DNA of 64,000 nt, from positions 3,691-67,690 of the forward strand of contig CAWJKE010000009.1 in the NCBI GenBank assembly GCA_963843455.1, written 5' to 3'. The notes beneath the pieces are model-generated. The model searched no databases. It was given only the letters and a program-made list of their open reading frames with translations, and was not told where the DNA came from. The position numbers were made by a program, and so were the translations under genes. This document shows positions 1-64,000 of the stretch, in pieces. The stretch's first letter is position 1. Each line of letters begins with the position of its first letter. The DNA is from an uncultured Actinomycetota bacterium. Its GTDB lineage: Bacteria > Actinomycetota > Thermoleophilia > RBG-16-64-13.

Positions 1-1320
1 GGCGACCGCGGGCACGTGGCCGCCCACAACGGGGTGGGCGCGGTCATGGGCTCCAAGAAGACTCAAGTGCATCTCGGCCACCAAAGGCGACGTGAAACCG
101 CGGGTGGTCGACACGGAGCGTCTGCGTGCGCGAAGGCCAAGCAGCTGGCCGCGGTGTCCAAGGAAGTCGACCCGGGTTGGTCAAGCTGTCGGCACCAATG
201 CCGGCATCGCTCCGCTCAGCGCGATGGGAGCGGTCCCCATCAGGAACTACACCACCAACGTCTTCCCCGAGAACAACACGTTTGTCCCCGAGTACCTGCG
301 CAGCCATTTCAAGGCCAAACCCGTCGCCTGCTGGGCCTGCAGTCATCGCCCACTGCCGCATGATGGAAGTGACCGAGGGCCCGTACGCCGGCTTCTACGG
401 GGAGGAGCCCGAGTACGAGGGCAACGCGGAGATGGGTCCGCTGATCGGCATGAACGAACCGGGGTCCACCGTGATGCTCTGCAACCTGGTGGACCGGCTG
501 GGGTTCGACGTCAACGAATCGGGCTACATGATCTCCTGGCTCATGGAGTGCTACGAGAGGGGCCTGCTTCACGCAGCGCCGATCTCGATGGGGTGGAGAT
601 GCACTGGGGCGACGCCGAGGCGGTCGCCGCCATGCTCAAGAAGATCGCCCATCGCGAGGGCTGCGGCGACTTCTTCGCCGACGGGGTCAAGCGGTGCGCC
701 GAGAAGGTGGGCGGAGAGGCCCAGGACTGCGCCGTCTACACGCTCAAGGGCGCTACTCCTCGCGGCCACGACCACCGGGGCCACTGGCTGGAGTTCATCG
801 ACACCTGCCTGTCGAACACCGGCACGGTCGAGACGGCGCGGCCATCTCTTCACGCCCGCCCAATCTGGGGCTGGAGCGGGTGCAGGACCGCTTCGACCCC
901 ATTGCCATGTCGACCATGAACGCCAAACTCAACGGCGGCCGCAGTCTGGAGGACTCGCTCGGCATCTGCCGGCTTTGCACGCCGAATCTCGCCCTCACGC
1001 TCGAGTGCATGAACGCCGTGACCGGCTGGGATTGGGACGTCGAAGCCGCGCAGGAGTTCGGCGTCCGCATCGTCAACCTCATGAGGATGTTCAACTTCCG
1101 CCACGGTCTCACCAAAGAGGTCGAGGCCCCGTCGGTGCGCTACAGCTCCACGCCCGTCAACGGCCCGGCCGAGGGCAAGGGCATCCGCGAGCATTGGGAC
1201 GCCATCCGCGACAACTACTACGAGCAGATGGGCTGGGACGTGGCGACGGGCAGGCCCACCCCGGAGACTCTGCGACGCTATGGGCTGGACTACGTTCTCG
1301 AGGAATCGGCCGGCGAATGA
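1..1320 (+). CDS. aor: Aldehyde:ferredoxin oxidoreductase (W/Mo AOR family), 5'-truncated, broken by about 6 frameshifts
   Basis: AOR motifs spread over several frames: AAHNGVGAVMGSKK, NYTTNVF..C..C, GEEPEYE, CNLVDRLGFDVNE, WGDAEAV..IAHREGCGDFFADG, DSLGIC, YYEQMGWD..GRPT.ETL..YGL stop at 1320. Confidence 0.85.
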
Positions 1321-1368
1321 GGCCTGAGGCCGGGTGCACCCGTCGCGGCGCTCGGGTCGCGCCCGGCA

Positions 1369-1632
1369 TCAGCCCCCCGACATGAAGGGGATGATCTTCA
1401 CGTGGTCGCCGGGCTGCAGCCGGTAGTCCGGCCGCACGTACACGCCGTTCACTATCACCGCTTCGGTGTCGCCGGGTATCTGCAGGCTCTCGGTGAGGTC
1501 TCCGAGGGTCATGCCCTCGCTCAGGGGCACGTCCACCGGCGGAAGGCCGGGCCGCGCCGGGAAGGTCTCCACGGTCACGATGTTGTCGGCGGCGAACTTC
1601 TCAGTCGCGGTGTACTGTTCGTCGGCGCACAT
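1369..1632 (-). CDS. MoaD/ThiS-family sulfur carrier protein
   Basis: 87 aa ubiquitin-like fold, AVIVNG..L.PGD.V.IIPFMSGG with C-terminal GG; lies between two pterin enzymes. Confidence 0.85.
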   Translation of the reverse strand: MCADEQYTATEKFAADNIVTVETFPARPGLPPVDVPLSEGMTLGDLTESLQIPGDTEAVIVNGVYVRPDYRLQPGDHVKIIPFMSGG

Positions 1633-1704
1633 GGCTCAAGTGTAGCCGATGGTGCGACGCGGGCTCACCCGGCGAAGGAGAGCGATCCGGGTGCGCGCCC
1701 GACG

Positions 1705-3987
1705 GTGGCCGAAGTGATCCAAGAGAAGAAGATCGTCTGCTGGGCCTCGCCGGGCTGCGTCCACCAGTGCGGGCTGATCGCGACGGTGGAGGACGGCAAG
1801 CTGGTCGGGCTTAGAGGCAATCCCGACTATCCCACCCCCAACCGCGGCTGCAGCGACCGCATGCCCCACCACATCAAGTGGCTCTACAGCCCGGAGCAAC
1901 TCATGCATCCGCTCAAGCGGATCGGGGAGCGCGGCGAGGACCGGTGGGAGCAGATCCCCTGGGATCAGGCGCTCGACGAGATAGCGGAAAAGCTCGCCGG
2001 CCTGAAGGCAGAGTACGGGGCCGAGACCCTCGCCCTCCACGAGGGCACCTACCGCAGCGACATGTACCCCATGCGCACCCGGTTCCTCAACCTCTTCGGC
2101 AATCCCTCGAACATCGGCTGCGCCGGCACCATCTGCCGCTGCAACACCATCGCCATGAACTACGCGCTGCTGGGCTGCGCCAACTCGCGGGCCAAAGTCC
2201 ACCAAATGGACTGCGTGGTGCTTCACGGCAACAACGTCCGGCATACGTCGCCGCTCGACTGGCAGCGCCTGCGCAAGCGGATGGAGGCCAAAGAGGTCAA
2301 GGTCATCGTCATCGATCCGCGCAAGACCGAAGCCGGCGCACCACGCGGACATGTGGCTCCAGCTCCGTCCCGGCACCGACACCGCCCTTCTGATGGCGTG
2401 GATCAACGTCATCATCGAGGAGGGGCTGTACGACAAGGCCTTCGTCGAGGAGTGGACCGTCGGCTTCGACGAGCTGCGCGCCCGGGCGGCGGAGTACACG
2501 CCCGAGCGGGTGGCCGAGATCACCTGGGTCCCGGCGGGACTCATCCGCGAATCGGCCCGCATGTACGCCACCAGCAAGCCGGCGAGCTTCCATTGGGGGT
2601 CGGCGACCGACATGTTGGGACGCAACTCCATCCGGGTGGAACAGGCTCGGATCTGCCTGAGGGCCATCACCGGCAACCTTGCTGAGGGCGGCGGAGAGAT
2701 GATCGTCGGGCCCGGGCCCATCATCGGCGGCAAGATGGGCATCCGCGACTCCATGCTCGTGTTCCCCGAGATGATCAGTCCCGAGCAGCGGAAGAAGCAG
2801 ATCGGCGCCGACCGGTTCAAGCTCATGGGGTGGCCGGGCTACGAGGCCATGGCGCAAGTATCACGAAGACACCTACGGCGTCCCCTTCCCTACGGCCGCC
2901 CACAACTTCGTGGCGGTGCAGCCTCTCATCTGGAAGGCGATCGTCGATCAGGAGCCCTACCCCGTCACGGCGATGGTCACCTGGGGGAGCAACGTCCTTC
3001 TCAACGGCGGCGACGTCAAGACCATGTACAAGGCGCTCAAGAGCCCCAACCTCAAGCTCCACGTGGTGCTCGAGCATTTCATGACCCCCACCGCGCTTCT
3101 GGCCGACTACGTGCTCCCCATCGCCAGCAAGCTCGAGAAGCCCATGTGCGCCACTCACGAGGATTTCGCGCCCAACATCGCCTGCTCGGAGGCGGCAGTG
3201 GAGCCGCTGGGCGAGCGACACGGTGACTACTTCTTCTGGAAGGGGCTGGCCGAACGTCTGGGCTTCGGCGAGTACTTCCCCTGGGAGACCGAGGAGGAGC
3301 TGGCCGATGAGCGGTTGGCGCCTCTTGGCCTGACCTTCGAGGAGGTAGCCACCGAGAAGTACTTCGTCCGGAGCGATGAGCCCTGGACGTACAAGACGAT
3401 CAACCCGCGCACCGGCAGGCCCACCGGCTTCGCCACGCCCTCGGGCAAGGTCGAGCTCTACTCCGAGGTGCTCGAGCAGCTCGGATACGACCCGCTGCCC
3501 TTCTACGAGGAGCCCCCGGAGAGCCCGGTCAGCACGCCCGAGGTGGCGGTGGAGTACCCGCTACATCCTCATCACCGGCGCAAACTTCCGGCCCATGTTC
3601 CACTCCGAGAACCGGCACTTCGGCATGGGCACCCGCGAGCAGTATCCGGACCCCATCATGGAACTGCACCCCGACGTGGCCGGTCCGCTCGGCATCGAGG
3701 AAGGCGACTGGGTCTGGGTGGAGACCCGCCGGGGGGCGATCAAGCAACGGGCTCACGTTACCGACGAGATCCATCCCCAGGTGGTCAACGTCCAGCGCCA
3801 CTGGTGGTTCCCCGAGCAGCCGGCGGCCGAGCCCTCGCTTCACGGTCTCTGGCAGTCGAACTGCAACGTGCTGACCATGGGCGACGACCCCGACACGTAT
3901 GACCCGGTGACCGGCGGCTGGCCGCTGCGGGCGCTTCTGTGTAAAGTCTACAAGGCCAAAAAAGTACTCGAGGAGGAACAAGCATGA
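1705..3987 (+). CDS. Molybdopterin (bis-MGD) oxidoreductase, acetylene-hydratase-like clade; frameshifts near 2340, 2870-2900 and 3560
   Basis: CWASPGCVHQC..C Fe-S motif, WDQALDEIAEKL, GTICRCNT (Cys ligand), LRPGTD, TPTALLADYVLP, FATPSGKVELYS, molydop-binding C-terminus; reassembled from ORFs 1402, 2351, 2910 and 3376; start (GTG 1705) uncertain. Confidence 0.85.
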
Positions 3988-5339
3988 CCGCGCCGGCACC
4001 CGACCCGATGTTCGACGGCTGGGACAATCTCGACTGGCTGGAACGCCGCGAGCGGCGCTTTGAGCGCTGGCTGAGCGCACCCGGCGTGGACTTCCAGACC
4101 GAGGCGGCCCGGCAGGCATACCGGGAGCGGGTCCAACTGTTCGTCGACGTCATCGGTCTCAAGAAGCCGGCGCGGGTGCCCGTGAACACGCTTTGCGGCT
4201 ACTTCGTCGGCCAACACAGCGGCCTTTCGAAGAAAGAGTTCATGTACGACTACGACAAGGCGGCCGCAGCGGTCAAGAAGTTCCACGACGACTTCCAGCC
4301 CGACTTTCAGACCGGCGCGGTGGCTCCGGCACGGGTCTTCGAGTTGCTGGGACTCAACCTGGTGCAGTGGCCGGGGGGCACTCTTTCCGACGAGACCCCG
4401 TGGCAGTACGTGGAGTCCGAGTACATGGGGGAAGACGAGTACGACGCGCTGATCGCCGATCCCGAGGCGTTCTTCCGGCGCACGCTGCTGCCCCGCTTCG
4501 GGTCGGCGTTCGGGTCGCTGGGGGGCCTGTCGCCCTTCACCGACATGATGGAAGCCACCACCATGCTCTTCAGCATCCTGCCGTTCGCCGACCCGGCTGT
4601 GCTGGAGGGTGTCCAGAGGCTCACGCAGGCGGCTCAGGAGTGCCTCAACTGGCTCATGACCACCGGCGCCGCCGGCGCCGACGCGGCGGGACGGCTGGGC
4701 ATCCCTCGGGCGATGGGCGGCTTCGGCAAGGCGCCGTACGACATCCTGGCCGACACGCTGCGGGGCACCAAGGGCATCATGCTCGACCGCTTCCGCCGGC
4801 CCGAGAAGATCCTTGAGGCGTCGGAGCGCCTGGTGCCGATCCTCACCGAGTGGGGCGTCCGTCAGGCCTCGAGGTCCGACGCACCCCTCATCACCTTCGT
4901 GCTGCACAAGGGTGCGGACAGCTTCATGTCGGACGCGGACTTCAAGCACTTCTACTGGCCAACGCTCAAGGCCGTCATGAAGGGGCTCATCGCCGAGGGC
5001 ATCGTCCCCTTCATGTTCGCGGAGGGCGGGTACAACAAGCGGCTCGAGGTCATCGCCGACGACGACCTGCCCACGGGGAGTGTCGTCTGGCTCTTCGACC
5101 AGACGGACATGTTCGCGGCCAAGCGGGCCTTGGGCGGCCGGGCGGCCATCGCCGGCAACGTTCCCACGGCTCTCCTGGCGCTGGCCACTCCTGCCGAGGT
5201 CGAGAAGTACGTCACCGACGTGCTGGACGGATGCGCCAAGGACGGTGGAGTCCTCCTGCAGAACGGAGCGGTGCTCGACGACGCCAAAGCCGAGAACCTC
5301 AAGGCCATGATCGAGACCGCGCGCAACTGGAAGGGCTGA
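3984..5339 (+). CDS. Uroporphyrinogen decarboxylase/MtaA-CmuA (URO-D-like) family protein
   Basis: 451 aa; PYDILADTLRG..GIM.D.FRRPE, FYWPTLK, AIAGNVP..LL..TP.EV; ATGA overlap with upstream gene. Confidence 0.8.
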   Translation: MTAPAPDPMFDGWDNLDWLERRERRFERWLSAPGVDFQTEAARQAYRERVQLFVDVIGLKKPARVPVNTLCGYFVGQHSGLSKKEFMYDYDKAAAAVKKFHDDFQPDFQTGAVAPARVFELLGLNLVQWPGGTLSDETPWQYVESEYMGEDEYDALIADPEAFFRRTLLPRFGSAFGSLGGLSPFTDMMEATTMLFSILPFADPAVLEGVQRLTQAAQECLNWLMTTGAAGADAAGRLGIPRAMGGFGKAPYDILADTLRGTKGIMLDRFRRPEKILEASERLVPILTEWGVRQASRSDAPLITFVLHKGADSFMSDADFKHFYWPTLKAVMKGLIAEGIVPFMFAEGGYNKRLEVIADDDLPTGSVVWLFDQTDMFAAKRALGGRAAIAGNVPTALLALATPAEVEKYVTDVLDGCAKDGGVLLQNGAVLDDAKAENLKAMIETARNWKG

Positions 5340-5392
5340 GCGCCGGCCGGCGGCGCCCGCTGAGCCCGGCCCCGGCGGCTGGAGGAGTGACC

Positions 5393-7431
5393 ATGTACTC
5401 GTGCAGGTACCCCCATCTGTTCAGCCCCATCCGGCTGGGGGACACGGTCTTTCGTAACCGGTATTTCGCGGCGCCGGTGGGTTACGAATACCTGTCGTCC
5501 AAGAACTACCCCCTCGACGAGACCATCGCTTTCTTCGAGCGCAAGGCGATGGGCGGCGCGGCGACGGTGAACTACGGCTCGGGAGCCCCGGACAGCCGGC
5601 GGGGCGTCATCGGGCTGAGCAACCCCTACCTGGACGACCCCACCGCTCTGCCCGCTCTCTACCGGGTGGCGTCGGCCATCAACCGGCACGGGGCGGTCGC
5701 CGCCATGGAGTTGCTCCACACCGGCGCCAACTCCTACATCTGCGCGGCCCGCGGCAACCAGATCTACGGGGCGGTCGACGGGGTGAACCCCCTGGGCCAG
5801 TTCGTCCCCGCCATGCCGGAGGAGGTCATCGAGGAGACTATCGAGGCCTTCGGCAAGGCGGCCGCCTTCGCCAAGTTCTGCGGCTTCGGGATGGTCACCG
5901 TTCACGCCGGTCACGGCTGGCTGCTCAATCAGTTCCTCGACCCCAACGTGAACGACCGGAAGGACCAGTGGGGCGGGAGCCTGGAGAACCGCTGCCGGTT
6001 CCTCCTGGCCGTCGTCGAGCGCATCAAGCGGAAATGCGGCCGGGGGTTCCCGGTCGACATCCGCATGAGCGGTTCCACCTGCTACGAGGGCGGCTACGGT
6101 ATCGACGAGGGTGTAGCCATCGCCAAGCAACTCGACGGCAAGGTCGACCTCATCCACGTCTCGGTCGGCAGCCACGAAGTGGCGGAGGTCTTCACCGTCA
6201 CCCACCCCAGCATGTTCCTGCCCGACGGGGCCAACGTGCAGTTCGCCGCCGAGATCAAGAAGCACGTCCAAACGCCCGTCGGCACGGTGGGCGCCCTCGG
6301 GGATCCGGAACTTATGGAAGAGATCATCGCCTCCGGCAAGGCCGACGTCGTTCTGGCCGCCCGGGCCATGATGGCCGATCCCGACCTGCCCAAGAAGGCC
6401 CGGGCGGGAAGACGCGACGAGATCAGGCCGTGCATCCGCTGCTTCGAATGCTTCGCCGGCATCACCACCAAGCGCCAGTATCGGTGCGCCGTGAACCCGG
6501 AGATAGGCTTCGAACAGGACGTGCGGCACGCGCTGCCGGCGACCACTCCGAAGACCGTCCTTGTGGTCGGCGGCGGAGTCGCCGGGATGCAGGCGGCCCT
6601 GACCGCGACGGAGCGCGGGCACCACGTGATCCTCTGCGAAAAGACCGGGCGGTTGGGCGGGGCGCTCCGCTGTGAGGAGCGGGTGCCCTTCAAACGGCTC
6701 CTGCGCGAGTACCTGGACTATCAGGCCAGGATGGTGGGCCGGGCTCCCATCGACGTGCGGCTGAGCACTGAAGTGACCCCCGCGCTCGCCTCCGCGGCCG
6801 AAGCGGACGTGATCATCGCCGCCCTCGGCGCTCGTCCCACCGTACCGGATATTCCCGGCGTCGCCGGCCCAAACGTTCTTGGCGCGGAGGAAGCCTATAC
6901 CGATCCGGAAAGGGTCGGGGCCGCGGCGGCGGTTCTGGGCGGCGGACTCTTGGGCATTGAACTGGCCATCTTCCTTTCGGGGCTGGGCCGGACGGTCACC
7001 ATCCTGGAGATGATGGGGACTCTCAGCGACGGGGGGAATCCGGTCCACGGCCTTGCCCTGATCAACGAGATCCGGAGGCACGCGATACAGGTGTCCACCT
7101 CCACGCGGGCCGCTGAGATCACCACGGAAGGGGTCATCGGAGAATACGTGGGAGACGCCTACACCCTTCCCCCGTGCCGCGACGGTGCAGGCCGCGGTGC
7201 TCCACTCAAACAGCTTTGGCAGGGTGGTCAGGGCCGACGCCGAGGTAGGCAGCCGGCTGCTGTTCGAAGCCGGACACGGTGATCTACGCGACCGGCCGGC
7301 AGCCCCTGCAGGCTGAGGCGGACGCCCTCGGTCTCTGCGCGCCGGAGTTCTACCAGATCGGCGACTGCTTCTCCGCGCGAAACGTGCTCGAGGCGACGCG
7401 CATGGGGTTCGCGGTCGCCCGCGATCTGTAG
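5393..7431 (+). CDS. NADH:flavin oxidoreductase (OYE + 4Fe-4S + FAD domain; BaiCD/BaiH/DCR-like), frameshifted near 7180-7250
   Basis: RBS GGAGGAG then ATG 5393; HAGHGWLLNQFL, CIRCFEC..CAVNP, VVGGGVAG, GGGLLG.E; C-terminus IGDC...A..DL stop 7431 in a shifted frame. Confidence 0.85.
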
Positions 7432-7495
7432 CGGGCGCTTCCCGGCCGCCGCCATGACCCGCCCGGTCTTCCCGCCCCGGCCCCGGCGGGGAGTT

Positions 7496-9392
7496 CTAGG
7501 TCGTGGTGGTGGTCGTCGTCGTGGTCGGAGGCTTGGCCGTCGTGGTGGTCGCCTTGACGGTAGTGGTGGTCGTCTTCTTTGTCGTGGTAGTGGTCGGCTT
7601 GGCCTTCCCGACCGCGATCTCCTTGGGGATCATCGGGTAGACGCTGAGGAACGTGTCCTTGTGGATCGTCGAGCCGTCCGACGCGGTCACTACCCGTACT
7701 ACCTTGATCTTTCTACCCTCTTGGCCCTTCTCAAGGATGACGGTACTGCCGGTCGCCAGGTTCTTGCTGTTCAGCGTGTAGACCGTCTGCTCGACGATGT
7801 CATAGAATTCGCCGGTGGTGTAGTCGACCCGGCGTCCGTCACTTGTGCCGTAGATGACGAACTTGGTCTTGACGCCGTCCGATGCCCCGCGGACCAGGAT
7901 GTAGTGTTTGGTGTCGTTCTGGAAACGCAGGTTGGGGTGGCCCGCGCTGACAGTGGCATCTCTGCCCAGGGGATAGTGCTCGATGAAGATGGAGTGGTTC
8001 TTGCGCTCCAGAATCTTGAGCCCCGCGAAGAAGACCGCGTTGTACAAGGTGGTGGACACCTGGCAGATGCCCCCTCCGTAGACGTCCTCGAGTTGACCCG
8101 GTCCGACGATGCCCGGCGCAAGTTTATATCCGCGCCCTGGTGTGCGGGGACCGACCTGCTTGTCGAAGTCATAGACGTCGCCGGGAGCGAGGATCACGTT
8201 GCTGGCGAACTTGGTGGTGATCCGCACGTTCGTCTGCCGGTCGGGGGTCCCTTCCCACTCGGTCTGGAAGTCGGCAAGTTTCTTGTTGATGCCCATCGCG
8301 TTGGCCTCTTCGGTCGTCAGCTCGGGCTCCCTGGGGATGACCGCCACCTTGACGTCGCGATTCTTGGGATCGAGGGCGGCGGCGCTGAGCGCCTCTACCG
8401 TCTTCTCGCGATCGAGTCGCTGCCCCAGGGCGCCCGGTACGACCCAGGCCTTCATACCGTCGCCCCGGAACGTGGCGCTCACCGGCGCTCTCGCCACCGC
8501 GGTCGCCAGTTCATCGAGGAAGGGTCCCATCTTCTTGGCCGAGAGATAGGGCACCAGGATAGAGACTCCGTCCTGGACTTTGGAGGCGAAGTCCGTGTAC
8601 GCGACGATCTGTTCAGTGCTTAGGGTCCAAGAGTGGCCGCCCTCAGCGAGCCGGAGAGGCGCGCTCGTCATGGTCATGGCCTGCTGCAGGGCCCGGTCGT
8701 AGTCATCGGCCTGCACCGTCGGGTCCTTCACCGTCATGGGCACGGGCAACGCGGTCGCGTGTAGGGTAAGCAGCACGCTCGTCAGCTGGGAAGCAAGAAC
8801 GTCTCGGTCGACGACCCGCCCCTTCTGGCCTCTGACGATCTTGATCTTGGGTCCGTCGAACACAAGGCCGGCATCGACGGGAGGGAGGTCCACCGCCTGA
8901 GCCACCTCCCCGATGATCTTGTCCATCTTGGCGCGATCGACCGTGCCCTGGAGAGGGATGTCTTTTGCGCTGAAATACATGAGGAACCCGCGGGCACGGT
9001 CAACGAAGAAGTTGCCTTTTCGCGAGGCTTCCATGGCTGCGCTCACTGTCGCTGCGGTGTTGACCTTTGTCGCCACGTCCTTGGGGGAGACCGTCCACTT
9101 CTTGTCTCCGCTGGTCAGCGTGATCCGGCTCTTCTGGGCCTCCGCGACCCGCAGGTCGAGGGCGGCTTTCGCTTCCTTGGGCGTCAAACCCCCAAGCTGC
9201 ACACCCGATACCGTGATTCCCCTGTGTACCTTGCCGTGGTAGAAGCGTGGAATCAATGAGCAGGGCCATCAGGAGGAGGAATACAACAGTACCGACTGCC
9301 GCGAAGATGGTCGTTCGCCTGCGACGGCGACGGCGTTTTTTTGCCAGACTCTCGTTCTTCAAGGAGTGCGGACTCCAGACTTGCGGCAACAA
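7496..9392 (-). CDS. VanW-family protein with peptidoglycan-binding repeats and Thr-rich C-tail; N-terminal TM in another frame (indel about 9245)
   Basis: GGGICQVSTTLYNAVF, ERKNHS, PLGRDATV, LRFQNDT; N-terminal KKRRRRRRR + TM in ORF 9000..9392. Confidence 0.85.
7499..7600 (-). repeat. Thr-rich low-complexity coding tract (VanW C-terminus)
   Basis: KPTTTTTKKTTTTTVKATTTTAKPPTTTTTTTTT encoded by mixed ACN codons. Confidence 0.9.
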
Positions 9393-9407
9393 CAGGCTTC
9401 AGGATAG

Positions 9408-9443
9408 CCCAAACCCCGCGGTCCGACGACCGCGGGGTTTGGG
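9408..9443 (-). terminator. 16-bp perfect hairpin, probable terminator of the OYE gene
   Basis: CCCAAACCCCGCGGTC-cgac-GACCGCGGGGTTTGGG, about 40 bp downstream of the 9482 stop; U-tract weak. Confidence 0.6.
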
Positions 9444-9481
9444 TAAGCATCCGGATTCGGCCATCCGCGGCCGCATGTTTC

Positions 9482-11560
9482 CTAGATAGCGTTGCCTATC
9501 TTCCAGCCGGCCGAGGTGGCGTCGGGGATGAGGCCCGGCTCGTCGCAGTCGCCGATGGAGTAGACCTCGGGCACCTTGCCCTGCAGAGAGTCCTCCAAAT
9601 CGTGGTTGCCGGCGAAGGGCAGCGCGCATACCACGCTGTCGGCCTCGAGGGTCCGCTCCTCGCCCTCTTTTGTGACGAGAGTGAGGCCTTTGCCGGTGAT
9701 CTCGACGAGCTTGACGCCGGCGAGGCGCTCGACGCGCTTCTTATCGAACCAGTAGAACAGCCGGGTCCTGCGCTCGGGATACATCATCTTACCGAGCTCT
9801 TCATCGGTATCGACGATCGTGACTTTGCGTCCCCGTTTGGTGAGGAATTCGCCCAACTGGCAACCCTGGATGGCGCCGCCGATGATGACCACGGTCTTGC
9901 CCACCGGCATCCACACGGCGGTGAGATCGCGCAGGGTCTTGGGCCCGAGCAGGCGCAGGTAGAACTGCAGAGTGCCGTAGAGGTCGCTGCTCCTGACGAC
10001 GTTCTTGCCGTAGACACCAGGCACGTCCGGCAGCGTGGGCTTGCCCCCCGCGGCGATGATCACCACGTCGGGCTTGGCCGCTTCGATGGCGGCGGCGTCG
10101 ATCTCTTTGCCCAGATGGACGTCCACGCCGTACTGCTTCACCTGCCTGCGCAGGAACCAGATGACCTCACGCACGTCCTCGACCTTGAAGCCCTTGACCA
10201 TCGCCGCCAGCGCCATGGATCCGCCGAGGTACTTGCCCTTCTCCCACAGGCTGACGTCATGACCGCGCATGGCCGCCACCCGGGCGGCCTGCATGCCGGC
10301 CGGACCGCCCCCGATGACCAGGACCTTCTTCTTGGTGTCGAGGGGGGTCAAGTCGTAGGACTCGGTGCCAAAGCACGCGTTGATGCGGCAATGCCGGGGC
10401 ACGTTGTAGGTGCTGCTGCAGTGCCCGCATTTGGTGCAGGGCTGCACTTCGAGGGCCCGGCCGGTGCGCATCTTGTTGGGATACTCGGCGTCGGCGAACA
10501 GGCGGCGGTTGAAGCCGACAAAGTCCGTCTTACCCTCGGCTATGGCCTGGTCGGCGGTGGGCACGTCGAAGCCGCAGACCGTCATGACCGGGATGTTGAC
10601 CACTTTCTTGATCTCCGCCGCCAAGGGCAGGTTGCAGCGCATGCCGTAGTGGGTCCAATCCATTTCCTTGGGGAACTCGCTCAAGGGGATGTGCGGCTCG
10701 GGGTAGAAGAGGGTGTCGCTGAGGTACGAGCCCTGGTGCATGCCCACCCAATGTGAGCGCACGTGCAAGGAATCGGCCCCGCATTGCTCCCAGATCTGGG
10801 CTAGATGTTTGTTCTCCTCCAAGCTCAGGCCCTGGTCGCCCACGCCGAACTCGAGGCCGTTTATGAACACCTGGATGGCAAAGTCCGGTCCGGTCCGCTT
10901 GCGCACGGCCTCGATGACCTCGCGGACGAAGCGGGTGCGGTTCTCCCAGTTCTGCGGCCCGTACTCGTCGTCGCGCCGGTTCCAGAAGCGCGACAGGAAG
11001 GTGTCGAACAGGTGATCGGCGCCGGTGTGGATCTCGACGCCGTCGAAGCCACAGTCGGCCAACCGCCCGGCCGCAGCCGCGTAGTGCTCCACGTACCACT
11101 GGATGTCTTCCTTGCTGAGCTGCTCCGGCGGTTCGTCCTCGTGTACGTCGAAGATGGAGGGGAATGTCACCGGGGAGGCAGCTATGCGCCTGGCGATGGT
11201 GTGATAGATGCCGCCCCAGGGGCCGCGGTGATAGAACTGCATGAAGCAGGGGGTACCGGCGGCGTGGATGGTCTTGGCCAGGTCCTCGATGTCCTTGAGG
11301 TACTTGTCGTCGTCCACCCGCAGGCGGCGGTCGCCCTCATCGGCCAGCGGCCACTCCATGGCCGGGGTCTCGACGATGATCAGGCCGATCCCTCCCTTGG
11401 CCACCGCTCCGTAGAAGGCCTTGGCAATGGGGCCGAAACGGCGCTCGCCCGAATCGAAGAGATAGGTCTGAGCCGCGGTCTTGGCCATGCGGTTCTTGAG
11501 TTGGACCTTGCCGATGCTTATCGGCGAGAATAAGTGGTCGTAGCTTGGCTGCGCCATCAC
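9482..11560 (-). CDS. NADH:flavin oxidoreductase (OYE + 4Fe-4S + FAD domain)
   Basis: LFSPISIGKVQLKNR, HTGADHL, RRDDEYG..WENRTRF, CTKCGHC..CRINA, VIGGGPAGMQAA. Confidence 0.9.
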   Translation of the reverse strand: MMAQPSYDHLFSPISIGKVQLKNRMAKTAAQTYLFDSGERRFGPIAKAFYGAVAKGGIGLIIVETPAMEWPLADEGDRRLRVDDDKYLKDIEDLAKTIHAAGTPCFMQFYHRGPWGGIYHTIARRIAASPVTFPSIFDVHEDEPPEQLSKEDIQWYVEHYAAAAGRLADCGFDGVEIHTGADHLFDTFLSRFWNRRDDEYGPQNWENRTRFVREVIEAVRKRTGPDFAIQVFINGLEFGVGDQGLSLEENKHLAQIWEQCGADSLHVRSHWVGMHQGSYLSDTLFYPEPHIPLSEFPKEMDWTHYGMRCNLPLAAEIKKVVNIPVMTVCGFDVPTADQAIAEGKTDFVGFNRRLFADAEYPNKMRTGRALEVQPCTKCGHCSSTYNVPRHCRINACFGTESYDLTPLDTKKKVLVIGGGPAGMQAARVAAMRGHDVSLWEKGKYLGGSMALAAMVKGFKVEDVREVIWFLRRQVKQYGVDVHLGKEIDAAAIEAAKPDVVIIAAGGKPTLPDVPGVYGKNVVRSSDLYGTLQFYLRLLGPKTLRDLTAVWMPVGKTVVIIGGAIQGCQLGEFLTKRGRKVTIVDTDEELGKMMYPERRTRLFYWFDKKRVERLAGVKLVEITGKGLTLVTKEGEERTLEADSVVCALPFAGNHDLEDSLQGKVPEVYSIGDCDEPGLIPDATSAGWKIGNAI

Positions 11561-11591
11561 TGCCCCCCAGGTCTTGCGTCAGTTACACGGA

Positions 11592-11623
11592 CGCCGCGGG
11601 GCGGCGAAAGCCGCCCCGCGGCG
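11592..11623 (-). terminator. 14-bp GC hairpin between the AthB-like and OYE genes
   Basis: CGCCGCGGGGCGGC-gaaa-GCCGCCCCGCGGCG; no U-tract, so it may be a stabiliser or processing hairpin. Confidence 0.5.
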
Positions 11624-11650
11624 CAAGGATCTGCCCCGCACATGGATATT

Positions 11651-12472
11651 CTACTTCAGCGGGATGTCTCCGAGGTTGATATCGAGCTCGGTGGTGTCCA
11701 GACCGGTGAATGACAGCACCTTGTCGCCGGACTTGAGCTCCAGGTCGTACACGCCGCCGTCGATCCCCTCGAACCAGAAATCGCCGTAGTTGTCGGTCTG
11801 GGTGCTGAGCAGTCTGCCGTCGGCGCTCTTGAGGGTGGCCGCCGCCCCGATGACGACCTCTTCTTCCACCGGCTCGTACAGCGTGCCGGCGATGAACTTC
11901 TTGGGCAGATTGAGGTAGTGCACCCGCGGCTTCACTTCGTCTTTCAACTCCGGCTTCCACACCTCGCTCTTGGCGATGAGTTCCTGGGCCTCGTCCTCAT
12001 CCAGGAACAGAATGGCATTGGTGGGGCAGGCGTCGGCGCAGCGAGGCTCGGCCCAACCATCGTCCAGGAGGTGGGCGCAACCTGTGCACTTCTGCGCCAG
12101 GTTGAGGTCCTCGTTGAAGAAGATCACGTCGTACGGGCAGGCGTCCACACAGAGGCGGCAACCGGTGCACTTCTGCGTGTCGATGATCACCATGCCGTCT
12201 TCACGTTTGTACAGAGCGCCTTCGACCGGGCACGCCTCGATGCAGGGGGCTTGGTCGCAGTGCATGCAGAGGTGAGGCCGGTAGGCGACTTTCACCTTGG
12301 GCACGGTACCGCGCACCCTCTCGGTGAGCTCCAGCCAGAACTGCCCGATGTCGGGCTGCGGCTTGGCGATGGGCGACCAGTCGTTGCCTACGTGCTCGTC
12401 CTTGCAGACGATCTGGCAGTTATGGCAACCGTTGCACCGGGCGATGTCGATGACGAAGACCTTCTTTGCCAT
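11651..12472 (-). CDS. Fe-S small subunit, pyrogallol hydroxytransferase beta (AthB)-like
   Basis: FVIDIARCNGCHNC..CKDEH, four 4-Cys blocks, CAHLLDDGW.EPRC, C-terminal beta domain TDNYGDFWF; similar to my recollection of Pelobacter AthB. Confidence 0.85.
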   Translation of the reverse strand: MAKKVFVIDIARCNGCHNCQIVCKDEHVGNDWSPIAKPQPDIGQFWLELTERVRGTVPKVKVAYRPHLCMHCDQAPCIEACPVEGALYKREDGMVIIDTQKCTGCRLCVDACPYDVIFFNEDLNLAQKCTGCAHLLDDGWAEPRCADACPTNAILFLDEDEAQELIAKSEVWKPELKDEVKPRVHYLNLPKKFIAGTLYEPVEEEVVIGAAATLKSADGRLLSTQTDNYGDFWFEGIDGGVYDLELKSGDKVLSFTGLDTTELDINLGDIPLK

Positions 12473-12474
12473 GA

Positions 12475-15129
12475 CTACCTCCCCTCCGTTATCCAGCTAC
12501 TGAACCGCAGTCCGGAGGCCGGGTCGTAGTCACGGGCGAAGGCTTCGGGATACTTGGCCATCCACTCTTCCATCTGCGCCATGCTGACCTTTTCCACATC
12601 GGCTAGATAGCCGCTCGTGGCCTGGCCACCGGCGTGCTTGGAGGTCAGTCCTTTGGGCGAGATCACGTTGATGGCGCCACCGCGCTCCAGAGTGAAGTTC
12701 TCGTCGATGAAGTCGGCCCGGGCTCCGTGGTCCACGGAGATGACGCCGGGCATGATGCGTTCCCACACAAGGGCGCCGCAGAGAACGCTACCGCGCTCGT
12801 TGAAGACCCGCACGATGTCGCCGTTCTTGATGCCCCGGGCCTCCGCATCGCCGGTGTGCATCCAGCAGGGCTCGTACCAGTAACCGTCCCAGCCTCTGAT
12901 CTTGCCGGTGACCGTCTCTTTGGTCCACGAGATGTCGTCGGCCTGGGCGTGGGTCCTCCAGCGGCCATGGTTCGACATGACCAGCAGCGGGTAGACCCGG
13001 GCGCGCACGCTCGAGATGCGCTCGTCGTGAGTGATGCCCTTCTCGATCCACTTCGGGATCCCCGCCCGTTCTTCGTCGTTGGGGAAGGCTTTCTCCAGGC
13101 TCTCCGACCAGAACTCCAGCTTGCCGGTGGGTGTGGGGATCGGGTTGGCCACCGGGTCTTTCCAGAAGTCATAGAGACCGGCCGGCCATTTCTCCCAGTC
13201 GGGAGCTACGGGGAGGACCGTGTACTGCTTCTCTACGAACTCCTCCCACGGTGTGACCGTGTCGAACTTCATGCCCACATAGGTGCCCTTGACGAGATCC
13301 TCGTCGGAGAAGCCCTCGGTGACCAGCTCCTTCACACCCATCTTCTCGGCCACGGCGACGACCACGTGGTAGTCGGTCCGCGCCTCACCGACCGGATCGA
13401 TGGCCCGGTTCATGAGGATGACGCTCTGGAAGCTGTCGCCCTCGCGGATGCAGGGGGAGATGTCGTCGCACTCGAGCGTCGTGGTCACGGGGAAGATGAT
13501 GTCTGCGGCCAGGACATCGTTCTCGAGCCAGGGATGCTGGGCGACCACGCACTCGATCTTCGGGTTGCGGAAGCCCTCCATGACCTCTCCGCCGCCGCCC
13601 CAGCAGGTGCACCGGCAGGGGGTGTCGGTCCACATCATGTGGATCTCCGTGCCGCCCTTTTCCTTCTCGATGGGGTACTCATAGCGCCGGTACTGGTCGG
13701 AAGTCGGTTCCTCGTGGCCGCCGGTACCCCAGAACTCCACTTTTCCGTCGCGGATGGCCTCCTCGATGAGGACCTTGGGGATCATCTGTTTGCCCCAAGC
13801 GGTCGGAGTGCCGCGGTGGGGTTTGAGCAAGCGCTCGCCGTAGGGCTGGTTGTTCAGGTTGGCGAACGGGCCCATGTGATCCGCGCCGCCGGTGATGACG
13901 TTCTTCGGCATGCCCGTGTAGGCGATCTGCGCCTGATGAACGCCCGGTTTGCCGAGGCCCTGCATGCCGAGCAGGACACACTCGAGGCGGGCGGGCTCGG
14001 TGGAGTACGGGCCGCGGGCCATGCCCCCGCCGAAGTAATGCCCGATGGTGACGATCTGCTTGGCCCAGTCGCGGGCCAGAGCCTTGATGGTCCATACCGG
14101 CACGCCGCACTTGGGCGACGCCCACTGCGGGGTCTTGGCAACGCCGTCTTCTTCACCCAGGACGTAGGCCTTCATCTTGTCGAAGCCCACCGTGTGGGTG
14201 GCGACGTATTCCTTGTCGTACGTGCCCTCGGTGATCCACTGGTACATGATGGCCAACTGGAGGGCGGCGTCGGTGTTGGGGAGGATCGGAATCCACTTGT
14301 CGGCATGGATGGCTGCGGCGTAGTTGAGGTCGGGGTTGATGTAGACCTGCTTGATGCCGATCTCGCTCCAGAAGTAGAGGAGCCGGCTGGCGAACTGTCC
14401 GCGGAAGCCCCAGGTGGTGGTCTCCGGGTCGCCGCCCCAGACCACGACCATGTCGCTGTTCTCGCAGATGTCTTTCACGATGTTGTCGTTGGGGGCCATC
14501 ATCCCGATGAAGCCCTTGCCCCACACGTGCTTGGAGCCCCAGTACCAGCCTTCCCAGCTGTCGGGGTTGCGGATCTGCTGGGTGAAGCCACCCAATTTGT
14601 CGAGGAGGAGGGTGGAGCAGCCGTGGGGCGCGTGCACCATCTTGCACTCGCCGTGTCCGTCGCCCTGCACCAGGATGGCCAGGGGTCCATAGGTGTCGCA
14701 GATGCGCTTGACCTCGTCGGCGACGTACTGCGCCGCCTCATCCCAGGAGATGCGGACGTACTTGCTCGTGCCCCGGTTCTGCGGGTTCCTGTCGCCCTTC
14801 GGGTCCCAGTCCACTCGCTTGAGAGGGTAATTGACCCGGTTAGGCGAGTAGGCCCGCTTCTTGTAGGCGAGGCTCCAGGGGGCCGGCACCGACTTGAAAT
14901 ACGGCTCCAGGGTCTTGCCGTTCTTCTCGATCTTCCAGGAGTTGAACGTCTCCGGATCGTAGGCCGAATCCCAGTGGAGCGGCCGGATGCGGATGATCTT
15001 GCCGTCCTTGACGTCCACGGCACACGGGCTGGCGCCGAAGATGCCACCGCTCAGCCCGAGCGCCTTATGGACCGTCTTGTCGGCCCCGGTCGCCTTAGCT
15101 GTGGGCGGCTTGTATTTCTCTAATGCCAT
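12475..15129 (-). CDS. Molybdopterin enzyme large subunit, pyrogallol hydroxytransferase alpha (AthL)-like
   Basis: VKDGKIIRIRP, NPDSWEGWYWG (Ser Mo ligand), TPTGKLEF, NHGRWRTHAQ; no N-terminal Fe-S motif, no Tat signal. Confidence 0.88.
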   Translation of the reverse strand: MALEKYKPPTAKATGADKTVHKALGLSGGIFGASPCAVDVKDGKIIRIRPLHWDSAYDPETFNSWKIEKNGKTLEPYFKSVPAPWSLAYKKRAYSPNRVNYPLKRVDWDPKGDRNPQNRGTSKYVRISWDEAAQYVADEVKRICDTYGPLAILVQGDGHGECKMVHAPHGCSTLLLDKLGGFTQQIRNPDSWEGWYWGSKHVWGKGFIGMMAPNDNIVKDICENSDMVVVWGGDPETTTWGFRGQFASRLLYFWSEIGIKQVYINPDLNYAAAIHADKWIPILPNTDAALQLAIMYQWITEGTYDKEYVATHTVGFDKMKAYVLGEEDGVAKTPQWASPKCGVPVWTIKALARDWAKQIVTIGHYFGGGMARGPYSTEPARLECVLLGMQGLGKPGVHQAQIAYTGMPKNVITGGADHMGPFANLNNQPYGERLLKPHRGTPTAWGKQMIPKVLIEEAIRDGKVEFWGTGGHEEPTSDQYRRYEYPIEKEKGGTEIHMMWTDTPCRCTCWGGGGEVMEGFRNPKIECVVAQHPWLENDVLAADIIFPVTTTLECDDISPCIREGDSFQSVILMNRAIDPVGEARTDYHVVVAVAEKMGVKELVTEGFSDEDLVKGTYVGMKFDTVTPWEEFVEKQYTVLPVAPDWEKWPAGLYDFWKDPVANPIPTPTGKLEFWSESLEKAFPNDEERAGIPKWIEKGITHDERISSVRARVYPLLVMSNHGRWRTHAQADDISWTKETVTGKIRGWDGYWYEPCWMHTGDAEARGIKNGDIVRVFNERGSVLCGALVWERIMPGVISVDHGARADFIDENFTLERGGAINVISPKGLTSKHAGGQATSGYLADVEKVSMAQMEEWMAKYPEAFARDYDPASGLRFSSWITEGR

Positions 15130-15259
15130 TCGGTTCGCCTCCTCATTCTCATGGACAAGTTCTTACTATACGCCAAGCAGTCTGGCGGCGAGATGCCTTC
15201 CCTCCGTGACTAGCATGTTAATGCAGGCAAAAGCTGCGGGAGCTATTCGGCCCAACATT

Positions 15260-16495
15260 TCATGGTTGGCTTGAAGTATGACCGGACCGCATGGCAGCCG
15301 GACCGCGTTCCCGGAGGAAGAGAGAAGCTACGGCGCCGGCGCCGAAAACAGCCGCGGACAGCGCATAGGACGGTGCCAAAGACGAGAAGATGTCTTCGAG
15401 GGCGCCGCCGACGTACGGCCCCAGCATCTGTCCCATGCCGACAAAGACGGTGACAAACCCGAGGGAGGCCGCGGCTAAACGGGCGCCGAAGTGGTCGCCG
15501 CACGCGGCTCCGAAGAGGGCCGGGACGCTCAGGGCGCAGATGCCGAACACAGCGGATGCAATCGCCAGCGCCGCGAGGTTGTGCCAGAGTGCAAAGACCA
15601 GAGCAACGGCCGCCTGAACGGCGAAGACGGCGGCGAGCGCCCGGCCTCTCCCTACGCTGTCCGAGAGCCGCCCCCACAAGACTCCGGAGACGCACCCTGT
15701 CACGCCGACCACCAGGAAGAGGTTCCCGGCAGTCTCGCTGCTGTACCCCAAGTCGACGGTCAGTCGCTTCTGGAAGAACGTGAAGAAGAGGAGGAAGGCG
15801 AAGCCGTAGAGGAAGTACAGGAGCCCCAGGAGCCAGGCGCGGCGCGAGCGGACGATGCTGCGCATGTCCGACCATTTCAGCTTCGCGATGACCGTGGCCC
15901 GGTCGGCGTAGGGCCGGTCGCGCTGGACGATGAAGGCGACCGCGGCGATCACCAAAGTGACGGCGGCGAAGAAGTACCAGGCGGCCCGCCACCCGTCGTC
16001 GCCCCCCGCTTCGATGATCCTCGGGACTATCGGTCCCACGACGAGAAGGGCGAACGAGGAACCGGCGGGGACTATGCCGGAGGCCGTCCCCAATCTCCTG
16101 GACTCGAACCAGGCGGCCATCAGCGCCAGAGAGGGGGCCAGGACCATCGCGTTCCCCATGCCGGTGACGAAACGCCCGGCCGAAGCCACGGCCAGACCGT
16201 CGGCAACCCCGGTGAGCAACATCCCCGCGGCGGTGATGATCAGCCCCAGGCCGGCGATGAGCCGAGGACCGAACCGGGAGGCCAGGATTCCTCCGATCAG
16301 GGCCATTATCGTGTAGCCGGCCTGGTTCCAGGAGGCCAGCGAACCGGCTTCGGCGCTCGTCAGCCCGAGGGCCTCCTGCATCGACGGCAGCACCGCGCTG
16401 TATCCAAAGCGTCCGAAGCCGATGGCCGCGAAGACCGAGACAAAGGCCATGCCCGCGACCACCCACCGATAACGGGAATCACGGGTCAGCCGCAT
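15260..16495 (-). CDS. MFS transporter (YbfB/YjiJ-like)
   Basis: 12 TM pattern, GFGRFGYSAVLPSM, GRLSDSVGR loop motif. Confidence 0.85.
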   Translation of the reverse strand: MRLTRDSRYRWVVAGMAFVSVFAAIGFGRFGYSAVLPSMQEALGLTSAEAGSLASWNQAGYTIMALIGGILASRFGPRLIAGLGLIITAAGMLLTGVADGLAVASAGRFVTGMGNAMVLAPSLALMAAWFESRRLGTASGIVPAGSSFALLVVGPIVPRIIEAGGDDGWRAAWYFFAAVTLVIAAVAFIVQRDRPYADRATVIAKLKWSDMRSIVRSRRAWLLGLLYFLYGFAFLLFFTFFQKRLTVDLGYSSETAGNLFLVVGVTGCVSGVLWGRLSDSVGRGRALAAVFAVQAAVALVFALWHNLAALAIASAVFGICALSVPALFGAACGDHFGARLAAASLGFVTVFVGMGQMLGPYVGGALEDIFSSLAPSYALSAAVFGAGAVASLFLRERGPAAMRSGHTSSQP

Positions 16496-16511
16496 GGGGT
16501 CGCCCAGGTGG

Positions 16512-17783
16512 TCAGCGCACGCCTCGCCGCTTGGGAAGTTCGGGGAGCGCGACTTCCGAATCTCCGTCGGACTCCGCCGAGCCTCGAGGGAGGAGCAGCG
16601 CGGCGCCGGCGGCTGCCACGAAGACTGCGCCAGAGAAGAAGTACGAGGGCGCCAGCGATGAGAAGGCGTCGTTCATCGCTCCGCCGATCAGCGGGCCGAT
16701 GGCTTGTCCGGCACCCACAAGGATAGTGATGAGCCCCAAAGAGGCGGAAGCGCGCTTGGGCCCGAACCGTTCGGCGCAGGCGACGCCCATGAGGCCTGGG
16801 AACGCAAGCCCCGTCGAACCGAAAAGGACTGCCGAGAGCGCCAGCACGGGTAGGCGGATTCCGGTCCCGAACAGGAAGCCGCCGATACCGGCGAGGAACA
16901 GGGTGAGGGCGAGAGTGCGCTCCCGGCCAAAACGGTCCGATGCCGATCCCCAGATCATCCCGCCGGCCAGGCCGGCGATCCCTACGAGCATGAAGAGGTA
17001 GCCGGCGGTCTGGGTGCTGTATCCCAGGTCTGTCGTAAGGCGCTTCTGGAAGAAGGTGAAGTAGAGCAGGAACGCGACGCCGTAGAGCAGGTAGACGGCG
17101 CCCAAGTGCCAGGCGTATCCGGAACGGATGACGCCTCCCAGGTGAAAGGAGGGTGGGCTGAGCTGGGCCCGGATGGCCGGAGGTGCCCACTTGTCGATGA
17201 CTATCTCGTCGCTCTCGACGATGGGCTTTGCCGGCCGGTCGCGTTGGATGATCGCGCTGAACGCGGCGAGCAAGATCGTGACTCCGGCGAAGAAGAACCA
17301 GGCGAGCCGCCATCCCTCGGCTCCGCCCGCGTGCAGGATGGGCGGCACCGCCAGGCCGACAACGACCAGAGCGAGCGACGAACCGGTCGGTACGACGGCC
17401 GAAGCAAGGCCCAGGCGATGGGTCTTGAACCACGCGGCCATGAGGCTGATGGACGGGACCAGTACCAGCCCGTTCCCCATCCCTGTCAGCAGCCGCGCGG
17501 CGGACGCTCCCGCGAGTGTGTTCGACAGGCCCGTGATGAGCATCCCCGCCGCGGTGACCACTACGCCCAGCGTGATCACTCTACGTGGTCCCCACCGGGA
17601 AGCAAGCACTCCGCCCACGGCCGACATGACGGTGTAGCCGACCAGGTTCCAGGATGCCAACGATCCTGCCGCCGCACTGCTGATGTTCAGGCCTTTCTGC
17701 ATGGAGGGCAGCACGGCGCTATAGCCGAAGCGGCCGAATCCCAGGGCTCCGAAAACACCCATGAACGCCATGCCGAGGACCAC
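16512..17783 (-). CDS. MFS transporter (YbfB/YjiJ-like), paralog of the adjacent gene
   Basis: GFGRFGYSAVLPSMQ, GSASDRFGR; start codon uncertain. Confidence 0.85.
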   Translation of the reverse strand: MVLGMAFMGVFGALGFGRFGYSAVLPSMQKGLNISSAAAGSLASWNLVGYTVMSAVGGVLASRWGPRRVITLGVVVTAAGMLITGLSNTLAGASAARLLTGMGNGLVLVPSISLMAAWFKTHRLGLASAVVPTGSSLALVVVGLAVPPILHAGGAEGWRLAWFFFAGVTILLAAFSAIIQRDRPAKPIVESDEIVIDKWAPPAIRAQLSPPSFHLGGVIRSGYAWHLGAVYLLYGVAFLLYFTFFQKRLTTDLGYSTQTAGYLFMLVGIAGLAGGMIWGSASDRFGRERTLALTLFLAGIGGFLFGTGIRLPVLALSAVLFGSTGLAFPGLMGVACAERFGPKRASASLGLITILVGAGQAIGPLIGGAMNDAFSSLAPSYFFSGAVFVAAAGAALLLPRGSAESDGDSEVALPELPKRRGVR

Positions 17784-17833
17784 CCACCGATAAGCGGGAC
17801 GCTGTGAGCGAGACGGCTGTACCGCGCGGCCTC

Positions 17834-18598
17834 TCAGATGTTCATGCCGCCGTCCGCCATGAAGACGCTCCCGGTAGAGAAACTGCTCGCGTCGGAGGCC
17901 AGGAACAGCACCATCCGGGCCACCTCCGACGCTCGGCCGTGCCTGCCGAGAGGGATGATTCCGTTGAGGAATTCCGTCCCATTCTGGCCGACGATCTCGG
18001 TGAGCCGCTCCTCTATCTGAGTCTGGAACTCGTTCTCAATGGGGCCGGGAGCAAAGACGTTCACCCGTATATTCCGCGGCGCCGCTTCTTTTGCGACTAC
18101 CCGCGCCAGCCCGATGAGCGCGTGCTTCGACGTCGCGTAGGCGCAGACGCCCGGGTCGGCCCTGGTGCCCATGATGCTCGAGGTGATGATGATGCTGCCG
18201 CCGTCGTTCATGAGCGGCAGTCCATACTTGCATGCGAGGAAAGAGCCCCTGATATTCGTCGCGATGACAGCGTCGAACACGTCCTCCGGGTACTCGGTGA
18301 CCGGCTTGATGACGCCGGAGATGCCGGCATGGCTGAAGATGACGTCGATGTTGCCCCAGTTCGCGACCGCCCGGTCGAGATACTTGCGGGTTTCCGCTGC
18401 GTCGGCGACGTCGGCCGAGATGCTATCGAGCACATCTGCCCCGGCGTTCAGTGACGCGGCCGCCCAGGCCAACTTCTCCGAGCTCCGACCAACAAGCAGC
18501 ACCCGCGCCCCCTCTTCCAGGAGCGCCTGCGCGGCCGCCAGGCCGATGCTGCCTCCGCCGCCGGTGACGACACAGACCTTTCCCTTCATGATGCCCAT
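17834..18598 (-). CDS. Short-chain dehydrogenase/reductase
   Basis: TGGGGSIG, YATSK, RVNVFAPG, FLASD; RBS GAAGGAGG before ATG 18598. Confidence 0.9.
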   Translation of the reverse strand: MGIMKGKVCVVTGGGGSIGLAAAQALLEEGARVLLVGRSSEKLAWAAASLNAGADVLDSISADVADAAETRKYLDRAVANWGNIDVIFSHAGISGVIKPVTEYPEDVFDAVIATNIRGSFLACKYGLPLMNDGGSIIITSSIMGTRADPGVCAYATSKHALIGLARVVAKEAAPRNIRVNVFAPGPIENEFQTQIEERLTEIVGQNGTEFLNGIIPLGRHGRASEVARMVLFLASDASSFSTGSVFMADGGMNI

Positions 18599-18726
18599 GC
18601 GTCCTCCTTCAGTTCCCGTACTTGCCCCCGGTCCTTCGCATGCGGCCATGATACAGCCCTTAACTTGCCGGAGACCCCTCAGAGAGCCGGCGCGGCAGCC
18701 GGGTGCGGCTGTGTTACATTCGACTG

Positions 18727-19323
18727 ATGAAGCCAAGACGTTGCGCCTGGGTGGGCACCGACCCCCTCTATGTCGCGTATCACGACGAGGAATGGGGGGT
18801 GCCGGTGCACGACGACCGGCTGCTCTTTGAATTCCTCGTGCTCGAAGGCGCTCAGGCGGGGCTGAGTTGGCTCACTATCCTCCGCAAACGGGAGGGCTAC
18901 CGACGTGCATTCGCGGGTTTCGACCCGGCCGTCGTCGCCGCCTTCGGCCCCGCGGATATCGAGCGTTTGCTCGCCGATGCCGGCATAGTCCGCAATCGTC
19001 TCAAGATAGGGTCGGCCGTCGCCAACGCCCAGGCCTTTCTGCAGGTGCAGGCGGAGTTCGGGAGTTTCGACGCCTACGTTTGGGGATTCGTGGATGGCTC
19101 GACTCTCCACAACGAGTGGCGCACCATGGCCGAGATCCCTGCGAAGACTGCCGAGGCCGAGCGCATGAGCAGTGACCTCAAAAAGCGGGGATTCCGGTTC
19201 GTCGGTCCCACCATCTGCTATGCGCACATGCAAGCCACCGGCATGGTGAACGATCATACCGTCGACTGCTTTCGATACCAGGAATTGAGGCCCGGCCACC
19301 TGCTTCAAGGAGGAGATCGATGA
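18727..19323 (+). CDS. tag: DNA-3-methyladenine glycosylase I
   Basis: [46 protein letters not shown]. Confidence 0.95.
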
Positions 19324-21731
19324 GCACCGCAGCCCCCTTCGACGGGCAAGCTCCGCTCGAAGAGCAAGCCCCACTTGATCCCCTCGAGCTCGAACGCATG
19401 AACGCGTACTGGCGGGCGGCAAACTACCTCTCTGTCGGTCAGATCTATCTCAAGGACAACCCGCTCCTGCGCCGGCCTCTCGGCAGAGAAGATATCAAGG
19501 CGCGGTTGCTTGGCCATTGGGGCACCTGCCCGGGCCTGAACCTCGTCTACGCGCACCTCAATAGGGTCATCAAAGCCCGCGATCTGGACGTGATCTACGT
19601 GTGCGGCCCGGGGCACGGGGGGCCGGCGATGGTGGCGAACGTGTATCTCGAAGGCACCTACAGCGAGTACTACAACCACATCTCGCGGAATGAAGTGGGC
19701 ATCCAACGCTTGTTCAAGCAATTCTCGTTCCCCGGCGGCATTCCCAGCCACGTCGCCCCCGAGACCCCGGGCTCCATCCACGAGGGGGGCGAGCTCGGCT
19801 ATTCGCTTGCGCATGCCTACGGGGCCGCCTTCGACAATCCCGATCTGATCGCCGTGTGCGTGATCGGTGATGGTGAAGCCGAGACCGGCGCTCTCGCGGC
19901 CGGCTGGCAGTCGAACAAGTTCCTCAACCCGGCCACCGATGGGGCGGTGCTGCCCATTCTCCACCTGAACGGGGCCAAGATCGCGGGTCCCACGGTCTTG
20001 TCGCGCATCAGCCGGGAAGAGTTGACCGCCTATCTACAAGGCTGCGGCCACACCCCCTACTTCGTCGAGGGGCAACACCCGGCGTCCGTGCACCAGCTCA
20101 TGGCCGCGACGCTCGACCATGTTCTGGACGAGATCGTGGAGCTCCAGCGGCGGGCGCGGGAAGCGGGGATCGTCGAGCGGCCCCGCTGGCCGATGATCGT
20201 CCTGGTCACCCCCAAAGGCTGGACAGGGCCCAAGACCGTCGACGGCAAGCCGGTGGAGGGCACCTTTCGCTCGCACCAGGTGCCCTTCTCCGACATGACC
20301 CCCGAGCACATCAAGTTGCTCGAAGAGTGGATGCGCAGCTACAAGCCGGAAGAGTTGTTCGACGAAGATGGGGCGCTGCGGCAGGAACTCGCCGCGCTCG
20401 CACCCGAAGGGAAGCGGCGGATGGGCGACAACCCGCACGCCAACGGCGGTCTGCTACTGCACGATCTCGAGCTGCCCGATTTCAGGGAGTTCGCCGTCGA
20501 GGTCGGCGCGCCTGGAACGACCAATGCCGAGTCCACCCGAATCATGGGCCAATTCCTCGCCGAGACGATGCGGCGCAACCTTGCCGCCAAGAACTTCCGC
20601 ATCTTCGGCCCCGACGAGACCGCCTCCAACCGTCTCGACGCGGTGCTCGACGTGACTCCCCGCACCTGGGAGGCGACCATACTGCCGGGCGACGATCGGC
20701 TATCGCCTTCGGGCCGGGTCATGGAGATCCTGAGCGAGCACACCATCGAGGGGTGGATCGAGGGATATCTCCTCACCGGGCGCCACGGTTTCTTCTCGTG
20801 CTACGAGGCGTTCATCCACATCATCTCGTCCATGTTCAACCAGCACGCCAAGTGGCTCGACGTCACCAGGGATATCCCCTGGCGGCGTCCCATCGCCTCG
20901 CTCAACTATCTGCTTACTTCCCACGTCTGGCGGCAGGACCACAATGGTTTCTCCCACCAGGACCCGGGCTTCATCGATCACGTACTGACCAAGAAGGCCG
21001 AGGTCACCCGAGTCTATCTGCCTCCCGACGCCAACACCCTGCTCGTGGTCACCGATACCTGTCTCCGAAGCCGGGGACTCACCAACGTCATCGTGGCCGG
21101 CAAGCAGCCGGAGCTGCAGTGGCTGGACATGACGTCCGCCATCCGGCACTGCGCGGCCGGCATCGGGATCTGGGAGTGGGCCGGCAACGACCAGGGGTGC
21201 GAGCCCGATGTGGTCATGGCCTGCGCGGGGGACGTGCCGACGATGGAGACGCTGGCCGCCGTCGATTTCCTGCGGAAGTACATACCAGGCCTGAGGATCC
21301 GGGTGGTCAACGTCGTGGATCTGATGACCCTGCAGCCTCATGAGGAGCATCCCAACGGGCTCACGAGCGGCGAGTTCGACTCGCTCTTCACTGCCGACAA
21401 GCCCATCATCTTCGCCTACCACGGCTATCCCTGGCTCATCCACCGCCTGACCTACCGGCGGACCGGTCACGACAACCTGCACGTGCGCGGCTACAAGGAG
21501 GAAGGGAGCACCACCACCCCGTTCGACATGACGGTGCGGAACGAGTTGGATAGGTTCAGCCTGGCCCGAGATGTCATCGACAGGGTGCCGGGGCTCGCGG
21601 AACGAGCGGCACACGTCAGGCAGATGCTCAGGGATGCGCACGTGGACCACGCCCAGTACATCCGGGAGACTGGGGACGATATGCCTGTGGTCAAGGAATG
21701 GAAATGGGGCTACTACGTGCAGTTGACATGA
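19320..21731 (+). CDS. xfp: Phosphoketolase (XFP/XPK)
   Basis: [52 protein letters not shown]. Confidence 0.95.
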
Positions 21732-22558
21732 CGCAAGTGATTCTTCTCGGCATCGTCGGCCTGATAGGCGGTACCTTCGGATCCATGGTCGGATTGGGCG
21801 GGGGAGTCTTCATCATCCCGGCGCTCACCCTGTTCATGGGCGTACCGATCCACAGCGCCATATCGGCAAGCCTTGTCGCGGTAGTCGCTACGTCGACCAC
21901 CGCCGCCGCGGCCTACGTGCGCGAGGATCTCTCCAACATGCGTCTGGGGATGACCTTGGAGACGATGACCGTCTCGGGGGCGCTCGTCGGCGGCTTCGTG
22001 GGGGCCAGTCTCAGTAAGGGGGCGCTGTCGGCCGTGTTCGGCGCCGTGATGATCGCGGTGTCGGTCTACATGGTGGCGGGCAAGCGGGCGGTCCGGGCCC
22101 CCGTGGCGCACGACGAGGATCTCGGGCTGCTGGGCCATTCCTACTTCGACCGCAACCTGCAGACGCTCGTCAGCTACAGGGTCCGCAGGCTACCGGTCGG
22201 CATGGGCGTCTCGGGCGTGGCTGGAGCCGTCTCGGGCCTGCTCGGCGTGGGAGGGGGCTTCCTCAAGGTCCCCGTCATGGTGCTTGCCATGGGAATCCCG
22301 GTCAGGGCGGCGGTCTCTACAAGCAGTTTCATGATCGGCGTCACCGCCTGCGCGAGCTCCGTGGTCTTTTTCGCCCGGGGCCTGGTCGACCCGACGGTGG
22401 CGGTACCGGTGGTGTTCGGCGTGACCCTGGGGGCCTACGTCGGGTCGAAGCTCACTCTTCGCGTGAGGAGTTCGGTACTCACCGTGTTGCTCGCCATCGT
22501 GCTGTTCGCCCTTTCGGTCCAGATGATCCTCAGTGCCGTGGGCATCAGCGTACGGTGA
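21728..22558 (+). CDS. Sulfite exporter TauE/SafE family membrane protein
   Basis: [14 protein letters not shown] and [14 protein letters not shown] repeats; ATGA overlap with xfp. Confidence 0.88.
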
Positions 22559-22941
22559 GCCCCTTCGAAGCCACCCCGCACGTCCGCGACGAGCACCGCG
22601 AGGAGATGCGGCTCAACAGTGTCATCTCCAGGGTGCTGGTGGTCGGCCTCCTGGCAGCCATCGCCCTACTCGTCGTCGGCGTGATCCTGACGATCGCCCG
22701 GCCGGGAGTGCCCATCCCTCACTCCACCTCGATCAAAGACATACCGGCGCAACTCGCCGCGCTCGAACCCGGGGGTTTCTACCAGTTGGGTCTTCTCGTG
22801 CTTCTGGCGACGCCGTTCGCCCGCGTGGTGGCGCTGGGCGTCGCTTATACCCAGCGCCGTCAGTGGCTCTTCGCCGGCATCAGCTTCGTCGTGATGGCCA
22901 TGTTGATACTCGGGGCGGTTCTGGGACTCAGCCTGGGCTAG
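22555..22941 (+). CDS. DUF1634-like membrane protein
   Basis: 3 TM, GLLVLLATPFARV; usual partner of TauE genes. Confidence 0.75.
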   Translation: MSPFEATPHVRDEHREEMRLNSVISRVLVVGLLAAIALLVVGVILTIARPGVPIPHSTSIKDIPAQLAALEPGGFYQLGLLVLLATPFARVVALGVAYTQRRQWLFAGISFVVMAMLILGAVLGLSLG

Positions 22942-23000
22942 GCCGGAAACGCTCGCTCGGGTTTGGCGCGCCCTCAACGGTTCAGCTAGAATCGCCGACG

Positions 23001-24008
23001 ATGTCCGTCTTCCTCCTTATAGTCGCCTTCGCGGTCATCCTGGCCGGCTGCGAGCTGTTCGTCAACGGCATCGAGTGGTTTGGGCGAAAGCTCAACCTGG
23101 GTGAGGGGGCGGTCGGCAGCGTGCTGGCGGCGGTCGGCACCGCCCTTCCCGAGACGATCATCCCGCTCATCGCCATCCTGTTCACCGGGGGAGTGGCCGG
23201 CGACGCGATCGGGATCGGGGCCATCCTTGGCGCCCCCTTCATGCTGTCGACGCTGGCCATCTGCGTCTGCGGTATCTCGGTCGTCATCTTCACGTGGAGG
23301 AAGAGGCGCACGATCAAGATCCGCTTCAACCGTGAGATCATGCGCCGGGATCTCGCCTTCTTCCTCGGGGCCTACGCGGCCGCCATCGCCGTCGGCATCA
23401 TCCACGTGAAGGTTCTCCACTATGTGGTCGCAGGGCTGCTACTAGTGGCATACGGCATCTATGTACAGCGGACCATGAGGAGCGAAGGAGACCTGGAAGG
23501 CGAGACCCGTGCGCTGTACTTTCACCGCACCGCGGAATCTCCGGAACTCCACCGGGTGATACTGCAGATAATAGTTGCCCTCGCGGCCATCATCTTTGGA
23601 GCCGATCTGTTCGTGCGCGAACTCACCTCTCTCTCCGTGGCTCTTGGCGTGCCCATGCTGGTCATCTCCCTGCTGATCACGCCTATCGCGACCGAGCTTC
23701 CGGAGAAGTTCAACAGCGTGATGTGGATGAGGCAGAAGAAGGACACCCTGGCGCTCGGGAACATCACCGGCGCGATGGTCTTCCAGAGTACGTTCCCCGT
23801 GGCCATCGGCCTCGTCTTCACCGAGTGGCGCCTGTGGGGAGAGGGCGCATGGTACGCGGCCGTGGCCGCCGGTCTTGCCCTTCTCTCGGGGGCCATACTC
23901 TACGGCAGGCTACGTTTCACCAAGAAAGGGTTCGGTGTGGGCTCACTTCTGTTCGGAGGGTTGCTCTACGCCGCTTTCTTGGGCGTGACGCTCTGGTCGG
24001 TCCTCTAG
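23001..24008 (+). CDS. Cation/Ca2+ (CaCA, YrbG-like) antiporter
   Basis: Alpha repeats GTALPE and ATELPEK, GNITG; ATG 23001. Confidence 0.88.
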   Translation: MSVFLLIVAFAVILAGCELFVNGIEWFGRKLNLGEGAVGSVLAAVGTALPETIIPLIAILFTGGVAGDAIGIGAILGAPFMLSTLAICVCGISVVIFTWRKRRTIKIRFNREIMRRDLAFFLGAYAAAIAVGIIHVKVLHYVVAGLLLVAYGIYVQRTMRSEGDLEGETRALYFHRTAESPELHRVILQIIVALAAIIFGADLFVRELTSLSVALGVPMLVISLLITPIATELPEKFNSVMWMRQKKDTLALGNITGAMVFQSTFPVAIGLVFTEWRLWGEGAWYAAVAAGLALLSGAILYGRLRFTKKGFGVGSLLFGGLLYAAFLGVTLWSVL

Positions 24009-24019
24009 GAGGCGGCCGA

Positions 24020-25639
24020 TCAGTCTCCGTCGGGTCCCGGGCTGCGGACGCTCGCCTGAGCGCCGCGGCGGCCGAGGACCCACTGCTCCAGCGCCTCTGC
24101 CACGCCGTCGCGGAGGTTCGAAGAGGTGATCACGTCGGCCGCCGCCTTGGCGGCAGGACCGGCGTTGCCCATGGCGACGCCCACCCCGGCCCACTGCAGC
24201 AGGACGGCATCGCTGTCGTGGTCTCCGATCGCCATCACCTGCTCGGCCGGGATCTGCATCTGGCGGGCAAATTGCTGTGCCATAGCCGCTTTGGAGGCGT
24301 CGATGGACGTGAAGTCGAGGATCCCGGGAACGTTCTCGTAGATGTTCGCCCTTCCGGAAAACGTTCGCTGCAGGACAAGCCCGGCCGCCGCCCCGTTGTC
24401 GTCGCCTAGGTCGCGGAGGTCGATGAAGACCTTGTCGATGGGTTCTCCCGCCTTGATGACCTCGTCGACGCGGCCTACCTCGTGCGGTTCCGACACCTCG
24501 TAGTTGAGTATCCCGTCCCGCACGAGATCGGCCAGCCGGTCGGTGAACCACTCGTCGTCGCTCTCCACGTTGGCGACGGCACCCAGGTCGCGGCCTGCAG
24601 CCACTATTTCGGAGGCGAGGGCGGCAGAGAGCGAGACGCGCGACGACCCGGCACCGGCCTGGACGTTCCATAGGAGGGCTCCGTCGCAGGCGATCATCGG
24701 GGTCATGAGTCCGAGTTGCTGGTGGAAGGGACGCATGGCTCGGGGCGGCCGGGACGAGACGAGGACCACTTCTACTCCGCCCTCGCGCACGTTGGCGATC
24801 GTCCGCTTGACCCGCTCGGAGATATGCCTGGGTCCCGATACGAGCGTACCGTGCAGGTCGATGAACACCAGCCGCATCATCCGGCCCGTTCCCGCCAGTT
24901 GCGCCAGCCCACGGGCGACGTAGTCCAGATGGTGGCGCATCGCTTGGCGCGCCTTCTGCTCGTCCCCCGCCCTGATGGCTCTCCGGATGGCCTCGTGCTG
25001 CTGATGCAGGGCCACACCTCCGCCGGGCTCCGCGTAGTAGGCGCTGAGGATGGCCTCCATGTGATCGTGGAGCAGAGCCGCGGGCTCCTGGATGACCCGC
25101 TCAAAAAGCGGATTGTGGGTCGCCTGAGCGATCGAGGCGTGAAAAGCAGCGTCGTCGTCGGGGGACAATTGCCTGCCCGGACCGGCGGCGAGGATGGATA
25201 GGCGATGCAGGTCCTCCACGGTGGCCCGGCGGGCGGCCAGGCCGGCGGCCTCGATCTCCACCGCGCTTCGTATCTCCATCAGCTCAGCCATCCGCTCGGC
25301 GCCGGCGCCGAGAAGAGAAGCCAGCGGAGCGGAAAAGCTGGGCGAGGGTATGTTGGCGACGTTGGTACCTTGAGCGCCCCGCCCCACCACGAGAAGCCCT
25401 TGCGCTTTTAGCTCGCGCAGCGCCTCTCGTACCGCCGGACGGCCGACGCCCAGCCGGCTGGCCAGATCGCGCTCGGAGGGTATTCGGCCGCCCGCCCTGT
25501 ACTCGCCCGAGTGGATGAGCTGGCGAAGTTGCTCGGCGACCTGATCGGTGATAGTGCTGGGGACGACCGGTTTCAGCAGCGGTTCCCGCTGCTTGTCGCC
25601 GGCATGCTCGTCCGAGGAAGCGCCCGAAGTCATAGGCAT
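24020..25639 (-). CDS. FadR/GntR transcriptional regulator fused to a Cof-type HAD-IIB domain
   Basis: HTH PSERDLASRLGVGRPAVREAL + FCD domain, then MMRLVFIDLHGTL...AIGDHDSD..GVAMGNA in one frame. Confidence 0.8.
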   Translation of the reverse strand: MPMTSGASSDEHAGDKQREPLLKPVVPSTITDQVAEQLRQLIHSGEYRAGGRIPSERDLASRLGVGRPAVREALRELKAQGLLVVGRGAQGTNVANIPSPSFSAPLASLLGAGAERMAELMEIRSAVEIEAAGLAARRATVEDLHRLSILAAGPGRQLSPDDDAAFHASIAQATHNPLFERVIQEPAALLHDHMEAILSAYYAEPGGGVALHQQHEAIRRAIRAGDEQKARQAMRHHLDYVARGLAQLAGTGRMMRLVFIDLHGTLVSGPRHISERVKRTIANVREGGVEVVLVSSRPPRAMRPFHQQLGLMTPMIACDGALLWNVQAGAGSSRVSLSAALASEIVAAGRDLGAVANVESDDEWFTDRLADLVRDGILNYEVSEPHEVGRVDEVIKAGEPIDKVFIDLRDLGDDNGAAAGLVLQRTFSGRANIYENVPGILDFTSIDASKAAMAQQFARQMQIPAEQVMAIGDHDSDAVLLQWAGVGVAMGNAGPAAKAAADVITSSNLRDGVAEALEQWVLGRRGAQASVRSPGPDGD

Positions 25640-25706
25640 GATGGTAACACCATCATGCTCGAGAGCGCAAACTCACGGAGAGAAAAGGCGACTGACGGGG
25701 AGGCCG

Positions 25707-26510
25707 CTAGCTTCCGGCGCGGTCCGCCTCCGCCAGTGCTGGGTCGGCCTCTGTTGCGGCCAGAACCGCCAGTTCCCGCCGCCGGTCCTTCCGCTTGGCG
25801 GCCAGTCTGGCCAATTGGATGCCGAACTCGTAGAGGACGATCAGCGGACCGAGCATGAGCATCATGCTGACCGGGTCCTGGCTTGGCGTGAGGATCATGG
25901 CGATGACCGCCATCACCAGGACGGCGTACTTGCGCCACTTGCGCATACTGACGTCGCTGATCAATCCGGCCCAGGCGAGAAGCATCATGATAAGCGGCAG
26001 CTCAAAGACGACGCCGAAGGCGAGCAGGAACATGGAGATGAAGCTGAAGTAGCGCTCGGCTTGGAAGAGCTGGTTGAAGAACTGGTCGCCGTAGCCGACC
26101 AAGAACCGAAGGCCGACAGGTAACACGATCAAGTAGCCGAAGCTGATCCCGGCCAAGAAAAGGGCGGTCGTGAAGAGGACATAGGGGACGACACTGCGCT
26201 TTTCGTTCTCGTACAGAGCGGGCATGATGAAGGCCCAGAACTGATAGAGAAGGAAGGGCAGAGCGATGACGAGGCCGGCGTAGATCGAGACCTTGAGTAT
26301 CTGCATGAAGGCCTCGGTCACGCCGAAGGTGGCCAGATTCTCGGTGAAACCGGCCATACGAAGAGGCCGCATGAGCAGGGCAAGCACGTAGTCTTTCGCG
26401 ACGAAGGCCCCGACCACGCACACCAAGACCACGATCGCGCTGTACGTGAGCCGCTTGCGTAGCTCGCCAAGATGCCCCATGAGGGGCATCGTCTTCGGAT
26501 CTTTGCTCAC
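25707..26510 (-). CDS. tatC: Twin-arginine translocase subunit TatC
   Basis: MPLMGHLGELRKRL, FLLYQFWAFIMPALY, FELP, LTPSQDP, LYE. Confidence 0.95.
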   Translation of the reverse strand: MSKDPKTMPLMGHLGELRKRLTYSAIVVLVCVVGAFVAKDYVLALLMRPLRMAGFTENLATFGVTEAFMQILKVSIYAGLVIALPFLLYQFWAFIMPALYENEKRSVVPYVLFTTALFLAGISFGYLIVLPVGLRFLVGYGDQFFNQLFQAERYFSFISMFLLAFGVVFELPLIMMLLAWAGLISDVSMRKWRKYAVLVMAVIAMILTPSQDPVSMMLMLGPLIVLYEFGIQLARLAAKRKDRRRELAVLAATEADPALAEADRAGS

Positions 26511-26680
26511 TGGACCCTCAGCCTACGAAACGGCGCAACTCAAAATCTCTGATCCTCCAGGATCGTTCAGGGGGAGAGTATAGCCCACACCCGGCGCCGC
26601 AACCCGCGCGCGGCGCCTCCTCTGGCAACCGCCGGATGACTTCTGGGAGCGCACTGCCGCACACAATATGCCGCTGGGGT

Positions 26681-26713
26681 TTGCAGGTGCGTCGGCAATT
26701 TGTTATGTTGCCG
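26681..26713 (+). promoter_or_regulatory. Putative sigma70-type nuo promoter with an overlapping inverted repeat
   Basis: TTGCAG-17nt-TATGTT with extended TGn; CGGCAA-N9-TTGCCG spans the -10. Confidence 0.45.
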
Positions 26714-26777
26714 CGTAGCGCGCAGCCGTGCCGGGGGGGCCGGTCCGAAGCTGGCCGGCGCTGAGCAAGGAGTTCGT

Positions 26778-27146
26778 TTGGTCAGTCCGACTATCGACCT
26801 GGTCATCCAGTTCGGTCTCATGTTCGCAATTGGCGCCGCGATGGCGGTCGCGTTTGTGTTCATATCCCACTTGCTTTCTCCCAAAAGCAGGAATCCCAAC
26901 AAGGGCCGAGCTTACGAATGCGGCGTAGAACCCAAAGCCGATGCCCGGGCGCCCCTCAACGTCCATTACTATCTGGTGGCCGTGCTCTTCGTGCTGTTCG
27001 ACCTCGAAGCCGTCTTCATCTACCCCTGGGCGGTGTCGCTGCGCTCTCTCGGGACGGGCGCCCTGGTGGAGATGTTCGTGTTCATAGCCATTCTCCTCGT
27101 CGGCTACTTCTACGCGTGGAAGAAGGGCGTGTTCGAATGGGAATAA
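26778..27146 (+). CDS. nuoA: Complex I subunit A
   Basis: [30 protein letters not shown]; TTG after AAGGAG. Confidence 0.92.
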
Positions 27147-28414
27147 GCGAAGGGCGTCCTTTCCTCACAGTGCGGGACGGCCTTCTGCAGCCGGCGCTCG
27201 AAGAGGTCATACGGCCGGGCGGGCGACTCCTGCTGCCGGGGCAGGAGCCGGCGGACGAGCCGCTCGGCGGCGGTCCCGTCCTGTTCCCGGGCGGCATAGC
27301 CATGCCGGTGCAGGTAGAGCGCGTCCTCGGCTTCGGCCGTAGCTTCTCCTTTTGGCCTCTACTGTTCGGGCTCGCCTGCTGCGCCATCGAGATGATGGCT
27401 CTGGGCGGCTCGCGCTTCGACATGTCTCGGTTCGGGATGGAGGCCATGCGCGCCTCGCCGCGCCAAGCCGATGGCATGATCGTCGCCGGCTGGTGCAGCA
27501 CCAAGATGGCTCCCCGGGTGGTGCGCCTCTACGAGCAGATCCCCGACCCCAAGTGGGTGCTGGCCATGGGATCCTGCGCCATCTCGGGGAACATCTGGGA
27601 CACCTACAGCGTGGTACAGGGGGTCGACAGCCTCATCCCGGTGGACGTCTACGTGCCCGGCTGCCCGCCCCGCCCCGAAGCTCTATGGCAGGGGCTGGAG
27701 ATGATCCGGGAGCGCATCAAGCAAAGCCGGCACGCCTACGACGGGCTGCGGCGCATCCCCGCCCGAGATCTCTTGGCGGCGAGCGCCGGCGAAGGACTCT
27801 GCCCGCCGGACGCCTATTCGGCGCCCACATCGATCGCCGGGCCCGGGCGTGGAGGAGACGGTATGACACCGGGCGAGGACGGACCTCAGGTGCTGTCTGA
27901 GTCCCAGGCGTTGCCTGCATCCCTGTCGGCCGCGGCAGACGCACTGGGCTCGACATTCGGGGAGCGGATCGTCGAGCGTACCGAGTTCCGGGGCGATCTG
28001 ACGCTCGGCGTCGACCCCGCGGCCTGGCTTGACGTGCTCACCTTCTGCCGGGACGATCCCTCCGCGGCCTTCGACCAACTGGACTGCCTGCTGGGCGACC
28101 ATCTGCCCGAACGGGTCGACGCACCCTTCGCCGTCGTGGCCCATCTGCTCTCGCACACCCACGGCCACCGTCTGCGGGTGAAGACCGCGCTCACCGAGGG
28201 ACAGGCGCTGCCGACGGTCACGGGGTTGTGGCCGTCCGCGGACTTCGACGAGCGGGAGACCTGGGAGATGTTCGGTATCGTCTTTGCAGGTCATCCCAAT
28301 CTGCGCCGGCTTCTGACCACCGAAGACTTCGAAGGCTTCCCGTTGCGCAAGGACTTCCCCCTCAAGGGGACCGTGGGCGGGCGCGTCCGCACCGACCTGC
28401 GGGGCAAGATCTGA
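27137..28414 (+). CDS. nuoBC: Complex I subunits B and C in a single ORF (NuoC region begins at ATG 27863)
   Basis: [31 protein letters not shown]; then [26 protein letters not shown]. Confidence 0.9.
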
Positions 28415-29733
28415 TGACCGACCAGTCTCACGACCCCATTCCGGCGCACGACGCCGGCCAGGGCGGCCACGGGGCGCACCCGGAGGCGGTCTCTGTCGCG
28501 GCCGCTCGCCCCACCCAGGAGGATCTGGCGGCGCGCAAGGCCCGGACGCGCCAGCATCGCGAGCACACCGGCGACATCATGACCATCAGCATGGGGCCGC
28601 AGCACCCGTCCATGCACGGGGTGTACCGCGCCGAACTGGACCTCGATGGTGAGGTCATCGTGGCCGTGCGCCCGGAGATCGGCAACCTCCACCGGGGCGT
28701 GGAGAAGCTCTGCGAGGAACGGAACTACCACCAGATCATCCCCCTTACCGACCGCTTGGACTATCTCAGCGCCTTCGCCATGAACCACGGGTTCTGCGAA
28801 GCGGCCGAAAAGCTCATGCAGGTGGAGGTGCCTCCGCGCGCGCAGTACATCAGGACTATCGCCAGCGAGTTGTGCCGGCTGTCCAACCACATCATGTGGC
28901 TGGGCGTCCACATCATGGACCTGGGCACGCAGACCTTCTTCGTCATCTGCTTCCGCGACCGGGAGTACGTGATGGATCTTTTCGAGATGCTCACCGGCGC
29001 CCGGCTCACCCACTCGTTCGCCCGCATCGGCGGGGTGGCGAAAGACCTGCCCGATGGCTTCGAGCACCGCTGCCGCAAGGTCATCGACTTCCTGCCTAAA
29101 CGGGTGGCGGAATACGAACGGATCATCAAGCACAACCGCATCTACTACAAGCGGGCAAAGGGCGTCGGCATCTTCACCGCCGCCGACTGCTACGCCTGGC
29201 GGGTCACCGGGCCGCCATTGCGCTCCGCGGGCGTGGCCCGGGACCTGCGCAAAGACGAGCCCTACGCGGCCTACGCCGAGGTCGACTTCGAAGTCGCGGT
29301 GGAGTACAACGCCGACGTGTACGACCGGTTCCTCGTGCGCATGAAGGAGATCCGGGAGTCGTGCAAGATCATCCGGCAGTGCCTCGACCAGATGCCGGAC
29401 GGCGATTTCATGGCCCGTGACGCACTGCACACGTTGCCGCGCAAACCGGATGTCCTCCGAGGAGCCCCGGCGATGATCCAGGATTTCAACCAGGTCTTCC
29501 GGGGGCCGCAGGCCCCCAAAGGCGAGGTCTACCGGGCTATCGAAGTGCCCAAGGGCGAGATGGGCGTCTACATCCGCTCGGAGGGCGGCCCGCGGCCCGC
29601 GCGCGTCCACTTCGCCACTCCGAGCTTCTACCACGGCCAGGCCGTTCCGCCCCTCGTTGAGGGGGAGATGATCGCCGACATGGTCGCCATCTTCGCGAGC
29701 ATCGATGTGGTGCTGGGGGACTGCGATCGATGA
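28414..29733 (+). CDS. nuoD: Complex I subunit D
   Basis: MGPQHPSMHG, HRGVEK, DRLDY, EVPKGE, SIDVVLGDCDR; no NiFe CxxC motifs. Confidence 0.93.
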   Translation: MTDQSHDPIPAHDAGQGGHGAHPEAVSVAAARPTQEDLAARKARTRQHREHTGDIMTISMGPQHPSMHGVYRAELDLDGEVIVAVRPEIGNLHRGVEKLCEERNYHQIIPLTDRLDYLSAFAMNHGFCEAAEKLMQVEVPPRAQYIRTIASELCRLSNHIMWLGVHIMDLGTQTFFVICFRDREYVMDLFEMLTGARLTHSFARIGGVAKDLPDGFEHRCRKVIDFLPKRVAEYERIIKHNRIYYKRAKGVGIFTAADCYAWRVTGPPLRSAGVARDLRKDEPYAAYAEVDFEVAVEYNADVYDRFLVRMKEIRESCKIIRQCLDQMPDGDFMARDALHTLPRKPDVLRGAPAMIQDFNQVFRGPQAPKGEVYRAIEVPKGEMGVYIRSEGGPRPARVHFATPSFYHGQAVPPLVEGEMIADMVAIFASIDVVLGDCDR

Positions 29734-30755
29734 GCGAGCCGGTCGTCCAGCTGATCTTCCTCCTCATCAAGGCGATCTTGATGTCGGTGCTCATCGTCAC
29801 GATGGTCGCTTTCATCATCTACTTCGAACGCAAGTTCGCCGGGTTCTTCCAGGCGCGTGTGGGTCCCACCTACCTGGGCCCGGCGGGCGCGTTCCAGTCC
29901 TTCGGCGACATCCTGAAGTTGCTCTCCAAGGAGGACCTGATTCCCGCGGGCGCGGACAAGATCGTCTTCCGGATCGCCCCCTACATCATCTTCGTCCCCG
30001 CCTTCCTGGTCATGGCGGTGCTGCCGTTCGGGCCGGTGGGGGGCGAGCCGAACCTCTTCGGCTACCGCTTCGACTACGTCATCGCGAACTTCGACGCGGG
30101 GCTCGTGTTGCTCCTCGCCATGGGGGGCATCGCGGTGTATGGGGTAGTGCTGGCCGGGTGGTCGTCCAACAGCAACTTCTCCCTGCTCGGCGGGCTCCGC
30201 GCGGGCGCTCAGATGATCTCCTACGAACTGGCCATGGGCTTCTCGGCTGTCGGCGTCGTGCTGATGGCCGGCTCGTTGAACCTCACCAAGATCGTCGACG
30301 GGCAGGCCGGCAACTTCTGGGACTGGTACTGGGCTCCGCAGATCGTCGGACTCGTGATCTTCTTTATCGCCACCCTTGCCGAACTCAACCGCACGCCCTT
30401 CGACCTGGCCGAGGCCGAGCAAGAACTGGTCGCCGGGTACCTGACCGAGTACTCGGGTATGCGCTGGGGCGTCTTCATGTTCGCGGAATACGTCAACCTC
30501 GTGGTGCTCTCGGGCATCGTCGCCACCCTCTACTTTGGGGGCTGGCGCTCGCCGCTGGAAGCTCTCGCGTTCATCCCCGGGCCCATCTGGCTCTTCTTGA
30601 AGATCTGCGTGATGGTCTTCATCTACATGTGGGTGCGCTGGACCATCTTCCGCTACCGGTACAACCAACTGATGTCCATAGGCTGGAAGGTGCTACTGCC
30701 TTTGTCGATCGTCAATCTGGCCGTCACGGCCATCGTCATCTCGATAGTGGGCTGA
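29730..30755 (+). CDS. nuoH: Complex I subunit H
   Basis: ERK...FQARVGP, KLLSKED, NRTPFDLAEAEQEL.AGY.TEYSG. Confidence 0.95.
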   Translation: MSEPVVQLIFLLIKAILMSVLIVTMVAFIIYFERKFAGFFQARVGPTYLGPAGAFQSFGDILKLLSKEDLIPAGADKIVFRIAPYIIFVPAFLVMAVLPFGPVGGEPNLFGYRFDYVIANFDAGLVLLLAMGGIAVYGVVLAGWSSNSNFSLLGGLRAGAQMISYELAMGFSAVGVVLMAGSLNLTKIVDGQAGNFWDWYWAPQIVGLVIFFIATLAELNRTPFDLAEAEQELVAGYLTEYSGMRWGVFMFAEYVNLVVLSGIVATLYFGGWRSPLEALAFIPGPIWLFLKICVMVFIYMWVRWTIFRYRYNQLMSIGWKVLLPLSIVNLAVTAIVISIVG

Positions 30756-30756
30756 T

Positions 30757-31239
30757 ATGGGCCTGATAGATCTCGTCAAGAAAGCGGTCTTCGTCGACAT
30801 CCTCCGGGGGATGTCGGTCACCGGCACCTACTTCGTGGTGGACAAGGTCACCGTTGAGTACCCCAAGGAGAAGCTGCAGACCTACCCGCGCTTCCGGGGC
30901 ATCCACGCCCTCCTCACCGATCCGGCCACCGGCGACGCCAAGTGCGTGGCCTGCATGCTGTGCCCCACTATCTGCCCTTCGCAGTGCATCCACGTGGAGG
31001 GTGAAGAGACTCCCGACGGCCGCAGCCACGCCCTCCGCTTCGACCTCGACCTGGCTCGATGTGTCTTCTGCGGCATGTGCGAAGAGGTGTGCCCTGTGGC
31101 GGCGATCGTGATGACCCGGTTCTACGAGGGCAGCACGTTCGACAAGCGCGATTTCCTGCTCACCAAGGAAGCGCTCATGGCCAACGAGGTGTATGCCCAC
31201 AAAGAAGTGTACGTGGTGCCGGCCGGAGAGGGGCGCTGA
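30757..31239 (+). CDS. nuoI: Complex I subunit I
   Basis: YPKE, RFRG.H, CVACMLCPTICP, CVFCGMCEEVCP. Confidence 0.95.
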   Translation: MGLIDLVKKAVFVDILRGMSVTGTYFVVDKVTVEYPKEKLQTYPRFRGIHALLTDPATGDAKCVACMLCPTICPSQCIHVEGEETPDGRSHALRFDLDLARCVFCGMCEEVCPVAAIVMTRFYEGSTFDKRDFLLTKEALMANEVYAHKEVYVVPAGEGR

Positions 31240-31244
31240 GCGGC

Positions 31245-31832
31245 ATGGCCGACAAGATCCTCTTCATAGTGTTCGGGGCCTTCGCGGTGATCGGTGCGCT
31301 GGGCACCATCACCCGGAAGAACGTCATCCACGCCCTGCTGCTGCTGGTGTTCACGTTCCTCAACGTGGCCGGCATCTTCTTCCTCACTCAGGCCTACTTC
31401 GTGGCCATGATCCAGATCCTGGTCTACGCCGGCGCCATCATGGTGCTGTTCGTGTTCGTCATCATGTTCCTCAACCTGCGCACCTTCCAGGAGGAGGAGC
31501 AGACGCATCGGCGGCAGCGCTGGATCGCTCTGGTCCTCGCCGTCCTGGTGCTGGTCGAGTTCGTGGTGGTGCTGGCCGGTATCACCTTCACCTCGGCCAA
31601 GGGCGGCTTCTCCCCCGCGCAGGTCGATGCAGCCGGTGGCAACAGCAAGGCGTTCGGGGAAGCGCTGTTCAACAACATGTTGCTGCCCTTCGAGGTGGCT
31701 TCCGTGATCCTGCTCGTGGCCATGGTCGGCGCGATCATCCTCGTGAAGAAGGAGAGGGCCGGACAGTTGGCCACCCGGGCGTGGGAGCCAGGCGCCGAGA
31801 CGAGCGCCGAGATGATCGAGGAGGAGGTGTAG
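31245..31832 (+). CDS. nuoJ: Complex I subunit J
   Basis: QILVYAGAIMVLFVFVIM, LPFE..S..LLVAMVGAI. Confidence 0.95.
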   Translation: MADKILFIVFGAFAVIGALGTITRKNVIHALLLLVFTFLNVAGIFFLTQAYFVAMIQILVYAGAIMVLFVFVIMFLNLRTFQEEEQTHRRQRWIALVLAVLVLVEFVVVLAGITFTSAKGGFSPAQVDAAGGNSKAFGEALFNNMLLPFEVASVILLVAMVGAIILVKKERAGQLATRAWEPGAETSAEMIEEEV

Positions 31833-31837
31833 CCGGG

Positions 31838-32164
31838 ATGAACACCGTTCCAGGAGGCATCCCCATACCGGTCGACTGGTATCTCTACCTCTCGGCCGCC
31901 CTCTTCATGATCGGCGCGGTCGGGGTGCTCACGCGCCGCAACCTCTTCATCATCCTGTTCTCGGTCGAGTTGATGATGAACGCGGTCAACATCAACCTGG
32001 TGGGCTTCAGCGGCTTCCACCAGAACATGACCGGGCAGAACTTCGTGCTTTTCACCATGGCGGTGGCCGCCGCTGAGGCGGCGGTGGGACTGGCCATAGC
32101 CACCTCGCTTTTCCGCAACCGGCAGACTCTGATGGTCGACCTCTTCGACACCATGAAGGGCTAG
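31838..32164 (+). CDS. nuoK: Complex I subunit K
   Basis: RRNL..ILFSVELMMNA, VAAAEAAVGLA. Confidence 0.95.
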   Translation: MNTVPGGIPIPVDWYLYLSAALFMIGAVGVLTRRNLFIILFSVELMMNAVNINLVGFSGFHQNMTGQNFVLFTMAVAAAEAAVGLAIATSLFRNRQTLMVDLFDTMKG

Positions 32165-32173
32165 GGGAGGCGC

Positions 32174-34081
32174 GTGGAGAGCTATATCTGGCTCATACCG
32201 GTCCTGCCGCTGGCGGCCTTCATCCTTACCCTGATACTGGGCAAGTGGTGGATCAAAGAACAATCCCACTGGCTTGCCATCCTGGCGATGGCCGGGTCGT
32301 TCGGGCTGTCCATCGCCGCGTTCGTCCAGATCCGGGGGGCCGAGGAGCCGGTGGTCGTGGACCTGTGGAAGTGGATCTCGGTGGGGAGCTTCCAGGTGCC
32401 CTTCGGCTTCCAGGTGGATCAACTCACCAGCGTCATGCTGCTCGTGGTGACCGGCGTGGGACTGCTGATCTTCATATACTCCAAGGGGTACATGCACGCC
32501 GACCCCGGGTATTACCGGTTCTTCGCCTACCTGAGCCTGTTCGCGTTCAGCATGCTGATCCTGGTGATGGCGAACAACTATCTGCTTCTCTACTTCGGCT
32601 GGGAAGCGGTGGGGCTCTGCTCCTACTACCTGATCGGCTACTACTATCACAAGCCCGAGGCAGCGGCCGCCGGCAAGAAGGCTTTCATCGTGAACCGGGT
32701 GGGCGACTTCGGCTTCGGCCTGGGCGTGATGTTCATCTTCGTCGTGTTTGGCACGCTCAACTACACGGGCGTGTTCGAGCAGATCGGCGAGGGGGTGGGC
32801 AGCGAGACGGCGCTTATCGTGATCGCCCTGCTCCTGTTCATGGGGGCCATGGGTAAGTCGGCCCAGTTCCCGTTGCACGTCTGGCTACCCGACGCCATGG
32901 AGGGCCCCACCCCGGTGTCGGCCCTCATCCACGCCGCCACCATGGTGACCGCCGGCGTCTACATGGTCGCCCGCAGCTCGGTGCTCTTTGCGAGCGCGCC
33001 GGGGGTGCTGCTCTTTGTCGGCGCGGTCGGCGCCTTCACCGCCATATTCGCCGCGGTCATCGGTATCGCCCAGAAGGACATCAAGAAGGTCCTTGCCTAC
33101 TCCACCGTCTCGCAACTCGGTTACATGTTCATGGCCCTGGGCGTGGGGGCCTGGTCGGCGGCCATATTCCACCTCGTCGCCCACGCGTTCTTCAAGGCCC
33201 TCTTGTTCCTCGGCGCAGGGTCGGTAATCCACTCGATGGGCGGCGAGCAGGATATGGGCTGCATGGGCGGCCTGGCCCGGCGCATCCCGGTGACCTGGCT
33301 CACTTTCATGGCCGGCGGCCTGGCCCTGGCCGGGATATTCCCCTTCGCAGGCTTTTGGTCGAAGGACGAGATCCTGGGTAAGAACTTCCAGGCTGGCGTC
33401 TACGTCATCTGGGCCGTCGGCATCATCGCCGCGGGCATCACGGCCTTCTACACCTTCCGGATGATCTTCGTGACCTTCTGGGGCAAGGAGACCCGGTCCG
33501 ACGCGACAACCTGCGCTCACATCCACGAAAGTCCCCGCTCGATGACCGTGCCGCTCATCCTGCTGGGCGTGGCCTCGACGCTGGGCGGCTTTCTCGGTCT
33601 GCCGGGCGCCTGGGGATCTATCCAGAAGTTCCTGGAGCCGGTCTTCGTCCAGGCCAACGCTATCCTGGGGCTCGAGGAGATGGCGGTAGAGCCGCTCGAT
33701 ATCTATCTGATGCTGGTGTCGTTGGTGGTGGCCTTGCTCGGGGTGGGGCTCGCCTGGTACGTCTATGTCCGCCGAGCGGACGACCTTCCCGCTACCCTGG
33801 GCGCCCGATTCGGCGCTACTTACCGGATCGTCTACAACAAGTTCTACATAGACGAGTTCTACCAGGCCACGTTCGTGCGGCTGGCCGTAGACGGATCGAG
33901 CTGGCTGTGGCACCACTTCGACGAGAAGATCATTGACGGCTCGGTCAATGGCGTGGGTTGGCTGTGGCAGCGCGCGGGCGCACTCGCCCGACCCATCCAG
34001 ACGGGGCGGGTGCAGAACTACATGCTCGCAATCTTCATCGGATTGTTTGTCGCGGTGACCCTGGTGGTGGTGCTCAGATGA
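32174..34081 (+). CDS. nuoL: Complex I subunit L
   Basis: GWEAVGLCSY, GKSAQFPLHVWLPDAMEGPTPVSALIHAATMV, KKVLAYST. Confidence 0.96.
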   Translation: MESYIWLIPVLPLAAFILTLILGKWWIKEQSHWLAILAMAGSFGLSIAAFVQIRGAEEPVVVDLWKWISVGSFQVPFGFQVDQLTSVMLLVVTGVGLLIFIYSKGYMHADPGYYRFFAYLSLFAFSMLILVMANNYLLLYFGWEAVGLCSYYLIGYYYHKPEAAAAGKKAFIVNRVGDFGFGLGVMFIFVVFGTLNYTGVFEQIGEGVGSETALIVIALLLFMGAMGKSAQFPLHVWLPDAMEGPTPVSALIHAATMVTAGVYMVARSSVLFASAPGVLLFVGAVGAFTAIFAAVIGIAQKDIKKVLAYSTVSQLGYMFMALGVGAWSAAIFHLVAHAFFKALLFLGAGSVIHSMGGEQDMGCMGGLARRIPVTWLTFMAGGLALAGIFPFAGFWSKDEILGKNFQAGVYVIWAVGIIAAGITAFYTFRMIFVTFWGKETRSDATTCAHIHESPRSMTVPLILLGVASTLGGFLGLPGAWGSIQKFLEPVFVQANAILGLEEMAVEPLDIYLMLVSLVVALLGVGLAWYVYVRRADDLPATLGARFGATYRIVYNKFYIDEFYQATFVRLAVDGSSWLWHHFDEKIIDGSVNGVGWLWQRAGALARPIQTGRVQNYMLAIFIGLFVAVTLVVVLR

Positions 34082-35607
34082 TGCTCACCATCCTCACCTT
34101 CCTGCCCGTGGCCGGCGCGTTGCTCATGCTCATCTTCATGCGCGGCCGACCGAGCGCGTACAAGCTCACCGCGCTCGTGACCACCGTCATCACGCTGGCT
34201 CTCGCCATCTATCTGGCCGCTCAGTTCCAGAGCGGCACCGCCGACTTCCAGTTCCAGGAGAACGTCGCCTGGATCCCCAGCCTGGGGATCTCCTACCATC
34301 TGGGCGTCGACGGTATCTCGCTTCTGCTGATATTGCTTACCACGCTGCTGTCGGCGGTGGCCATCCTGGGCACGTGGAACTCCATCAAGGACCGCGGGCT
34401 GGGCTTCTTCATCAGTCTGCTGGTGCTCGAGACCGGCATGCTCGGGGTGTTCGTGTCCATGGATCTCTTCCTGTTCTACGTGTTCTGGGAGATCCAGCTC
34501 ATCCCCATGTACTTCATCATCGGTCTGTGGGGCGGCGCGCGCAGGATCTACGCGGCCATCAAGTTCTTCCTGTACACCTTCATCGGCTCGGTGCTGATGC
34601 TGGTTGCCATCCTGGCCATCGTGTGGTGGTACTCGAGCCACGGAGGGACGCTCACCTTCGACATCCTGACCCTGCAGCAGGCAGGATTCTCCGGATCGAT
34701 CGCCGTGTGGTCGTTCGCCGCCTTCTTCATCGCCTTCGCCATCAAGGTGCCGATGTTCCCGGTGCACACCTGGTTGCCCGACGCCCACACCGAGGCGCCC
34801 ACCGCCGGCTCGGTCATCCTGGCCGGCGTGCTTCTCAAGATGGGTGTCTACGGAATGATCCGCTTCTGCGTGGGCTTCTTCCCGGAGGTGGCGGTGCAGG
34901 CGATGGTGCCTGTGGCCATCCTGTCGGTGATCGCAATAGTCTATGGAGCGGCCATGTCGCTGGTGCAGCCCGACATGAAGCGGCTGGTCGCGTACTCGTC
35001 GGTGAGCCACATGGGGTTCGTCACGCTGGGGCTGTTCACCTTCAATATGCAGGGCGTCCAGGGCGCCATCATCCAGATGGTCAGCCACGGCATCCTCACC
35101 GGGGCCCTGTTCATGATGGTGGGCTTCTTCTACGATCGCACCCATACCCGGCTCATCAAGGACTACGGCGGTCTGGCCAGACCGATGCCGGTGGCGGCCG
35201 CGTTCTTCAGCCTCTTCGTGGTTGGAAGCCTGGGCCTGCCCGGCTTGAGCGGATTCGTGGGCGAGTTCCTGATCCTGGTCGGGACCTTCCAGTACGTGAA
35301 GGTGTTCGCCGTGCTTGCTTCGATAGCGATAATCCTCGGCGCGGCCTACCTGCTCTGGATGTACCAGCGGACCATGTTCCAGCAGTCCAACGAGAAGTGG
35401 CTCTCCCTGAAAGACCTGGGGTTGCGTGAGATCGTCACGCTCGTGCCCCTCGTGGGCATGGCGGTCTGGATCGGCTTGTACCCGCACACCTTCCTGAACA
35501 TGATCGACGCCCCCGCCCAAAACATCATCTCGCAGGTGCAGCCCTACCTGGCCGAGCACGGCGGGGGCCTGCTCAAGCTGACGGCCGCCTTGTTCGGGGG
35601 GAACTAG
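34078..35607 (+). CDS. nuoM: Complex I subunit M
   Basis: LGVDGIS, FAIKVPMFPVHTWLPDAHTEAP, LLKMG, DMKRLVAYSS. Confidence 0.96.
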   Translation: MMLTILTFLPVAGALLMLIFMRGRPSAYKLTALVTTVITLALAIYLAAQFQSGTADFQFQENVAWIPSLGISYHLGVDGISLLLILLTTLLSAVAILGTWNSIKDRGLGFFISLLVLETGMLGVFVSMDLFLFYVFWEIQLIPMYFIIGLWGGARRIYAAIKFFLYTFIGSVLMLVAILAIVWWYSSHGGTLTFDILTLQQAGFSGSIAVWSFAAFFIAFAIKVPMFPVHTWLPDAHTEAPTAGSVILAGVLLKMGVYGMIRFCVGFFPEVAVQAMVPVAILSVIAIVYGAAMSLVQPDMKRLVAYSSVSHMGFVTLGLFTFNMQGVQGAIIQMVSHGILTGALFMMVGFFYDRTHTRLIKDYGGLARPMPVAAAFFSLFVVGSLGLPGLSGFVGEFLILVGTFQYVKVFAVLASIAIILGAAYLLWMYQRTMFQQSNEKWLSLKDLGLREIVTLVPLVGMAVWIGLYPHTFLNMIDAPAQNIISQVQPYLAEHGGGLLKLTAALFGGN

Positions 35608-37134
35608 ATGCAGGCTTCCGACATCATCGCCATCCTCCCGGAACTGATCCTCCTGGCGGCGACGCTCGCCATCCTGCTGGTGGAGCCCCTCCTCAAACCG
35701 GCGACGAGCGCCGCGGAGGCCGGCGAATCCGGCGGCCAGACCGAGGCTGCTGCGGGCGGGGCCGCGCCCGATAGGACGCCGATCATAGCCATCGCCTTGA
35801 CCGGGCTGGTGGCGTCGATAGTGGTGTCGCTGGTCCTATCGGGCCAGACGCGCACGGCCTTTGCAGGCATGTTGACCCTCGACAGCTGGGCCATCTTCTT
35901 CAAGGTCCTGTTCGGGATGACGGGTCTGGTCACGGTACTCATGTCGACCGGGTACCTGGAAGCGCACCGGCGCCATCTGGGCGAGTACTACGCTCTGCTC
36001 CTCTTCGCGGTGATAGGCCTGGACCTGATGGTCGCGTCCCGAGATTTCATCCTCTTCTACGTCGCGTTTGAGCTTATGTCCATCAGCAGCTACCTGCTTG
36101 CCGCCCACTTCCGTTACCGGCTCCGTTCCAACGAGGCCTCGCTCAAGTATTTCCTGACCGGGGCGTTCGCCTCGGCGATCATGCTCTACGGCATCTCGCT
36201 CGCCTATGGCGAGACCGGGTCGACCAACTACCATGCCATAGGGCAGGCGCTCGGAGCCGAAGGGGGCAGCGCAGCGGTGCTGTTCGCTGTTCTTCTTATC
36301 GGGATAGGTCTGGCCTTCAAGGTCTCGGCGGCGCCCTTCCACATGTGGACCCCCGACGTCTACCAGGGAGCGCCCACCCCGGTCACCGGCTTTTTCGCGG
36401 CTGGGCCCAAGACCGCGGCCTTCGGGGTCTTCATCGCGGCCTTCGTCCTGGCGTTCCCGGGGGCCGCCCGCGAATGGGGCGTCTTCTTCATCGTGCTCTC
36501 GGTGATCACCATGGTGGTGGGCAACGTGTTCGCCCTGGTGCAGACCAACATCAAGCGTATGCTCGCCTACTCCTCCATCGCTCACGCCGGCTACATTCTC
36601 GGCGGGCTGGGAGCGATGGGCTGGAGCCTCAATACCTACCCGGGGATGGGCGTGCTGATCTATCTGACGGCCTACACGTTCATGAACCTGGGCGCGTTCG
36701 GTGTGCTGGCCTATCTCAAGTCTCAGAACCCTGCCAAGTTCGACTACTCCCTCAAGCAGTTCGCGGGGCTGGGCAGACGCTCTCCCTGGGCCGCGGCGCT
36801 GCTGTCGCTGTTCCTGCTCTCGCTCGCCGGCATACCGGGCACCGCAGGGTTCATCGGCAAGTTCTACGTGTTCGGCGGGATGGTCCGGGCGGATCTCGTC
36901 TGGCTGGCAGTCGTCGGAGTGGTGCTCAGCGCGGTCTCTGCCTACTACTACCTGCGGGTGATCGTCTACATGTTCTTCCGGGAGCCGGAGGAGGACTTGG
37001 CAATGCGCCATCCGATCTCGGGAAGCATGGCGGCCGCTCTCACCATCACCGCGGTGGCGACTCTCGCCATCGGCATTGTGCCGTCTCGCTTGTGGGACGC
37101 TGTGGTGAACGCCTTCGCGGCGCTGTTCAGCTGA
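35608..37134 (+). CDS. nuoN: Complex I subunit N
   Basis: EASLKYF, FKVSAAPFHMWTPDVYQGAP, NIKRMLAYSSIAH, GFIGKF. Confidence 0.96.
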   Translation: MQASDIIAILPELILLAATLAILLVEPLLKPATSAAEAGESGGQTEAAAGGAAPDRTPIIAIALTGLVASIVVSLVLSGQTRTAFAGMLTLDSWAIFFKVLFGMTGLVTVLMSTGYLEAHRRHLGEYYALLLFAVIGLDLMVASRDFILFYVAFELMSISSYLLAAHFRYRLRSNEASLKYFLTGAFASAIMLYGISLAYGETGSTNYHAIGQALGAEGGSAAVLFAVLLIGIGLAFKVSAAPFHMWTPDVYQGAPTPVTGFFAAGPKTAAFGVFIAAFVLAFPGAAREWGVFFIVLSVITMVVGNVFALVQTNIKRMLAYSSIAHAGYILGGLGAMGWSLNTYPGMGVLIYLTAYTFMNLGAFGVLAYLKSQNPAKFDYSLKQFAGLGRRSPWAAALLSLFLLSLAGIPGTAGFIGKFYVFGGMVRADLVWLAVVGVVLSAVSAYYYLRVIVYMFFREPEEDLAMRHPISGSMAAALTITAVATLAIGIVPSRLWDAVVNAFAALFS

Positions 37135-37189
37135 CGCTCAGAGCGGCAGCGCCTGCGGCATCTCGCGCGCGTCCCGCGTAGGAGGTCAC

Positions 37190-38548
37190 GTGCTTCTTCT
37201 CGCCGACTGGGTGGTGCCCATTAGCTCGGCGCCCCTGGCCGAGGCGGGCGTGCGCGTGGTGGGGGGGACGATCGCGGAGGTGGCGCCCGCCGCGGAGCTG
37301 CGGGCCCGGTGGGGGGACGACGAGATCAGGTCGTTCCTGGGATGCGCGCTCCTGCCCGGCTTCGTCAACGCCCATACCCACCTCGAATTGTCGGCCTTTC
37401 GCGGTTTCGCCCGGCCATCGGGCTTCGGCTCCTGGATGCTGCATCTGCTCCTGGCCCGCCGCAAGCTCGATCCGGCCGACTACCAAGCCGCGGCGCTGTG
37501 GGGGGCGTACGAATGCCTGCGTTGCGGCATTACTTCACTTGCCGATACCGCGTACGACGGCGCGACGGTGGCGCGTGCCGTTGGCGTAGCCGGCCTGCGC
37601 GCCCGCGTCTATCAGGAAGTCTTCGGGCTCGACGACGCGGTCCTCCCTGCCACCATGGAGCGATTGGAGTCGGCCGTCGGCTGGTTGCAGGCTGAAGCGG
37701 CCGGAGCGGCGCCCCTCGTCGAGGCCGGGGTCTCGCCGCACGCACCCTACACGGTCTCGGCCCGTCTCTATCGGGAGGCGGCGCGCTTCGCGCGCCGCGC
37801 CGGCCTGCGCCTCGCCACCCATGTCGCCGAATCGCCGGCCGAGGTGGAACTGCTCGCGCGCGGCACCGGCGCGATAGCCCGGGCCTACCGGACCGCGCAG
37901 ATGTGGACCGACGGCGACTGGAGGCCCTCGGGGCTTCGGCCCGTAGCCTACGTCGGGGCTGCCGGGGCTCTGGGCACCGAGACGCTGGCCATCCACGCGG
38001 TCCAGGTGAATGCCGAGGAGGTCGGGGCCATAGCCTCACGCGGGACCGCCGTGGCGCACTGTCCGCGCTCGAATGCTCGGCTGCGCTGCGGGACGGCCCC
38101 CGTGGCCGATCTACTGGGGGCGGGCGTGCTCGTCGGGCTTGGTACCGACAGCCTGGCCTCCAACGACTCCTTTGACATGTTCGCCGAGATGCGTGCGGCG
38201 CTGGAGGCGGGGCAACGGCGGGCGGCCACCGTGGGCTCGCTCCCCGTCACGGCCGCGCAAGTGCTGGGGATGGCCACCCTCGAGGGAGCCCGCGCTCTGG
38301 GATGGGCAGCGCAGACCGGCAGCCTCGAGCCGGGCAAGAGCGCGGACGTGATCGCCGTGCACGTACCGGGCACAGACGGGCCGCCCGCAACCACGGGCCT
38401 CCCGGCTTCGCTCGTGCAGTCGGCCTGCGCTGCGGACGTGCGCATGACGATGGTGGCAGGCACGGTGCTGTACGAGGGGGGAACGACGGCGCCCGCGGTC
38501 GCGTCCGGCATTCGAACAGCGCGCGGCAAACTGGGGTTGACGGGATGA
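37190..38548 (+). CDS. Amidohydrolase, MTA/SAH-deaminase (MtaD)-like
   Basis: PGFVNAHTHL, HAPYT, HVAE, GTDS..SN, GSLEPGKSAD. Confidence 0.85.
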   Translation: MLLLADWVVPISSAPLAEAGVRVVGGTIAEVAPAAELRARWGDDEIRSFLGCALLPGFVNAHTHLELSAFRGFARPSGFGSWMLHLLLARRKLDPADYQAAALWGAYECLRCGITSLADTAYDGATVARAVGVAGLRARVYQEVFGLDDAVLPATMERLESAVGWLQAEAAGAAPLVEAGVSPHAPYTVSARLYREAARFARRAGLRLATHVAESPAEVELLARGTGAIARAYRTAQMWTDGDWRPSGLRPVAYVGAAGALGTETLAIHAVQVNAEEVGAIASRGTAVAHCPRSNARLRCGTAPVADLLGAGVLVGLGTDSLASNDSFDMFAEMRAALEAGQRRAATVGSLPVTAAQVLGMATLEGARALGWAAQTGSLEPGKSADVIAVHVPGTDGPPATTGLPASLVQSACAADVRMTMVAGTVLYEGGTTAPAVASGIRTARGKLGLTG

Positions 38549-38725
38549 GATGGCGGCGGTAGCTGTCACTTCGGCCGCTCCGACCCGCGCCCCCGTCAGA
38601 GGACCTTCGCGAAGTGGTGGCGACTTCCCGATTAAGGCATAATCTGTCGGGCGACATGCGGCCCGGGCTGCGATCCGGTCCTCCTGGGCCGGGACTCGCG
38701 CCCGGACAAGATGAGGTGATCATAG

Positions 38726-39406
38726 TTGCTTCTCGATCGTAGACGAATCAGAAGGTGGGCGAAATGGGTCGCCCTGTTCTTGGCAGTGATCTTCGCGCTT
38801 AGTTTCCTACTCCTGGGGGTGGGCTACGGCGGAGGCGCTGGGCTCAATATCTTCGACCTCTTCGGCAATAAGAACTCCTCCACCAACACCACGCTCGGTG
38901 AGGATCAAAGGATCGCGGCGCTCAATGCCAAGCTGGCGCTGAACCCAAAGGACGTGACCACCCTTCTGGCGCTGGCCACCATCTACCAGCAGAACGATCA
39001 GTTGGGCTCGGCGGCCACTTTTTTGGAGCAGGTCATAGCGGCCGACCCCAGCCAGAAGGCGGTGTACATCCGTCTGGCCGACATATATATGAGCAACAAC
39101 CTGTCCAACTACGCAGCCGCGGTGGCCGTGCTCAACAAGGCCATATCCGTCGATCCCCAGAATCCGGATCTCTTTCTCAAGCTCGGCATCGCTCAGAACA
39201 AACTGGGCAACACCAGCGGCGCCCTGCTCGCCTGGCAGAGATACCTGGCCCTCGCCCCCAACGGTAGCCAAGCGCCCTTGATAAGGGAGCAAGTGGACAA
39301 GTTGAGCAAGCTGGCGACCACCACGACCACCACCGCGGGGTCTACCAGCACGACCACCGGGTCTACCTCCAGTACCGCGTCCACCACGACCACGACGAAG
39401 CCGTAA
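38726..39406 (+). CDS. Membrane-anchored TPR protein with Thr-rich C-tail
   Basis: N-terminal TM, TPR helices, TTTTTTAGSTSTTTGSTSSTASTTTTTKP. Confidence 0.8.
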   Translation: MLLDRRRIRRWAKWVALFLAVIFALSFLLLGVGYGGGAGLNIFDLFGNKNSSTNTTLGEDQRIAALNAKLALNPKDVTTLLALATIYQQNDQLGSAATFLEQVIAADPSQKAVYIRLADIYMSNNLSNYAAAVAVLNKAISVDPQNPDLFLKLGIAQNKLGNTSGALLAWQRYLALAPNGSQAPLIREQVDKLSKLATTTTTTAGSTSTTTGSTSSTASTTTTTKP

Positions 39407-39409
39407 GCC

Positions 39410-39745
39410 GTGAATCTCTCCATCATCACCGAGACTCGGGAAGATTGTTTCGTCATGCACGTCAGCGGAGATCTGGACGTGTACACGGCTCCGCAATTGA
39501 AGGAAGCTCTTGACAACGTGGGCCTGGCCGGCAACGCGATCGTCCTGGATCTGGCTGCGGTCCATTTCATCGATTCGACCGCTCTTGGGGTCCTTGTCGC
39601 CGAACTGCAGCAGAGCCGGGCCCATGGCGGCGAACTCAGCTTGGTCGTGGACGACCCGCATCTTCTCAAGATCTTCCGGATCACCGGGTTTGACAGTCTC
39701 TTTTCGATATTCCCCCAGGTCGCCGACGCTCTCGCCTCAGTCTGA
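39410..39745 (+). CDS. STAS anti-sigma-factor antagonist (RsbV/BldG-like)
   Basis: GDLDVYTAPQLK, FIDSTALG phospho-Ser motif. Confidence 0.9.
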   Translation: MNLSIITETREDCFVMHVSGDLDVYTAPQLKEALDNVGLAGNAIVLDLAAVHFIDSTALGVLVAELQQSRAHGGELSLVVDDPHLLKIFRITGFDSLFSIFPQVADALASV

Positions 39746-39823
39746 CGTGGGCTGCCGACGGGAACCCCGTCAGGCGTGCTATCTTTCGGCTTCGCAAACG
39801 CCGGGCGACGAGGAGCCGCTTTC

Positions 39824-42089
39824 TTGCGACTGATAATCACTGAGAAGAACGACGCCGCGAAGAAGATCGCCGGGATCCTGTCTGCCAACGGGGTCCGGAC
39901 CGAGTCGTACCTCAAGGTCCCGTACTATCTCTTCACCGACGGCGAAGGACAGCAGTCCACGGCGGTGGGCCTCAAAGGCCACGTCGTCCAGGTGGATTTC
40001 CCGCCCGAGTTCTCGGAGTGGCGCAAGGTCGAGCCCAGCGCGCTCATCGACGCCCCCCTGGTCAAGACCGAGACCGCTAAATCGGTGGTGCGGACGGTCA
40101 AGAAGCTCGCCGCGGACGCTTCCTCTCTCATCATCGCCACCGACTTCGATCGCGAAGGCGAACTCATAGGCCTCGAGGCCATGAATCTGGCCGTCGAAGA
40201 GAACGGCAGGCTGGTACGGACGGTGAGGCGCGCTCGTTTTTCGGCGTTGACGCCCGGAGAGATAAAGCGGGCCTTCTCCCATCTCGATCATCTGTCGGAG
40301 CCCCTTGCCCGGGCGGGCGAAGCTCGGCAGGACATAGACCTGATCTGGGGCGCCACCCTTACCCGCTTCGTCTCGCTGGCTACCGGTCGCCTTGGCACCC
40401 AGTTCTTGAGCGTCGGCCGGGTCCAGACACCCACTCTCGTTCTGGTGGCCGAGCGGGAGAAAGAACGGCGGGCGTTCGTCTCGGAGCCTTTCTGGGTGGT
40501 GAAGGTCGATCTCGAGTCAGACGGGCAGCGCTTCAGCGCGACCCACAAGGACGACCGGTTCACCGACGAGGCTCGGGCCAAGGCGGTGTTCGAGAAGCTG
40601 GCTTCTCCCGGCAAGGTCACCGCGGTCAAGCAGACCACGCGCAAAGTCCCGCGGCCGGCGCCCTTCAACACCACGAGCTTCACGATGGCCGCGACCTCTC
40701 TCGGCTACGGCGCTGCGGCGGCGATGCGCGTCGCGGAAGATCTCTACATGGCGGGGCATATCAGCTACCCCCGGACCGACAACACGGTCTATCCCTCCTC
40801 GCTCGATCTGCGGGAGGCGCTGGAGATCCTCGCTCAGGGAGAGTTCGCGAGGGAGGCCGGTGCCTTGCTGGCTCTTCCGGCTCTGCACCCCAGCAGGGGT
40901 GACAAACGCACAACGGACCACCCGCCCATCTACCCCACCGGCAGCCCCAGGAAGGGCGAACTGGGGGACCGCGAGTGGCGGCTGTACGAGCTGGTGGCCA
41001 GGCGCTTCATGGCCACCCTGGCCGACGACGCGGTGATGGAATCGAACCGGGTGGATGTGAACCTGAGCGGGGAGCCGTTCGTAGCCCGGGGTAATCGGGT
41101 GGTCTCGGCCGGTTGGTTCGAGTACTACCCCTACAGCAGGCAGAAGGACCTCGAACTGCCGTTGCTGCACGAGGGCGACCTGGTGCAGCTCGTGGACAAA
41201 CAGTTCGACGCCCGCGAGACCCAACCGCCTGCCAGGTTCGGGCAGGGGACCCTCATCGAACTGATGGAAAAGCACAACCTGGGGACCAAAGCCACCCGTC
41301 ACGCCATCATCCAGAACCTCTACGACCGGGGCTACGTCCACGGGAACCCGGTGGAGCCTACCGAGATGGGCATCAAGATGGCCGAGGCGCTCCAGGAATA
41401 CGCCCCGCGCATCGCTTCTCCGGAGATGACCGCCGAACTGGAGAAGGATATGGACCTCATCTCCGAGCGCGATCTGACCAAGGAGCAGGTGGTCACCATC
41501 TCTCGGGATTTGCTGCGTGAGGCCTATGGACATCTCGAGCAGAACCGGCAGCAGGTCGCTTCAAAGATCTATGAAGGCATCACCGACGACCGGATCCTGG
41601 GAGACTGCCCCAAGTGCGGCACGCATAGGATCAGAGTCATCCGCTCGAAGGCCACCAAAAAGCGCTTTGTGGGTTGCGAGGGATACCCCGATTGCGACCA
41701 GACCTACCCGTTGCCCCAGCGCGGTGACATCATCGGGACCGGGGAGATATGTCCCCAATGTGGGAGCCCGAAGATCAAGGTCCTCGGCGGCCGCCGGCCC
41801 TGGATCCTGTGCCTGGACCCGCACTGTCCCACCAAGGCGGAGTATCAGGAGAAGAGGGCGGCCCGGGCGAGTAAGGCCGAGGCCGCGGGCGACGGAGCCG
41901 CGGCGACCACCGCTAAGAAGGCCGCGACCGCCAAGAAGGCTGCGACCGGCGAAGAAGACCACCGCCAAGAAGCCGACGGTGAGAAAGCCGGCCGCCAAGA
42001 AGGCTGCGCCTGCCAAGAAGCCCGCTGCCAAGAAGACAGCGAAAGTGACCGCGACGTCCACGGCGACGGCCGACGAGGCCCCTCGTTGA
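39824..42089 (+). CDS. topA: DNA topoisomerase IA, archaeal-type, with Zn ribbons and Lys/Ala-rich tail; one extra base near 41948
   Basis: LIITEK, ATDFDREGELIG, SVGRVQTP, ISYPRTD, TDHPPIYP, LGTKATR; true tail PAKKTTAKK..EAPR stop 42089 is in a shifted frame; TTG start after GAGGAG. Confidence 0.9.
41900..42070 (+). repeat. xAKK/PAAKK Lys-Ala coding repeats (TopA tail)
   Basis: TAKKAATAKKAAT-AKKTTAKKPTVRKPAAKKAAPAKKPAAKKTAK. Confidence 0.85.
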
Positions 42090-42185
42090 GCGACGACACG
42101 GAGGGCGTCCACGACGGACGGCCGCTGCGCGCCGACTGCCGGCGACCCGACTCTGCCGCCCGAAGACGCCTCGCTGGACGACTCG

Positions 42186-42836
42186 GTGCTTGCGGGCATG
42201 GGCTGCGGCCTCAAGGGGCTGTTCGTCACGTTCGAGGGACTCGACGGCTGTGGCAAGTCCACCCAGATGGAGTTGCTGGCTCAGGCTCTCGCCGCTCGGG
42301 GTTTTGTGGTGGCGGTGACCCGCGAACCGGGCGGGACTCCACTGGGCGAGGCGATAAGAGAGATGCTCTTGGATCCCCTGCACCGTGGTATGTCCGCGCG
42401 GGCGGAAGCCTTGCTTTACGCAGCCGCCCGCGCCCACTTGGTGGAACAGGTCGTCAGACCGGCTCTGGAGGATGGGCAGATAGTGCTCTGCGATCGCTAC
42501 ATCGACTCTTCCCTGGCCTATCAGGGCTACGGCCGCGGGCTGGGATCCGACTACATCATGCTGGTGAACGACTGGGGCACCGACGGCCTGTACCCCGACC
42601 TGACCCTGTTCCTAGATCTCGACGACTCGGTGCGCTCGACCCGTCTGGCCGCGGTCCCCGACCGCCTCGAAGCCGAGGACGATGAGTTTCATAAGCGCGT
42701 GGCCCAGGGTTACCGTGAGCTGTTGGCGCTGCACCGCCACCGCATCCGCAGGGTGGACGCCACGGGAAGCGAGTCCGAGGTCCAGGAGCGGGTGCGCGCT
42801 ATCATCGAGCAGGAACTCGAACTCTTCAGTCACTAG
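42186..42836 (+). CDS. tmk: Thymidylate kinase
   Basis: FEGLDGCGKSTQ, TREPGGT, CDRYIDSSLAYQG. Confidence 0.96.
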   Translation: MLAGMGCGLKGLFVTFEGLDGCGKSTQMELLAQALAARGFVVAVTREPGGTPLGEAIREMLLDPLHRGMSARAEALLYAAARAHLVEQVVRPALEDGQIVLCDRYIDSSLAYQGYGRGLGSDYIMLVNDWGTDGLYPDLTLFLDLDDSVRSTRLAAVPDRLEAEDDEFHKRVAQGYRELLALHRHRIRRVDATGSESEVQERVRAIIEQELELFSH

Positions 42837-42858
42837 ATTCGAGCCCGAAGGCGGAGTC

Positions 42859-43995
42859 ATGCGGGGACTGTTCGCCGATATCATCGGCCAGGAGATGGCC
42901 GTTTCTCTGCTTGCCCGAGCGTTGGAGCAGGGAGCGTCGCACGCCTATCTCTTCTCCGGTCCGCCCGGAGTGGGCAAGACGGAGGCCGCCCTGGCGTTCG
43001 CCGCCGGCCTCGCCTGTCCCGACGGAGGCTGCGGAGCCTGCGATACGTGCAGGCGGGTGCAGGAAGGGCTCCATCCCGACATCGAGATCGTCGCTCCCGA
43101 GGGGAACTTCATCCGTAAGGAAGAGGTGACCGAGATCAACCTGCACGCCGCGTACCGGCCCTACGAAGCCCGGGCGAAGGTCTACATCTTTCTGGAGGCG
43201 GACAGCTTCAACACTGAAGCCGCCAACGCCTTCCTCAAGACGCTGGAGGAACCACCCGGTCACGTCCACTTCATCCTTGTGACCGATCGCCCCGAGCACC
43301 TTCTGCCCACCATCGCCTCCCGTTGCCAACTGGTGGCCTTTTCGTCGGTGGCGGCGCCGCTCGTGGCGGCGGACCTCTCCGGCCGGTTCGGGCTCCGCCC
43401 GCAAGAGGCGTCGCTGCTTGCCCGGGTGGCGGGCGGAAACCTGAGCTACGCACGGGAACTCGCGGTCTCGGACAACGCTCGCCGCCAGCGGGACGTTCTT
43501 CTTGATCTGGCTCGGGACCTTCCCGCCGCCGGGTTGCTCGATACCGAGATCGCGCTCGACGAAGCGATAGCAAGCGTGGAGTCGCGCGAGGGAGAGGTGG
43601 TCCCCGAGATCAAGGCCGAGCTCAAGCGCGCTCTCGAGTGGGCCGGGGACGCACGTACCCGCAAGTGGCTGGAGAAGCGGAGCGAGGACAAGATCAAGCG
43701 GCAGCAGCGCCGTTTGCGCACGCGGGGCCTGCAGACCCTCACCCGGGTGTTCGCCGGCTGGTACAGGGATCTGGCCCTGGTCTCGGTCGGCGCCGAGGAC
43801 GCGGTGCTCAATCAGGACCGGCTGAGCGAACTCCGGGCCATGGCCCTGCCCGGCGGCTTGACCGCCTATACCCAGGCCGTGGGGGCGGTGCAGAGGGCTG
43901 AGGAGCGGCTCCGGTATAATGTCGATGCCCGATGTGCGGTCGGGGACATGTTTTTTACTATCAAGGAGGCCCTGGCTCAGTGGCCGATGTCGTAG
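42859..43995 (+). CDS. holB: DNA polymerase III delta' subunit
   Basis: HAYLFSGPPGVGK, CGACDTC...HPD, ANAFLKTLEEPP, LLPTIASRCQ. Confidence 0.93.
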   Translation: MRGLFADIIGQEMAVSLLARALEQGASHAYLFSGPPGVGKTEAALAFAAGLACPDGGCGACDTCRRVQEGLHPDIEIVAPEGNFIRKEEVTEINLHAAYRPYEARAKVYIFLEADSFNTEAANAFLKTLEEPPGHVHFILVTDRPEHLLPTIASRCQLVAFSSVAAPLVAADLSGRFGLRPQEASLLARVAGGNLSYARELAVSDNARRQRDVLLDLARDLPAAGLLDTEIALDEAIASVESREGEVVPEIKAELKRALEWAGDARTRKWLEKRSEDKIKRQQRRLRTRGLQTLTRVFAGWYRDLALVSVGAEDAVLNQDRLSELRAMALPGGLTAYTQAVGAVQRAEERLRYNVDARCAVGDMFFTIKEALAQWPMS

Positions 43996-45356
43996 GGGTC
44001 GTCTTCCCCAATGGAACCAAAACGTACCACTTCGATCCCGCCGGTCTCGAACTGGCTCGAGGCGACCGCGTGGTCGTCCAGACTGCCAACGGCCCCGAGA
44101 TAGGCCAAGTGGTCGAGCCCACCCACACCATAGAAGACTCCGAACTGCCGGCGCCTCTGAAGAAAGTCACTCGGTTGGCTACCGGCAAGGATCTGGAGGC
44201 CAACGCCGCTTCGCAGCAGTTGCGCAAGGAGGCGATGGTAACCTGCCGAGAGATGATCGCCGCTCACGGCCTCGACATGAAGCTGGTGGGGGCCGACATT
44301 TCGTTCGGCGGGGAGAAGATCACCTTCAGTTTCTACGCGGACGAGCGGGTGGATTTCCGCTCGCTCGTGGCCGATCTGGCGAAGGTCCTCAAGACCCGTA
44401 TCGAACTCCGCCAGGTCGGGGCGCGGGAAGAGGCGCGGATGGTCGGCGGGCTGGGCCCGTGTGGCCGCGGCTTGTGTTGCACGCTGTTCCCGCCCGGTGA
44501 TGAGCCGGTCTCCATCCGGATGGCGAAAGAACAGAACCTGCCGCTGAACCCGGCGAAGATCTCGGGATTGTGTGGGCGGCTGATGTGCTGCCTCAAATAC
44601 GAGCAGGAGCAGTACGTACGCTTCCGCAAGGAAGCGCCGGCGAAAGGGACCCCGGTCTCGACGCCGGGTGGCGAAGGCGTCGTGGTGGGATACAACGTCC
44701 TGAAGGACGCCATCACCGTCCGTCTGGAGGATGGCCATTCCACAGACATCAAGATCTGCTCGTGCCAGTGCCAGGCCGACGGATGTCTGTTGGTTGTGCC
44801 GGAACTTGAGGAGCCCGCGGAGCTGATGGGGTACCCCGAAAGCCTGGGGGCTATCCGGGCGCTCGTGGCGGCCGACAGCGTGGCTGAGGAGGAACTCACC
44901 GTCGTCGAGGCCGAGGTGGTACTCGGCGAAGACGGCGAGCCGGTGGAGATCATCGTCGCCGAGACGTCGCGACGCTCTCGGTCGCGGCGGGGCCGGGGAC
45001 GCAGAGGTGGCAGGAACCGGGCAAGCATGCCGGGAGAAGGCGCGCCAGACGGAGCTGTGGAGGCCGTGGATGGGGCGGGCACCGCCGCCGGAGCCGAAGC
45101 CGCGCGACGGCACGGCCATCATCCCGCCCGGCACCCCGAACGCCACCGCGGCGGAGGTGCGGGAACTTCTGGCGGAGAGGCCGTCGGCGCGGACGGCGGT
45201 TCGGGCGCCGGCCCGGAGGGACCGGGCGCGAGCGGTTCTGCCGGCAGGTCGCGACGCCGGAGGCGGTCGCGCCGGCCCGCCGGCTCTGAGGGGAGCCCGG
45301 GCGGAGCCCCGAACGGAGGTCCGAGCGGACCTTCCAGCGGAGCGGAAACGCCCTAA
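43980..45356 (+). CDS. PSP1-domain protein (RicT/YaaT) with long low-complexity tail
   Basis: FYADERVDFRSLV.DL, IELRQVG.R.EA, GPCGR.LCC, KISGLCGRLMCCLKYE; GTG 43980 after AAGGAGG. Confidence 0.9.
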   Translation: MADVVGVVFPNGTKTYHFDPAGLELARGDRVVVQTANGPEIGQVVEPTHTIEDSELPAPLKKVTRLATGKDLEANAASQQLRKEAMVTCREMIAAHGLDMKLVGADISFGGEKITFSFYADERVDFRSLVADLAKVLKTRIELRQVGAREEARMVGGLGPCGRGLCCTLFPPGDEPVSIRMAKEQNLPLNPAKISGLCGRLMCCLKYEQEQYVRFRKEAPAKGTPVSTPGGEGVVVGYNVLKDAITVRLEDGHSTDIKICSCQCQADGCLLVVPELEEPAELMGYPESLGAIRALVAADSVAEEELTVVEAEVVLGEDGEPVEIIVAETSRRSRSRRGRGRRGGRNRASMPGEGAPDGAVEAVDGAGTAAGAEAARRHGHHPARHPERHRGGGAGTSGGEAVGADGGSGAGPEGPGASGSAGRSRRRRRSRRPAGSEGSPGGAPNGGPSGPSSGAETP

Positions 45357-45377
45357 GAGTTACGGATGCGCCACGAG

Positions 45378-45405
45378 AAGAGAGCCCGGTCTCCCGGGCT
45401 CTCTT
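45378..45405. terminator. Bidirectional intrinsic terminator between convergent genes
   Basis: AAGAGAGCCCGG-tctc-CCGGGCTCTCTT. Confidence 0.7.
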
Positions 45406-45433
45406 TGCGTCCGCAGATCTCTAGCGGTCCGGG

Positions 45434-45988
45434 CTATGCGGCCCCCTCGTCATCCATTTCGACCTTGTCCAGAGCCGCCAGCTCTTCGGCTTCGACCGCA
45501 CTGATAAGGCCTGTCGCTACCAGGTCCCGCGGCCTGATGAAGCTGCTGGACATGGTGAAGCCGCCGGCGCGCCACAAAGCATCGCGCAGGGGGACGGCCC
45601 AATGATGCTCTATCAGAACCATGCCCACGGCCGAGTCGGGCGGAAGCGTCGCGAGCACGTCCTGCGCGGTCTTGTCGGAGAAGACCTCGATGCCGTCTTC
45701 ACCGGCTATCGCGCCCAATTCGGCTCCGGCGACGAAACCCGCCTCGCCGTAAGCGCCCAGACCGATCAGCGCACCCACTTTGCTGCCGAACTCGACGGAC
45801 TCATCGGTGGTCAAGTTGTCGAAGTGCCCGGCGACCATGTCACCCTCGTCGGTCTTATAGACCACGAGCGCATCGATGATCCTGACCGCGTTGCTTTCTC
45901 TCAGCCGCGCGAGCTCATCCAGGACCTCACCTTTGAAGTCCGGCGATTCGAATCCCAGAATCAGCAGCTGAACAGGTCCGATTGCCAT
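45434..45988 (-). CDS. DUF6325/DUF1269-like protein
   Basis: MAIGPVQLLILGF...F.GEVL.EL..L...VRIIDAL, LIEHHWA.PLRDAL..AGG. Confidence 0.7.
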   Translation of the reverse strand: MAIGPVQLLILGFESPDFKGEVLDELARLRESNAVRIIDALVVYKTDEGDMVAGHFDNLTTDESVEFGSKVGALIGLGAYGEAGFVAGAELGAIAGEDGIEVFSDKTAQDVLATLPPDSAVGMVLIEHHWAVPLRDALWRAGGFTMSSSFIRPRDLVATGLISAVEAEELAALDKVEMDDEGAA

Positions 45989-46050
45989 GATCTCTCCTCT
46001 TTCGGTGATCGCTTCGTTCCGTCGGGGCCAGACGCGAGCAAGGCCGCCCG

Positions 46051-46771
<721 letters not shown>

Positions 46772-46779
<8 letters not shown>

Positions 46780-47920
46780 TCTGGATCACCTCGATCGGGT
46801 CCAGTCGCGCCGTCTTGCGATAGGGGATAATGGCCGAGATGAGTGCTATCGCGATGCCGATAGCGGCCGAAAAGAGTACGAAGCTGAGCTGAGGTTCTAT
46901 CGGGAAGAGCCCCGAGTTGCTGTTGCTCGCGATGGCGCTGAACACCGCTATCAAGCCCAGGCTGAGGGCGATTCCGAGGCCCGTGCCGATGACCCCGAGG
47001 ACTCCTGCCTGCCAGAGAAAGACGAGCCCCGTCCGCCCGTCGGCCATACCCAGCGCTTTGAGAATCCCGATCTGCCTGGTCTTCTGGACCGCGGAGATGG
47101 CGAGGGTGGAGGCGATGCCGAGCATGACTGCGATTATCACGAACACTTGGATCATGTACGACGAGGTGCTCTGACTTTGCAGGGCGGTGAGCAGTTCGGC
47201 GTTCTTGGCCTGCCACTCGGTGACGGTCTGCTGCGGAAACTTCGCCGCCACGTCGGCGGCCACCTGCGGCGACGCGAACACGTCGGCTATCTGCGTCTCC
47301 ACGGCGCTGAGGTCGTCTGTCGAGCGGCCTGCGGCCGCGCTGGCTGCATCCAACCCGGCGAAGACCGATTGTTGGTTGGCGGCCTGGGACCCCAGGTCGA
47401 ACACGCCCTCCAGTTGCGCGTCCACGGTCTTCCGATCGGCAAGGACGAGCTTGACCACGTCACCGGGTTGTAGCCCGTACTGCTCTGCGAACTCCTTGCC
47501 CACGACGATACGGTCGTCCTGCAAAGTGACCGCTCCCGCAATCATCTTGCCGGAAAGCTTGTAGATGGACTCGATATCTTGCAGGTCGCCGCCTTTGACC
47601 ACCACCGGCGCGCTCGAGCCGCCCAGCGGGACGAGGGCGGAGATCACCTGCACCGGAGCGATGGCCGTGATGCGCGCATCCGACGCGAGGTTCGTCCTAT
47701 CTGCAGCGGTGAAGGTGAAAGACGCGCCGCCGGCCTCCGGCTCGATGGTGACGTGCGCGCTCGACCCCACGGTGCTGTCCAGCAGGGACTTCTGAAGGCT
47801 GGTGATGAGCGACCCCACGAAGATTTGCACCGCTATGCCGACGCCGATGCCGAGGATGATGAGGATGGATTGCGCCCTGCTGCGCCAGAGAAAGCGCCAG
47901 GCGATCTTGAGTTCAAGCAT
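46772..47920 (-). CDS. ABC permease (FtsX/LolE/MacB-type)
   Basis: N-terminal TM, large extracytoplasmic domain, RQIGILKALG, 3 C-terminal TMs, LDPIEVI; ATG 47920. Confidence 0.9.
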
Positions 47921-48599
47921 CGCCCGGCCACGCGTGGGACAACGCATCCCCTCTAGCCTGGGTGGCCAATTCGTCCAGCAGGCCGTCAACCGAACCCACC
48001 GCGTACTCCTCCCACCCCGCCGCGTCATAGGCGAAGGCAGGACCCCCCGCGACTATCCGCACGTCGGGCAGTCGCCCGCGCAGCCCGGCGATGACGTTGT
48101 GCAGTGTGCTCCGCTGGAAGTGCGTCGAGGCCGAAAGACAGACCACTTTCACGTCCTCCGCAATGACGCACCTGACCATTTCGTCGAGCGGTGTGCCGGC
48201 GCCGATGTAAATGGTCCGGAAACCACGAAGATCGAAGCGATCGGCCAGCATGCGCAGCCCCACATCGTGCGTCTCCTCGGGCGGGCAGAAGAAGGCCACG
48301 CGGAGCGGGATCGGGGCGACCTGGGCCTTGCGCTCCAAGACCTTCGGGTAGAGTGCTTCGATGGCGGTGCGTACCGCGACGACCACAAGGTGCTCCTCCC
48401 ACACGGCCGTCCGGCCTTCCTGCCACCCGCGCCCGACGGACGCCAAAAAAGGCGAGAGGACATCTGAGTAGAGATCCTCGATCGCCAGCCCGTCCTCGAC
48501 GGCGCCAAGGATGGCGCGAACCGCTCCCTCGCGGTCGTGCGCCTGCAGACAACCCTCGAGACTCTCGGTAAGTTTGACCTCCGCAGCACCATCGCTCAC
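47913..48599 (-). CDS. Stand-alone cobalamin-binding protein (B12-binding_2 + B12-binding), CarH/AerR-type, no DNA-binding domain
   Basis: W-x9-EH (WQEGRTAVWEEH) and ExHxxG (EETHDVG), Rossmann VCLSAS, GG.AF; GTG 48599 after GGAGG. Confidence 0.8.
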   Translation of the reverse strand: MSDGAAEVKLTESLEGCLQAHDREGAVRAILGAVEDGLAIEDLYSDVLSPFLASVGRGWQEGRTAVWEEHLVVVAVRTAIEALYPKVLERKAQVAPIPLRVAFFCPPEETHDVGLRMLADRFDLRGFRTIYIGAGTPLDEMVRCVIAEDVKVVCLSASTHFQRSTLHNVIAGLRGRLPDVRIVAGGPAFAYDAAGWEEYAVGSVDGLLDELATQARGDALSHAWPGDA

Positions 48600-48834
48600 G
48601 AGCCTGGGAACCTCCCCGGTCGCCGGACCCTTCGTCAAACGCCACGAACGGGACGAAGTGATGGTCACAGACTACCTGCAGTTAGCCGCAGATGCCAGGT
48701 TGGGAAGCAGGCGCGGCCGCCGCCGCGTCGGAAGGACGCCCCACCCCGCGGAACTTGTCAGCTTCGGCGCCAGCTTCTAAACTAAGGCGCCCGCGTGAGC
48801 GCCGGCGCCGACAGGCCGCCGGGACTCTTTTCGC

Positions 48835-48907
48835 GCCGACGTAGCTCAGATGGCAGAGCGGCTCACTCGTAATGAGCAGGTCCGGGGTTCGATTCCCCGC
48901 GTCGGCT
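48835..48907 (+). tRNA. tRNA-Thr (anticodon CGT)
   Basis: Acceptor GCCGACG/CGTCGGC, D arm TAGCTCAG.TGG.AGAGC, anticodon stem GCTCA-ctCGTaa-TGAGC, T arm GGTTCGATTCC; CCA not encoded. Confidence 0.97.
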
Positions 48908-48968
48908 TTGGTTGCCAGGGGCGGAAGACCCTGCGACGACGTGAGCAGACGCTTGCGCTCGCTCGCTG

Positions 48969-50108
48969 TTGGCTGCCAGAATGGCTACCATGGAGCCTAA
49001 AGAGCCACTTCAGACACACGCTTGGTCTTCGGCGGCCCGGACGATCTTCATGCTCGCGGTCTTGGTCGGGCTCGCCCTTGGCATCCGGGCCACCAGGGGC
49101 ATAACCGCGCCGATTCTCCTGGGGCTGGTGGTGGTCATCGGGGCCAGTCCCCTCGTCGGCATCCTCACCAGGAGACGGGTGCCACCCGTCCTCGCGTACA
49201 TCATCTCCCTTATCGTCATCGTGGTCGTGATCCTCGCCCTGATGTTTCTCATGTCGTACATGATCTTCCAGACCAGGAATCTTCTGCCCCAACTCCAAGA
49301 CCAGTTGACGGCCTTGCAGCAAGACGTCGCGGACACTTTTGCCGGCTGGGGGATCGACATATCGGGAGTGGTCAAAGACCAGATACTGAAACCCGAGAAC
49401 CTTGTCAGTTGGGCGTCAGCCGCCCTTTCCGCCCTCTACAGCGCTCTCAAGAGCGTAAGCCTCATAGTCTTCATCGTGGCCTACCTGCTCGTGGAGGTGT
49501 CGGGCTTTCGGGGGCGGTTCTACCAGGCTCTGGGAGAGGATCGCCCGGCGCTCAAGAGATGGCAGGCATGGACCCGCGACACCCGCAGTTATCTGGGGAT
49601 CACCACGGTCCTCGCCGCAATCATCGCCGTCTTGAACTTTGGGCTGCTCTGGGTCCTCGGGGTGCCCTACCCTTTCACCTGGGCGTTTCTCTCCTTCGTG
49701 ATGAGCTACATACCGAATTTGGGGTTCATCATCGCCCTGCTGCCACCCGTGACCCTGGCCATCCTCCAAAGAAGTTGGGGCATGCTCATCGGGGTGATTG
49801 TGGGATACCTCGTGATTAACTTCGTCGCCGACAGCGTCTTCAAGCCCAAGATCCTCAAGAAGGGCGTGGACCTACCTGTGGCGGTATCGTTCCTGTCCTT
49901 GTTGGTCTGGGGTTTTGTTCTGGGCCCGATCGGAGCGCTTCTGGCCGTGCCCATGACCATGATGGTGAGGACGGTGCTCCTGGAGGCCTCGCCCGAGACT
50001 GAGCCGATCGCCCTCATGCTGCGCTCCGGTGGCCCGGCGCGAACGAGGAGGGGGATACTGTGGTGGCTGAGGAGAGGTAAGGGCGGGGACCAGATGCCGG
50101 GAGCCTGA
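48969..50108 (+). CDS. AI-2E (PerM) family transporter
   Basis: SYIPNLG, SLLVWG.VLGPIGALLAVP. Confidence 0.88.
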   Translation: MAARMATMEPKEPLQTHAWSSAARTIFMLAVLVGLALGIRATRGITAPILLGLVVVIGASPLVGILTRRRVPPVLAYIISLIVIVVVILALMFLMSYMIFQTRNLLPQLQDQLTALQQDVADTFAGWGIDISGVVKDQILKPENLVSWASAALSALYSALKSVSLIVFIVAYLLVEVSGFRGRFYQALGEDRPALKRWQAWTRDTRSYLGITTVLAAIIAVLNFGLLWVLGVPYPFTWAFLSFVMSYIPNLGFIIALLPPVTLAILQRSWGMLIGVIVGYLVINFVADSVFKPKILKKGVDLPVAVSFLSLLVWGFVLGPIGALLAVPMTMMVRTVLLEASPETEPIALMLRSGGPARTRRGILWWLRRGKGGDQMPGA

Positions 50109-50112
50109 GAAC

Positions 50113-50376
50113 TCAGCGTCCCCCGAGTTTTCCGCGCCCGCGGATCAGCCCCAAGATGATCAGCAGCACGACCGCTCCGCCGACCGCCACGGCGAAACTA
50201 CGCCAGTTCCATCCGGTGACGCCTGCGCTCCCAAACAGGCTCATGATAAATCCGCCCAACAGCGCCCCCACGATGCCCACGATGATGTCGTAGATGATGC
50301 CTCCACGACGACCCGTGAGAAACCCGGCCGCCAAGCCGGCCAGACCACCGAATACGATCCAAGACAGAATCCCCAT
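50113..50376 (-). CDS. GlsB/YeaQ/YmgE stress-response membrane protein
   Basis: MGILSWIVFGGLAG, IIVGIVGALLGG, AVGGAVVLL. Confidence 0.88.
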   Translation of the reverse strand: MGILSWIVFGGLAGLAAGFLTGRRGGIIYDIIVGIVGALLGGFIMSLFGSAGVTGWNWRSFAVAVGGAVVLLIILGLIRGRGKLGGR

Positions 50377-50615
50377 AATCGCCCCCTCCAGAAGATTTGT
50401 CCCGCACTGGCGTGTCCGTGCGCCGCGCGGATTCTGTATGCGGGTACCTGCAATCACCCGTGGCTAAACCTCGCGGGCGATGATTCCAGGCGCGTTGCGT
50501 GTTTGCTCTCCCCCAGGGAAGGGCACCTGCTCCAGGTGGTGAAAGTCTCGAATGCCATCGCTCGCACCGACCGCGCAGCCGGAAAAGCTCTGGACCAACG
50601 ACGGTCGAGGAACGC

Positions 50616-52265
50616 ATGAAAGTCAGCTTTCTAGCCGGAAGGCCGGCCGATCCCTCGCTGCTGGTGGACGTGCCCAGACTGATCACCGCCTACTACGCGG
50701 AAACGCCCGATCCGTCGGTTCCGGCGCAACGGGTCGCGTTCGGCACCTCGGGACATCGCGGCTCAGCGTTCAAAGCGTCTTTCAACGAGTGGCATATCCT
50801 TGCCGTCACTCAGGCGATCTGCCTCCTCCGAAGGTTGAAGAAGATCGACGGGCCGCTGTTCATCGGCATCGATACGCACGCCCTCTCCGTGCCGGCGTTC
50901 ACGAGTGCGCTCGAAGTCCTGGCGGCGAACGAGATGGAGGTGATGATCTCGGAAGGGGATGAGTACACCCCGACGCCGGTGGTTTCCCACGCGATCCTCA
51001 CATACAACCGAGGGCGAAAGTCGGGATTTGCCGACGGCATAGTGATAACTCCCTCGCACAACCCGCCCGGGGAGGGCGGCTTCAAGTACAACCCGCCCAA
51101 CGGCGGTCCGGCGGGACCCGAGGTCACCGATTGGATCGAGAAGAAAGCGAACGAGTTCCTCGACGCTGGCCTCAAAGGGGTGAAGCGGATCCCCTTTGAG
51201 AAGGCTCTTCGCGCCTCCACGACCCACCGGCACGACTATCTCGACGCCTACGTCGGCGACCTGGGCTCTGTCATCGACATGGGTGCGATCCGCGACGCTA
51301 AGATCAGCCTGGGGGTTGATCCCCTCGGCGGCGCGGCGGTCCACTACTGGGCGCCCATCGCGGAGCGATACGGGCTGGACCTGACCGTTGTCAACGATAC
51401 CGTCGATCCGACCTTCCGCTTCATGACGGTGGATTGGGATGGGCAGATCCGTATGGACCCATCCTCACCGTATGCCATGCAAGGGCTGATCGACCTCAAG
51501 GATCGCTTCCAACTCGCGTTCGCCTGCGATACCGACGCGGATCGGCACGGGATCGTGACCCGGAGTGCTGGGTTGCTTTCGCCCAATCACTACCTTGCGG
51601 TTGCGGTCTACTACCTCTTCCAACACCGGCCAAAGTGGCCCGCGGGGCTCGCCGTGGGCAAGACGGCGGTGAGCAGCCGCATGATCGATCTCGTCACCCA
51701 GAAGCTGGGACGCAGGCTCTACGAGGTCCCGGTGGGATTCAAGTGGTTCGTAGACGGGTTGCTCAACGGCTCGCTTGGCTTCGGAGGAGAGGAGAGTGCG
51801 GGCGCATCTTTCGTGCGCCTGGACGGCGGCGCTTGGACCACAGACAAAGACGGCATCGTCCCGGCGCTGCTTGCTGCCGAGATACTCGCGCGCACGGACC
51901 GAGACCCCGGCGACATCTATGAGGAGCTGACGCGCGAGTTCGGCGAGCCGGTCTACGATCGCGTGGAGGCGCCGGCGACTCCGGAACAAAAGGGCATGCT
52001 CGAGAGGCTCTCGCCGCGACAGGTCCGGAGCGGAGAACTGGCCGGGGAGCAGATCCGGACCATTCTTACGCATGCGCCGGGCAACGGCGCGCCTATCGGT
52101 GGGATCAAGGTAGTGGCCGATAGTGGTTGGTTCGCGGCACGTCCGTCAGGGACCGAGGACATCTACAAGATATATGCCGAGAGCTTCCGCGGAACCGATC
52201 ATCTGCGAAGGGTCCTCGAGGAAGCGCAGACAATAGTGAACGACGCGTTAGCCGTGACCCCCTAG
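50616..52265 (+). CDS. pgm: Phosphoglucomutase (alpha-D-glucose-phosphate specific)
   Basis: FGTSGHRG, TPSHNPP..GG.KYN, CDTDADR, FGGEESAG, FAARPSGTE. Confidence 0.95.
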   Translation: MKVSFLAGRPADPSLLVDVPRLITAYYAETPDPSVPAQRVAFGTSGHRGSAFKASFNEWHILAVTQAICLLRRLKKIDGPLFIGIDTHALSVPAFTSALEVLAANEMEVMISEGDEYTPTPVVSHAILTYNRGRKSGFADGIVITPSHNPPGEGGFKYNPPNGGPAGPEVTDWIEKKANEFLDAGLKGVKRIPFEKALRASTTHRHDYLDAYVGDLGSVIDMGAIRDAKISLGVDPLGGAAVHYWAPIAERYGLDLTVVNDTVDPTFRFMTVDWDGQIRMDPSSPYAMQGLIDLKDRFQLAFACDTDADRHGIVTRSAGLLSPNHYLAVAVYYLFQHRPKWPAGLAVGKTAVSSRMIDLVTQKLGRRLYEVPVGFKWFVDGLLNGSLGFGGEESAGASFVRLDGGAWTTDKDGIVPALLAAEILARTDRDPGDIYEELTREFGEPVYDRVEAPATPEQKGMLERLSPRQVRSGELAGEQIRTILTHAPGNGAPIGGIKVVADSGWFAARPSGTEDIYKIYAESFRGTDHLRRVLEEAQTIVNDALAVTP

Positions 52266-52406
52266 AACGTTCGCACCGGCCGTCGATTCTCCCGGCGGCT
52301 TGCTCTTGTTAGTCAGCCCCACTAGACACAGCCACCCTTTTGTCCCATTCTGAGGGTGGTTCCCGGGGCGCAGATAGCAGGCGCGGACCCAGGAGGTCCA
52401 TGGGCG

Positions 52407-53312
52407 ATGTCAAGGATGGCTCACTCGCCGTCGTCTAGGTCCTTTCGCTCACTCCAGGTGTGGCTGGTGGTGCTCACTGCTGGGCTGGTACTTTTGATCA
52501 CACTCGGCAGCGGAAGATCGTTCGCGCGGATCTCCCCGGCCCGTCGCCTCCTGGATGTCGGCCCGGCTGTCGGAGATCTCTTTGTCCTCCTTACGGCCGT
52601 CCTCGTCGTCGAGCTCGGCCTGCTTGTCTACGTTCTCTTTTCGCGGCTTAGGCGGCGCTCCCCGGAAGACGCCGATGCAGGGAAGGAACCGAGCACCGCC
52701 TGGCAGCGACTCGTGGCCCCGCTGATACCGTTCGTGCTGATAGCGGTGCTCGTCGCCATCGTCGCCCGCAGGGGGGACGGCACGCTCACCACTCCGATGT
52801 CCCTGGCGCCGCCGGGCACTCTGTTTCCTGGTGACGGAGTGCCGGGAACAGGGGCGCCTGTGGTGGTCCACTGGTGGATCCTCGGGGGGCTGGCGCTGCT
52901 CGCGGTGGCCGTATTGCTCGTCTTCGAGGTTGCGCGACGATGGCAGCGTCGGAGAGAGGCAGAACCACGGGGCGCGTCATCTGACCGGGAGGAGCTCTTG
53001 GTGGCGATCGATGGCTCGCTGCGGGAGCTGGAGAACGATCCAGACCCGCGGCGGGCGGTCATCAATGCCTATGCTGCCATGGAGCGGGTGCTGTCAGAGC
53101 ATGGTCTGCCGCGGATGCCGTCCGAGACGCCCCTCGAGTATCTGGCCCGTTGGGCCGGTGCGCTCCATGTGGGGCGGGCGGCCGCGGAAGCCCTCGCCGT
53201 GCTCTACGAGCGCGCCCGGTTCAGCGCCCACCTCATCGACGAGGAGATGAAACAGGAAGCCAGAAGGGCGCTCGGCGCCCTTCGCCATGACCTCGGGGCG
53301 GAACCGGCATGA
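52407..53312 (+). CDS. DUF4129-domain membrane protein
   Basis: Several TMs; C-terminal AYAAME..L..HG.PR.PSETP.EY...LYERARFS. Confidence 0.75.
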   Translation: MSRMAHSPSSRSFRSLQVWLVVLTAGLVLLITLGSGRSFARISPARRLLDVGPAVGDLFVLLTAVLVVELGLLVYVLFSRLRRRSPEDADAGKEPSTAWQRLVAPLIPFVLIAVLVAIVARRGDGTLTTPMSLAPPGTLFPGDGVPGTGAPVVVHWWILGGLALLAVAVLLVFEVARRWQRRREAEPRGASSDREELLVAIDGSLRELENDPDPRRAVINAYAAMERVLSEHGLPRMPSETPLEYLARWAGALHVGRAAAEALAVLYERARFSAHLIDEEMKQEARRALGALRHDLGAEPA

Positions 53313-53815
53313 GGCTTTGGAAGGCTTCTCTGCTCACGCTGGCCGCCGCGGTAGCGGTGGTCATCGGCATCGTGCTCGCGGGCGTGGGCAGCGGCGTGGC
53401 CTTGCTCGCCTACGTTCTGTTCATCGCAGCGCTGCTGTTCGCCTGGCTCCTCGGTCGGCTTGGCAACGTACTACCCCCAGCTCGGGACTTCCAGCGCCTG
53501 CTGGGCAGAGCCGACCGGCCGGAGATGCCGGTGGAGCAATTCGAGACGATAAGACGGTTGGTCCTTCTTGCGGGGTCCAGCCGGTCGGATCTGCTGCGGC
53601 TGCGGCCCCTGGTCCGCGACATCGTCGGGGCTCGTCTGTCGAGGCGGTACGGCGTCGATCTGGAACGGGAGCCGGAGCGAGCCGGATCACTGTTGGGGGG
53701 GGGCCGCGTCTGGGAGCTCGTCCGGCCGGACTATACGACACCGGGCGACCGCGACGCCCCCGGGTGGTCGCCCGGTGAACTGGCACAACTGGTCGACGAA
53801 TTGGAGAGTCTCTGA
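53309..53815 (+). CDS. Conserved hypothetical membrane protein of the MoxR operon
   Basis: 2 N-terminal TMs; ATGA-coupled to upstream gene. Confidence 0.6.
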   Translation: MRLWKASLLTLAAAVAVVIGIVLAGVGSGVALLAYVLFIAALLFAWLLGRLGNVLPPARDFQRLLGRADRPEMPVEQFETIRRLVLLAGSSRSDLLRLRPLVRDIVGARLSRRYGVDLEREPERAGSLLGGGRVWELVRPDYTTPGDRDAPGWSPGELAQLVDELESL

Positions 53816-54810
53816 TGGAAGACCGACCGACTCACGATCTCACGTTCGAGCAGGTCGCCTCGCTGGGAGCGGCGGTCTTGCAGGAGGTCGAGCGAGCCGT
53901 GGTGGGCAAGCGGGACGTTCTCGAACTGGTCCTTGTCGGGCTCCTCGCCGATGGGCACGTGTTGATCGAGGACCTCCCGGGTCTGGCCAAGACGCTTATC
54001 GCCCGCTCCTTCGCGCAGGCGACCTCCCTGACCTTTCGCCGCATCCAGTTCACCCCCGACCTCATGCCTTCGGACGTGACCGGCGCTTCCATCTACAGCC
54101 AGAAGCGGGGCGAATTCGAGTTTCATCCGGGCCCCGTGTTTGCCAACCTGCTCCTCGCCGACGAGATCAACCGCGCACCGGCCAAGACGCAGGCGGCCCT
54201 CCTCGAGGCGATGCAGGAGCGGCAGGTGACAGCAGAGGGCATCACCCGCCGCTTAGAGCAACCCTTCCTCGTGCTTGCCACTCAGAACCCAATCGAATAC
54301 GAGGGCACTTACCCGTTGCCGGAAGCGCAGTTGGATCGTTTCTTGCTGCGCATCTCGGTCGGCTATCCGGGCCGCGATGATGAGGCCCTCGTGCTCGCAA
54401 GGCGCGGCGAGCGTCAGCAAGAAAGCATGGATCTCCGGCCCGTGGTGGATGTAGACACCATGCTTGCGATGCAGCGCGCCGTCGAGCGCGTGCACGTGTC
54501 GGAGAGCATCCGCCTGTACATGGTCGATATCGTGCGGGCGACGCGGGAGAACGGGCGCGTTCAGGTGGGATCGAGCCCTCGCGGGTCGCTTGCCCTGTAC
54601 ACGTTGGCCCGAGCTCGCGCCGTGCTGGGGGGGCGCGATTTCGTCACGCCGGAAGACGTCAAGGACATCGCACCGCCGGCCCTGGTTCACCGACTCACCC
54701 TGCGGCCCGAGATCTGGGTGCAGAGGGTGCCGACTGAGGACATCATCAGAGAAGTCCTGAGCACCGTTCCCACCCCGCCGGTGAGGGACGCCGAACCTGG
54801 ACGAGCGTGA
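53815..54810 (+). CDS. moxR: MoxR-family AAA+ ATPase
   Basis: HVLIEDLPGLAKT, RIQFTPDLMPSD, LADEINRAP.KTQ.ALLEAM, ATQNPIEYEGTYPLPEAQLDRF. Confidence 0.95.
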   Translation: MEDRPTHDLTFEQVASLGAAVLQEVERAVVGKRDVLELVLVGLLADGHVLIEDLPGLAKTLIARSFAQATSLTFRRIQFTPDLMPSDVTGASIYSQKRGEFEFHPGPVFANLLLADEINRAPAKTQAALLEAMQERQVTAEGITRRLEQPFLVLATQNPIEYEGTYPLPEAQLDRFLLRISVGYPGRDDEALVLARRGERQQESMDLRPVVDVDTMLAMQRAVERVHVSESIRLYMVDIVRATRENGRVQVGSSPRGSLALYTLARARAVLGGRDFVTPEDVKDIAPPALVHRLTLRPEIWVQRVPTEDIIREVLSTVPTPPVRDAEPGRA

Positions 54811-56093
54811 GGCGCTCGCCGAAACTCGTTCTCTACGCGGCCCTTGCCGCGACGTTCTTTCTCCTGGCGCTGGTGCTCGGCCGGCCGGAACTGGTTGCTC
54901 TCGGCGCACCGTTCGCGCTCGTCCTGATCGTAGGTCTGTCGCTGCCGCGGCCGGGAGTTGTAGAAGTATCGCTCGAGGTCGTGGCCGAGCGGGTCCTCGA
55001 GGGCGACGAGATTGAGGCGGAGTTGTCGGTCCGTCCGATCGAGCCCGCAGGAGCGACAGCACACGTCCCGGTCCTCTACTTGGGTCTCTCGCTTCCCCAG
55101 GGCTTGAGGACCGCCGTCGGAGAAACCACCCTTGTGCTGGCTCTCCAGGCGGGAGAAGAGCGCCGGATCCCCCTCCGGTTTGTGGCCGACCGCTGGGGAG
55201 GCTACCGGTTGGGCGACGTGGTCTGGCGGACGAGTGACGTCGCCGGCCTGGTCTCCAGGGACGGATCTTCCCGGGGCACCTCGCCGCTCCAGGTCTATCC
55301 CCGGACCGAGCGCCTTCGCGCTCTTCTGGCCCCCCTGGAGGCCCAGCCATTCGCCGGCAATCGGGTGGCCCGCGCCAGGGGAGAAGGGATCGAGTTCGCC
55401 GAGACGCGGCCCTACGTCCCTGGTGACCGTCCTCGCCGGGTCAACTGGCGGGCCACCTCGGTACGCCAGACTCTGTTCGTGAACGAGCAGCATCCGGAGC
55501 GGAACAGCGACGTGGTCATCTTCGTGGACACCTCTGCCGAAGCGAGGCGCGGGGACGAGGGCTCGCTCGACCTCGCCGTGCGCGCTGCCGCCACTCTTGC
55601 CGAACACTACCTCTCCACCCGCGACCGCGTGGGGTTCGTGAGCTTTGGCGCCATGGTACGGTGGCTCACTCCCGGCTCGGGTGACGTCCAGCGCTACCGC
55701 ATCATCGAGACGCTGCTCGCCTCCGAGATAGCCTTCTCCTTCGCCTGGAGGGACATCGACACTCTGCCCGCTCGCAGCCTGACCCCTCACGCGCTGATCA
55801 TCGCCATCACTCCACTGCTTGACGAGCGAGGTGTAGCCGCGCTGCTCGACCTCCGTCGCAGGGGGTTCGATCTGGTTGTCGTCGAGATCTCTCCTCTGGC
55901 CTTCGCCCCGGACGGTCGGAACTCGCTGGATGCGGTTGCCGCAAGGCTATGGCGTCTTTGGAGAGGCACCGTCCGCTTCCGGTTCGAAGAGTTGGGCGTT
56001 GCCGTGGTCGAGTGGGATGGGCAGGTTCCGCTGGCTGCCGCGCTAGAGGAGGTGAGATCATTCCGCCGGTCCGCGCGCCACGCCTTCGGATAG
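54807..56093 (+). CDS. DUF58 (VWA-like) protein
   Basis: EF.ETRPY.PGD..R.VNWRAT, degenerate MIDAS FVDTS, DRVG. Confidence 0.88.
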   Translation: MRRSPKLVLYAALAATFFLLALVLGRPELVALGAPFALVLIVGLSLPRPGVVEVSLEVVAERVLEGDEIEAELSVRPIEPAGATAHVPVLYLGLSLPQGLRTAVGETTLVLALQAGEERRIPLRFVADRWGGYRLGDVVWRTSDVAGLVSRDGSSRGTSPLQVYPRTERLRALLAPLEAQPFAGNRVARARGEGIEFAETRPYVPGDRPRRVNWRATSVRQTLFVNEQHPERNSDVVIFVDTSAEARRGDEGSLDLAVRAAATLAEHYLSTRDRVGFVSFGAMVRWLTPGSGDVQRYRIIETLLASEIAFSFAWRDIDTLPARSLTPHALIIAITPLLDERGVAALLDLRRRGFDLVVVEISPLAFAPDGRNSLDAVAARLWRLWRGTVRFRFEELGVAVVEWDGQVPLAAALEEVRSFRRSARHAFG

Positions 56094-56614
56094 GGCTGGG
56101 GACAGGTGCTGCGGTCCTCGCCGCCGCCCTGGCCGGTTACCCCCTCGCCTATGCCGGTGAGCTGACTCCGCCCGTGGCGCTGCTCGCCGGACTCGGGCTA
56201 CTCTTCGTGATACCGGCAGTGGTCTTTCGGTCTCGGTCCGCAACTGCTGCCGGTCTGTTCTTGCTGGCGGCCGAGTACGTGCTGGTAGAGGTGACCGATC
56301 GAGTCGCGATCCTGTCGATAGCCGGCTACGCCGCCGGCCTGGTGATCCTTGCCGAACTTCTGCTCTGGTCGGCAAGCCTTCCATCCCCGAGCCGGGTGGA
56401 CCTATCGGTGATCACCCGATGGTTATGGGGTGTGACACTGATAGCCGTGGCCGCCGCGGCGCTCGCGATCATGGTCTTGGCCGTCGCCGACCTCCGCATC
56501 CCCGGGGGCCCCACCGGCACCATCGCCGGTGCGACCGCAGCGGCGATGGTGCTCGCCCTTCCCTGGCTCCTGCTCAGACGAAGGCTTGCCCGAAGCGCTC
56601 CCAGGAATAACTGA
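55949..56614 (+). CDS. Hypothetical multi-TM membrane protein (start uncertain)
   Basis: About 5-6 hydrophobic segments; last gene of the MoxR operon. Confidence 0.55.
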   Translation: MASLERHRPLPVRRVGRCRGRVGWAGSAGCRARGGEIIPPVRAPRLRIGLGTGAAVLAAALAGYPLAYAGELTPPVALLAGLGLLFVIPAVVFRSRSATAAGLFLLAAEYVLVEVTDRVAILSIAGYAAGLVILAELLLWSASLPSPSRVDLSVITRWLWGVTLIAVAAAALAIMVLAVADLRIPGGPTGTIAGATAAAMVLALPWLLLRRRLARSAPRNN

Positions 56615-56637
56615 AAGCGTCTGCTATTCCGTCGTCT

Positions 56638-57763
56638 CTAGAAGGGCGTTACCTGCGCCGTCGTGACGATGCCCACGTAGAAGTACTGGGTGACGTTGCC
56701 GGCTGAGTCGGCGTACGCGAGCGCCAGTTGCGTGCTCACGTTGGCTCTGAGGACATCAAACGTCCAGGTGTAGATGCCCGGGGCTCCCGTCTTTGGCCCG
56801 GCCACCGGCGTAAAGACCGGGTCGCCGCTCCTGGGCCTGAGAACGGCGGTATCGATCTTCTTGATAGTCCAGTTGTACGGCGTCGAGGAGTCTCCGCCCA
56901 GCGTCAGCACTACCTGCGCACCTGCTGTCGCGTAGACCACGCTCCCATTGTTGCGCTCGTCCAAATAGGTGTTGCTAGGCACCTGCGTCGTTGGTGGGCG
57001 AGGGATGTACGACGTACTTGTGGTGGGCGGGAGGGTCGGCTTGGTCGTGGTCGTTGTGGGAGGTTGCGTCGTCGTCGTGGTGGGACGCTGCAGTGGTGGT
57101 CGTTGGCTTGGCGGTAGTCGTGGTTGCCGCGGCCGTGGTTGTGGTGGTGGGCGCCGCGGTAGTCGTGGTTGTCGGTGCTGCCGTGGTTGTGGTAGGCGCC
57201 GCCGTGGTCGTGGTGGTCGCCTCGGTCGTGGTCGTGGTAGTCGCTTCGGTGGAAGTGGTCGTCTCCGCCTCTGTGGTCGTAGTCGAAGAAGTAGGCGTGC
57301 TCGAGACCACCTGGATAGTCACCTTGAACGACTTCTCCGATTTCCCCTGCGGGCTCACGTATTCTGCCGATACAGCCGTCTCTCCCAGAGCGAGGGCGAT
57401 GCCTGCGAAGGTGTACACGCCGGGGGTGTCGCCCTCATCCGGAGTGATTTGAGGGCCGGGAAGACCCTTGACCACCTCCGGATCCGGCGGAAACACGTCC
57501 CACTGGTAGCCCTGGCTTGGGTACCCGGGCAGTTCCAGGATGAGCAGATATCCGGGAGAAACGACGACGGTCTTTCCGTTCGACGTCTCGGTAAGTCTGA
57601 CCACTTCGGTCCCGGGCGGGATCTGCCCTATGGAGGTGGTCGTGGTGGCCGTCTCCTCGCCCTGGCACGAAGCCAGGTATATGACGACTATCACCAGGAT
57701 GACGACGACCGCTATGAGGGCAATCGCGATCCAGTTGATCTTGCGACCCTTGGTTGCTGCCAC
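56638..57763 (-). CDS. Putative lipoprotein with two chagasin/I42-like domains and a Thr-rich linker; frameshifted near 57086
   Basis: Lipobox LASC; LELPGYPSQGYQW; after the shift PSNTYLDERNNG..LGGDSSTPYNW..GAPG.Y.W.F; joins ORFs 56975..57763 and 56638..56982. Confidence 0.75.
57020..57300 (-). repeat. Mucin-like (A/P)TTTT coding linker, gene 1
   Basis: Repeated AAPTTTT(T) units with synonymous codon variation. Confidence 0.9.
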
Positions 57764-57835
57764 GGTGGCCTCCCCGTCTTTCGCCCAGGTTCACTTCACG
57801 TGCGATTGAAATCCATTATAGAGATAAACATGGAG

Positions 57836-57878
57836 ACAAAGAAAAGCGGCGGGGGCTCGGATCACGAGCCCCCGCCGC
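57836..57878 (-). terminator. Intrinsic terminator of the upstream I42 paralog
   Basis: Minus strand GCGGCGGGGGCTCG-tgatc-CGAGCCCCCGCCGC-TTTTCTTTG. Confidence 0.85.
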
Positions 57879-57906
57879 GCAGGCGTCGGCTATGCCGTCA
57901 CCGCTA

Positions 57907-59043
57907 CTACGGGGTGATGGGTGCGGTGCTTGTGACTATGCCCACGTAGAAGTACTGGTCGATGTTGCCGGCAGCGTCGACATACGCGAGGGCCAGCGAA
58001 GTACTGACGTCGGCCTGCAGCACGTCGAAGGTCCAGACATAGACACCCGGTGCCCCTGTCTTTGCTCCTGTAGTCGGGGTAAACACGGGATCGCCGGCCG
58101 ACCTGAGGACTGCTGTGTCGATCTTCTTAATCTGCCAGAGGAAACCGCTCGACTGGTCGCCACCCAGGCTGAGCACTATCTTGCCGCCCGCTGTAGCGTC
58201 GACCACATCGCCGTTGTTTCGCTCATCCAGGTAGGTGTTCCCGGGCACGGGCTCTACCGGAGGCCTTTCGATGAAGGACGTGCTGGTTGTCGGCGGCAGC
58301 GTCACCGTGGTCGTGGTGGGCTTCTGGGTCGTCGTGGTGGTCGGAGGCTTCGTCGTCGTGGTCGTCGGCGCCGCCGTTGTCGTGGTCGCGGCTCCCGTTG
58401 TGGTGGTCGCCGCAGCCGTCGTGGTAGTTGTGGGTGCCGCGGTGGTGGTTGTGGGTGCCGCGGTGGTCGTGGTCGTCGCCGCGGTGGTGGTTGTCGTGGT
58501 CGCCGCAGTCGTGGTGGTCGTCACCTCGATCGTGGTAGTAGTCTCCTCGCCGGTCGTCGTAGACGATGTCGGACTACTCGAGACCACCTCGAATGTGCAT
58601 GTGAACGACCTCTCGACTTGTCCCCTGCGGTCTACGTAATCCGCCGAGAACGCGGTCGTGCCCACCCTGAGGGCCAGGGCGGTGAAGGTGTAGGTTCCCT
58701 GCAGGTTCGCCTGGTCGAAGACCACCCGGGGGCCGGGCAGCGCCCGTACGATCATCGGGTCCGGCGGGAGCACGTCCCAGTGATTCTGCAGGCTTGGCCG
58801 CCCGCTGAGTTCGAGTTGGATCAGGAACCCGGGCGAAACGAGCACCACTTTCCCATTCGACAGTTCGTTTATCTTCACCACCTGCAGGTTTTGCCCGAGT
58901 TGCCTCTCGGTGGTGGTCGTTGTTCCCTTGCTGCCGCTGCAGCCCGCCGCAAAGATGGTGACGCCTGCCACGGCGGCTATGGCGAGTGTCAAGACCGCCA
59001 TCCGGCCCCGTCCGTATCTCCGTCGTCCTCGCTTATCAGACAC
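57907..59043 (-). CDS. Putative lipoprotein with two chagasin/I42-like domains and a Thr-rich linker (intact paralog)
   Basis: Lipobox FAAGC; LELSGRPSLQNHW; NTYLDERNNG..LGGDQSSGFLW..GAPG.Y.W.F; GTG 59043 after GGAGG. Confidence 0.8.
   Translation of the reverse strand: MSDKRGRRRYGRGRMAVLTLAIAAVAGVTIFAAGCSGSKGTTTTTERQLGQNLQVVKINELSNGKVVLVSPGFLIQLELSGRPSLQNHWDVLPPDPMIVRALPGPRVVFDQANLQGTYTFTALALRVGTTAFSADYVDRRGQVERSFTCTFEVVSSSPTSSTTTGEETTTTIEVTTTTTAATTTTTTAATTTTTAAPTTTTAAPTTTTTAAATTTTGAATTTTAAPTTTTTKPPTTTTTQKPTTTTVTLPPTTSTSFIERPPVEPVPGNTYLDERNNGDVVDATAGGKIVLSLGGDQSSGFLWQIKKIDTAVLRSAGDPVFTPTTGAKTGAPGVYVWTFDVLQADVSTSLALAYVDAAGNIDQYFYVGIVTSTAPITP
58280..58570 (-). repeat. Mucin-like (A/P)TTTT coding linker, gene 2
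   Basis: TTTTAATTTTTTAATTTTTAAPTTTTAAPTTTTT...KPPTTTTTQKPTTTT. Confidence 0.9.
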
Positions 59044-59157
59044 GATGCCCTCCTCCATGAATTTCGCGCCCATATACATCACATCGGTGGAAACTGACTT
59101 ATGGAATAGAGTCTTCTGGCTGGTTCGCTTCAATCCTGCGCGCGCCGGTGGTCCAAG

Positions 59158-59299
59158 AGGGGAGCCGCGGCGGTTGGCGTCGGCGTCTCATCAGCACTTG
59201 ACTCCCCCGATGGAGTGGGGGAACATGGCCGAAATACCGGTCGGACCAGGGGTCTCTGCCGCTGTACACACTGGTTGCTCGGGGTCCCGTGGCTCCTCT
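59158..59299 (+). ncRNA. Candidate structured RNA or leader of unknown class
   Basis: 13-bp closing helix 59158-59170/59287-59299 with two G-U pairs (favours + strand) enclosing several hairpins; ends about 35 nt before the GTPase start. Confidence 0.4.
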
Positions 59300-59333
59300 G
59301 CCCCCGTTGATCTACGTTCCCGGAGGGCACTCG

Positions 59334-59960
59334 ATGCGCCTACTCTTGTTCGCCGGCTTTCTCGGTTCGGGGAAGACTACTCTCATACTTGCGCTTGCCA
59401 AGCGTGCCGCGCTGGAGCGCTTACGCGTCTGCGTGTTGGTCAACGAGGTCGGAGAGGTGGGGATAGATGGCGAGGTGTTGCGCCTGGGTGACATGGAGGT
59501 CGTCGAGATAACCGGTGGCTGCATATGCTGCCAGATAGGCGTGGACCTCGTGCGGGCGTTGCGCGATCTGGAGCGGGACTTCGAGCCCGACCTGGTGATA
59601 GTCGAGGCCAGCGGCATCGCCACGCCGCAGGGAGTACTCGATTCGATCGGCCGCTATCCTCCCGCGACGTTGACCTCCGTCCAGACGGTCACCGTGGTCG
59701 ACCCCGTACGCTTTGAGGCTCTCCACGAGGTGCTCACGCCGCTGATCGAAGGCCAGATAGCCGGCGCCGACTACCTGGTGATCACCAAAGCGGACGAGGC
59801 GGCAGCCGGCGAAGTCGAGGCCGCCGTGCGCGTCGCCGGCGGACTCGCGCCGGCGGTGCCCGTGTTTGTCACGGACGCCAGGCGTGAAGAGACGCTTGAC
59901 GGATTCCTGGCCTCGCTTGGCCTGCCCGCAAAAGCGGCGGGCGCGGAGGCGGGGCAGTGA
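59334..59960 (+). CDS. CobW/HypB/UreG (G3E) GTPase, GTPase domain only
   Basis: GFLGSGKTT, NEVGEVGIDG, GGCICC, EASG, TKAD; no CobW_C domain. Confidence 0.88.
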   Translation: MRLLLFAGFLGSGKTTLILALAKRAALERLRVCVLVNEVGEVGIDGEVLRLGDMEVVEITGGCICCQIGVDLVRALRDLERDFEPDLVIVEASGIATPQGVLDSIGRYPPATLTSVQTVTVVDPVRFEALHEVLTPLIEGQIAGADYLVITKADEAAAGEVEAAVRVAGGLAPAVPVFVTDARREETLDGFLASLGLPAKAAGAEAGQ

Positions 59961-60464
59961 GTGGGGGCCGGCCGAGCGTCCCGGCTGACGGTTTCGGCGG
60001 CGACATCCCGTGCTCGGCCTCCGGCCTTCTGGAGCCGTACGGCACCCGGATCACGATCCAGCCCACTTCGCAGAACCTCGATCCGGAGCAGTTCCTCGTC
60101 ACGCTTCTGGAGGATCTCGCGGCTGGGTGCCTTGCCTCCGGGGCCTCCGTGATCGGTCATCTCAAGTGCCTGTTCCACATGCCTGGCAGCGTGCTGGTCT
60201 GCAATCTGACGTCGATGCGGTCCGGGGCGACATGTACCGGCCAAATGCAGAGCTCGGGAGGCACGCTCGCCGCTGGTTCCGGGCGAAGGCGCGTGCCTGG
60301 CTCTGACCGTTCTGGTGTACGGCCTGCCGGCCGCAAGGATCGACACGCTGCTCCGCGAAAGTCTCGGCCGGCTGTTGGACCCGCGAGGCGTGACTTGGTC
60401 GCTTCGCCCCGCTCTGCGAACCGCAGGCCAAAACTCCATAGGCGCCGGACGACGCGTGGCTTGA
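59957..60464 (+). CDS. Cys/His-containing hypothetical partner of the G3E GTPase; probable frameshift about 60240-60295
   Basis: GC..SGA.VIGHLKC..CNLTS, then LALTVLVYGLP..IDTLLRE..stop 60464 in another frame; GTGA overlap with the GTPase. Confidence 0.55.
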
Positions 60465-60520
60465 CCGCTCCGCTACTGCGCCGGTGCGGTCGGCCAAAGA
60501 TCATGGCGCGGGCGGTCGTT

Positions 60521-60559
60521 TTGGCAAAAGCAGCACAGGGGCGATAGAGTGGTGAACCA
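60521..60559 (+). promoter_or_regulatory. Putative promoter with FadR-type operator upstream of the SBP gene
   Basis: TTGGCA-18nt-TAGAGT followed by TGGTGAACCA just before the RBS. Confidence 0.4.
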
Positions 60560-60572
60560 GGAGGAGGCAGTA

Positions 60573-61928
60573 ATGAAGAGAGGGTATTGGATAGCCCTGG
60601 GACTGATCCTGGTGCTCGGCCTCGGTCTGTTCGCCGCTGGGTGCGCCGGGATGGGGGAGATCACCACGACAACGGGGCCGACCACCACCGCAGGGCCCCC
60701 CGGGCCTTCCACGGACACGCCCGCCGCGCCGTCGACCGAGACGACGACGGCAGACACTACTCCGCTCAGATTCGGCATCGCGATCTCGCTCACCGGCGAA
60801 AGCGCCGCTCCGTGCGCGCAGATCAAGCAGGCCCTCGATACCGAGGCCAGGTACATCAATACCAATGGCGGGATCAACGGCCGCCAGGTCGAGATGACCT
60901 ACGTCGACGACCAGTCCAAGATGGACACGGCAGTAGCCGCCGTCCAATCTCTGGCCGACCAGAAGATGGACGTCATCATCGGCCCGTTCCCGCAATCGAC
61001 CCAGGCTCCCACCCGGCCGATCACGGAGCAGGCAGGCATTCTTCACCTGACCTTTGGCCCGCCGACCCTGGCCGAACTGAATGAGGATCACACCAAGTAC
61101 GTGTACACCTTCGCACCGGGCACCGGCCCCGACGGTTGCTCGGACGCCTTCCTCAAAGAAATGGTAGCGGATGGCAAGAAGAACGTTCTGGGCATCGGCG
61201 ATCAGATGGTCATCAGCCAGGAGACCCTGAAGGTGCTCAAAAAGAGTCTGGCCACCACGGGTGTGAAATTCACCCTCATGACCGACAGTTGGAGCCTCGG
61301 TGAGACCGACGTCACCCCGACCGCCAACAAGATCGCCGCCAAAGCCAAAGAACTGAAGGCCGACGCGATCATCCTCGCCAGCAACGCGGAGCACGTAAAT
61401 CAGATGACCAAGATCCTCAGGAGTCTCGGGGTCAAGGCGCCCGTCTACAACCAGGCGTCCGGTGCTTACCCGCTGGTCCTGCTGGCTCCTGCCGACAACG
61501 ACCCGGCCAACGTCGCCGGCGATTTCGCCTTCGGCCCGGCCATCGTCAATCCTGCCGTTATCACCGATACTTACCCCGCCAAAGCCGACCTGGTCGCTTT
61601 TGTAGAGCGGTGGAAGGCCGACAACCCGAAAGAACCGTTCGCCAGCCTCTTCTTGGGCTTCGGTTACGACACGATCCACCTGGCCGAGCAGGCCATCAAG
61701 AGTGCCGAGACGCAGGATCAGGCCGGTTGGGCCGCTGCCATGGAGAAGGTCGATTGGTGGGGTGCCCAGGGACACTACGTGTTCTCGGACGCCGACCATG
61801 TGGGCAACCACGGTGGCTTCATGCAGTGGCAGTACACAGTGGACCAGGGCTTCAAGTTCGTTCGCGACCTGAACTCGATAGCTCCCCTCGACCCAGCGAC
61901 GACCGCCGCTGTGGCGTCCCTCAAGTAA
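60573..61928 (+). CDS. ABC substrate-binding lipoprotein (LivJ-like, type 1 PBP)
   Basis: Lipobox FAAGC, Thr/Pro linker, INTNGGINGRQVE..YVDDQS, LGYDT..L..AI. Confidence 0.88.
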   Translation: MKRGYWIALGLILVLGLGLFAAGCAGMGEITTTTGPTTTAGPPGPSTDTPAAPSTETTTADTTPLRFGIAISLTGESAAPCAQIKQALDTEARYINTNGGINGRQVEMTYVDDQSKMDTAVAAVQSLADQKMDVIIGPFPQSTQAPTRPITEQAGILHLTFGPPTLAELNEDHTKYVYTFAPGTGPDGCSDAFLKEMVADGKKNVLGIGDQMVISQETLKVLKKSLATTGVKFTLMTDSWSLGETDVTPTANKIAAKAKELKADAIILASNAEHVNQMTKILRSLGVKAPVYNQASGAYPLVLLAPADNDPANVAGDFAFGPAIVNPAVITDTYPAKADLVAFVERWKADNPKEPFASLFLGFGYDTIHLAEQAIKSAETQDQAGWAAAMEKVDWWGAQGHYVFSDADHVGNHGGFMQWQYTVDQGFKFVRDLNSIAPLDPATTAAVASLK

Positions 61929-61943
61929 ACGAGGAGGGGCGAT

Positions 61944-62801
61944 ATGCTCAAGTTCATGCTCGCGGCGAGGCGCAGGCCCGATACGCCCCAGCAGCGCTAT
62001 TTCTACGAGTGGGGCATCATCCACGTCTCGTTGATGCTGCAGACGCCATCGGTCATGGACAGCTTTCGCCGCTACGTGCAGCACTACTCCATCAGCGGGA
62101 TCGACGACGACATGCTCATCTACCCGCTATCCCCAATGGCCTGGGACAACATGGCCGACCACGTGGTCGACGACTACGAGGCCATCGGCCTTCCTTTCAA
62201 GGACCAGGACTACCCGAACCGCATGCAGCCACACAAGTTCGGCGACGACGCTTTCGCCGTGGAACTGCTCGACTGGGAGACGCTCTTCGAGGAGGACGGC
62301 TTCTACGCCGGCGGGGTCAAGCTCATCCACTGGCTGCGCAAACGCCCTGAGTTGTCATACGACGAATTCAACGCCGCCTGGCGGGCGCACGGCCAGAAGA
62401 TGGTCCGCGAAGCACCGCCCGGTCTGATCCGCAAGCTGGTCATCGACAAGCACGTGCCCATGGACCCGTCGGTCTTCAAAGGGACGCTGTTCGAGTTCGG
62501 CAACGTGGGCCACTACGCCGGGGTGGAGGAGATCTGGTTCCGGGATGTGGACGATCTGGCGTTCCTCCGCCGGGACCCCGCCTTGTACCGGACGTTGCGC
62601 GACAGCTACGACACGTTCGTGGACCGCGTCGACACCTTCGCCATGGTCACCACCGAGCGTGTGATCTACGACTTCATCACTCCGGGGCATGTCTCGCCGA
62701 GGGCGTCAGTGCTCATCCCCGGCACGCTGGAGGCCGAGGTCGATAAGCAGGGATACCAAGGGTGGAACGTCCCGGGCTGGGACAACGACCTGTACAAATA
62801 G
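61944..62801 (+). CDS. EthD-like protein with two alpha/beta-barrel repeats
   Basis: RRRPD..F..W..H..YVQHY and LRKRPELSYDEF..W..H..YAGVEEIWF. Confidence 0.65.
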   Translation: MLKFMLAARRRPDTPQQRYFYEWGIIHVSLMLQTPSVMDSFRRYVQHYSISGIDDDMLIYPLSPMAWDNMADHVVDDYEAIGLPFKDQDYPNRMQPHKFGDDAFAVELLDWETLFEEDGFYAGGVKLIHWLRKRPELSYDEFNAAWRAHGQKMVREAPPGLIRKLVIDKHVPMDPSVFKGTLFEFGNVGHYAGVEEIWFRDVDDLAFLRRDPALYRTLRDSYDTFVDRVDTFAMVTTERVIYDFITPGHVSPRASVLIPGTLEAEVDKQGYQGWNVPGWDNDLYK

Positions 62802-62850
62802 GAGAGCAGGTTCGCGCCCAGGGTCGCGCCCCGGGCGCAGGCCGGCCGGG

Positions 62851-63621
62851 CTAGTAGCGCTCTGAGCGTTCTATGCCGGCGACGGCGAGGGCCCTGTCTA
62901 CCAGCTCCTCGACCAGGATGATGTGACCGGCCATCCGGACACGAGCTGCCTCGGCATCCCGATTGCGGATCGCTTCGATGATCAATTGGTGGCTCTCGTG
63001 CACTTCGTGCGGCCTGTTCTCGAGACGGTCGAGGGCTATCGGCACGAAGAGGTCTCCCCGGGCCGACATCATGGCCCGCTCGAGCCGGGGGCTGCGGGCG
63101 GCGCGGGCGATCGCCCTGTGAATGTCGATGTCGGTGCGGAAAAGGGACGACCAGTCCTGCGGCTGGCGCTCTGTCGCCACCGCCCTTTCCATAGCCCGCA
63201 GGTCTTCTTCGGAGCGACGCTCCGCCGCTAGGGCAGCCAACTTCGATTCAATGGTCGCGCGGAACTCGAATATGTCGTCGAGCTCGCCCGCGTGCTCCTT
63301 CATCCATTGGTTCCAGCACCGCGATAGCGAGCCTGCGTCGGCCACTCGGGAACCGCCCCGCGAACCGCGCGTAGTGACTATGTAGCCGGTGCTTTCCAGC
63401 GCCTTCAGAGCCAAGCGGAGGGTCATGCGGGATATGCCCAAGCGCGCGCCCAGGTCTCTCTCGGGCGGGAGCTTGTCGTCGGGCCCCAGTTCGCCGGAGA
63501 AGATCAGCGCCCGCAAGAAACGGACGGCGCTGTCGCTGGCCGTCTCGGTCTCGAGAGCGATATCAGGGGCCGTCTGGGATGCGCTTTCCACATGAACCCC
63601 GCTGTTCGCAGCCTTTGGCAT
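62851..63621 (-). CDS. FadR/GntR transcriptional regulator
   Basis: LPPERDLGARLGISRMTLRLAL, FEFR..IE..AA.AA.RR, D..HRAIA.AA.S. Confidence 0.92.
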   Translation of the reverse strand: MPKAANSGVHVESASQTAPDIALETETASDSAVRFLRALIFSGELGPDDKLPPERDLGARLGISRMTLRLALKALESTGYIVTTRGSRGGSRVADAGSLSRCWNQWMKEHAGELDDIFEFRATIESKLAALAAERRSEEDLRAMERAVATERQPQDWSSLFRTDIDIHRAIARAARSPRLERAMMSARGDLFVPIALDRLENRPHEVHESHQLIIEAIRNRDAEAARVRMAGHIILVEELVDRALAVAGIERSERY

Positions 63622-63690
63622 ATAGTGATACCACTATACCAAAGCCCTTGAGCTTGACAAGAAGGTTCAAACATCTACTATATAGACCAA
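63621..63690. promoter_or_regulatory. Divergent promoter region with palindromic operator
   Basis: TATAGTG-atac-CACTATA (63621-63638) abutting the FadR start; TTGACA (63654) - 16 nt - TACTAT on + strand. Confidence 0.6.
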
Positions 63691-63813
63691 TAATCAAACG
63701 GTCGCGAAGGCGCCGCGCTGATACCCGCTTCACGCTCGGCGTCGCTTGGGCTTGAAGCCAAAGGTTTAAAGAGCTACCATTAGACATATCCGATATGCGA
63801 TGTGGGAGACGCT

Positions 63814-64000
63814 GTGGCCATAGACATTATCCAAGCCGCTCTGGCCGCCGGGAAGTCGGCACTGGACGAATGGGAGTCAAAGAGGCTCTTCGCTGCGTAC
63901 GGCATCCCGGTACCGGCCGGGGCGCTGGTGGCAAGCGAAGCCCAAGCCGTTGAGGCCGCCGGCAGGATCGGCGGCAAAGTGGTCATGAAGGGTGTCGCCT
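63814..64000 (+). CDS. ADP-forming acyl/acetate-CoA ligase, ATP-grasp (beta) domain, 3'-truncated
   Basis: My translation: VAIDIIQAALAAGKSALDEWESKRLFAAYGIPVP...AVEAAGRIGGKVVMK. Confidence 0.8.
   Translation, partial: MAIDIIQAALAAGKSALDEWESKRLFAAYGIPVPAGALVASEAQAVEAAGRIGGKVVMKGVA

Follow-up and report, generated by a model that had tools for sequence, protein, structure and literature searches.

An archaeal-type topoisomerase in the topA position of a Thermoleophilia genome, of a type shared with many other Actinomycetota

The topA locus and its product

The window analyzed here is a stretch of 64,000 nt from an uncultured soil bacterium of the class Thermoleophilia (Actinomycetota), and all features given below lie on its plus strand. 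A gene for a type IA DNA topoisomerase occupies positions 39824-42089, in the slot of topA. Its first reading frame (39824-41947) comprises 708 codons, from the Toprim domain through the core of type IA enzymes and two zinc ribbons to the first AKK repeats, with Pfam matches to Toprim, Topoisom_bac (E 6e-120) and Zn_ribbon_Top1. The start is most likely the TTG at 39824; the open frames of relatives begin at the same residue, and a Shine-Dalgarno-like GAGGAG (39810-39815), read directly from the sequence, is found 8 nt 5' of this codon. The stop codon lies at 42087-42089. The gene thus spans 2266 nt, a length that is not divisible by 3, and frame 1 is open over 39776-42685, past a frame break and through the following gene. 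A preliminary description of this DNA had given the gene the same span, start and stop, and the four peptide segments that it quoted are all present in the frame 1 translation of 39776-42685.

Upstream of topA lies a STAS gene of the anti-sigma-factor antagonist type (39410-39745; Pfam STAS, E 3.7e-24), and downstream lie tmk, encoding thymidylate kinase (42186-42836; Pfam E 2e-46), and holB, encoding the delta-prime subunit of DNA polymerase III (42682-43995; Pfam DNA_pol3_delta2, E 9e-48). The match of holB begins at residue 70, and the actual start codon of this gene probably lies farther downstream than 42682. The STAS-topA-tmk-holB order recognized in the preliminary description is therefore confirmed by Pfam. 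The tmk neighbor is conserved. The STAS neighbor is kept only in the order of the source genome; its tblastn hits upstream of topA are confined to Gaiellales-like loci.

Family membership was judged by the HMM score of the whole protein against the curated cut-offs of NCBIfam. With the models of the archaeal families, the protein scores 897.2 bits (NF005555, cut-off 635, E 9e-270) and, marginally above the threshold, 463.1 bits (TIGR01057, topA_arch, cut-off 458). It remains below the cut-offs of bacterial TopA (TIGR01051, 235.7 versus 456.4 bits), and of bacterial Topo III or TopB (TIGR01056, 248 versus 515.75 bits; NF005829, 289 versus 597 bits). It is clear that the archaeal-type character proposed earlier is far above chance. 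The score for reverse gyrase (TIGR01054) is 164.5 versus a cut-off of 471.7 and comes from the topoisomerase part of the model only; the N-terminal helicase-like domain of reverse gyrase is absent, and the protein begins directly with Toprim.

The full catalytic set of type IA enzymes (E7, D107, D109, E111, Y315, R317 and H366) aligns to the corresponding residues of E. coli TopA and TopB. In the Toprim motif T-E-K (39839-39847), Glu7 aligns to E9 of E. coli TopA and E7 of TopB and is followed by Lys8. The acidic cluster DFDREGE (40142-40162) holds D107, D109 and E111, aligned to D111, D113 and E115 of TopA, and the active-site motif SYPRTD (40763-40780) contains the catalytic Tyr315, Pro316 and Arg317, aligned to Y319 and R321 of TopA and, for the tyrosine, to Y328 of TopB. 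A lysine after the first Toprim glutamate and a proline after the catalytic tyrosine are the signatures of Topo III (PMC10969213), and both are present here, as T-E7-K8 and S-Y315-P316-R. Among solved structures, those closest in sequence are of human TOP3A (258 bits), of human TOP3B (253 bits) and of Sulfolobus Topo III (230 bits), compared with 162 bits for E. coli TopA and 98-116 bits for mycobacterial TopA. Its sequence places the product in the archaeal/eukaryotic Topo III lineage and not with the usual bacterial Topo I.

Zinc ribbons, lysine-rich tail and frame break

The core is followed by two C4 zinc ribbons. The first (CPKC...C.GYPDC, 41606-41695) is matched by Pfam PF01396 with 36.6 bits for a cut-off of 32, and the second (CPQC...CLDPHC, 41750-41827), for which Pfam gives no separate match, has four cysteines in ribbon spacing that are conserved in relatives. 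Topo_C_Rpt, the repeat of actinobacterial TopA, was not found after the core, where Pfam gives Zn_ribbon_Top1 only; the tails of classical actinomycetotal TopA show the repeat GRFGPYVTDG.

The last segment of the gene (41949-42089, stop included) is read in the next frame and encodes 46 residues rich in Lys, Ala and Thr, with AKK/PAKK repeats and the ending ...TADEAPR. Lysine and alanine make up 23% and 36%, respectively, of the last 70 residues of the protein. The relatives L018-L021 have a similar tail, but in frame, ending in ...TADEEPL. The lysine-rich tail of the preliminary description is real, but it is readable only across a one-base shift at 41948/41949, where the two frames had been joined silently. 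The sister family f6 lacks this tail, which is variable within the family of the source genome and patchy among relatives elsewhere. Given this patchiness, it looks like a lineage-specific, convergent addition and not like a remnant of an old TopA. Lysine repeats increase the processivity of Streptomyces TopA (PMC5714199). AKK tails were also considered as a general habit of this genome and set aside: it holds only four K/A-rich segments, and the sole strong repeat is that of TopA.

At the frame break (41948-41949), an extra G is found in ACC-GG-CG when compared with close relatives. Searches with blastn against L018 and against L054 each gave one extra base in topA, exactly at 41948/41949, and this is the only uncompensated gap in topA in these comparisons with a length that is not a multiple of three. 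An error in the assembly is the most likely cause of the shift. The shifted frame still codes for an intact lysine-rich tail with the stop placed as in relatives, the tail is in frame in L018-L021, and several related MAGs, presumed to be long-read assemblies, have garbled or fragmented copies of topA. If the frameshift were real, the product would lose the last 46 residues of the tail and gain approximately 245 foreign-frame residues across tmk, or the tail would be reached by programmed frameshifting. The nearby genes have no clear uncompensated indel versus L018, barring possible differences at the start and end of holB (42854 and 43975), and hence the assembly is not visibly error-ridden around topA. 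For this reason, the frameshift could be a real and recent mutation, and the fact that family f6 functions without any tail is compatible with such a loss. Nonetheless, a real frameshift is unlikely from these comparisons.

Phylogeny, distribution and origin of the gene

Trees were inferred under LG+G4 on 107 rows and, as the more careful analysis, under a site-mixture model on 57 rows. In the 57-row tree, the archaeal-type sequences of Actinomycetota form one clade (support 94/85) that spans several classes and broadly tracks organismal groups; the clade is diverse, with at least 20 family codes. It joins the main Halobacteriota clade at 100/99, and outside this pair branch a Halobacteriota paralog (95/81) and a group of Methanobacteriota and Thermoproteota (90/70). 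Bacterial TopB forms a separate clade (100/100), and ω-type TopA falls in a different, strongly separated one. The protein therefore groups with the Topo III of Halobacteriota, and nesting within the bacterial TopA or TopB clades, which would have contradicted the archaeal assignment, is not seen.

AU tests were run with test groups that were partly set after inspection of the tree. Under LG+G4, a union of the actinomycetotal clade with bacterial TopB is rejected (p 0.014), and so is its placement outside Archaea (p 0.008), where Archaea stands for the lineages sampled, a set that leaves out Thermoplasmatota, Asgard and other archaea. In a further AU test, the grouping of all Halobacteriota as one clade is not rejected (p 0.58) and, for this reason, a nesting of the actinomycetotal sequences inside Halobacteriota is not secure. 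A transfer in the direction from Archaea to Actinomycetota has moderate support (90/70 and 95/81).

The protein is 42-46% identical to the nearest archaeal proteins, with 45-46% to Halobacteriota proteins of 752 aa, and 53-58% identical to its archaeal-type counterparts in f6, Solirubrobacterales and Rubrobacter, which represent other orders and classes of Actinomycetota. Among 151 evenly drawn genomes of Actinomycetota, 61 (approximately 40%) carry the archaeal type and 82 the ω-type TopA, and none exceeds the cut-offs of both. Within the class of the source genome, where a survey of Thermoleophilia had been proposed, the archaeal type is widespread (79 of 151 genomes). In the family of the source genome, it is the single gene type in each genome with a match (22 of 24). 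It is likewise the sole 'TopA' in related families, Solirubrobacterales, Rubrobacter, Coriobacteriia and many other lineages.

The synteny topA-tmk-holB is seen for both gene types. Archaeal-type topA precedes tmk in Thermoleophilia and Rubrobacter, as ω-type topA does in classical Actinomycetota, where it is followed by tmk-holB in 9 of the 13 cases in which 12-kb stretches were examined. The archaeal-type gene of the window occupies the same topA-tmk-holB position, a shared place that is not evidence of membership in the ω-type. The in-situ xenologous replacement suggested earlier holds as far as the archaeal lineage and the slot also used by ω-type topA are concerned, but not as a local or recent event, since the sequences of 61 of 151 genomes fall in one clade. 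As read from these comparisons, the swap is ancient and phylum-wide.

The reading that we consider likely as a whole is that of a housekeeping enzyme of the Topo III lineage, which reached Actinomycetota by one ancient archaeal transfer and displaced the ω-type topA, with a convergent tail and a frameshift due to assembly error. A single gene would have passed from an archaeon related to Halobacteriota to an early member of Actinomycetota, would have displaced the bacterial ω-type topA upstream of tmk-holB, and would since then have been inherited mostly vertically.

The transfer may also have run in the opposite direction, with the enzyme type arising, or long resident, in Actinomycetota and passing to an ancestor of Halobacteriota, possibly when those archaea took up bacterial gyrase. 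The sister relationship of the actinomycetotal and main Halobacteriota clades, the unrejected monophyly of all Halobacteriota rows and the diversity of the actinomycetotal clade are all compatible with this direction, and bacterial gyrase is documented to have entered Archaea in a single transfer (PMC8643681). Nonetheless, the joint clade lies within the Topo III radiation, beside other archaeal enzymes (90/70), and the second Halobacteriota paralog branches outside it (95/81). Nearly all Archaea have Topo III (PMC2647321), so that a source among them requires fewer events. Moreover, ω-type topA fills the same slot in classical Actinomycetota, which suggests ω-TopA as the earlier resident. A transfer out of Actinomycetota is, from this evidence, improbable.

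The xenologous replacement of the preliminary description can be read as a recent, local event that fused an archaeal core to a resident actinobacterial lysine-rich C-terminus. The position of the gene in the topA slot and the AKK/PAKK composition of the tail, which resembles that of classical actinobacterial TopA tails, agree with such a chimera. The identity to the same type in other actinomycetotal orders and classes, which exceeds that to the nearest archaeal proteins, and the spread of one clade over several classes do not. Neither does the C-terminus, which has two archaeal-style C4 zinc ribbons in the place of Topo_C_Rpt and a low-complexity tail that is missing in f6 and variable in the family of the source genome; low-complexity similarity is not evidence of homology, and no alignable, non-repetitive block common to this C-terminus and those of ω-type TopA was found. 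The fusion is thus very improbable and the chimera claim is not upheld.

Faulty binning or assembly, by which an archaeal contig or segment would have come to lie in a bacterial genome, is an idea to which only the names of the best family models lend themselves, and it can be dismissed for practical purposes given the conserved synteny: the same contig carries bacterial flanking genes (STAS, tmk, holB and an Mrp/Nuo subunit), the GC content is even across the window, and dozens of assemblies made independently, the closed chromosome of Rubrobacter marinus among them, have the same arrangement.

Presumed role and comparison with known enzymes

The gene is the sole PF01131 (type IA) gene in the source genome, an assembly of 16 contigs that is 95% complete and has one gyrB-gyrA pair; it was searched without result for Topo IB, Topo VI and a second type IIA enzyme, and there is a small chance of a second topoisomerase in the missing part. 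From this gene content, and by analogy with one characterized archaeal relative, the archaeal-type enzyme is presumed to be the housekeeping type IA topoisomerase of the cell, the relaxase that opposes gyrase. By what is known of the family, Mg2+ would be held by Glu7 of the Toprim domain together with the D107/D109/E111 cluster, and Tyr315 would cut one DNA strand and become linked to its 5' phosphate, after which the other strand would pass through the gate and the break would be resealed. As the sole type IA enzyme next to one gyrase, it would have to remove excess negative supercoils, the task of TopA; the unlinking of intermediates of replication and recombination, the task of Topo III, is probably part of its role too. 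A firmer hold on DNA and a higher processivity are the most likely contributions of the two zinc ribbons and the lysine-rich tail.

According to reviews, every bacterium carries an ω-type Topo I that opposes gyrase (PMC2647321, PMC10969213), which the archaeal-type swap contradicts. A wider proposal, put forward tentatively, is that the ω-Topo I rule fails across much of Actinomycetota. An archaeal Topo III would early have taken over the task of TopA at the same gene position, and lysine-repeat tails would then have grown independently in several lineages, this one included, making of a Topo III core a processive relaxase that balances gyrase; other families of the same class would have switched with a bacterial TopB-type enzyme. 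If this is true, the TopA role was taken over by a new enzyme on more than one occasion. The question is then raised of whether an enzyme of the Topo III lineage can run supercoiling homeostasis in a cell that contains gyrase, with the lysine tail as the enabling element. The genomes concerned, approximately 40% of those evenly sampled, include cultured Rubrobacter and gut relatives among Coriobacteriia. Archaeal-type genes are all annotated as 'DNA topoisomerase I', and in drug work on actinobacterial TopA one enzyme type across the phylum cannot be assumed.

The enzyme family itself is already known and curated. Its Methanosarcina acetivorans member, TopoIIIα, and Halobacteriota relatives belong to the same curated family (NF005555/PRK07220; TIGR01057), above the cut-off, and share with the present protein the Toprim and active-site motifs, with Tyr315 here versus Y317 in Methanosarcina (PMC3202574), as well as C4 zinc ribbons after the core. 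Methanosarcina TopoIIIα has 752 aa, as do the Halobacteriota proteins mentioned above, and in vitro an amount of only 10 fmol is enough for it to relax DNA with negative supercoils (PMC3202574). The host here differs in being a bacterium with gyrase and without Topo VI, the gene lies in a bacterial topA-tmk-holB slot, and the Lys/Ala/Thr-rich tail contrasts with the acidic, helix-hairpin-helix-like end of the Halobacteriota enzymes. According to a review of 2024, robust relaxation activity is not known for any type IA enzyme of Archaea (PMC10969213), which counts against the relaxase role presumed here.

Classical TopA of Streptomyces and Mycobacterium (TIGR01051, ω-type) has in common with this enzyme the presumed role, the slot upstream of tmk-holB and a lysine-repeat tail, but the identity is only 28%, and the present protein lacks Topo_C_Rpt and has the Topo III signatures (E-K, Y-P). 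E. coli TopB (TIGR01056/NF005829) is of the same general fold family and has signatures of Topo III type as well; it is an accessory decatenase that works beside TopA, whereas the archaeal-type enzyme stands alone. Human TOP3A and TOP3B and Sulfolobus Topo III act mainly as decatenases or as dissolvases with helicases. They match nearly the whole core (230-258 bits; PDB 6k8n for Sulfolobus), but their C-terminal domains and partner proteins are unlike those of the present protein.

The same actinomycetotal clade holds the 'TopoI' of Rubrobacter xylanophilus (ABG04911), together with enzymes of NF005555 type from Rubrobacter, Solirubrobacterales and Coriobacteriia. For the replacement in Actinomycetota, the openly readable literature gives only a 2011 figure in which the R. 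xylanophilus protein is aligned with archaeal TopoIIIα (PMC3202574), and a prior mention is possible. The identity is 53-54% to Rubrobacter and Solirubrobacterales, which have tmk-holB as neighbors as in the window, and 44% to Coriobacteriia, and in all three the tail differs in length and composition from the one described here. The enzymes of Coriobacteriia are extended by additional segments at the N-terminus and the C-terminus, and their genes occur without the tmk-holB linkage.

Type of enzyme encoded by topA

The topA gene (+ strand, 39824-42089) lies for the most part in open frame 1, which spans 39776-42685 in the ORF list of the window, and every peptide quoted in the preliminary description was found in the translation of this frame. 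TTG 39824, 8 bases past GAGGAG, is the likely start, and the open frames of relatives start at the matching residue. Pfam identifies in the product Toprim, the type IA core PF01131 (E 6e-120) and one C4 zinc ribbon, which is followed by a second zinc ribbon with four cysteines. A TPR gene and a STAS gene lie upstream, tmk and holB lie downstream, and the GC content is uniform over the window. The holB frame from the first ATG (42682-43995) shares 155 nt with the end of tmk and its Pfam match begins only at residue 70; the real start is probably further downstream than this ATG.

The protein passes the NCBIfam models NF005555 (897 bits versus a cut-off of 635) and TIGR01057 topA_arch (463 versus 458) and is far under the cut-offs of topA_bact (236 versus 456), topB (248 versus 516) and reverse gyrase, confirming that the enzyme is an archaeal-type TopA, as had been noticed from the sequence. 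Among 14 named control genomes, only Haloferax and Methanosarcina pass NF005555. The catalytic residues are complete in the alignment (E7, D107, D109, E111, Y315, R317, H366), and both signatures that separate Topo III from bacterial Topo I, a Lys after the Toprim Glu and a Pro after the catalytic Tyr (2024 review, PMC10969213), are carried by the protein. By sequence, human TOP3A, TOP3B and Sulfolobus Topo III are the closest solved structures; scores to TopA and Topo III of E. coli and to mycobacterial TopA are much lower. Identity reaches 45-46% with Halobacteriota proteins of 752 aa, compared with 28% for E. coli TopA, E. coli TopB and the TopA of classical Actinomycetota (the Streptomyces and Mycobacterium kind, with the ω-type enzyme). 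These bacterial proteins pass NF005555, a curated equivalog, and the window topA is a new member of this known family.

The genome of the window (3.08 Mb, 16 contigs) contains one PF01131 gene and a single adjacent gyrB-gyrA pair, and neither Topo IB nor Topo VI was found in its 95% complete assembly, which leaves the topA product, judging from gene content, as the sole candidate to relax the negative supercoils made by gyrase. Elsewhere in the class, the only type IA gene of families f2, f5, f8-f10 and part of f4 is of the TopB type (bacterial Topo III; loci L095-L104 of genomes G025, G030, G038, G105, G049, G053, G085, G146, G043 and G101, the one-contig G030 included), with NF005829 scores of 670-705 bits (cut-off 597). 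No ω-TopA and no archaeal-type enzyme turned up in these genomes, so that within one class the sole type IA enzyme is of three different kinds.

Distribution and origin

Close relatives, at 80-96% identity, belong to Gaiellales and Thermoleophilia MAGs according to the record titles, and the archaeal type is also present in Solirubrobacterales and Rubrobacter (52-54%, the closed R. marinus chromosome included) and in Coriobacteriia (41-45%). In the window's family it stands alone in every matching genome (22 of 24). NF005555 is passed by 79 of the 151 class genomes surveyed, all at least 90% complete, in families f1, f3, f6 and f7. In the phylum survey, with genomes drawn evenly, topA_bact is passed by 82 of 151 genomes and NF005555 by 61, and none of the 151 is above both cut-offs; replacement as a local event does not agree with this spread. 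Seven of the 82 ω-type genomes are flagged unpublished (G161, G177, G205, G224, G243, G272, G296); they were used in the phylum tally and in row L131 of the first tree only, and the conclusions are independent of them.

Several variants were observed. In f3 (L107, G036:C1:589587-591848, and other f3/g19 genomes; L108, genome G058), the proteins have ~47 residues inserted in the Toprim region, between model positions 126 and 131, and some f3 genomes hold an additional copy (871-907 aa) that resembles the Coriobacteriia type. R. marinus (NZ_CP045121.1, about 3070989-3072276; L173/L176) has a second type IA gene with its match split over two frames, and in other Rubrobacter-like genomes (f22) a second gene is intact (713-751 aa) and not ω-type. 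The Coriobacteriia versions (L062, L066, L074; 883-915 aa) have long C-termini and match NF005555 from model positions 65-72 only, after 110-130 protein residues. L069, on a contig binned as Firmicutes (CAVGFB010000067.1, an Oscillospiraceae MAG), holds an archaeal-type topA followed by tmk; its enzyme is nearest to that of Eggerthellales (Coriobacteriia; 99* in the 107-row tree), which would be explained by a secondary transfer or else by mis-binning of the contig.

The phylogenetic findings are those common to two trees (107 rows, LG+G4; 57 rows, LG+C20+F+G4). The window protein nests within neither bacterial group: ω-type TopA, classical Actinomycetota included, is distant, and the bacterial TopB sequences keep to a separate clade (100/100). 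The NF005555-type proteins of Actinomycetota group in a single clade (94/85; recovered in 93% of bootstrap trees) next to the main Halobacteriota clade, and branching outside both are Methanobacteriota with Thermoproteota (90/70) and a Halobacteriota paralog that is divergent (95/81). Branching around the window proceeds from its own family (100/100) to the sister family f6, then Solirubrobacterales/f7 and then Rubrobacter, an order that looks like vertical descent. AU tests under LG+G4 rejected the union of the actinomycetotal clade with TopB (p 0.014) and a clade of all archaeal rows without the actinomycetotal one (p 0.008); one clade of all Halobacteriota rows was not rejected (p 0.58). 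Trees and tests together make the link of Actinomycetota to Halobacteriota firm. The outgroups are archaeal and nearly all Archaea have Topo III (PMC2647321), which favours an archaeal source; the direction of transfer, from archaea to Actinomycetota, is not proven. In many Halobacteriota genomes there are two genes of TIGR01057 type (L223-L225), among them a very divergent paralog of ~785 aa that branches outside the group of main Halobacteriota and Actinomycetota.

Position of topA in the genome

In Gaiellales-like, Solirubrobacterales, Rubrobacter, f3 and f7 loci, archaeal-type topA precedes tmk-holB. Among 13 genomes of classical Actinomycetota examined in 12-kb stretches, 9 have ω-type topA followed by co-directional tmk-holB and 2 more have holB alone after it. 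This shared position supports replacement in situ, as the preliminary description had it, but puts the event at the root of a large group rather than in the window's genome. The Coriobacteriia genes (L062, L066, L074) show no linkage to tmk-holB. In f4, among the few families of the class with ω-type topA (L267 and L268, genomes G037 and G027; L274), the gene is not near tmk-holB, which lies elsewhere in the genome; this looks like secondary re-acquisition at a new place.

The earlier interpretation stands in part, for displacement in the same slot, and is not supported for a local event and a chimera. Our verdict is that ω-TopA was displaced long ago, on the scale of the phylum, by an enzyme of the Topo III lineage in the same slot, with a convergent Lys tail; this is more interesting than a chimera of local origin and seems to have been described too little. 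Reviews place ω-type Topo I in all bacteria (PMC2647321; PMC10969213), and no description of its replacement in Actinomycetota was found in the open-access literature; in a 2011 study, Rubrobacter xylanophilus 'TopoI' stands uncommented in an alignment with Methanosarcina TopoIIIα (PMC3202574).

Reading frame and origin of the Lys-rich tail

The span 39824-42089 measures 2266 nt, a length not divisible by three. Frame 1 runs for 708 codons to ...AKKAAT at 41947 and continues into acidic and Cys-rich sequence with no stop through tmk; the next frame gives, from 41949, 46 residues of AKK/PAKK repeats and a stop at 42089. Close relatives L018 (93% identity), L019, L020 and L021 have in-frame tails of like kind with a similar ending. 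DNA alignments to both L018 and L054 place a single-base gap exactly at ACC-GG-CG, the sole uncompensated non-3n gap within topA, and copies of topA are garbled or fragmented in several related MAGs, which we presume to be long-read assemblies. These observations make an assembly error the probable cause of the shift. A real recent mutation is possible, in line with the lack of clear errors in the genes beside topA in the DNA alignment, apart from possible differences at the start and end of holB. The tail frame is open for 190 codons (41517-42089) and appears as a separate ORF in the mechanical list; its weak match to histone-H1-like HC2 (21.8 bits versus a cut-off of 40) is a likeness of Lys/Ala composition only.

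Most of the window's family has Lys/Ala/Thr-rich tails; they are missing from f6 and sporadic elsewhere (one f35 member, one Rubrobacter and some Coriobacteriia). Halobacteriota proteins have C-terminal acidic helix-hairpin-helix-like segments. Only four K/A-rich segments occur in the whole window genome. The tail most likely represents a labile gain, made convergently by this protein in particular, which fits the processivity that Lys repeats give to Streptomyces TopA (PMC5714199). Nothing supports the proposed chimera of archaeal core and actinobacterial tail: in classical actinomycetotal TopA the Lys repeats come after Topo_C_Rpt domains, which the window protein lacks, and the tail is patchy. 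Its low complexity leaves a chimera conceivable, if unlikely. Striking AAKPKAK repeats are seen at the C-terminus of L074, from Coriobacteriia.

What the first reader, a model, noticed from the sequence alone, without database searches (positions are those of the whole stretch)
56638..59043. Tandem lipoproteins each displaying two chagasin-like domains on a mucin-like stalk
Both paralogs read lipobox - I42-like domain - 90-100 aa Thr/Ala/Pro linker - second I42-like domain. The chagasin NPTTGY-W inhibitory loop is altered in all four domains (YPSQGYQW, RPSLQNHW, DSSTPYNW, DQSSGFLW). The distal domains are strongly conserved between paralogs (NTYLDERNNG, IKKIDTAVLR, KTGAPG, QYFYVGIV), while the proximal ones diverge. 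They are separated by a terminator, and gene 1 has its own TATAAT. This could be an undescribed surface array of cysteine-protease decoys (anti-predator or anti-phage) or repurposed Ig-like adhesins.
Basis: partly seen in the sequence, partly recalled or inferred. Interest (0 to 1): 0.7.

Follow-up and report, generated by a model that had tools for sequence, protein, structure and literature searches.

The report
Tandem two-domain chagasin-like membrane lipoproteins
Two neighbouring genes of an uncultured soil/wetland actinobacterium each encode a membrane-anchored protein with two chagasin-type (cysteine-protease-inhibitor) domains separated by a long threonine-rich stalk; this is an uncharacterised variant of a known inhibitor family, and one copy is interrupted here by what is probably a sequencing error.

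Summary
On the minus strand lie gene A (59043..57907, 378 aa, intact) and gene B (57763..56638). Each reads signal peptide with lipobox, I42 domain, a Thr/Ala/Pro linker of about 100 aa, then a second I42 domain. Pfam PF09394 matches all four domains, although A-proximal alone scores below the cut-off. AlphaFold2 models of gene A place both domains in the chagasin fold. The quoted loop strings, the terminator between the genes and a TATAAT before B are all present.

It is most likely an assembly error. The adjacent cobW-like gene has two more frameshifts, related long-read MAGs break these genes at other places, and both genes are intact in a short-read Gaiellales MAG.

The genes belong to a small unnamed family of about 40 clusters from Actinomycetota MAGs. 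Proteins with several I42 domains are common in databases, and lipoprotein chagasins (Pseudomonas ICP/Cip1/Cpi1) are already characterised, so the architecture is a variant rather than a new kind.

The canonical NPTTG, GxGG and RPW motifs are degenerate in all four window domains, so inhibitor activity is plausible but unproven. There is no support for an anti-phage role. Interest is modest.

The parts
57907..59043 (-). Gene A: intact CDS of 378 aa plus stop, encoding a two-I42-domain lipoprotein. The preferred start is GTG 59043, which has the Shine-Dalgarno GGAGGAGGG at 59056..59048. The gene caller's version starts at ATG 59001 (364 aa, P0159).
58939..59043 (-). Gene A signal peptide and lipobox: an Arg-rich n-region, a 17-aa hydrophobic core, then F-A-A-G-C with Cys35 at 58941..58939.
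   Evidence: The neighbouring substrate-binding-protein lipoprotein (60549..) has the same FAAGC box.
58576..58887 (-). Gene A proximal I42 domain, with L2 equivalent GRPSLQNHW.
   Evidence: Pfam 20.3 bits. AF2 pLDDT 87.8. The top 10 Foldseek hits are all I42 inhibitors, TMt 0.75-0.82. A profile of the proximal domains matches PaICP at 8.8e-7 and chagasin at 1.9e-4.
58246..58575 (-). Gene A Thr/Ala/Pro-rich linker (about 110 aa including flanks). Predicted disordered.
   Evidence: (pLDDT about 40)
57910..58245 (-). Gene A distal I42 domain, with L2 GDQSSGFLW, L4 TGAPG and L6 VDAAG.
   Evidence: Pfam 35.8 bits. AF2 pLDDT above 93. A profile of the distal domains matches PaICP 2wgn at 3.9e-12. 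Foldseek matches.
57836..57878 (-). Intrinsic-terminator-like hairpin (14 stem pairs, 13 G-C, loop of 5) followed by TTTTCTTTGT, lying between A and B.
57815..57820 (-). TATAAT hexamer 52 nt upstream of gene B's start. It is a possible -10 element; no matching -35 was found.
56638..57763 (-). Gene B: paralogous two-I42-domain lipoprotein. It starts at GTG 57763 with Shine-Dalgarno GGGGAGG at 57775..57769. In this sequence it is split by a frameshift. Read through, it would be about 374 aa.
57665..57763 (-). Gene B signal peptide and lipobox (L-A-S-C, Cys33 at 57667..57665).
57299..57610 (-). Gene B proximal I42 domain, with L2 GYPSQGYQW.
   Evidence: Pfam 38.8 bits over profile positions 2-91 of 91
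56980..57298 (-). Gene B Thr/Ala/Pro-rich linker, which contains the frameshift.
57082..57085 (-). Frameshift site (GCG T CCC ACC...). Removing one base restores ...TTTTAA(P/S)TTTTTQPPTTTTTKPTLPP... in frame with the distal domain.
   Evidence: A short-read contig from run X2 spans the site with a net +23 nt, which is frame-restoring.
56641..56979 (-). Gene B distal I42 domain, with L2 GDSSTPYNW, L4 TGAPG and L6 ADSAG.
   Evidence: Pfam 37.6 bits; 72% identical to A-distal

Best explanation
Genes A and B are a tandem-duplicated pair of envelope proteins from an uncultured Actinomycetota bacterium, related to Gaiellales and to Microflora Danica MAGs.

Shown:
- Each protein has a signal peptide with a lipobox.
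- Each has two domains of the chagasin (MEROPS I42) Ig-like fold.
- The two domains are separated by a disordered Thr-rich linker of about 100 aa.
- Membrane anchoring, the two-domain order and the linker are conserved across a family of about 40 clusters.

Inferred:
- After Sec export and lipidation, the protein is held on the outer face of the cytoplasmic membrane.
- The proximal domain sits at the membrane behind a short TTTT spacer.
- The linker is probably O-glycosylated and extended, like the Thr-rich segments of mycobacterial lipoproteins. It would carry the distal domain some tens of nm out, into or through the wall.
- Each domain acts as a tight, competitive, non-covalent binder of a clan-CA papain-like cysteine peptidase. 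It would wedge the loops at one end of the beta-sandwich (L2, L4, L6) into the active-site cleft, as chagasin, PaICP, Cip1 and Cpi1 do.
- This would protect envelope proteins from peptidases of other soil organisms, or restrain one of the cell's own.
- The four domains carry four different L2 loops, and each loop type is conserved within its orthologue group. The pair therefore probably covers several targets.

The frameshift in B is most likely an assembly error and not biology.
For: Fold and family:
- Pfam I42 matches all four domains.
- The distal profile matches PaICP at 3.9e-12 and chagasin at 1e-3. The proximal profile matches PaICP at 8.8e-7 and chagasin at 1.9e-4.
- AF2 gives both domains pLDDT above 93 and the linker about 40. 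Foldseek top hits are EhICP2 (TMt 0.83, rmsd 1.8) and chagasin (TMt 0.80).
- For the proximal domain alone, the top 10 Foldseek hits are all I42 inhibitors.

Anchor:
- 23 of 33 aligned family members have a lipobox Cys. A third clade instead has an uncleaved TM helix (FFVGRAT). Tethering is thus conserved by two different means.

Loops:
- The G-x7-W spacing of L2 is kept in all four domains.
- The position equivalent to chagasin T31, which is pivotal for inhibition (PMC2607524), is Ser in all four. The family motif NP[ST][ST]G allows Ser there.
- 14 of 33 family members have a canonical distal NP[ST][STA]G together with GAPG.
- Proximal L2 is as conserved as the core within clades (0.73-0.89 against 0.71-0.73) but much less conserved between clades (0.14-0.39 against 0.37-0.55). 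That pattern fits a specificity loop.

Selection:
- The distal domains of A and B are 74% identical in protein, yet only 44% of codons for identical residues are the same. This points to purifying selection and not recent gene conversion.

Precedent:
- Pseudomonas Cip1 and Cpi1 are chagasin-like lipoproteins that inhibit papain-like proteases at nM Ki, on the cell surface (PMC5014320; 10.64898/2026.06.02.729523).

Frameshift as artefact:
- Both genes are intact in the short-read Gaiellales MAG L006.
- B is intact in L001, where A is the broken gene.
- L002 and L005 are broken at several other places.
- The window's cobW-like gene has two compensating frameshifts.
- A short-read contig from run X2 restores the frame.
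Against: - None of the four window domains has the canonical motifs. L2 reads RPSLQ, YPSQG, DQSSG and DSSTP instead of NP[ST][ST]G.
- L6 RP[WF] is absent from the whole family (DPDG, DAAG, SPQG). W93 of that motif matters 100-fold for cathepsin L binding (PMC2607524).
- L4 GxGG appears only as GAPG in the distal domains and is absent from the proximal ones.
- Deleting the two Thr of NPTTG abolished most of Cip1's activity (PMC5014320).
- No C1 peptidase or any other conserved partner gene lies in the window or in related loci.
- Distal L2 of the B clade varies a lot (0.44 identity within the clade).
- No activity, localisation or glycosylation data exist.
- Expression evidence is a single 151-nt metatranscriptome contig.
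Confidence: 0.45

Rival explanations
1. The I42 fold has been repurposed. The domains no longer inhibit peptidases and instead serve as Ig-like binding or adhesion modules, or as structural envelope modules (for example wall, polysaccharide or cell-cell contact), displayed on a glycosylated stalk.
For: - All three inhibitory motifs are degenerate in the window's four domains, and RPW is missing family-wide.
- A third clade has DTADNLIW and STKG in the distal domain, which is far from any inhibitor consensus.
- Invariant residues are framework Gly, Trp, Leu and Phe, not loop tips.
- Extra conserved surface motifs that are not part of chagasin occur in the proximal domain (VLPPDP, LPGP).
- No protease partner lies nearby.
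- Foldseek also returns adhesin-like Ig domains at weaker scores.
Against: - Many orthologues keep a canonical distal NPSTGY-W plus GAPG.
- The T31-equivalent Ser and the L2 length are retained in all four domains.
- The best structural and sequence matches are exclusively inhibitors.
- Loop conservation within clades argues that the loops, and not only the scaffold, are under selection.
Confidence: 0.3
2. The proteins are inhibitors, but of an endogenous exported cysteine peptidase. They would act as envelope-resident safety catches, comparable to the protozoan chagasin-cruzipain relationship, and not as a shield against foreign enzymes.
For: - Protozoan I42 proteins regulate the organism's own C1 peptidases (PMC2607524, PMC2680270).
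- The genes lie in a housekeeping chromosomal region.
- The family is conserved across a lineage of free-living soil and sediment bacteria with no obvious host.
Against: - No C1 or other cysteine peptidase gene lies within 64 kb here or beside any relative.
- The neighbourhood is not conserved at all between clades.
Confidence: 0.15
3. Gene B is a genuine pseudogene, or is phase-variable or programmed-frameshifted, in this organism. Only gene A would then be functional, or expression of B's distal domain would be switched on and off.
For: - The frameshift is in the sequence as given.
- It lies in a repetitive ACC/ACG tract next to a C-run, where slippage could occur.
- The downstream 114-aa piece has its own GTG and was called as a separate gene (P0001).
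Against: - The break is not conserved. Relatives break at other places or not at all.
- The neighbouring cobW-like gene carries two further compensating frameshifts, which is typical of long-read indel error.
- The distal domain downstream of the shift is free of stops and 78% identical to L001's intact B.
- A near-identical short-read contig has a frame-restoring length.
Confidence: 0.1
4. The pair is an anti-phage or anti-predator decoy system, with surface decoys that trap phage or predator proteases.
For: The proteins are surface-displayed, duplicated and have divergent loops. This is only suggestive.
Against: - No PADLOC family matches.
- The genes do not lie in a defence island. The neighbours are MoxR/DUF58, a cobW-like gene, an ABC substrate-binding protein, nuo, topA and tatC.
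- No mobile-element signatures were seen.
- The gene is single-copy, with unrelated neighbours, in other clades.
Confidence: 0.03

Closest known systems
Pseudomonas chagasin-like lipoproteins: P. aeruginosa ICP (PDB 2wgn), P. syringae Cip1, P. putida Cpi1
   Same: - Bacterial I42 domain behind a Sec signal peptide with a lipobox.
- Membrane or surface tethering.
- Best PDB sequence match for both the distal profile (3.9e-12) and the proximal profile (8.8e-7).
- Same Ig-like fold.
   Different: - The Pseudomonas proteins have a single domain of about 130 aa and no stalk, sit in a diderm outer membrane or OMVs, and have canonical NPTTG, GxGG and RPW motifs. Their nM inhibition of papain-like proteases has been proven.
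- Here there are two domains per protein, a Thr-rich linker of about 100 aa, a monoderm-type host, degenerate loops and a tandem gene pair. Activity is untested.
Protozoan chagasin/ICP family (T. cruzi chagasin, Leishmania ICP, Entamoeba EhICP1/2, Plasmodium ICP-C)
   Same: Same fold: TMt 0.75-0.83, rmsd 1.8-3.4 A. The three-loop wedge topology is the same. The T31-equivalent position is occupied by Ser.
   Different: The protozoan proteins are cytosolic or vesicular, mostly single-domain and not lipidated, and they regulate endogenous C1 peptidases. Sequence identity is only 13-19%. The RPW motif is absent here.
Uncharacterised multi-I42 repeat proteins in bacterial metagenomes (for example P0021 with 4 domains, P0025 with 3, P0027 with 5, P0028 with 6, and P0033, a lipoprotein with a Thr-rich spacer and 2 domains)
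   Same: They have several I42 domains in one exported protein. Some have a lipobox and Thr-rich segments.
   Different: - Their domains are packed head-to-tail with short linkers, mostly carry canonical NPTTGY-W, GAPG/GAGG and RPW/KQWW motifs, and are close repeats of each other.
- Here the two domains are of distinct, anciently diverged types (proximal and distal) with the long stalk between them.
O-mannosylated Thr-rich lipoproteins and PT-linkers of Actinobacteria (for example the M. tuberculosis 19-kDa LpqH; own knowledge)
   Same: Both have a lipobox followed by Thr clusters, with Thr/Pro/Ala linkers in exported proteins. Other exported proteins in this window also carry poly-Thr tracts.
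   Different: Glycosylation is not shown here. The linker is internal, lying between two folded domains, and is unusually long.

Membership tests
Pfam PF09394 / MEROPS I42 (chagasin family) | Match to the family HMM above the gathering score (27.2 bits) | tested here: met
   Whole gene A scores 49.9 bits with 2 stretches, the B 5' part 35.7 and the B 3' part 37.0. Per domain: A-distal 35.8, B-proximal 38.8, B-distal 37.6. A-proximal alone scores only 20.3 bits, E 6.8e-4, which is below the cut-off.
Pfam PF09394 / MEROPS I42 (chagasin family) | Chagasin-type Ig-like beta-sandwich fold | tested here: met
   In the AF2 model of gene A both domains have pLDDT above 93. Foldseek gives EhICP2 at TMt 0.83 and chagasin at 0.80. 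For the proximal domain alone, the top 10 hits are all I42, TMt 0.75-0.82. Gene B was not modelled; its fold is inferred from 52-74% identity to A.
Pfam PF09394 / MEROPS I42 (chagasin family) | L2 motif NP[ST][ST]G | tested here: not met
   The window domains read RPSLQ, YPSQG, DQSSG and DSSTP. Pro-Ser is kept in the proximal domains and Ser-Ser-Gly in A-distal. 14 of 33 family members have canonical NPSTG, NPSAG or NPATG in the distal domain.
Pfam PF09394 / MEROPS I42 (chagasin family) | L4 motif GxGG | tested here: not met
   The distal domains have TGAPG (G-x-x-G). GAPG is common in other I42 repeat proteins. The proximal domains have NLQG and DTPG.
Pfam PF09394 / MEROPS I42 (chagasin family) | L6 motif RP[WF] | tested here: not met
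   The window domains read VDAAG, ADSAG, VDRRG and VSPQG. The motif is absent from all 33 aligned family members.
Pfam PF09394 / MEROPS I42 (chagasin family) | Tight-binding inhibition of clan CA family C1 peptidases | not testable with these tools
   Needs enzyme assays.
Bacterial lipoproteins (Lgt/Lsp substrates) | Positively charged n-region, hydrophobic core, and lipobox [LVI][ASTVI][GAS]C within about 35 residues | tested here: met
   B has MAATKGRK..., an 18-aa core and L-A-S-C, which is canonical. A has an Arg-rich n-region, a 17-aa core and A-A-G-C, with Ala instead of L/V/I at -3. The same FAAGC box occurs in the adjacent substrate-binding-protein lipoprotein. No dedicated predictor was available.
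Pseudomonas Cpi1/Cip1-type surface PLCP inhibitors | Single I42 domain directly behind the lipobox, with all three canonical motifs | tested here: not met
   Here there are two domains plus a stalk, and the motifs are degenerate. This is a functional analogy only.
Mucin-like O-glycosylated linker | Long disordered Ser/Thr/Pro-rich segment; actual O-glycosylation | tested here: inconclusive
   Composition and disorder are met: a T-rich core of about 97 aa with pLDDT about 40, and the Pfam Mucin model hits a homologue faintly. Glycosylation cannot be tested here.
Known anti-phage defence systems (PADLOC-DB) | Match to any defence-system protein model | tested here: not met
   0 families matched for A and for both parts of B.

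The most novel reading that the evidence does not exclude
The pair is a four-specificity, two-tier envelope shield. The proximal and distal domains are two anciently separated I42 subtypes, and their L2 loops have been re-tuled in each orthologue group. 'Re-tuled' here means re-tuned: the proximal loops lack the inhibitor consensus yet are as conserved as the protein core. These loops would bind targets other than classical papain-like enzymes, such as other cysteine-peptidase clans or non-protease ligands. One layer would work at the membrane and the other would be held outside the wall on a glycosylated stalk. That would be a new mode of use of the chagasin scaffold in monoderm bacteria.
Probability: 0.15. 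Interest if true: 0.55.

Novelty: new variant of a known kind. Interest (0 to 1): 0.3.

Why it matters
Chagasin-family inhibitors are well studied in parasites and have only recently been recognised as surface lipoproteins that shape Pseudomonas-host interactions. Nothing is known about them in Actinomycetota or in free-living soil bacteria.

A conserved domain-stalk-domain design with clade-specific loops would suggest that monoderm soil bacteria defend their envelope proteome against extracellular cysteine peptidases at two depths. It would also offer natural loop variants for mapping I42 specificity.

On the practical side, the case shows that gene callers split these genes in long-read MAGs, because indels accumulate in the repetitive Thr-linker. 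The family is therefore under-counted and appears as 'stand-alone' 110-130-aa I42 proteins.

Tried and rejected
1. Recent gene conversion as the reason the distal domains of A and B are so alike. NJ trees of the proximal and distal domains are incongruent: window A's distal domain groups with B-type distal domains. At the DNA level, however, identity is only 69%, and only 44% of codons for identical residues are the same. Recent conversion is rejected. Older exchange or parallel change is not excluded.

2. Programmed frameshift or phase variation in B. Rejected because the break is not conserved in position or even in gene among relatives.

3. A conserved partner gene such as a protease. None was found. 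A cobW-like gene is adjacent in the window, L001 and L005, but not in L006. Distant clades are single-copy with unrelated neighbours. Four Pfam scans of the window's larger ORFs found no cysteine peptidase.

4. A full sigma-70 promoter for either gene. The scan found none. TATAAT alone is not significant across the window.

5. Direct read-level proof of the frameshift. Only low-depth Logan contigs from related strains were available. One contig spans the site with a frame-restoring length, but its sequence cannot be inspected.

6. Expression. A single metatranscriptome contig covers 57904..58035 at 97% identity, which is too thin to conclude anything.

7. NCBIfam gave only spurious low-complexity hits. 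Source names are uninformative.

8. The first search for related loci attempt, with the diverse alignment A2, failed because it had no conserved stretch. It was repeated with the closer alignment A3.
Full report
WHAT IS THERE

The flagged interval 56638..59043 holds two minus-strand genes.

Gene A runs from 59043 to 57907 and is one open frame. I prefer the GTG at 59043 as its start. It lies 5 nt behind a GGAGGAGGG Shine-Dalgarno and gives the signal peptide an Arg-rich n-region, as in the homologues. The collection's gene call starts at ATG 59001 instead (P0159, 364 aa).

Gene B starts at GTG 57763, behind a GGGGAGG Shine-Dalgarno, and ends at 56638.

Between the two genes lies a terminator-like hairpin with 14 stem pairs, 13 of them G-C, followed by TTTTCTTTGT, at 57878..57846. 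A TATAAT sits at 57820..57815, 52 nt before B's start.

That hexamer is one of only two in the 64-kb window, but 1.46 are expected by chance. The promoter scan found no complete sigma-70 site. A promoter for B is therefore plausible but not demonstrated.

Gene B is not a single ORF here. Frame -1 (ORF 56975..57763) runs through the proximal domain and most of the linker, then drifts into ...AASHHDDDATSHNDHDQ... and stops. The distal domain is in frame -2 (ORF 56638..56982, extendable upstream to 57087).

The switch is at GCG-T-CCC, 57082-57085. Removing one base gives ...TTTTAA(P/S)TTTTTQPPTTTTTKPTLPPTTSTSYIPRPP..., which matches the intact orthologue.

Five observations make an assembly indel the likely cause:
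- In the related MAG contig L001, B is intact (389 aa) and A is the gene that is split.
- In L002 and L005, both genes are broken at several different places, even inside the domains.
- In L006, a short-read (NODE_...) Gaiellales MAG, both genes are intact at 347 and 379 aa.
- The window's neighbouring cobW-like gene (59334..60404) goes from frame 3 to frame 2 and back to frame 3, relative to the uninterrupted 374-aa L001 orthologue.
- A 490-nt short-read contig from run X2 is 98.7% identical over 392 nt. It spans the site with a net +23 nt, a length that restores the frame.

The relatives are 'MFD...' MAGs with Flye-style contig names. To my knowledge these are Nanopore assemblies from Microflora Danica. 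That the window has the same origin is an inference.

DOMAINS AND FOLD

Pfam PF09394 (Inhibitor_I42) matches gene A at 49.9 bits in two stretches, and both parts of B. Scanned one by one, the domains score as follows against a cut-off of 27.2 bits:
- A-distal: 35.8 bits
- B-proximal: 38.8 bits
- B-distal: 37.6 bits
- A-proximal: 20.3 bits (E 6.8e-4), which is below the cut-off

A profile of distal domains finds P. aeruginosa ICP (2wgn) at 3.9e-12, Leishmania ICP at 3e-4 and chagasin at 1e-3. A profile of proximal domains finds PaICP at 8.8e-7 and chagasin at 1.9e-4.

An AlphaFold2 model of gene A, built on a 33-sequence alignment, has two all-beta domains with pLDDT above 93 and a linker at about 40. 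Foldseek returns EhICP2 (TMt 0.83, rmsd 1.8 A) and chagasin (TMt 0.80-0.81).

The proximal domain modelled alone has pLDDT 87.8, and its ten best PDB matches are all I42 inhibitors, with TMt 0.75-0.82. The chagasin fold is therefore confirmed for both domain types. Gene B was not modelled, and its fold follows by homology.

THE FAMILY

Exhaustive HMMER search with gene A finds 13 cluster representatives at E<=1e-30 that share the whole architecture, and 443 at E<=1e-3. A profile search of the larger collection gives about 40 clusters of 330-390 aa. Where these are named at all, they are called 'predicted secreted protein'.

The genome scan places relatives in uncultured Actinomycetota MAGs and one Gaiellales MAG. 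Matching runs are wetland, soil and freshwater-sediment metagenomes.

The alignment shows three clades:

| Clade | Anchor | Proximal L2 |
|---|---|---|
| A-type | lipobox | GQPSLRYHW |
| B-type | lipobox | GYPSQGYQW |
| Third clade | uncleaved TM anchor (FFVGRAT) | GNPEDGSAW |

Membrane tethering is therefore conserved by two different devices. The order proximal-linker-distal is invariant, and the linker varies from about 36 to 117 aa.

The tandem A+B pair occurs in the window, L001, L002, L005 and L006. The distant clades are single-copy with unrelated neighbours.

LOOPS

Chagasin inhibits through three loops that carry NPTTG (L2), GxGG (L4) and RPW/F (L6) (PMC2607524). Mutating the TT of L2 cripples both chagasin and Cip1 (PMC2607524, PMC5014320).

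Mapping through the HMM alignments gives these L2 equivalents for the window:
- A-proximal: RPSLQ
- B-proximal: YPSQG
- A-distal: DQSSG
- B-distal: DSSTP

L4 is TGAPG in both distal domains and NLQG or DTPG in the proximal ones. L6 has no RPW in any domain.

Three points temper that conclusion:
- The G-x7-W frame of L2 is kept in all four domains, and the T31-equivalent position is Ser in all four.
- 14 of 33 family members carry a canonical NP[ST][STA]G-[YF]-x-W together with GAPG in the distal domain, including both paralogs of L006.
- Within each clade the proximal L2 is as conserved as the beta-core (0.73-0.89 against about 0.72). Between clades it is far less conserved than the core (0.14-0.39 against 0.37-0.55). 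That pattern fits a loop that determines specificity.

The distal L2 of the B clade is the exception, at 0.44 identity within the clade.

WHY THE DISTAL DOMAINS LOOK SO ALIKE

A and B are 74% identical in the distal domain and 52% identical in the proximal domain. Only 44% of codons for identical residues are the same in the distal domain, against 56% in the proximal domain, and DNA identity in the distal domain is 69%.

The similarity is therefore old and maintained at the protein level, not the result of recent gene conversion. NJ trees of the two domains are nevertheless incongruent. An older domain exchange or parallel evolution remains possible.

CONTEXT

The window is ordinary chromosome. 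It carries the following:
- complex I genes
- topoisomerase I
- DNA polymerase III delta'
- TatC
- phosphoketolase
- ABC and MFS transporters
- a DUF4129-MoxR-DUF58 cluster convergent on gene B
- a cobW-like GTPase and an ABC substrate-binding lipoprotein on the other side

No cysteine peptidase was found, and PADLOC has no match. Poly-Thr tracts also occur in three other exported proteins of the window, so the 'mucin-like' composition is a habit of the lineage. The roughly 100-aa internal stalk is, however, by far the longest such tract here.

MECHANISM

Shown:
- an export signal with a lipobox
- two chagasin-fold domains
- a disordered Thr-rich spacer
- conservation of this plan across the family

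Inferred:
- the lipidated protein sits on the outer face of the membrane
- the stalk is probably O-glycosylated and extended, as in actinobacterial Thr-rich lipoproteins (own knowledge), and holds the distal domain out in or beyond the wall
- each domain binds a clan-CA cysteine peptidase competitively through its loop wedge, as in PaICP, Cip1 and Cpi1

I put this model at about 0.45. The main rival is that the fold has been repurposed as a non-inhibitory binding module, at about 0.3, because all three motifs are degenerate here and RPW is absent from the whole family.

VERDICT

The genes are a lineage-specific architectural variant of a known inhibitor family, not a new kind of system. Interest is modest.

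Noticed in passing
window 59289..60547 (+): The cobW/HypB-like GTPase gene next to gene A is broken by two compensating frameshifts. It reads frame 3, then frame 2 near 59957..60200, then frame 3 again up to 60404, relative to an uninterrupted 374-aa orthologue in L001. This suggests the window carries long-read indel errors.
   Followed up: partly
window 52356..56614 (+): A DUF4129 protein, an unknown 168-aa ORF, a MoxR AAA+ ATPase (AAA_3), a DUF58 protein and a 221-aa polytopic membrane protein form a cluster that converges on the 3' end of gene B. No transglutaminase-core domain was detected.
   Followed up: partly
window 7496..9256 (-), 38726..39406 (+), 60549..61928 (+): Other exported proteins also carry poly-Thr tracts. 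These are a VanW/PG_binding_4 protein with a 36-aa C-terminal T-rich tail, a TPR protein with a T/S-rich tail, and the ABC substrate-binding lipoprotein, which has the same FAAGC lipobox followed by TTTTGPTTT.... Thr-rich spacers appear to be a general feature of this organism's secretome.
   Followed up: partly
family alignment A5; L001, L006: Trees of the proximal and distal domains disagree. The distal domains of window A, P0008 and P0165 group with B-type distal domains, and B-type P0177 groups with A-type distal domains. This hints at old domain exchange between the tandem paralogs or at parallel loop evolution.
   Followed up: partly
window 56991..57452 (+) and 58235..58639 (+): The complement of the ACC/ACG-rich linkers gives long spurious poly-Val/Gly/Arg ORFs with gene-like GC3. 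In related MAGs, gene callers annotated such antisense or frameshifted pieces as genes.
   Followed up: no
window 58330..58490 and 57038..57240; runs X1-X4: Short-read contigs of related strains diverge or change length inside both linkers, with skips of 79-86 nt and replaced sequence, and 25-nt and 48-nt differences. Together with the 36-117-aa range across the family, this indicates that linker length is polymorphic.
   Followed up: no
L002 10223..13112; L007 4781..5446; L008 1490..6435: Nitroreductase-family genes, and in two loci radical-SAM genes, lie within a few kb of family members in three otherwise unrelated neighbourhoods. This may well be coincidence.
   Followed up: no
window 26918..29733 (+): In the complex I region, one 498-aa ORF carries both the NuoB (Oxidored_q6) and NuoC (30 kDa) domains and overlaps the NuoD ORF by about 190 nt. 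This could be a real fusion or further frame errors.
   Followed up: no
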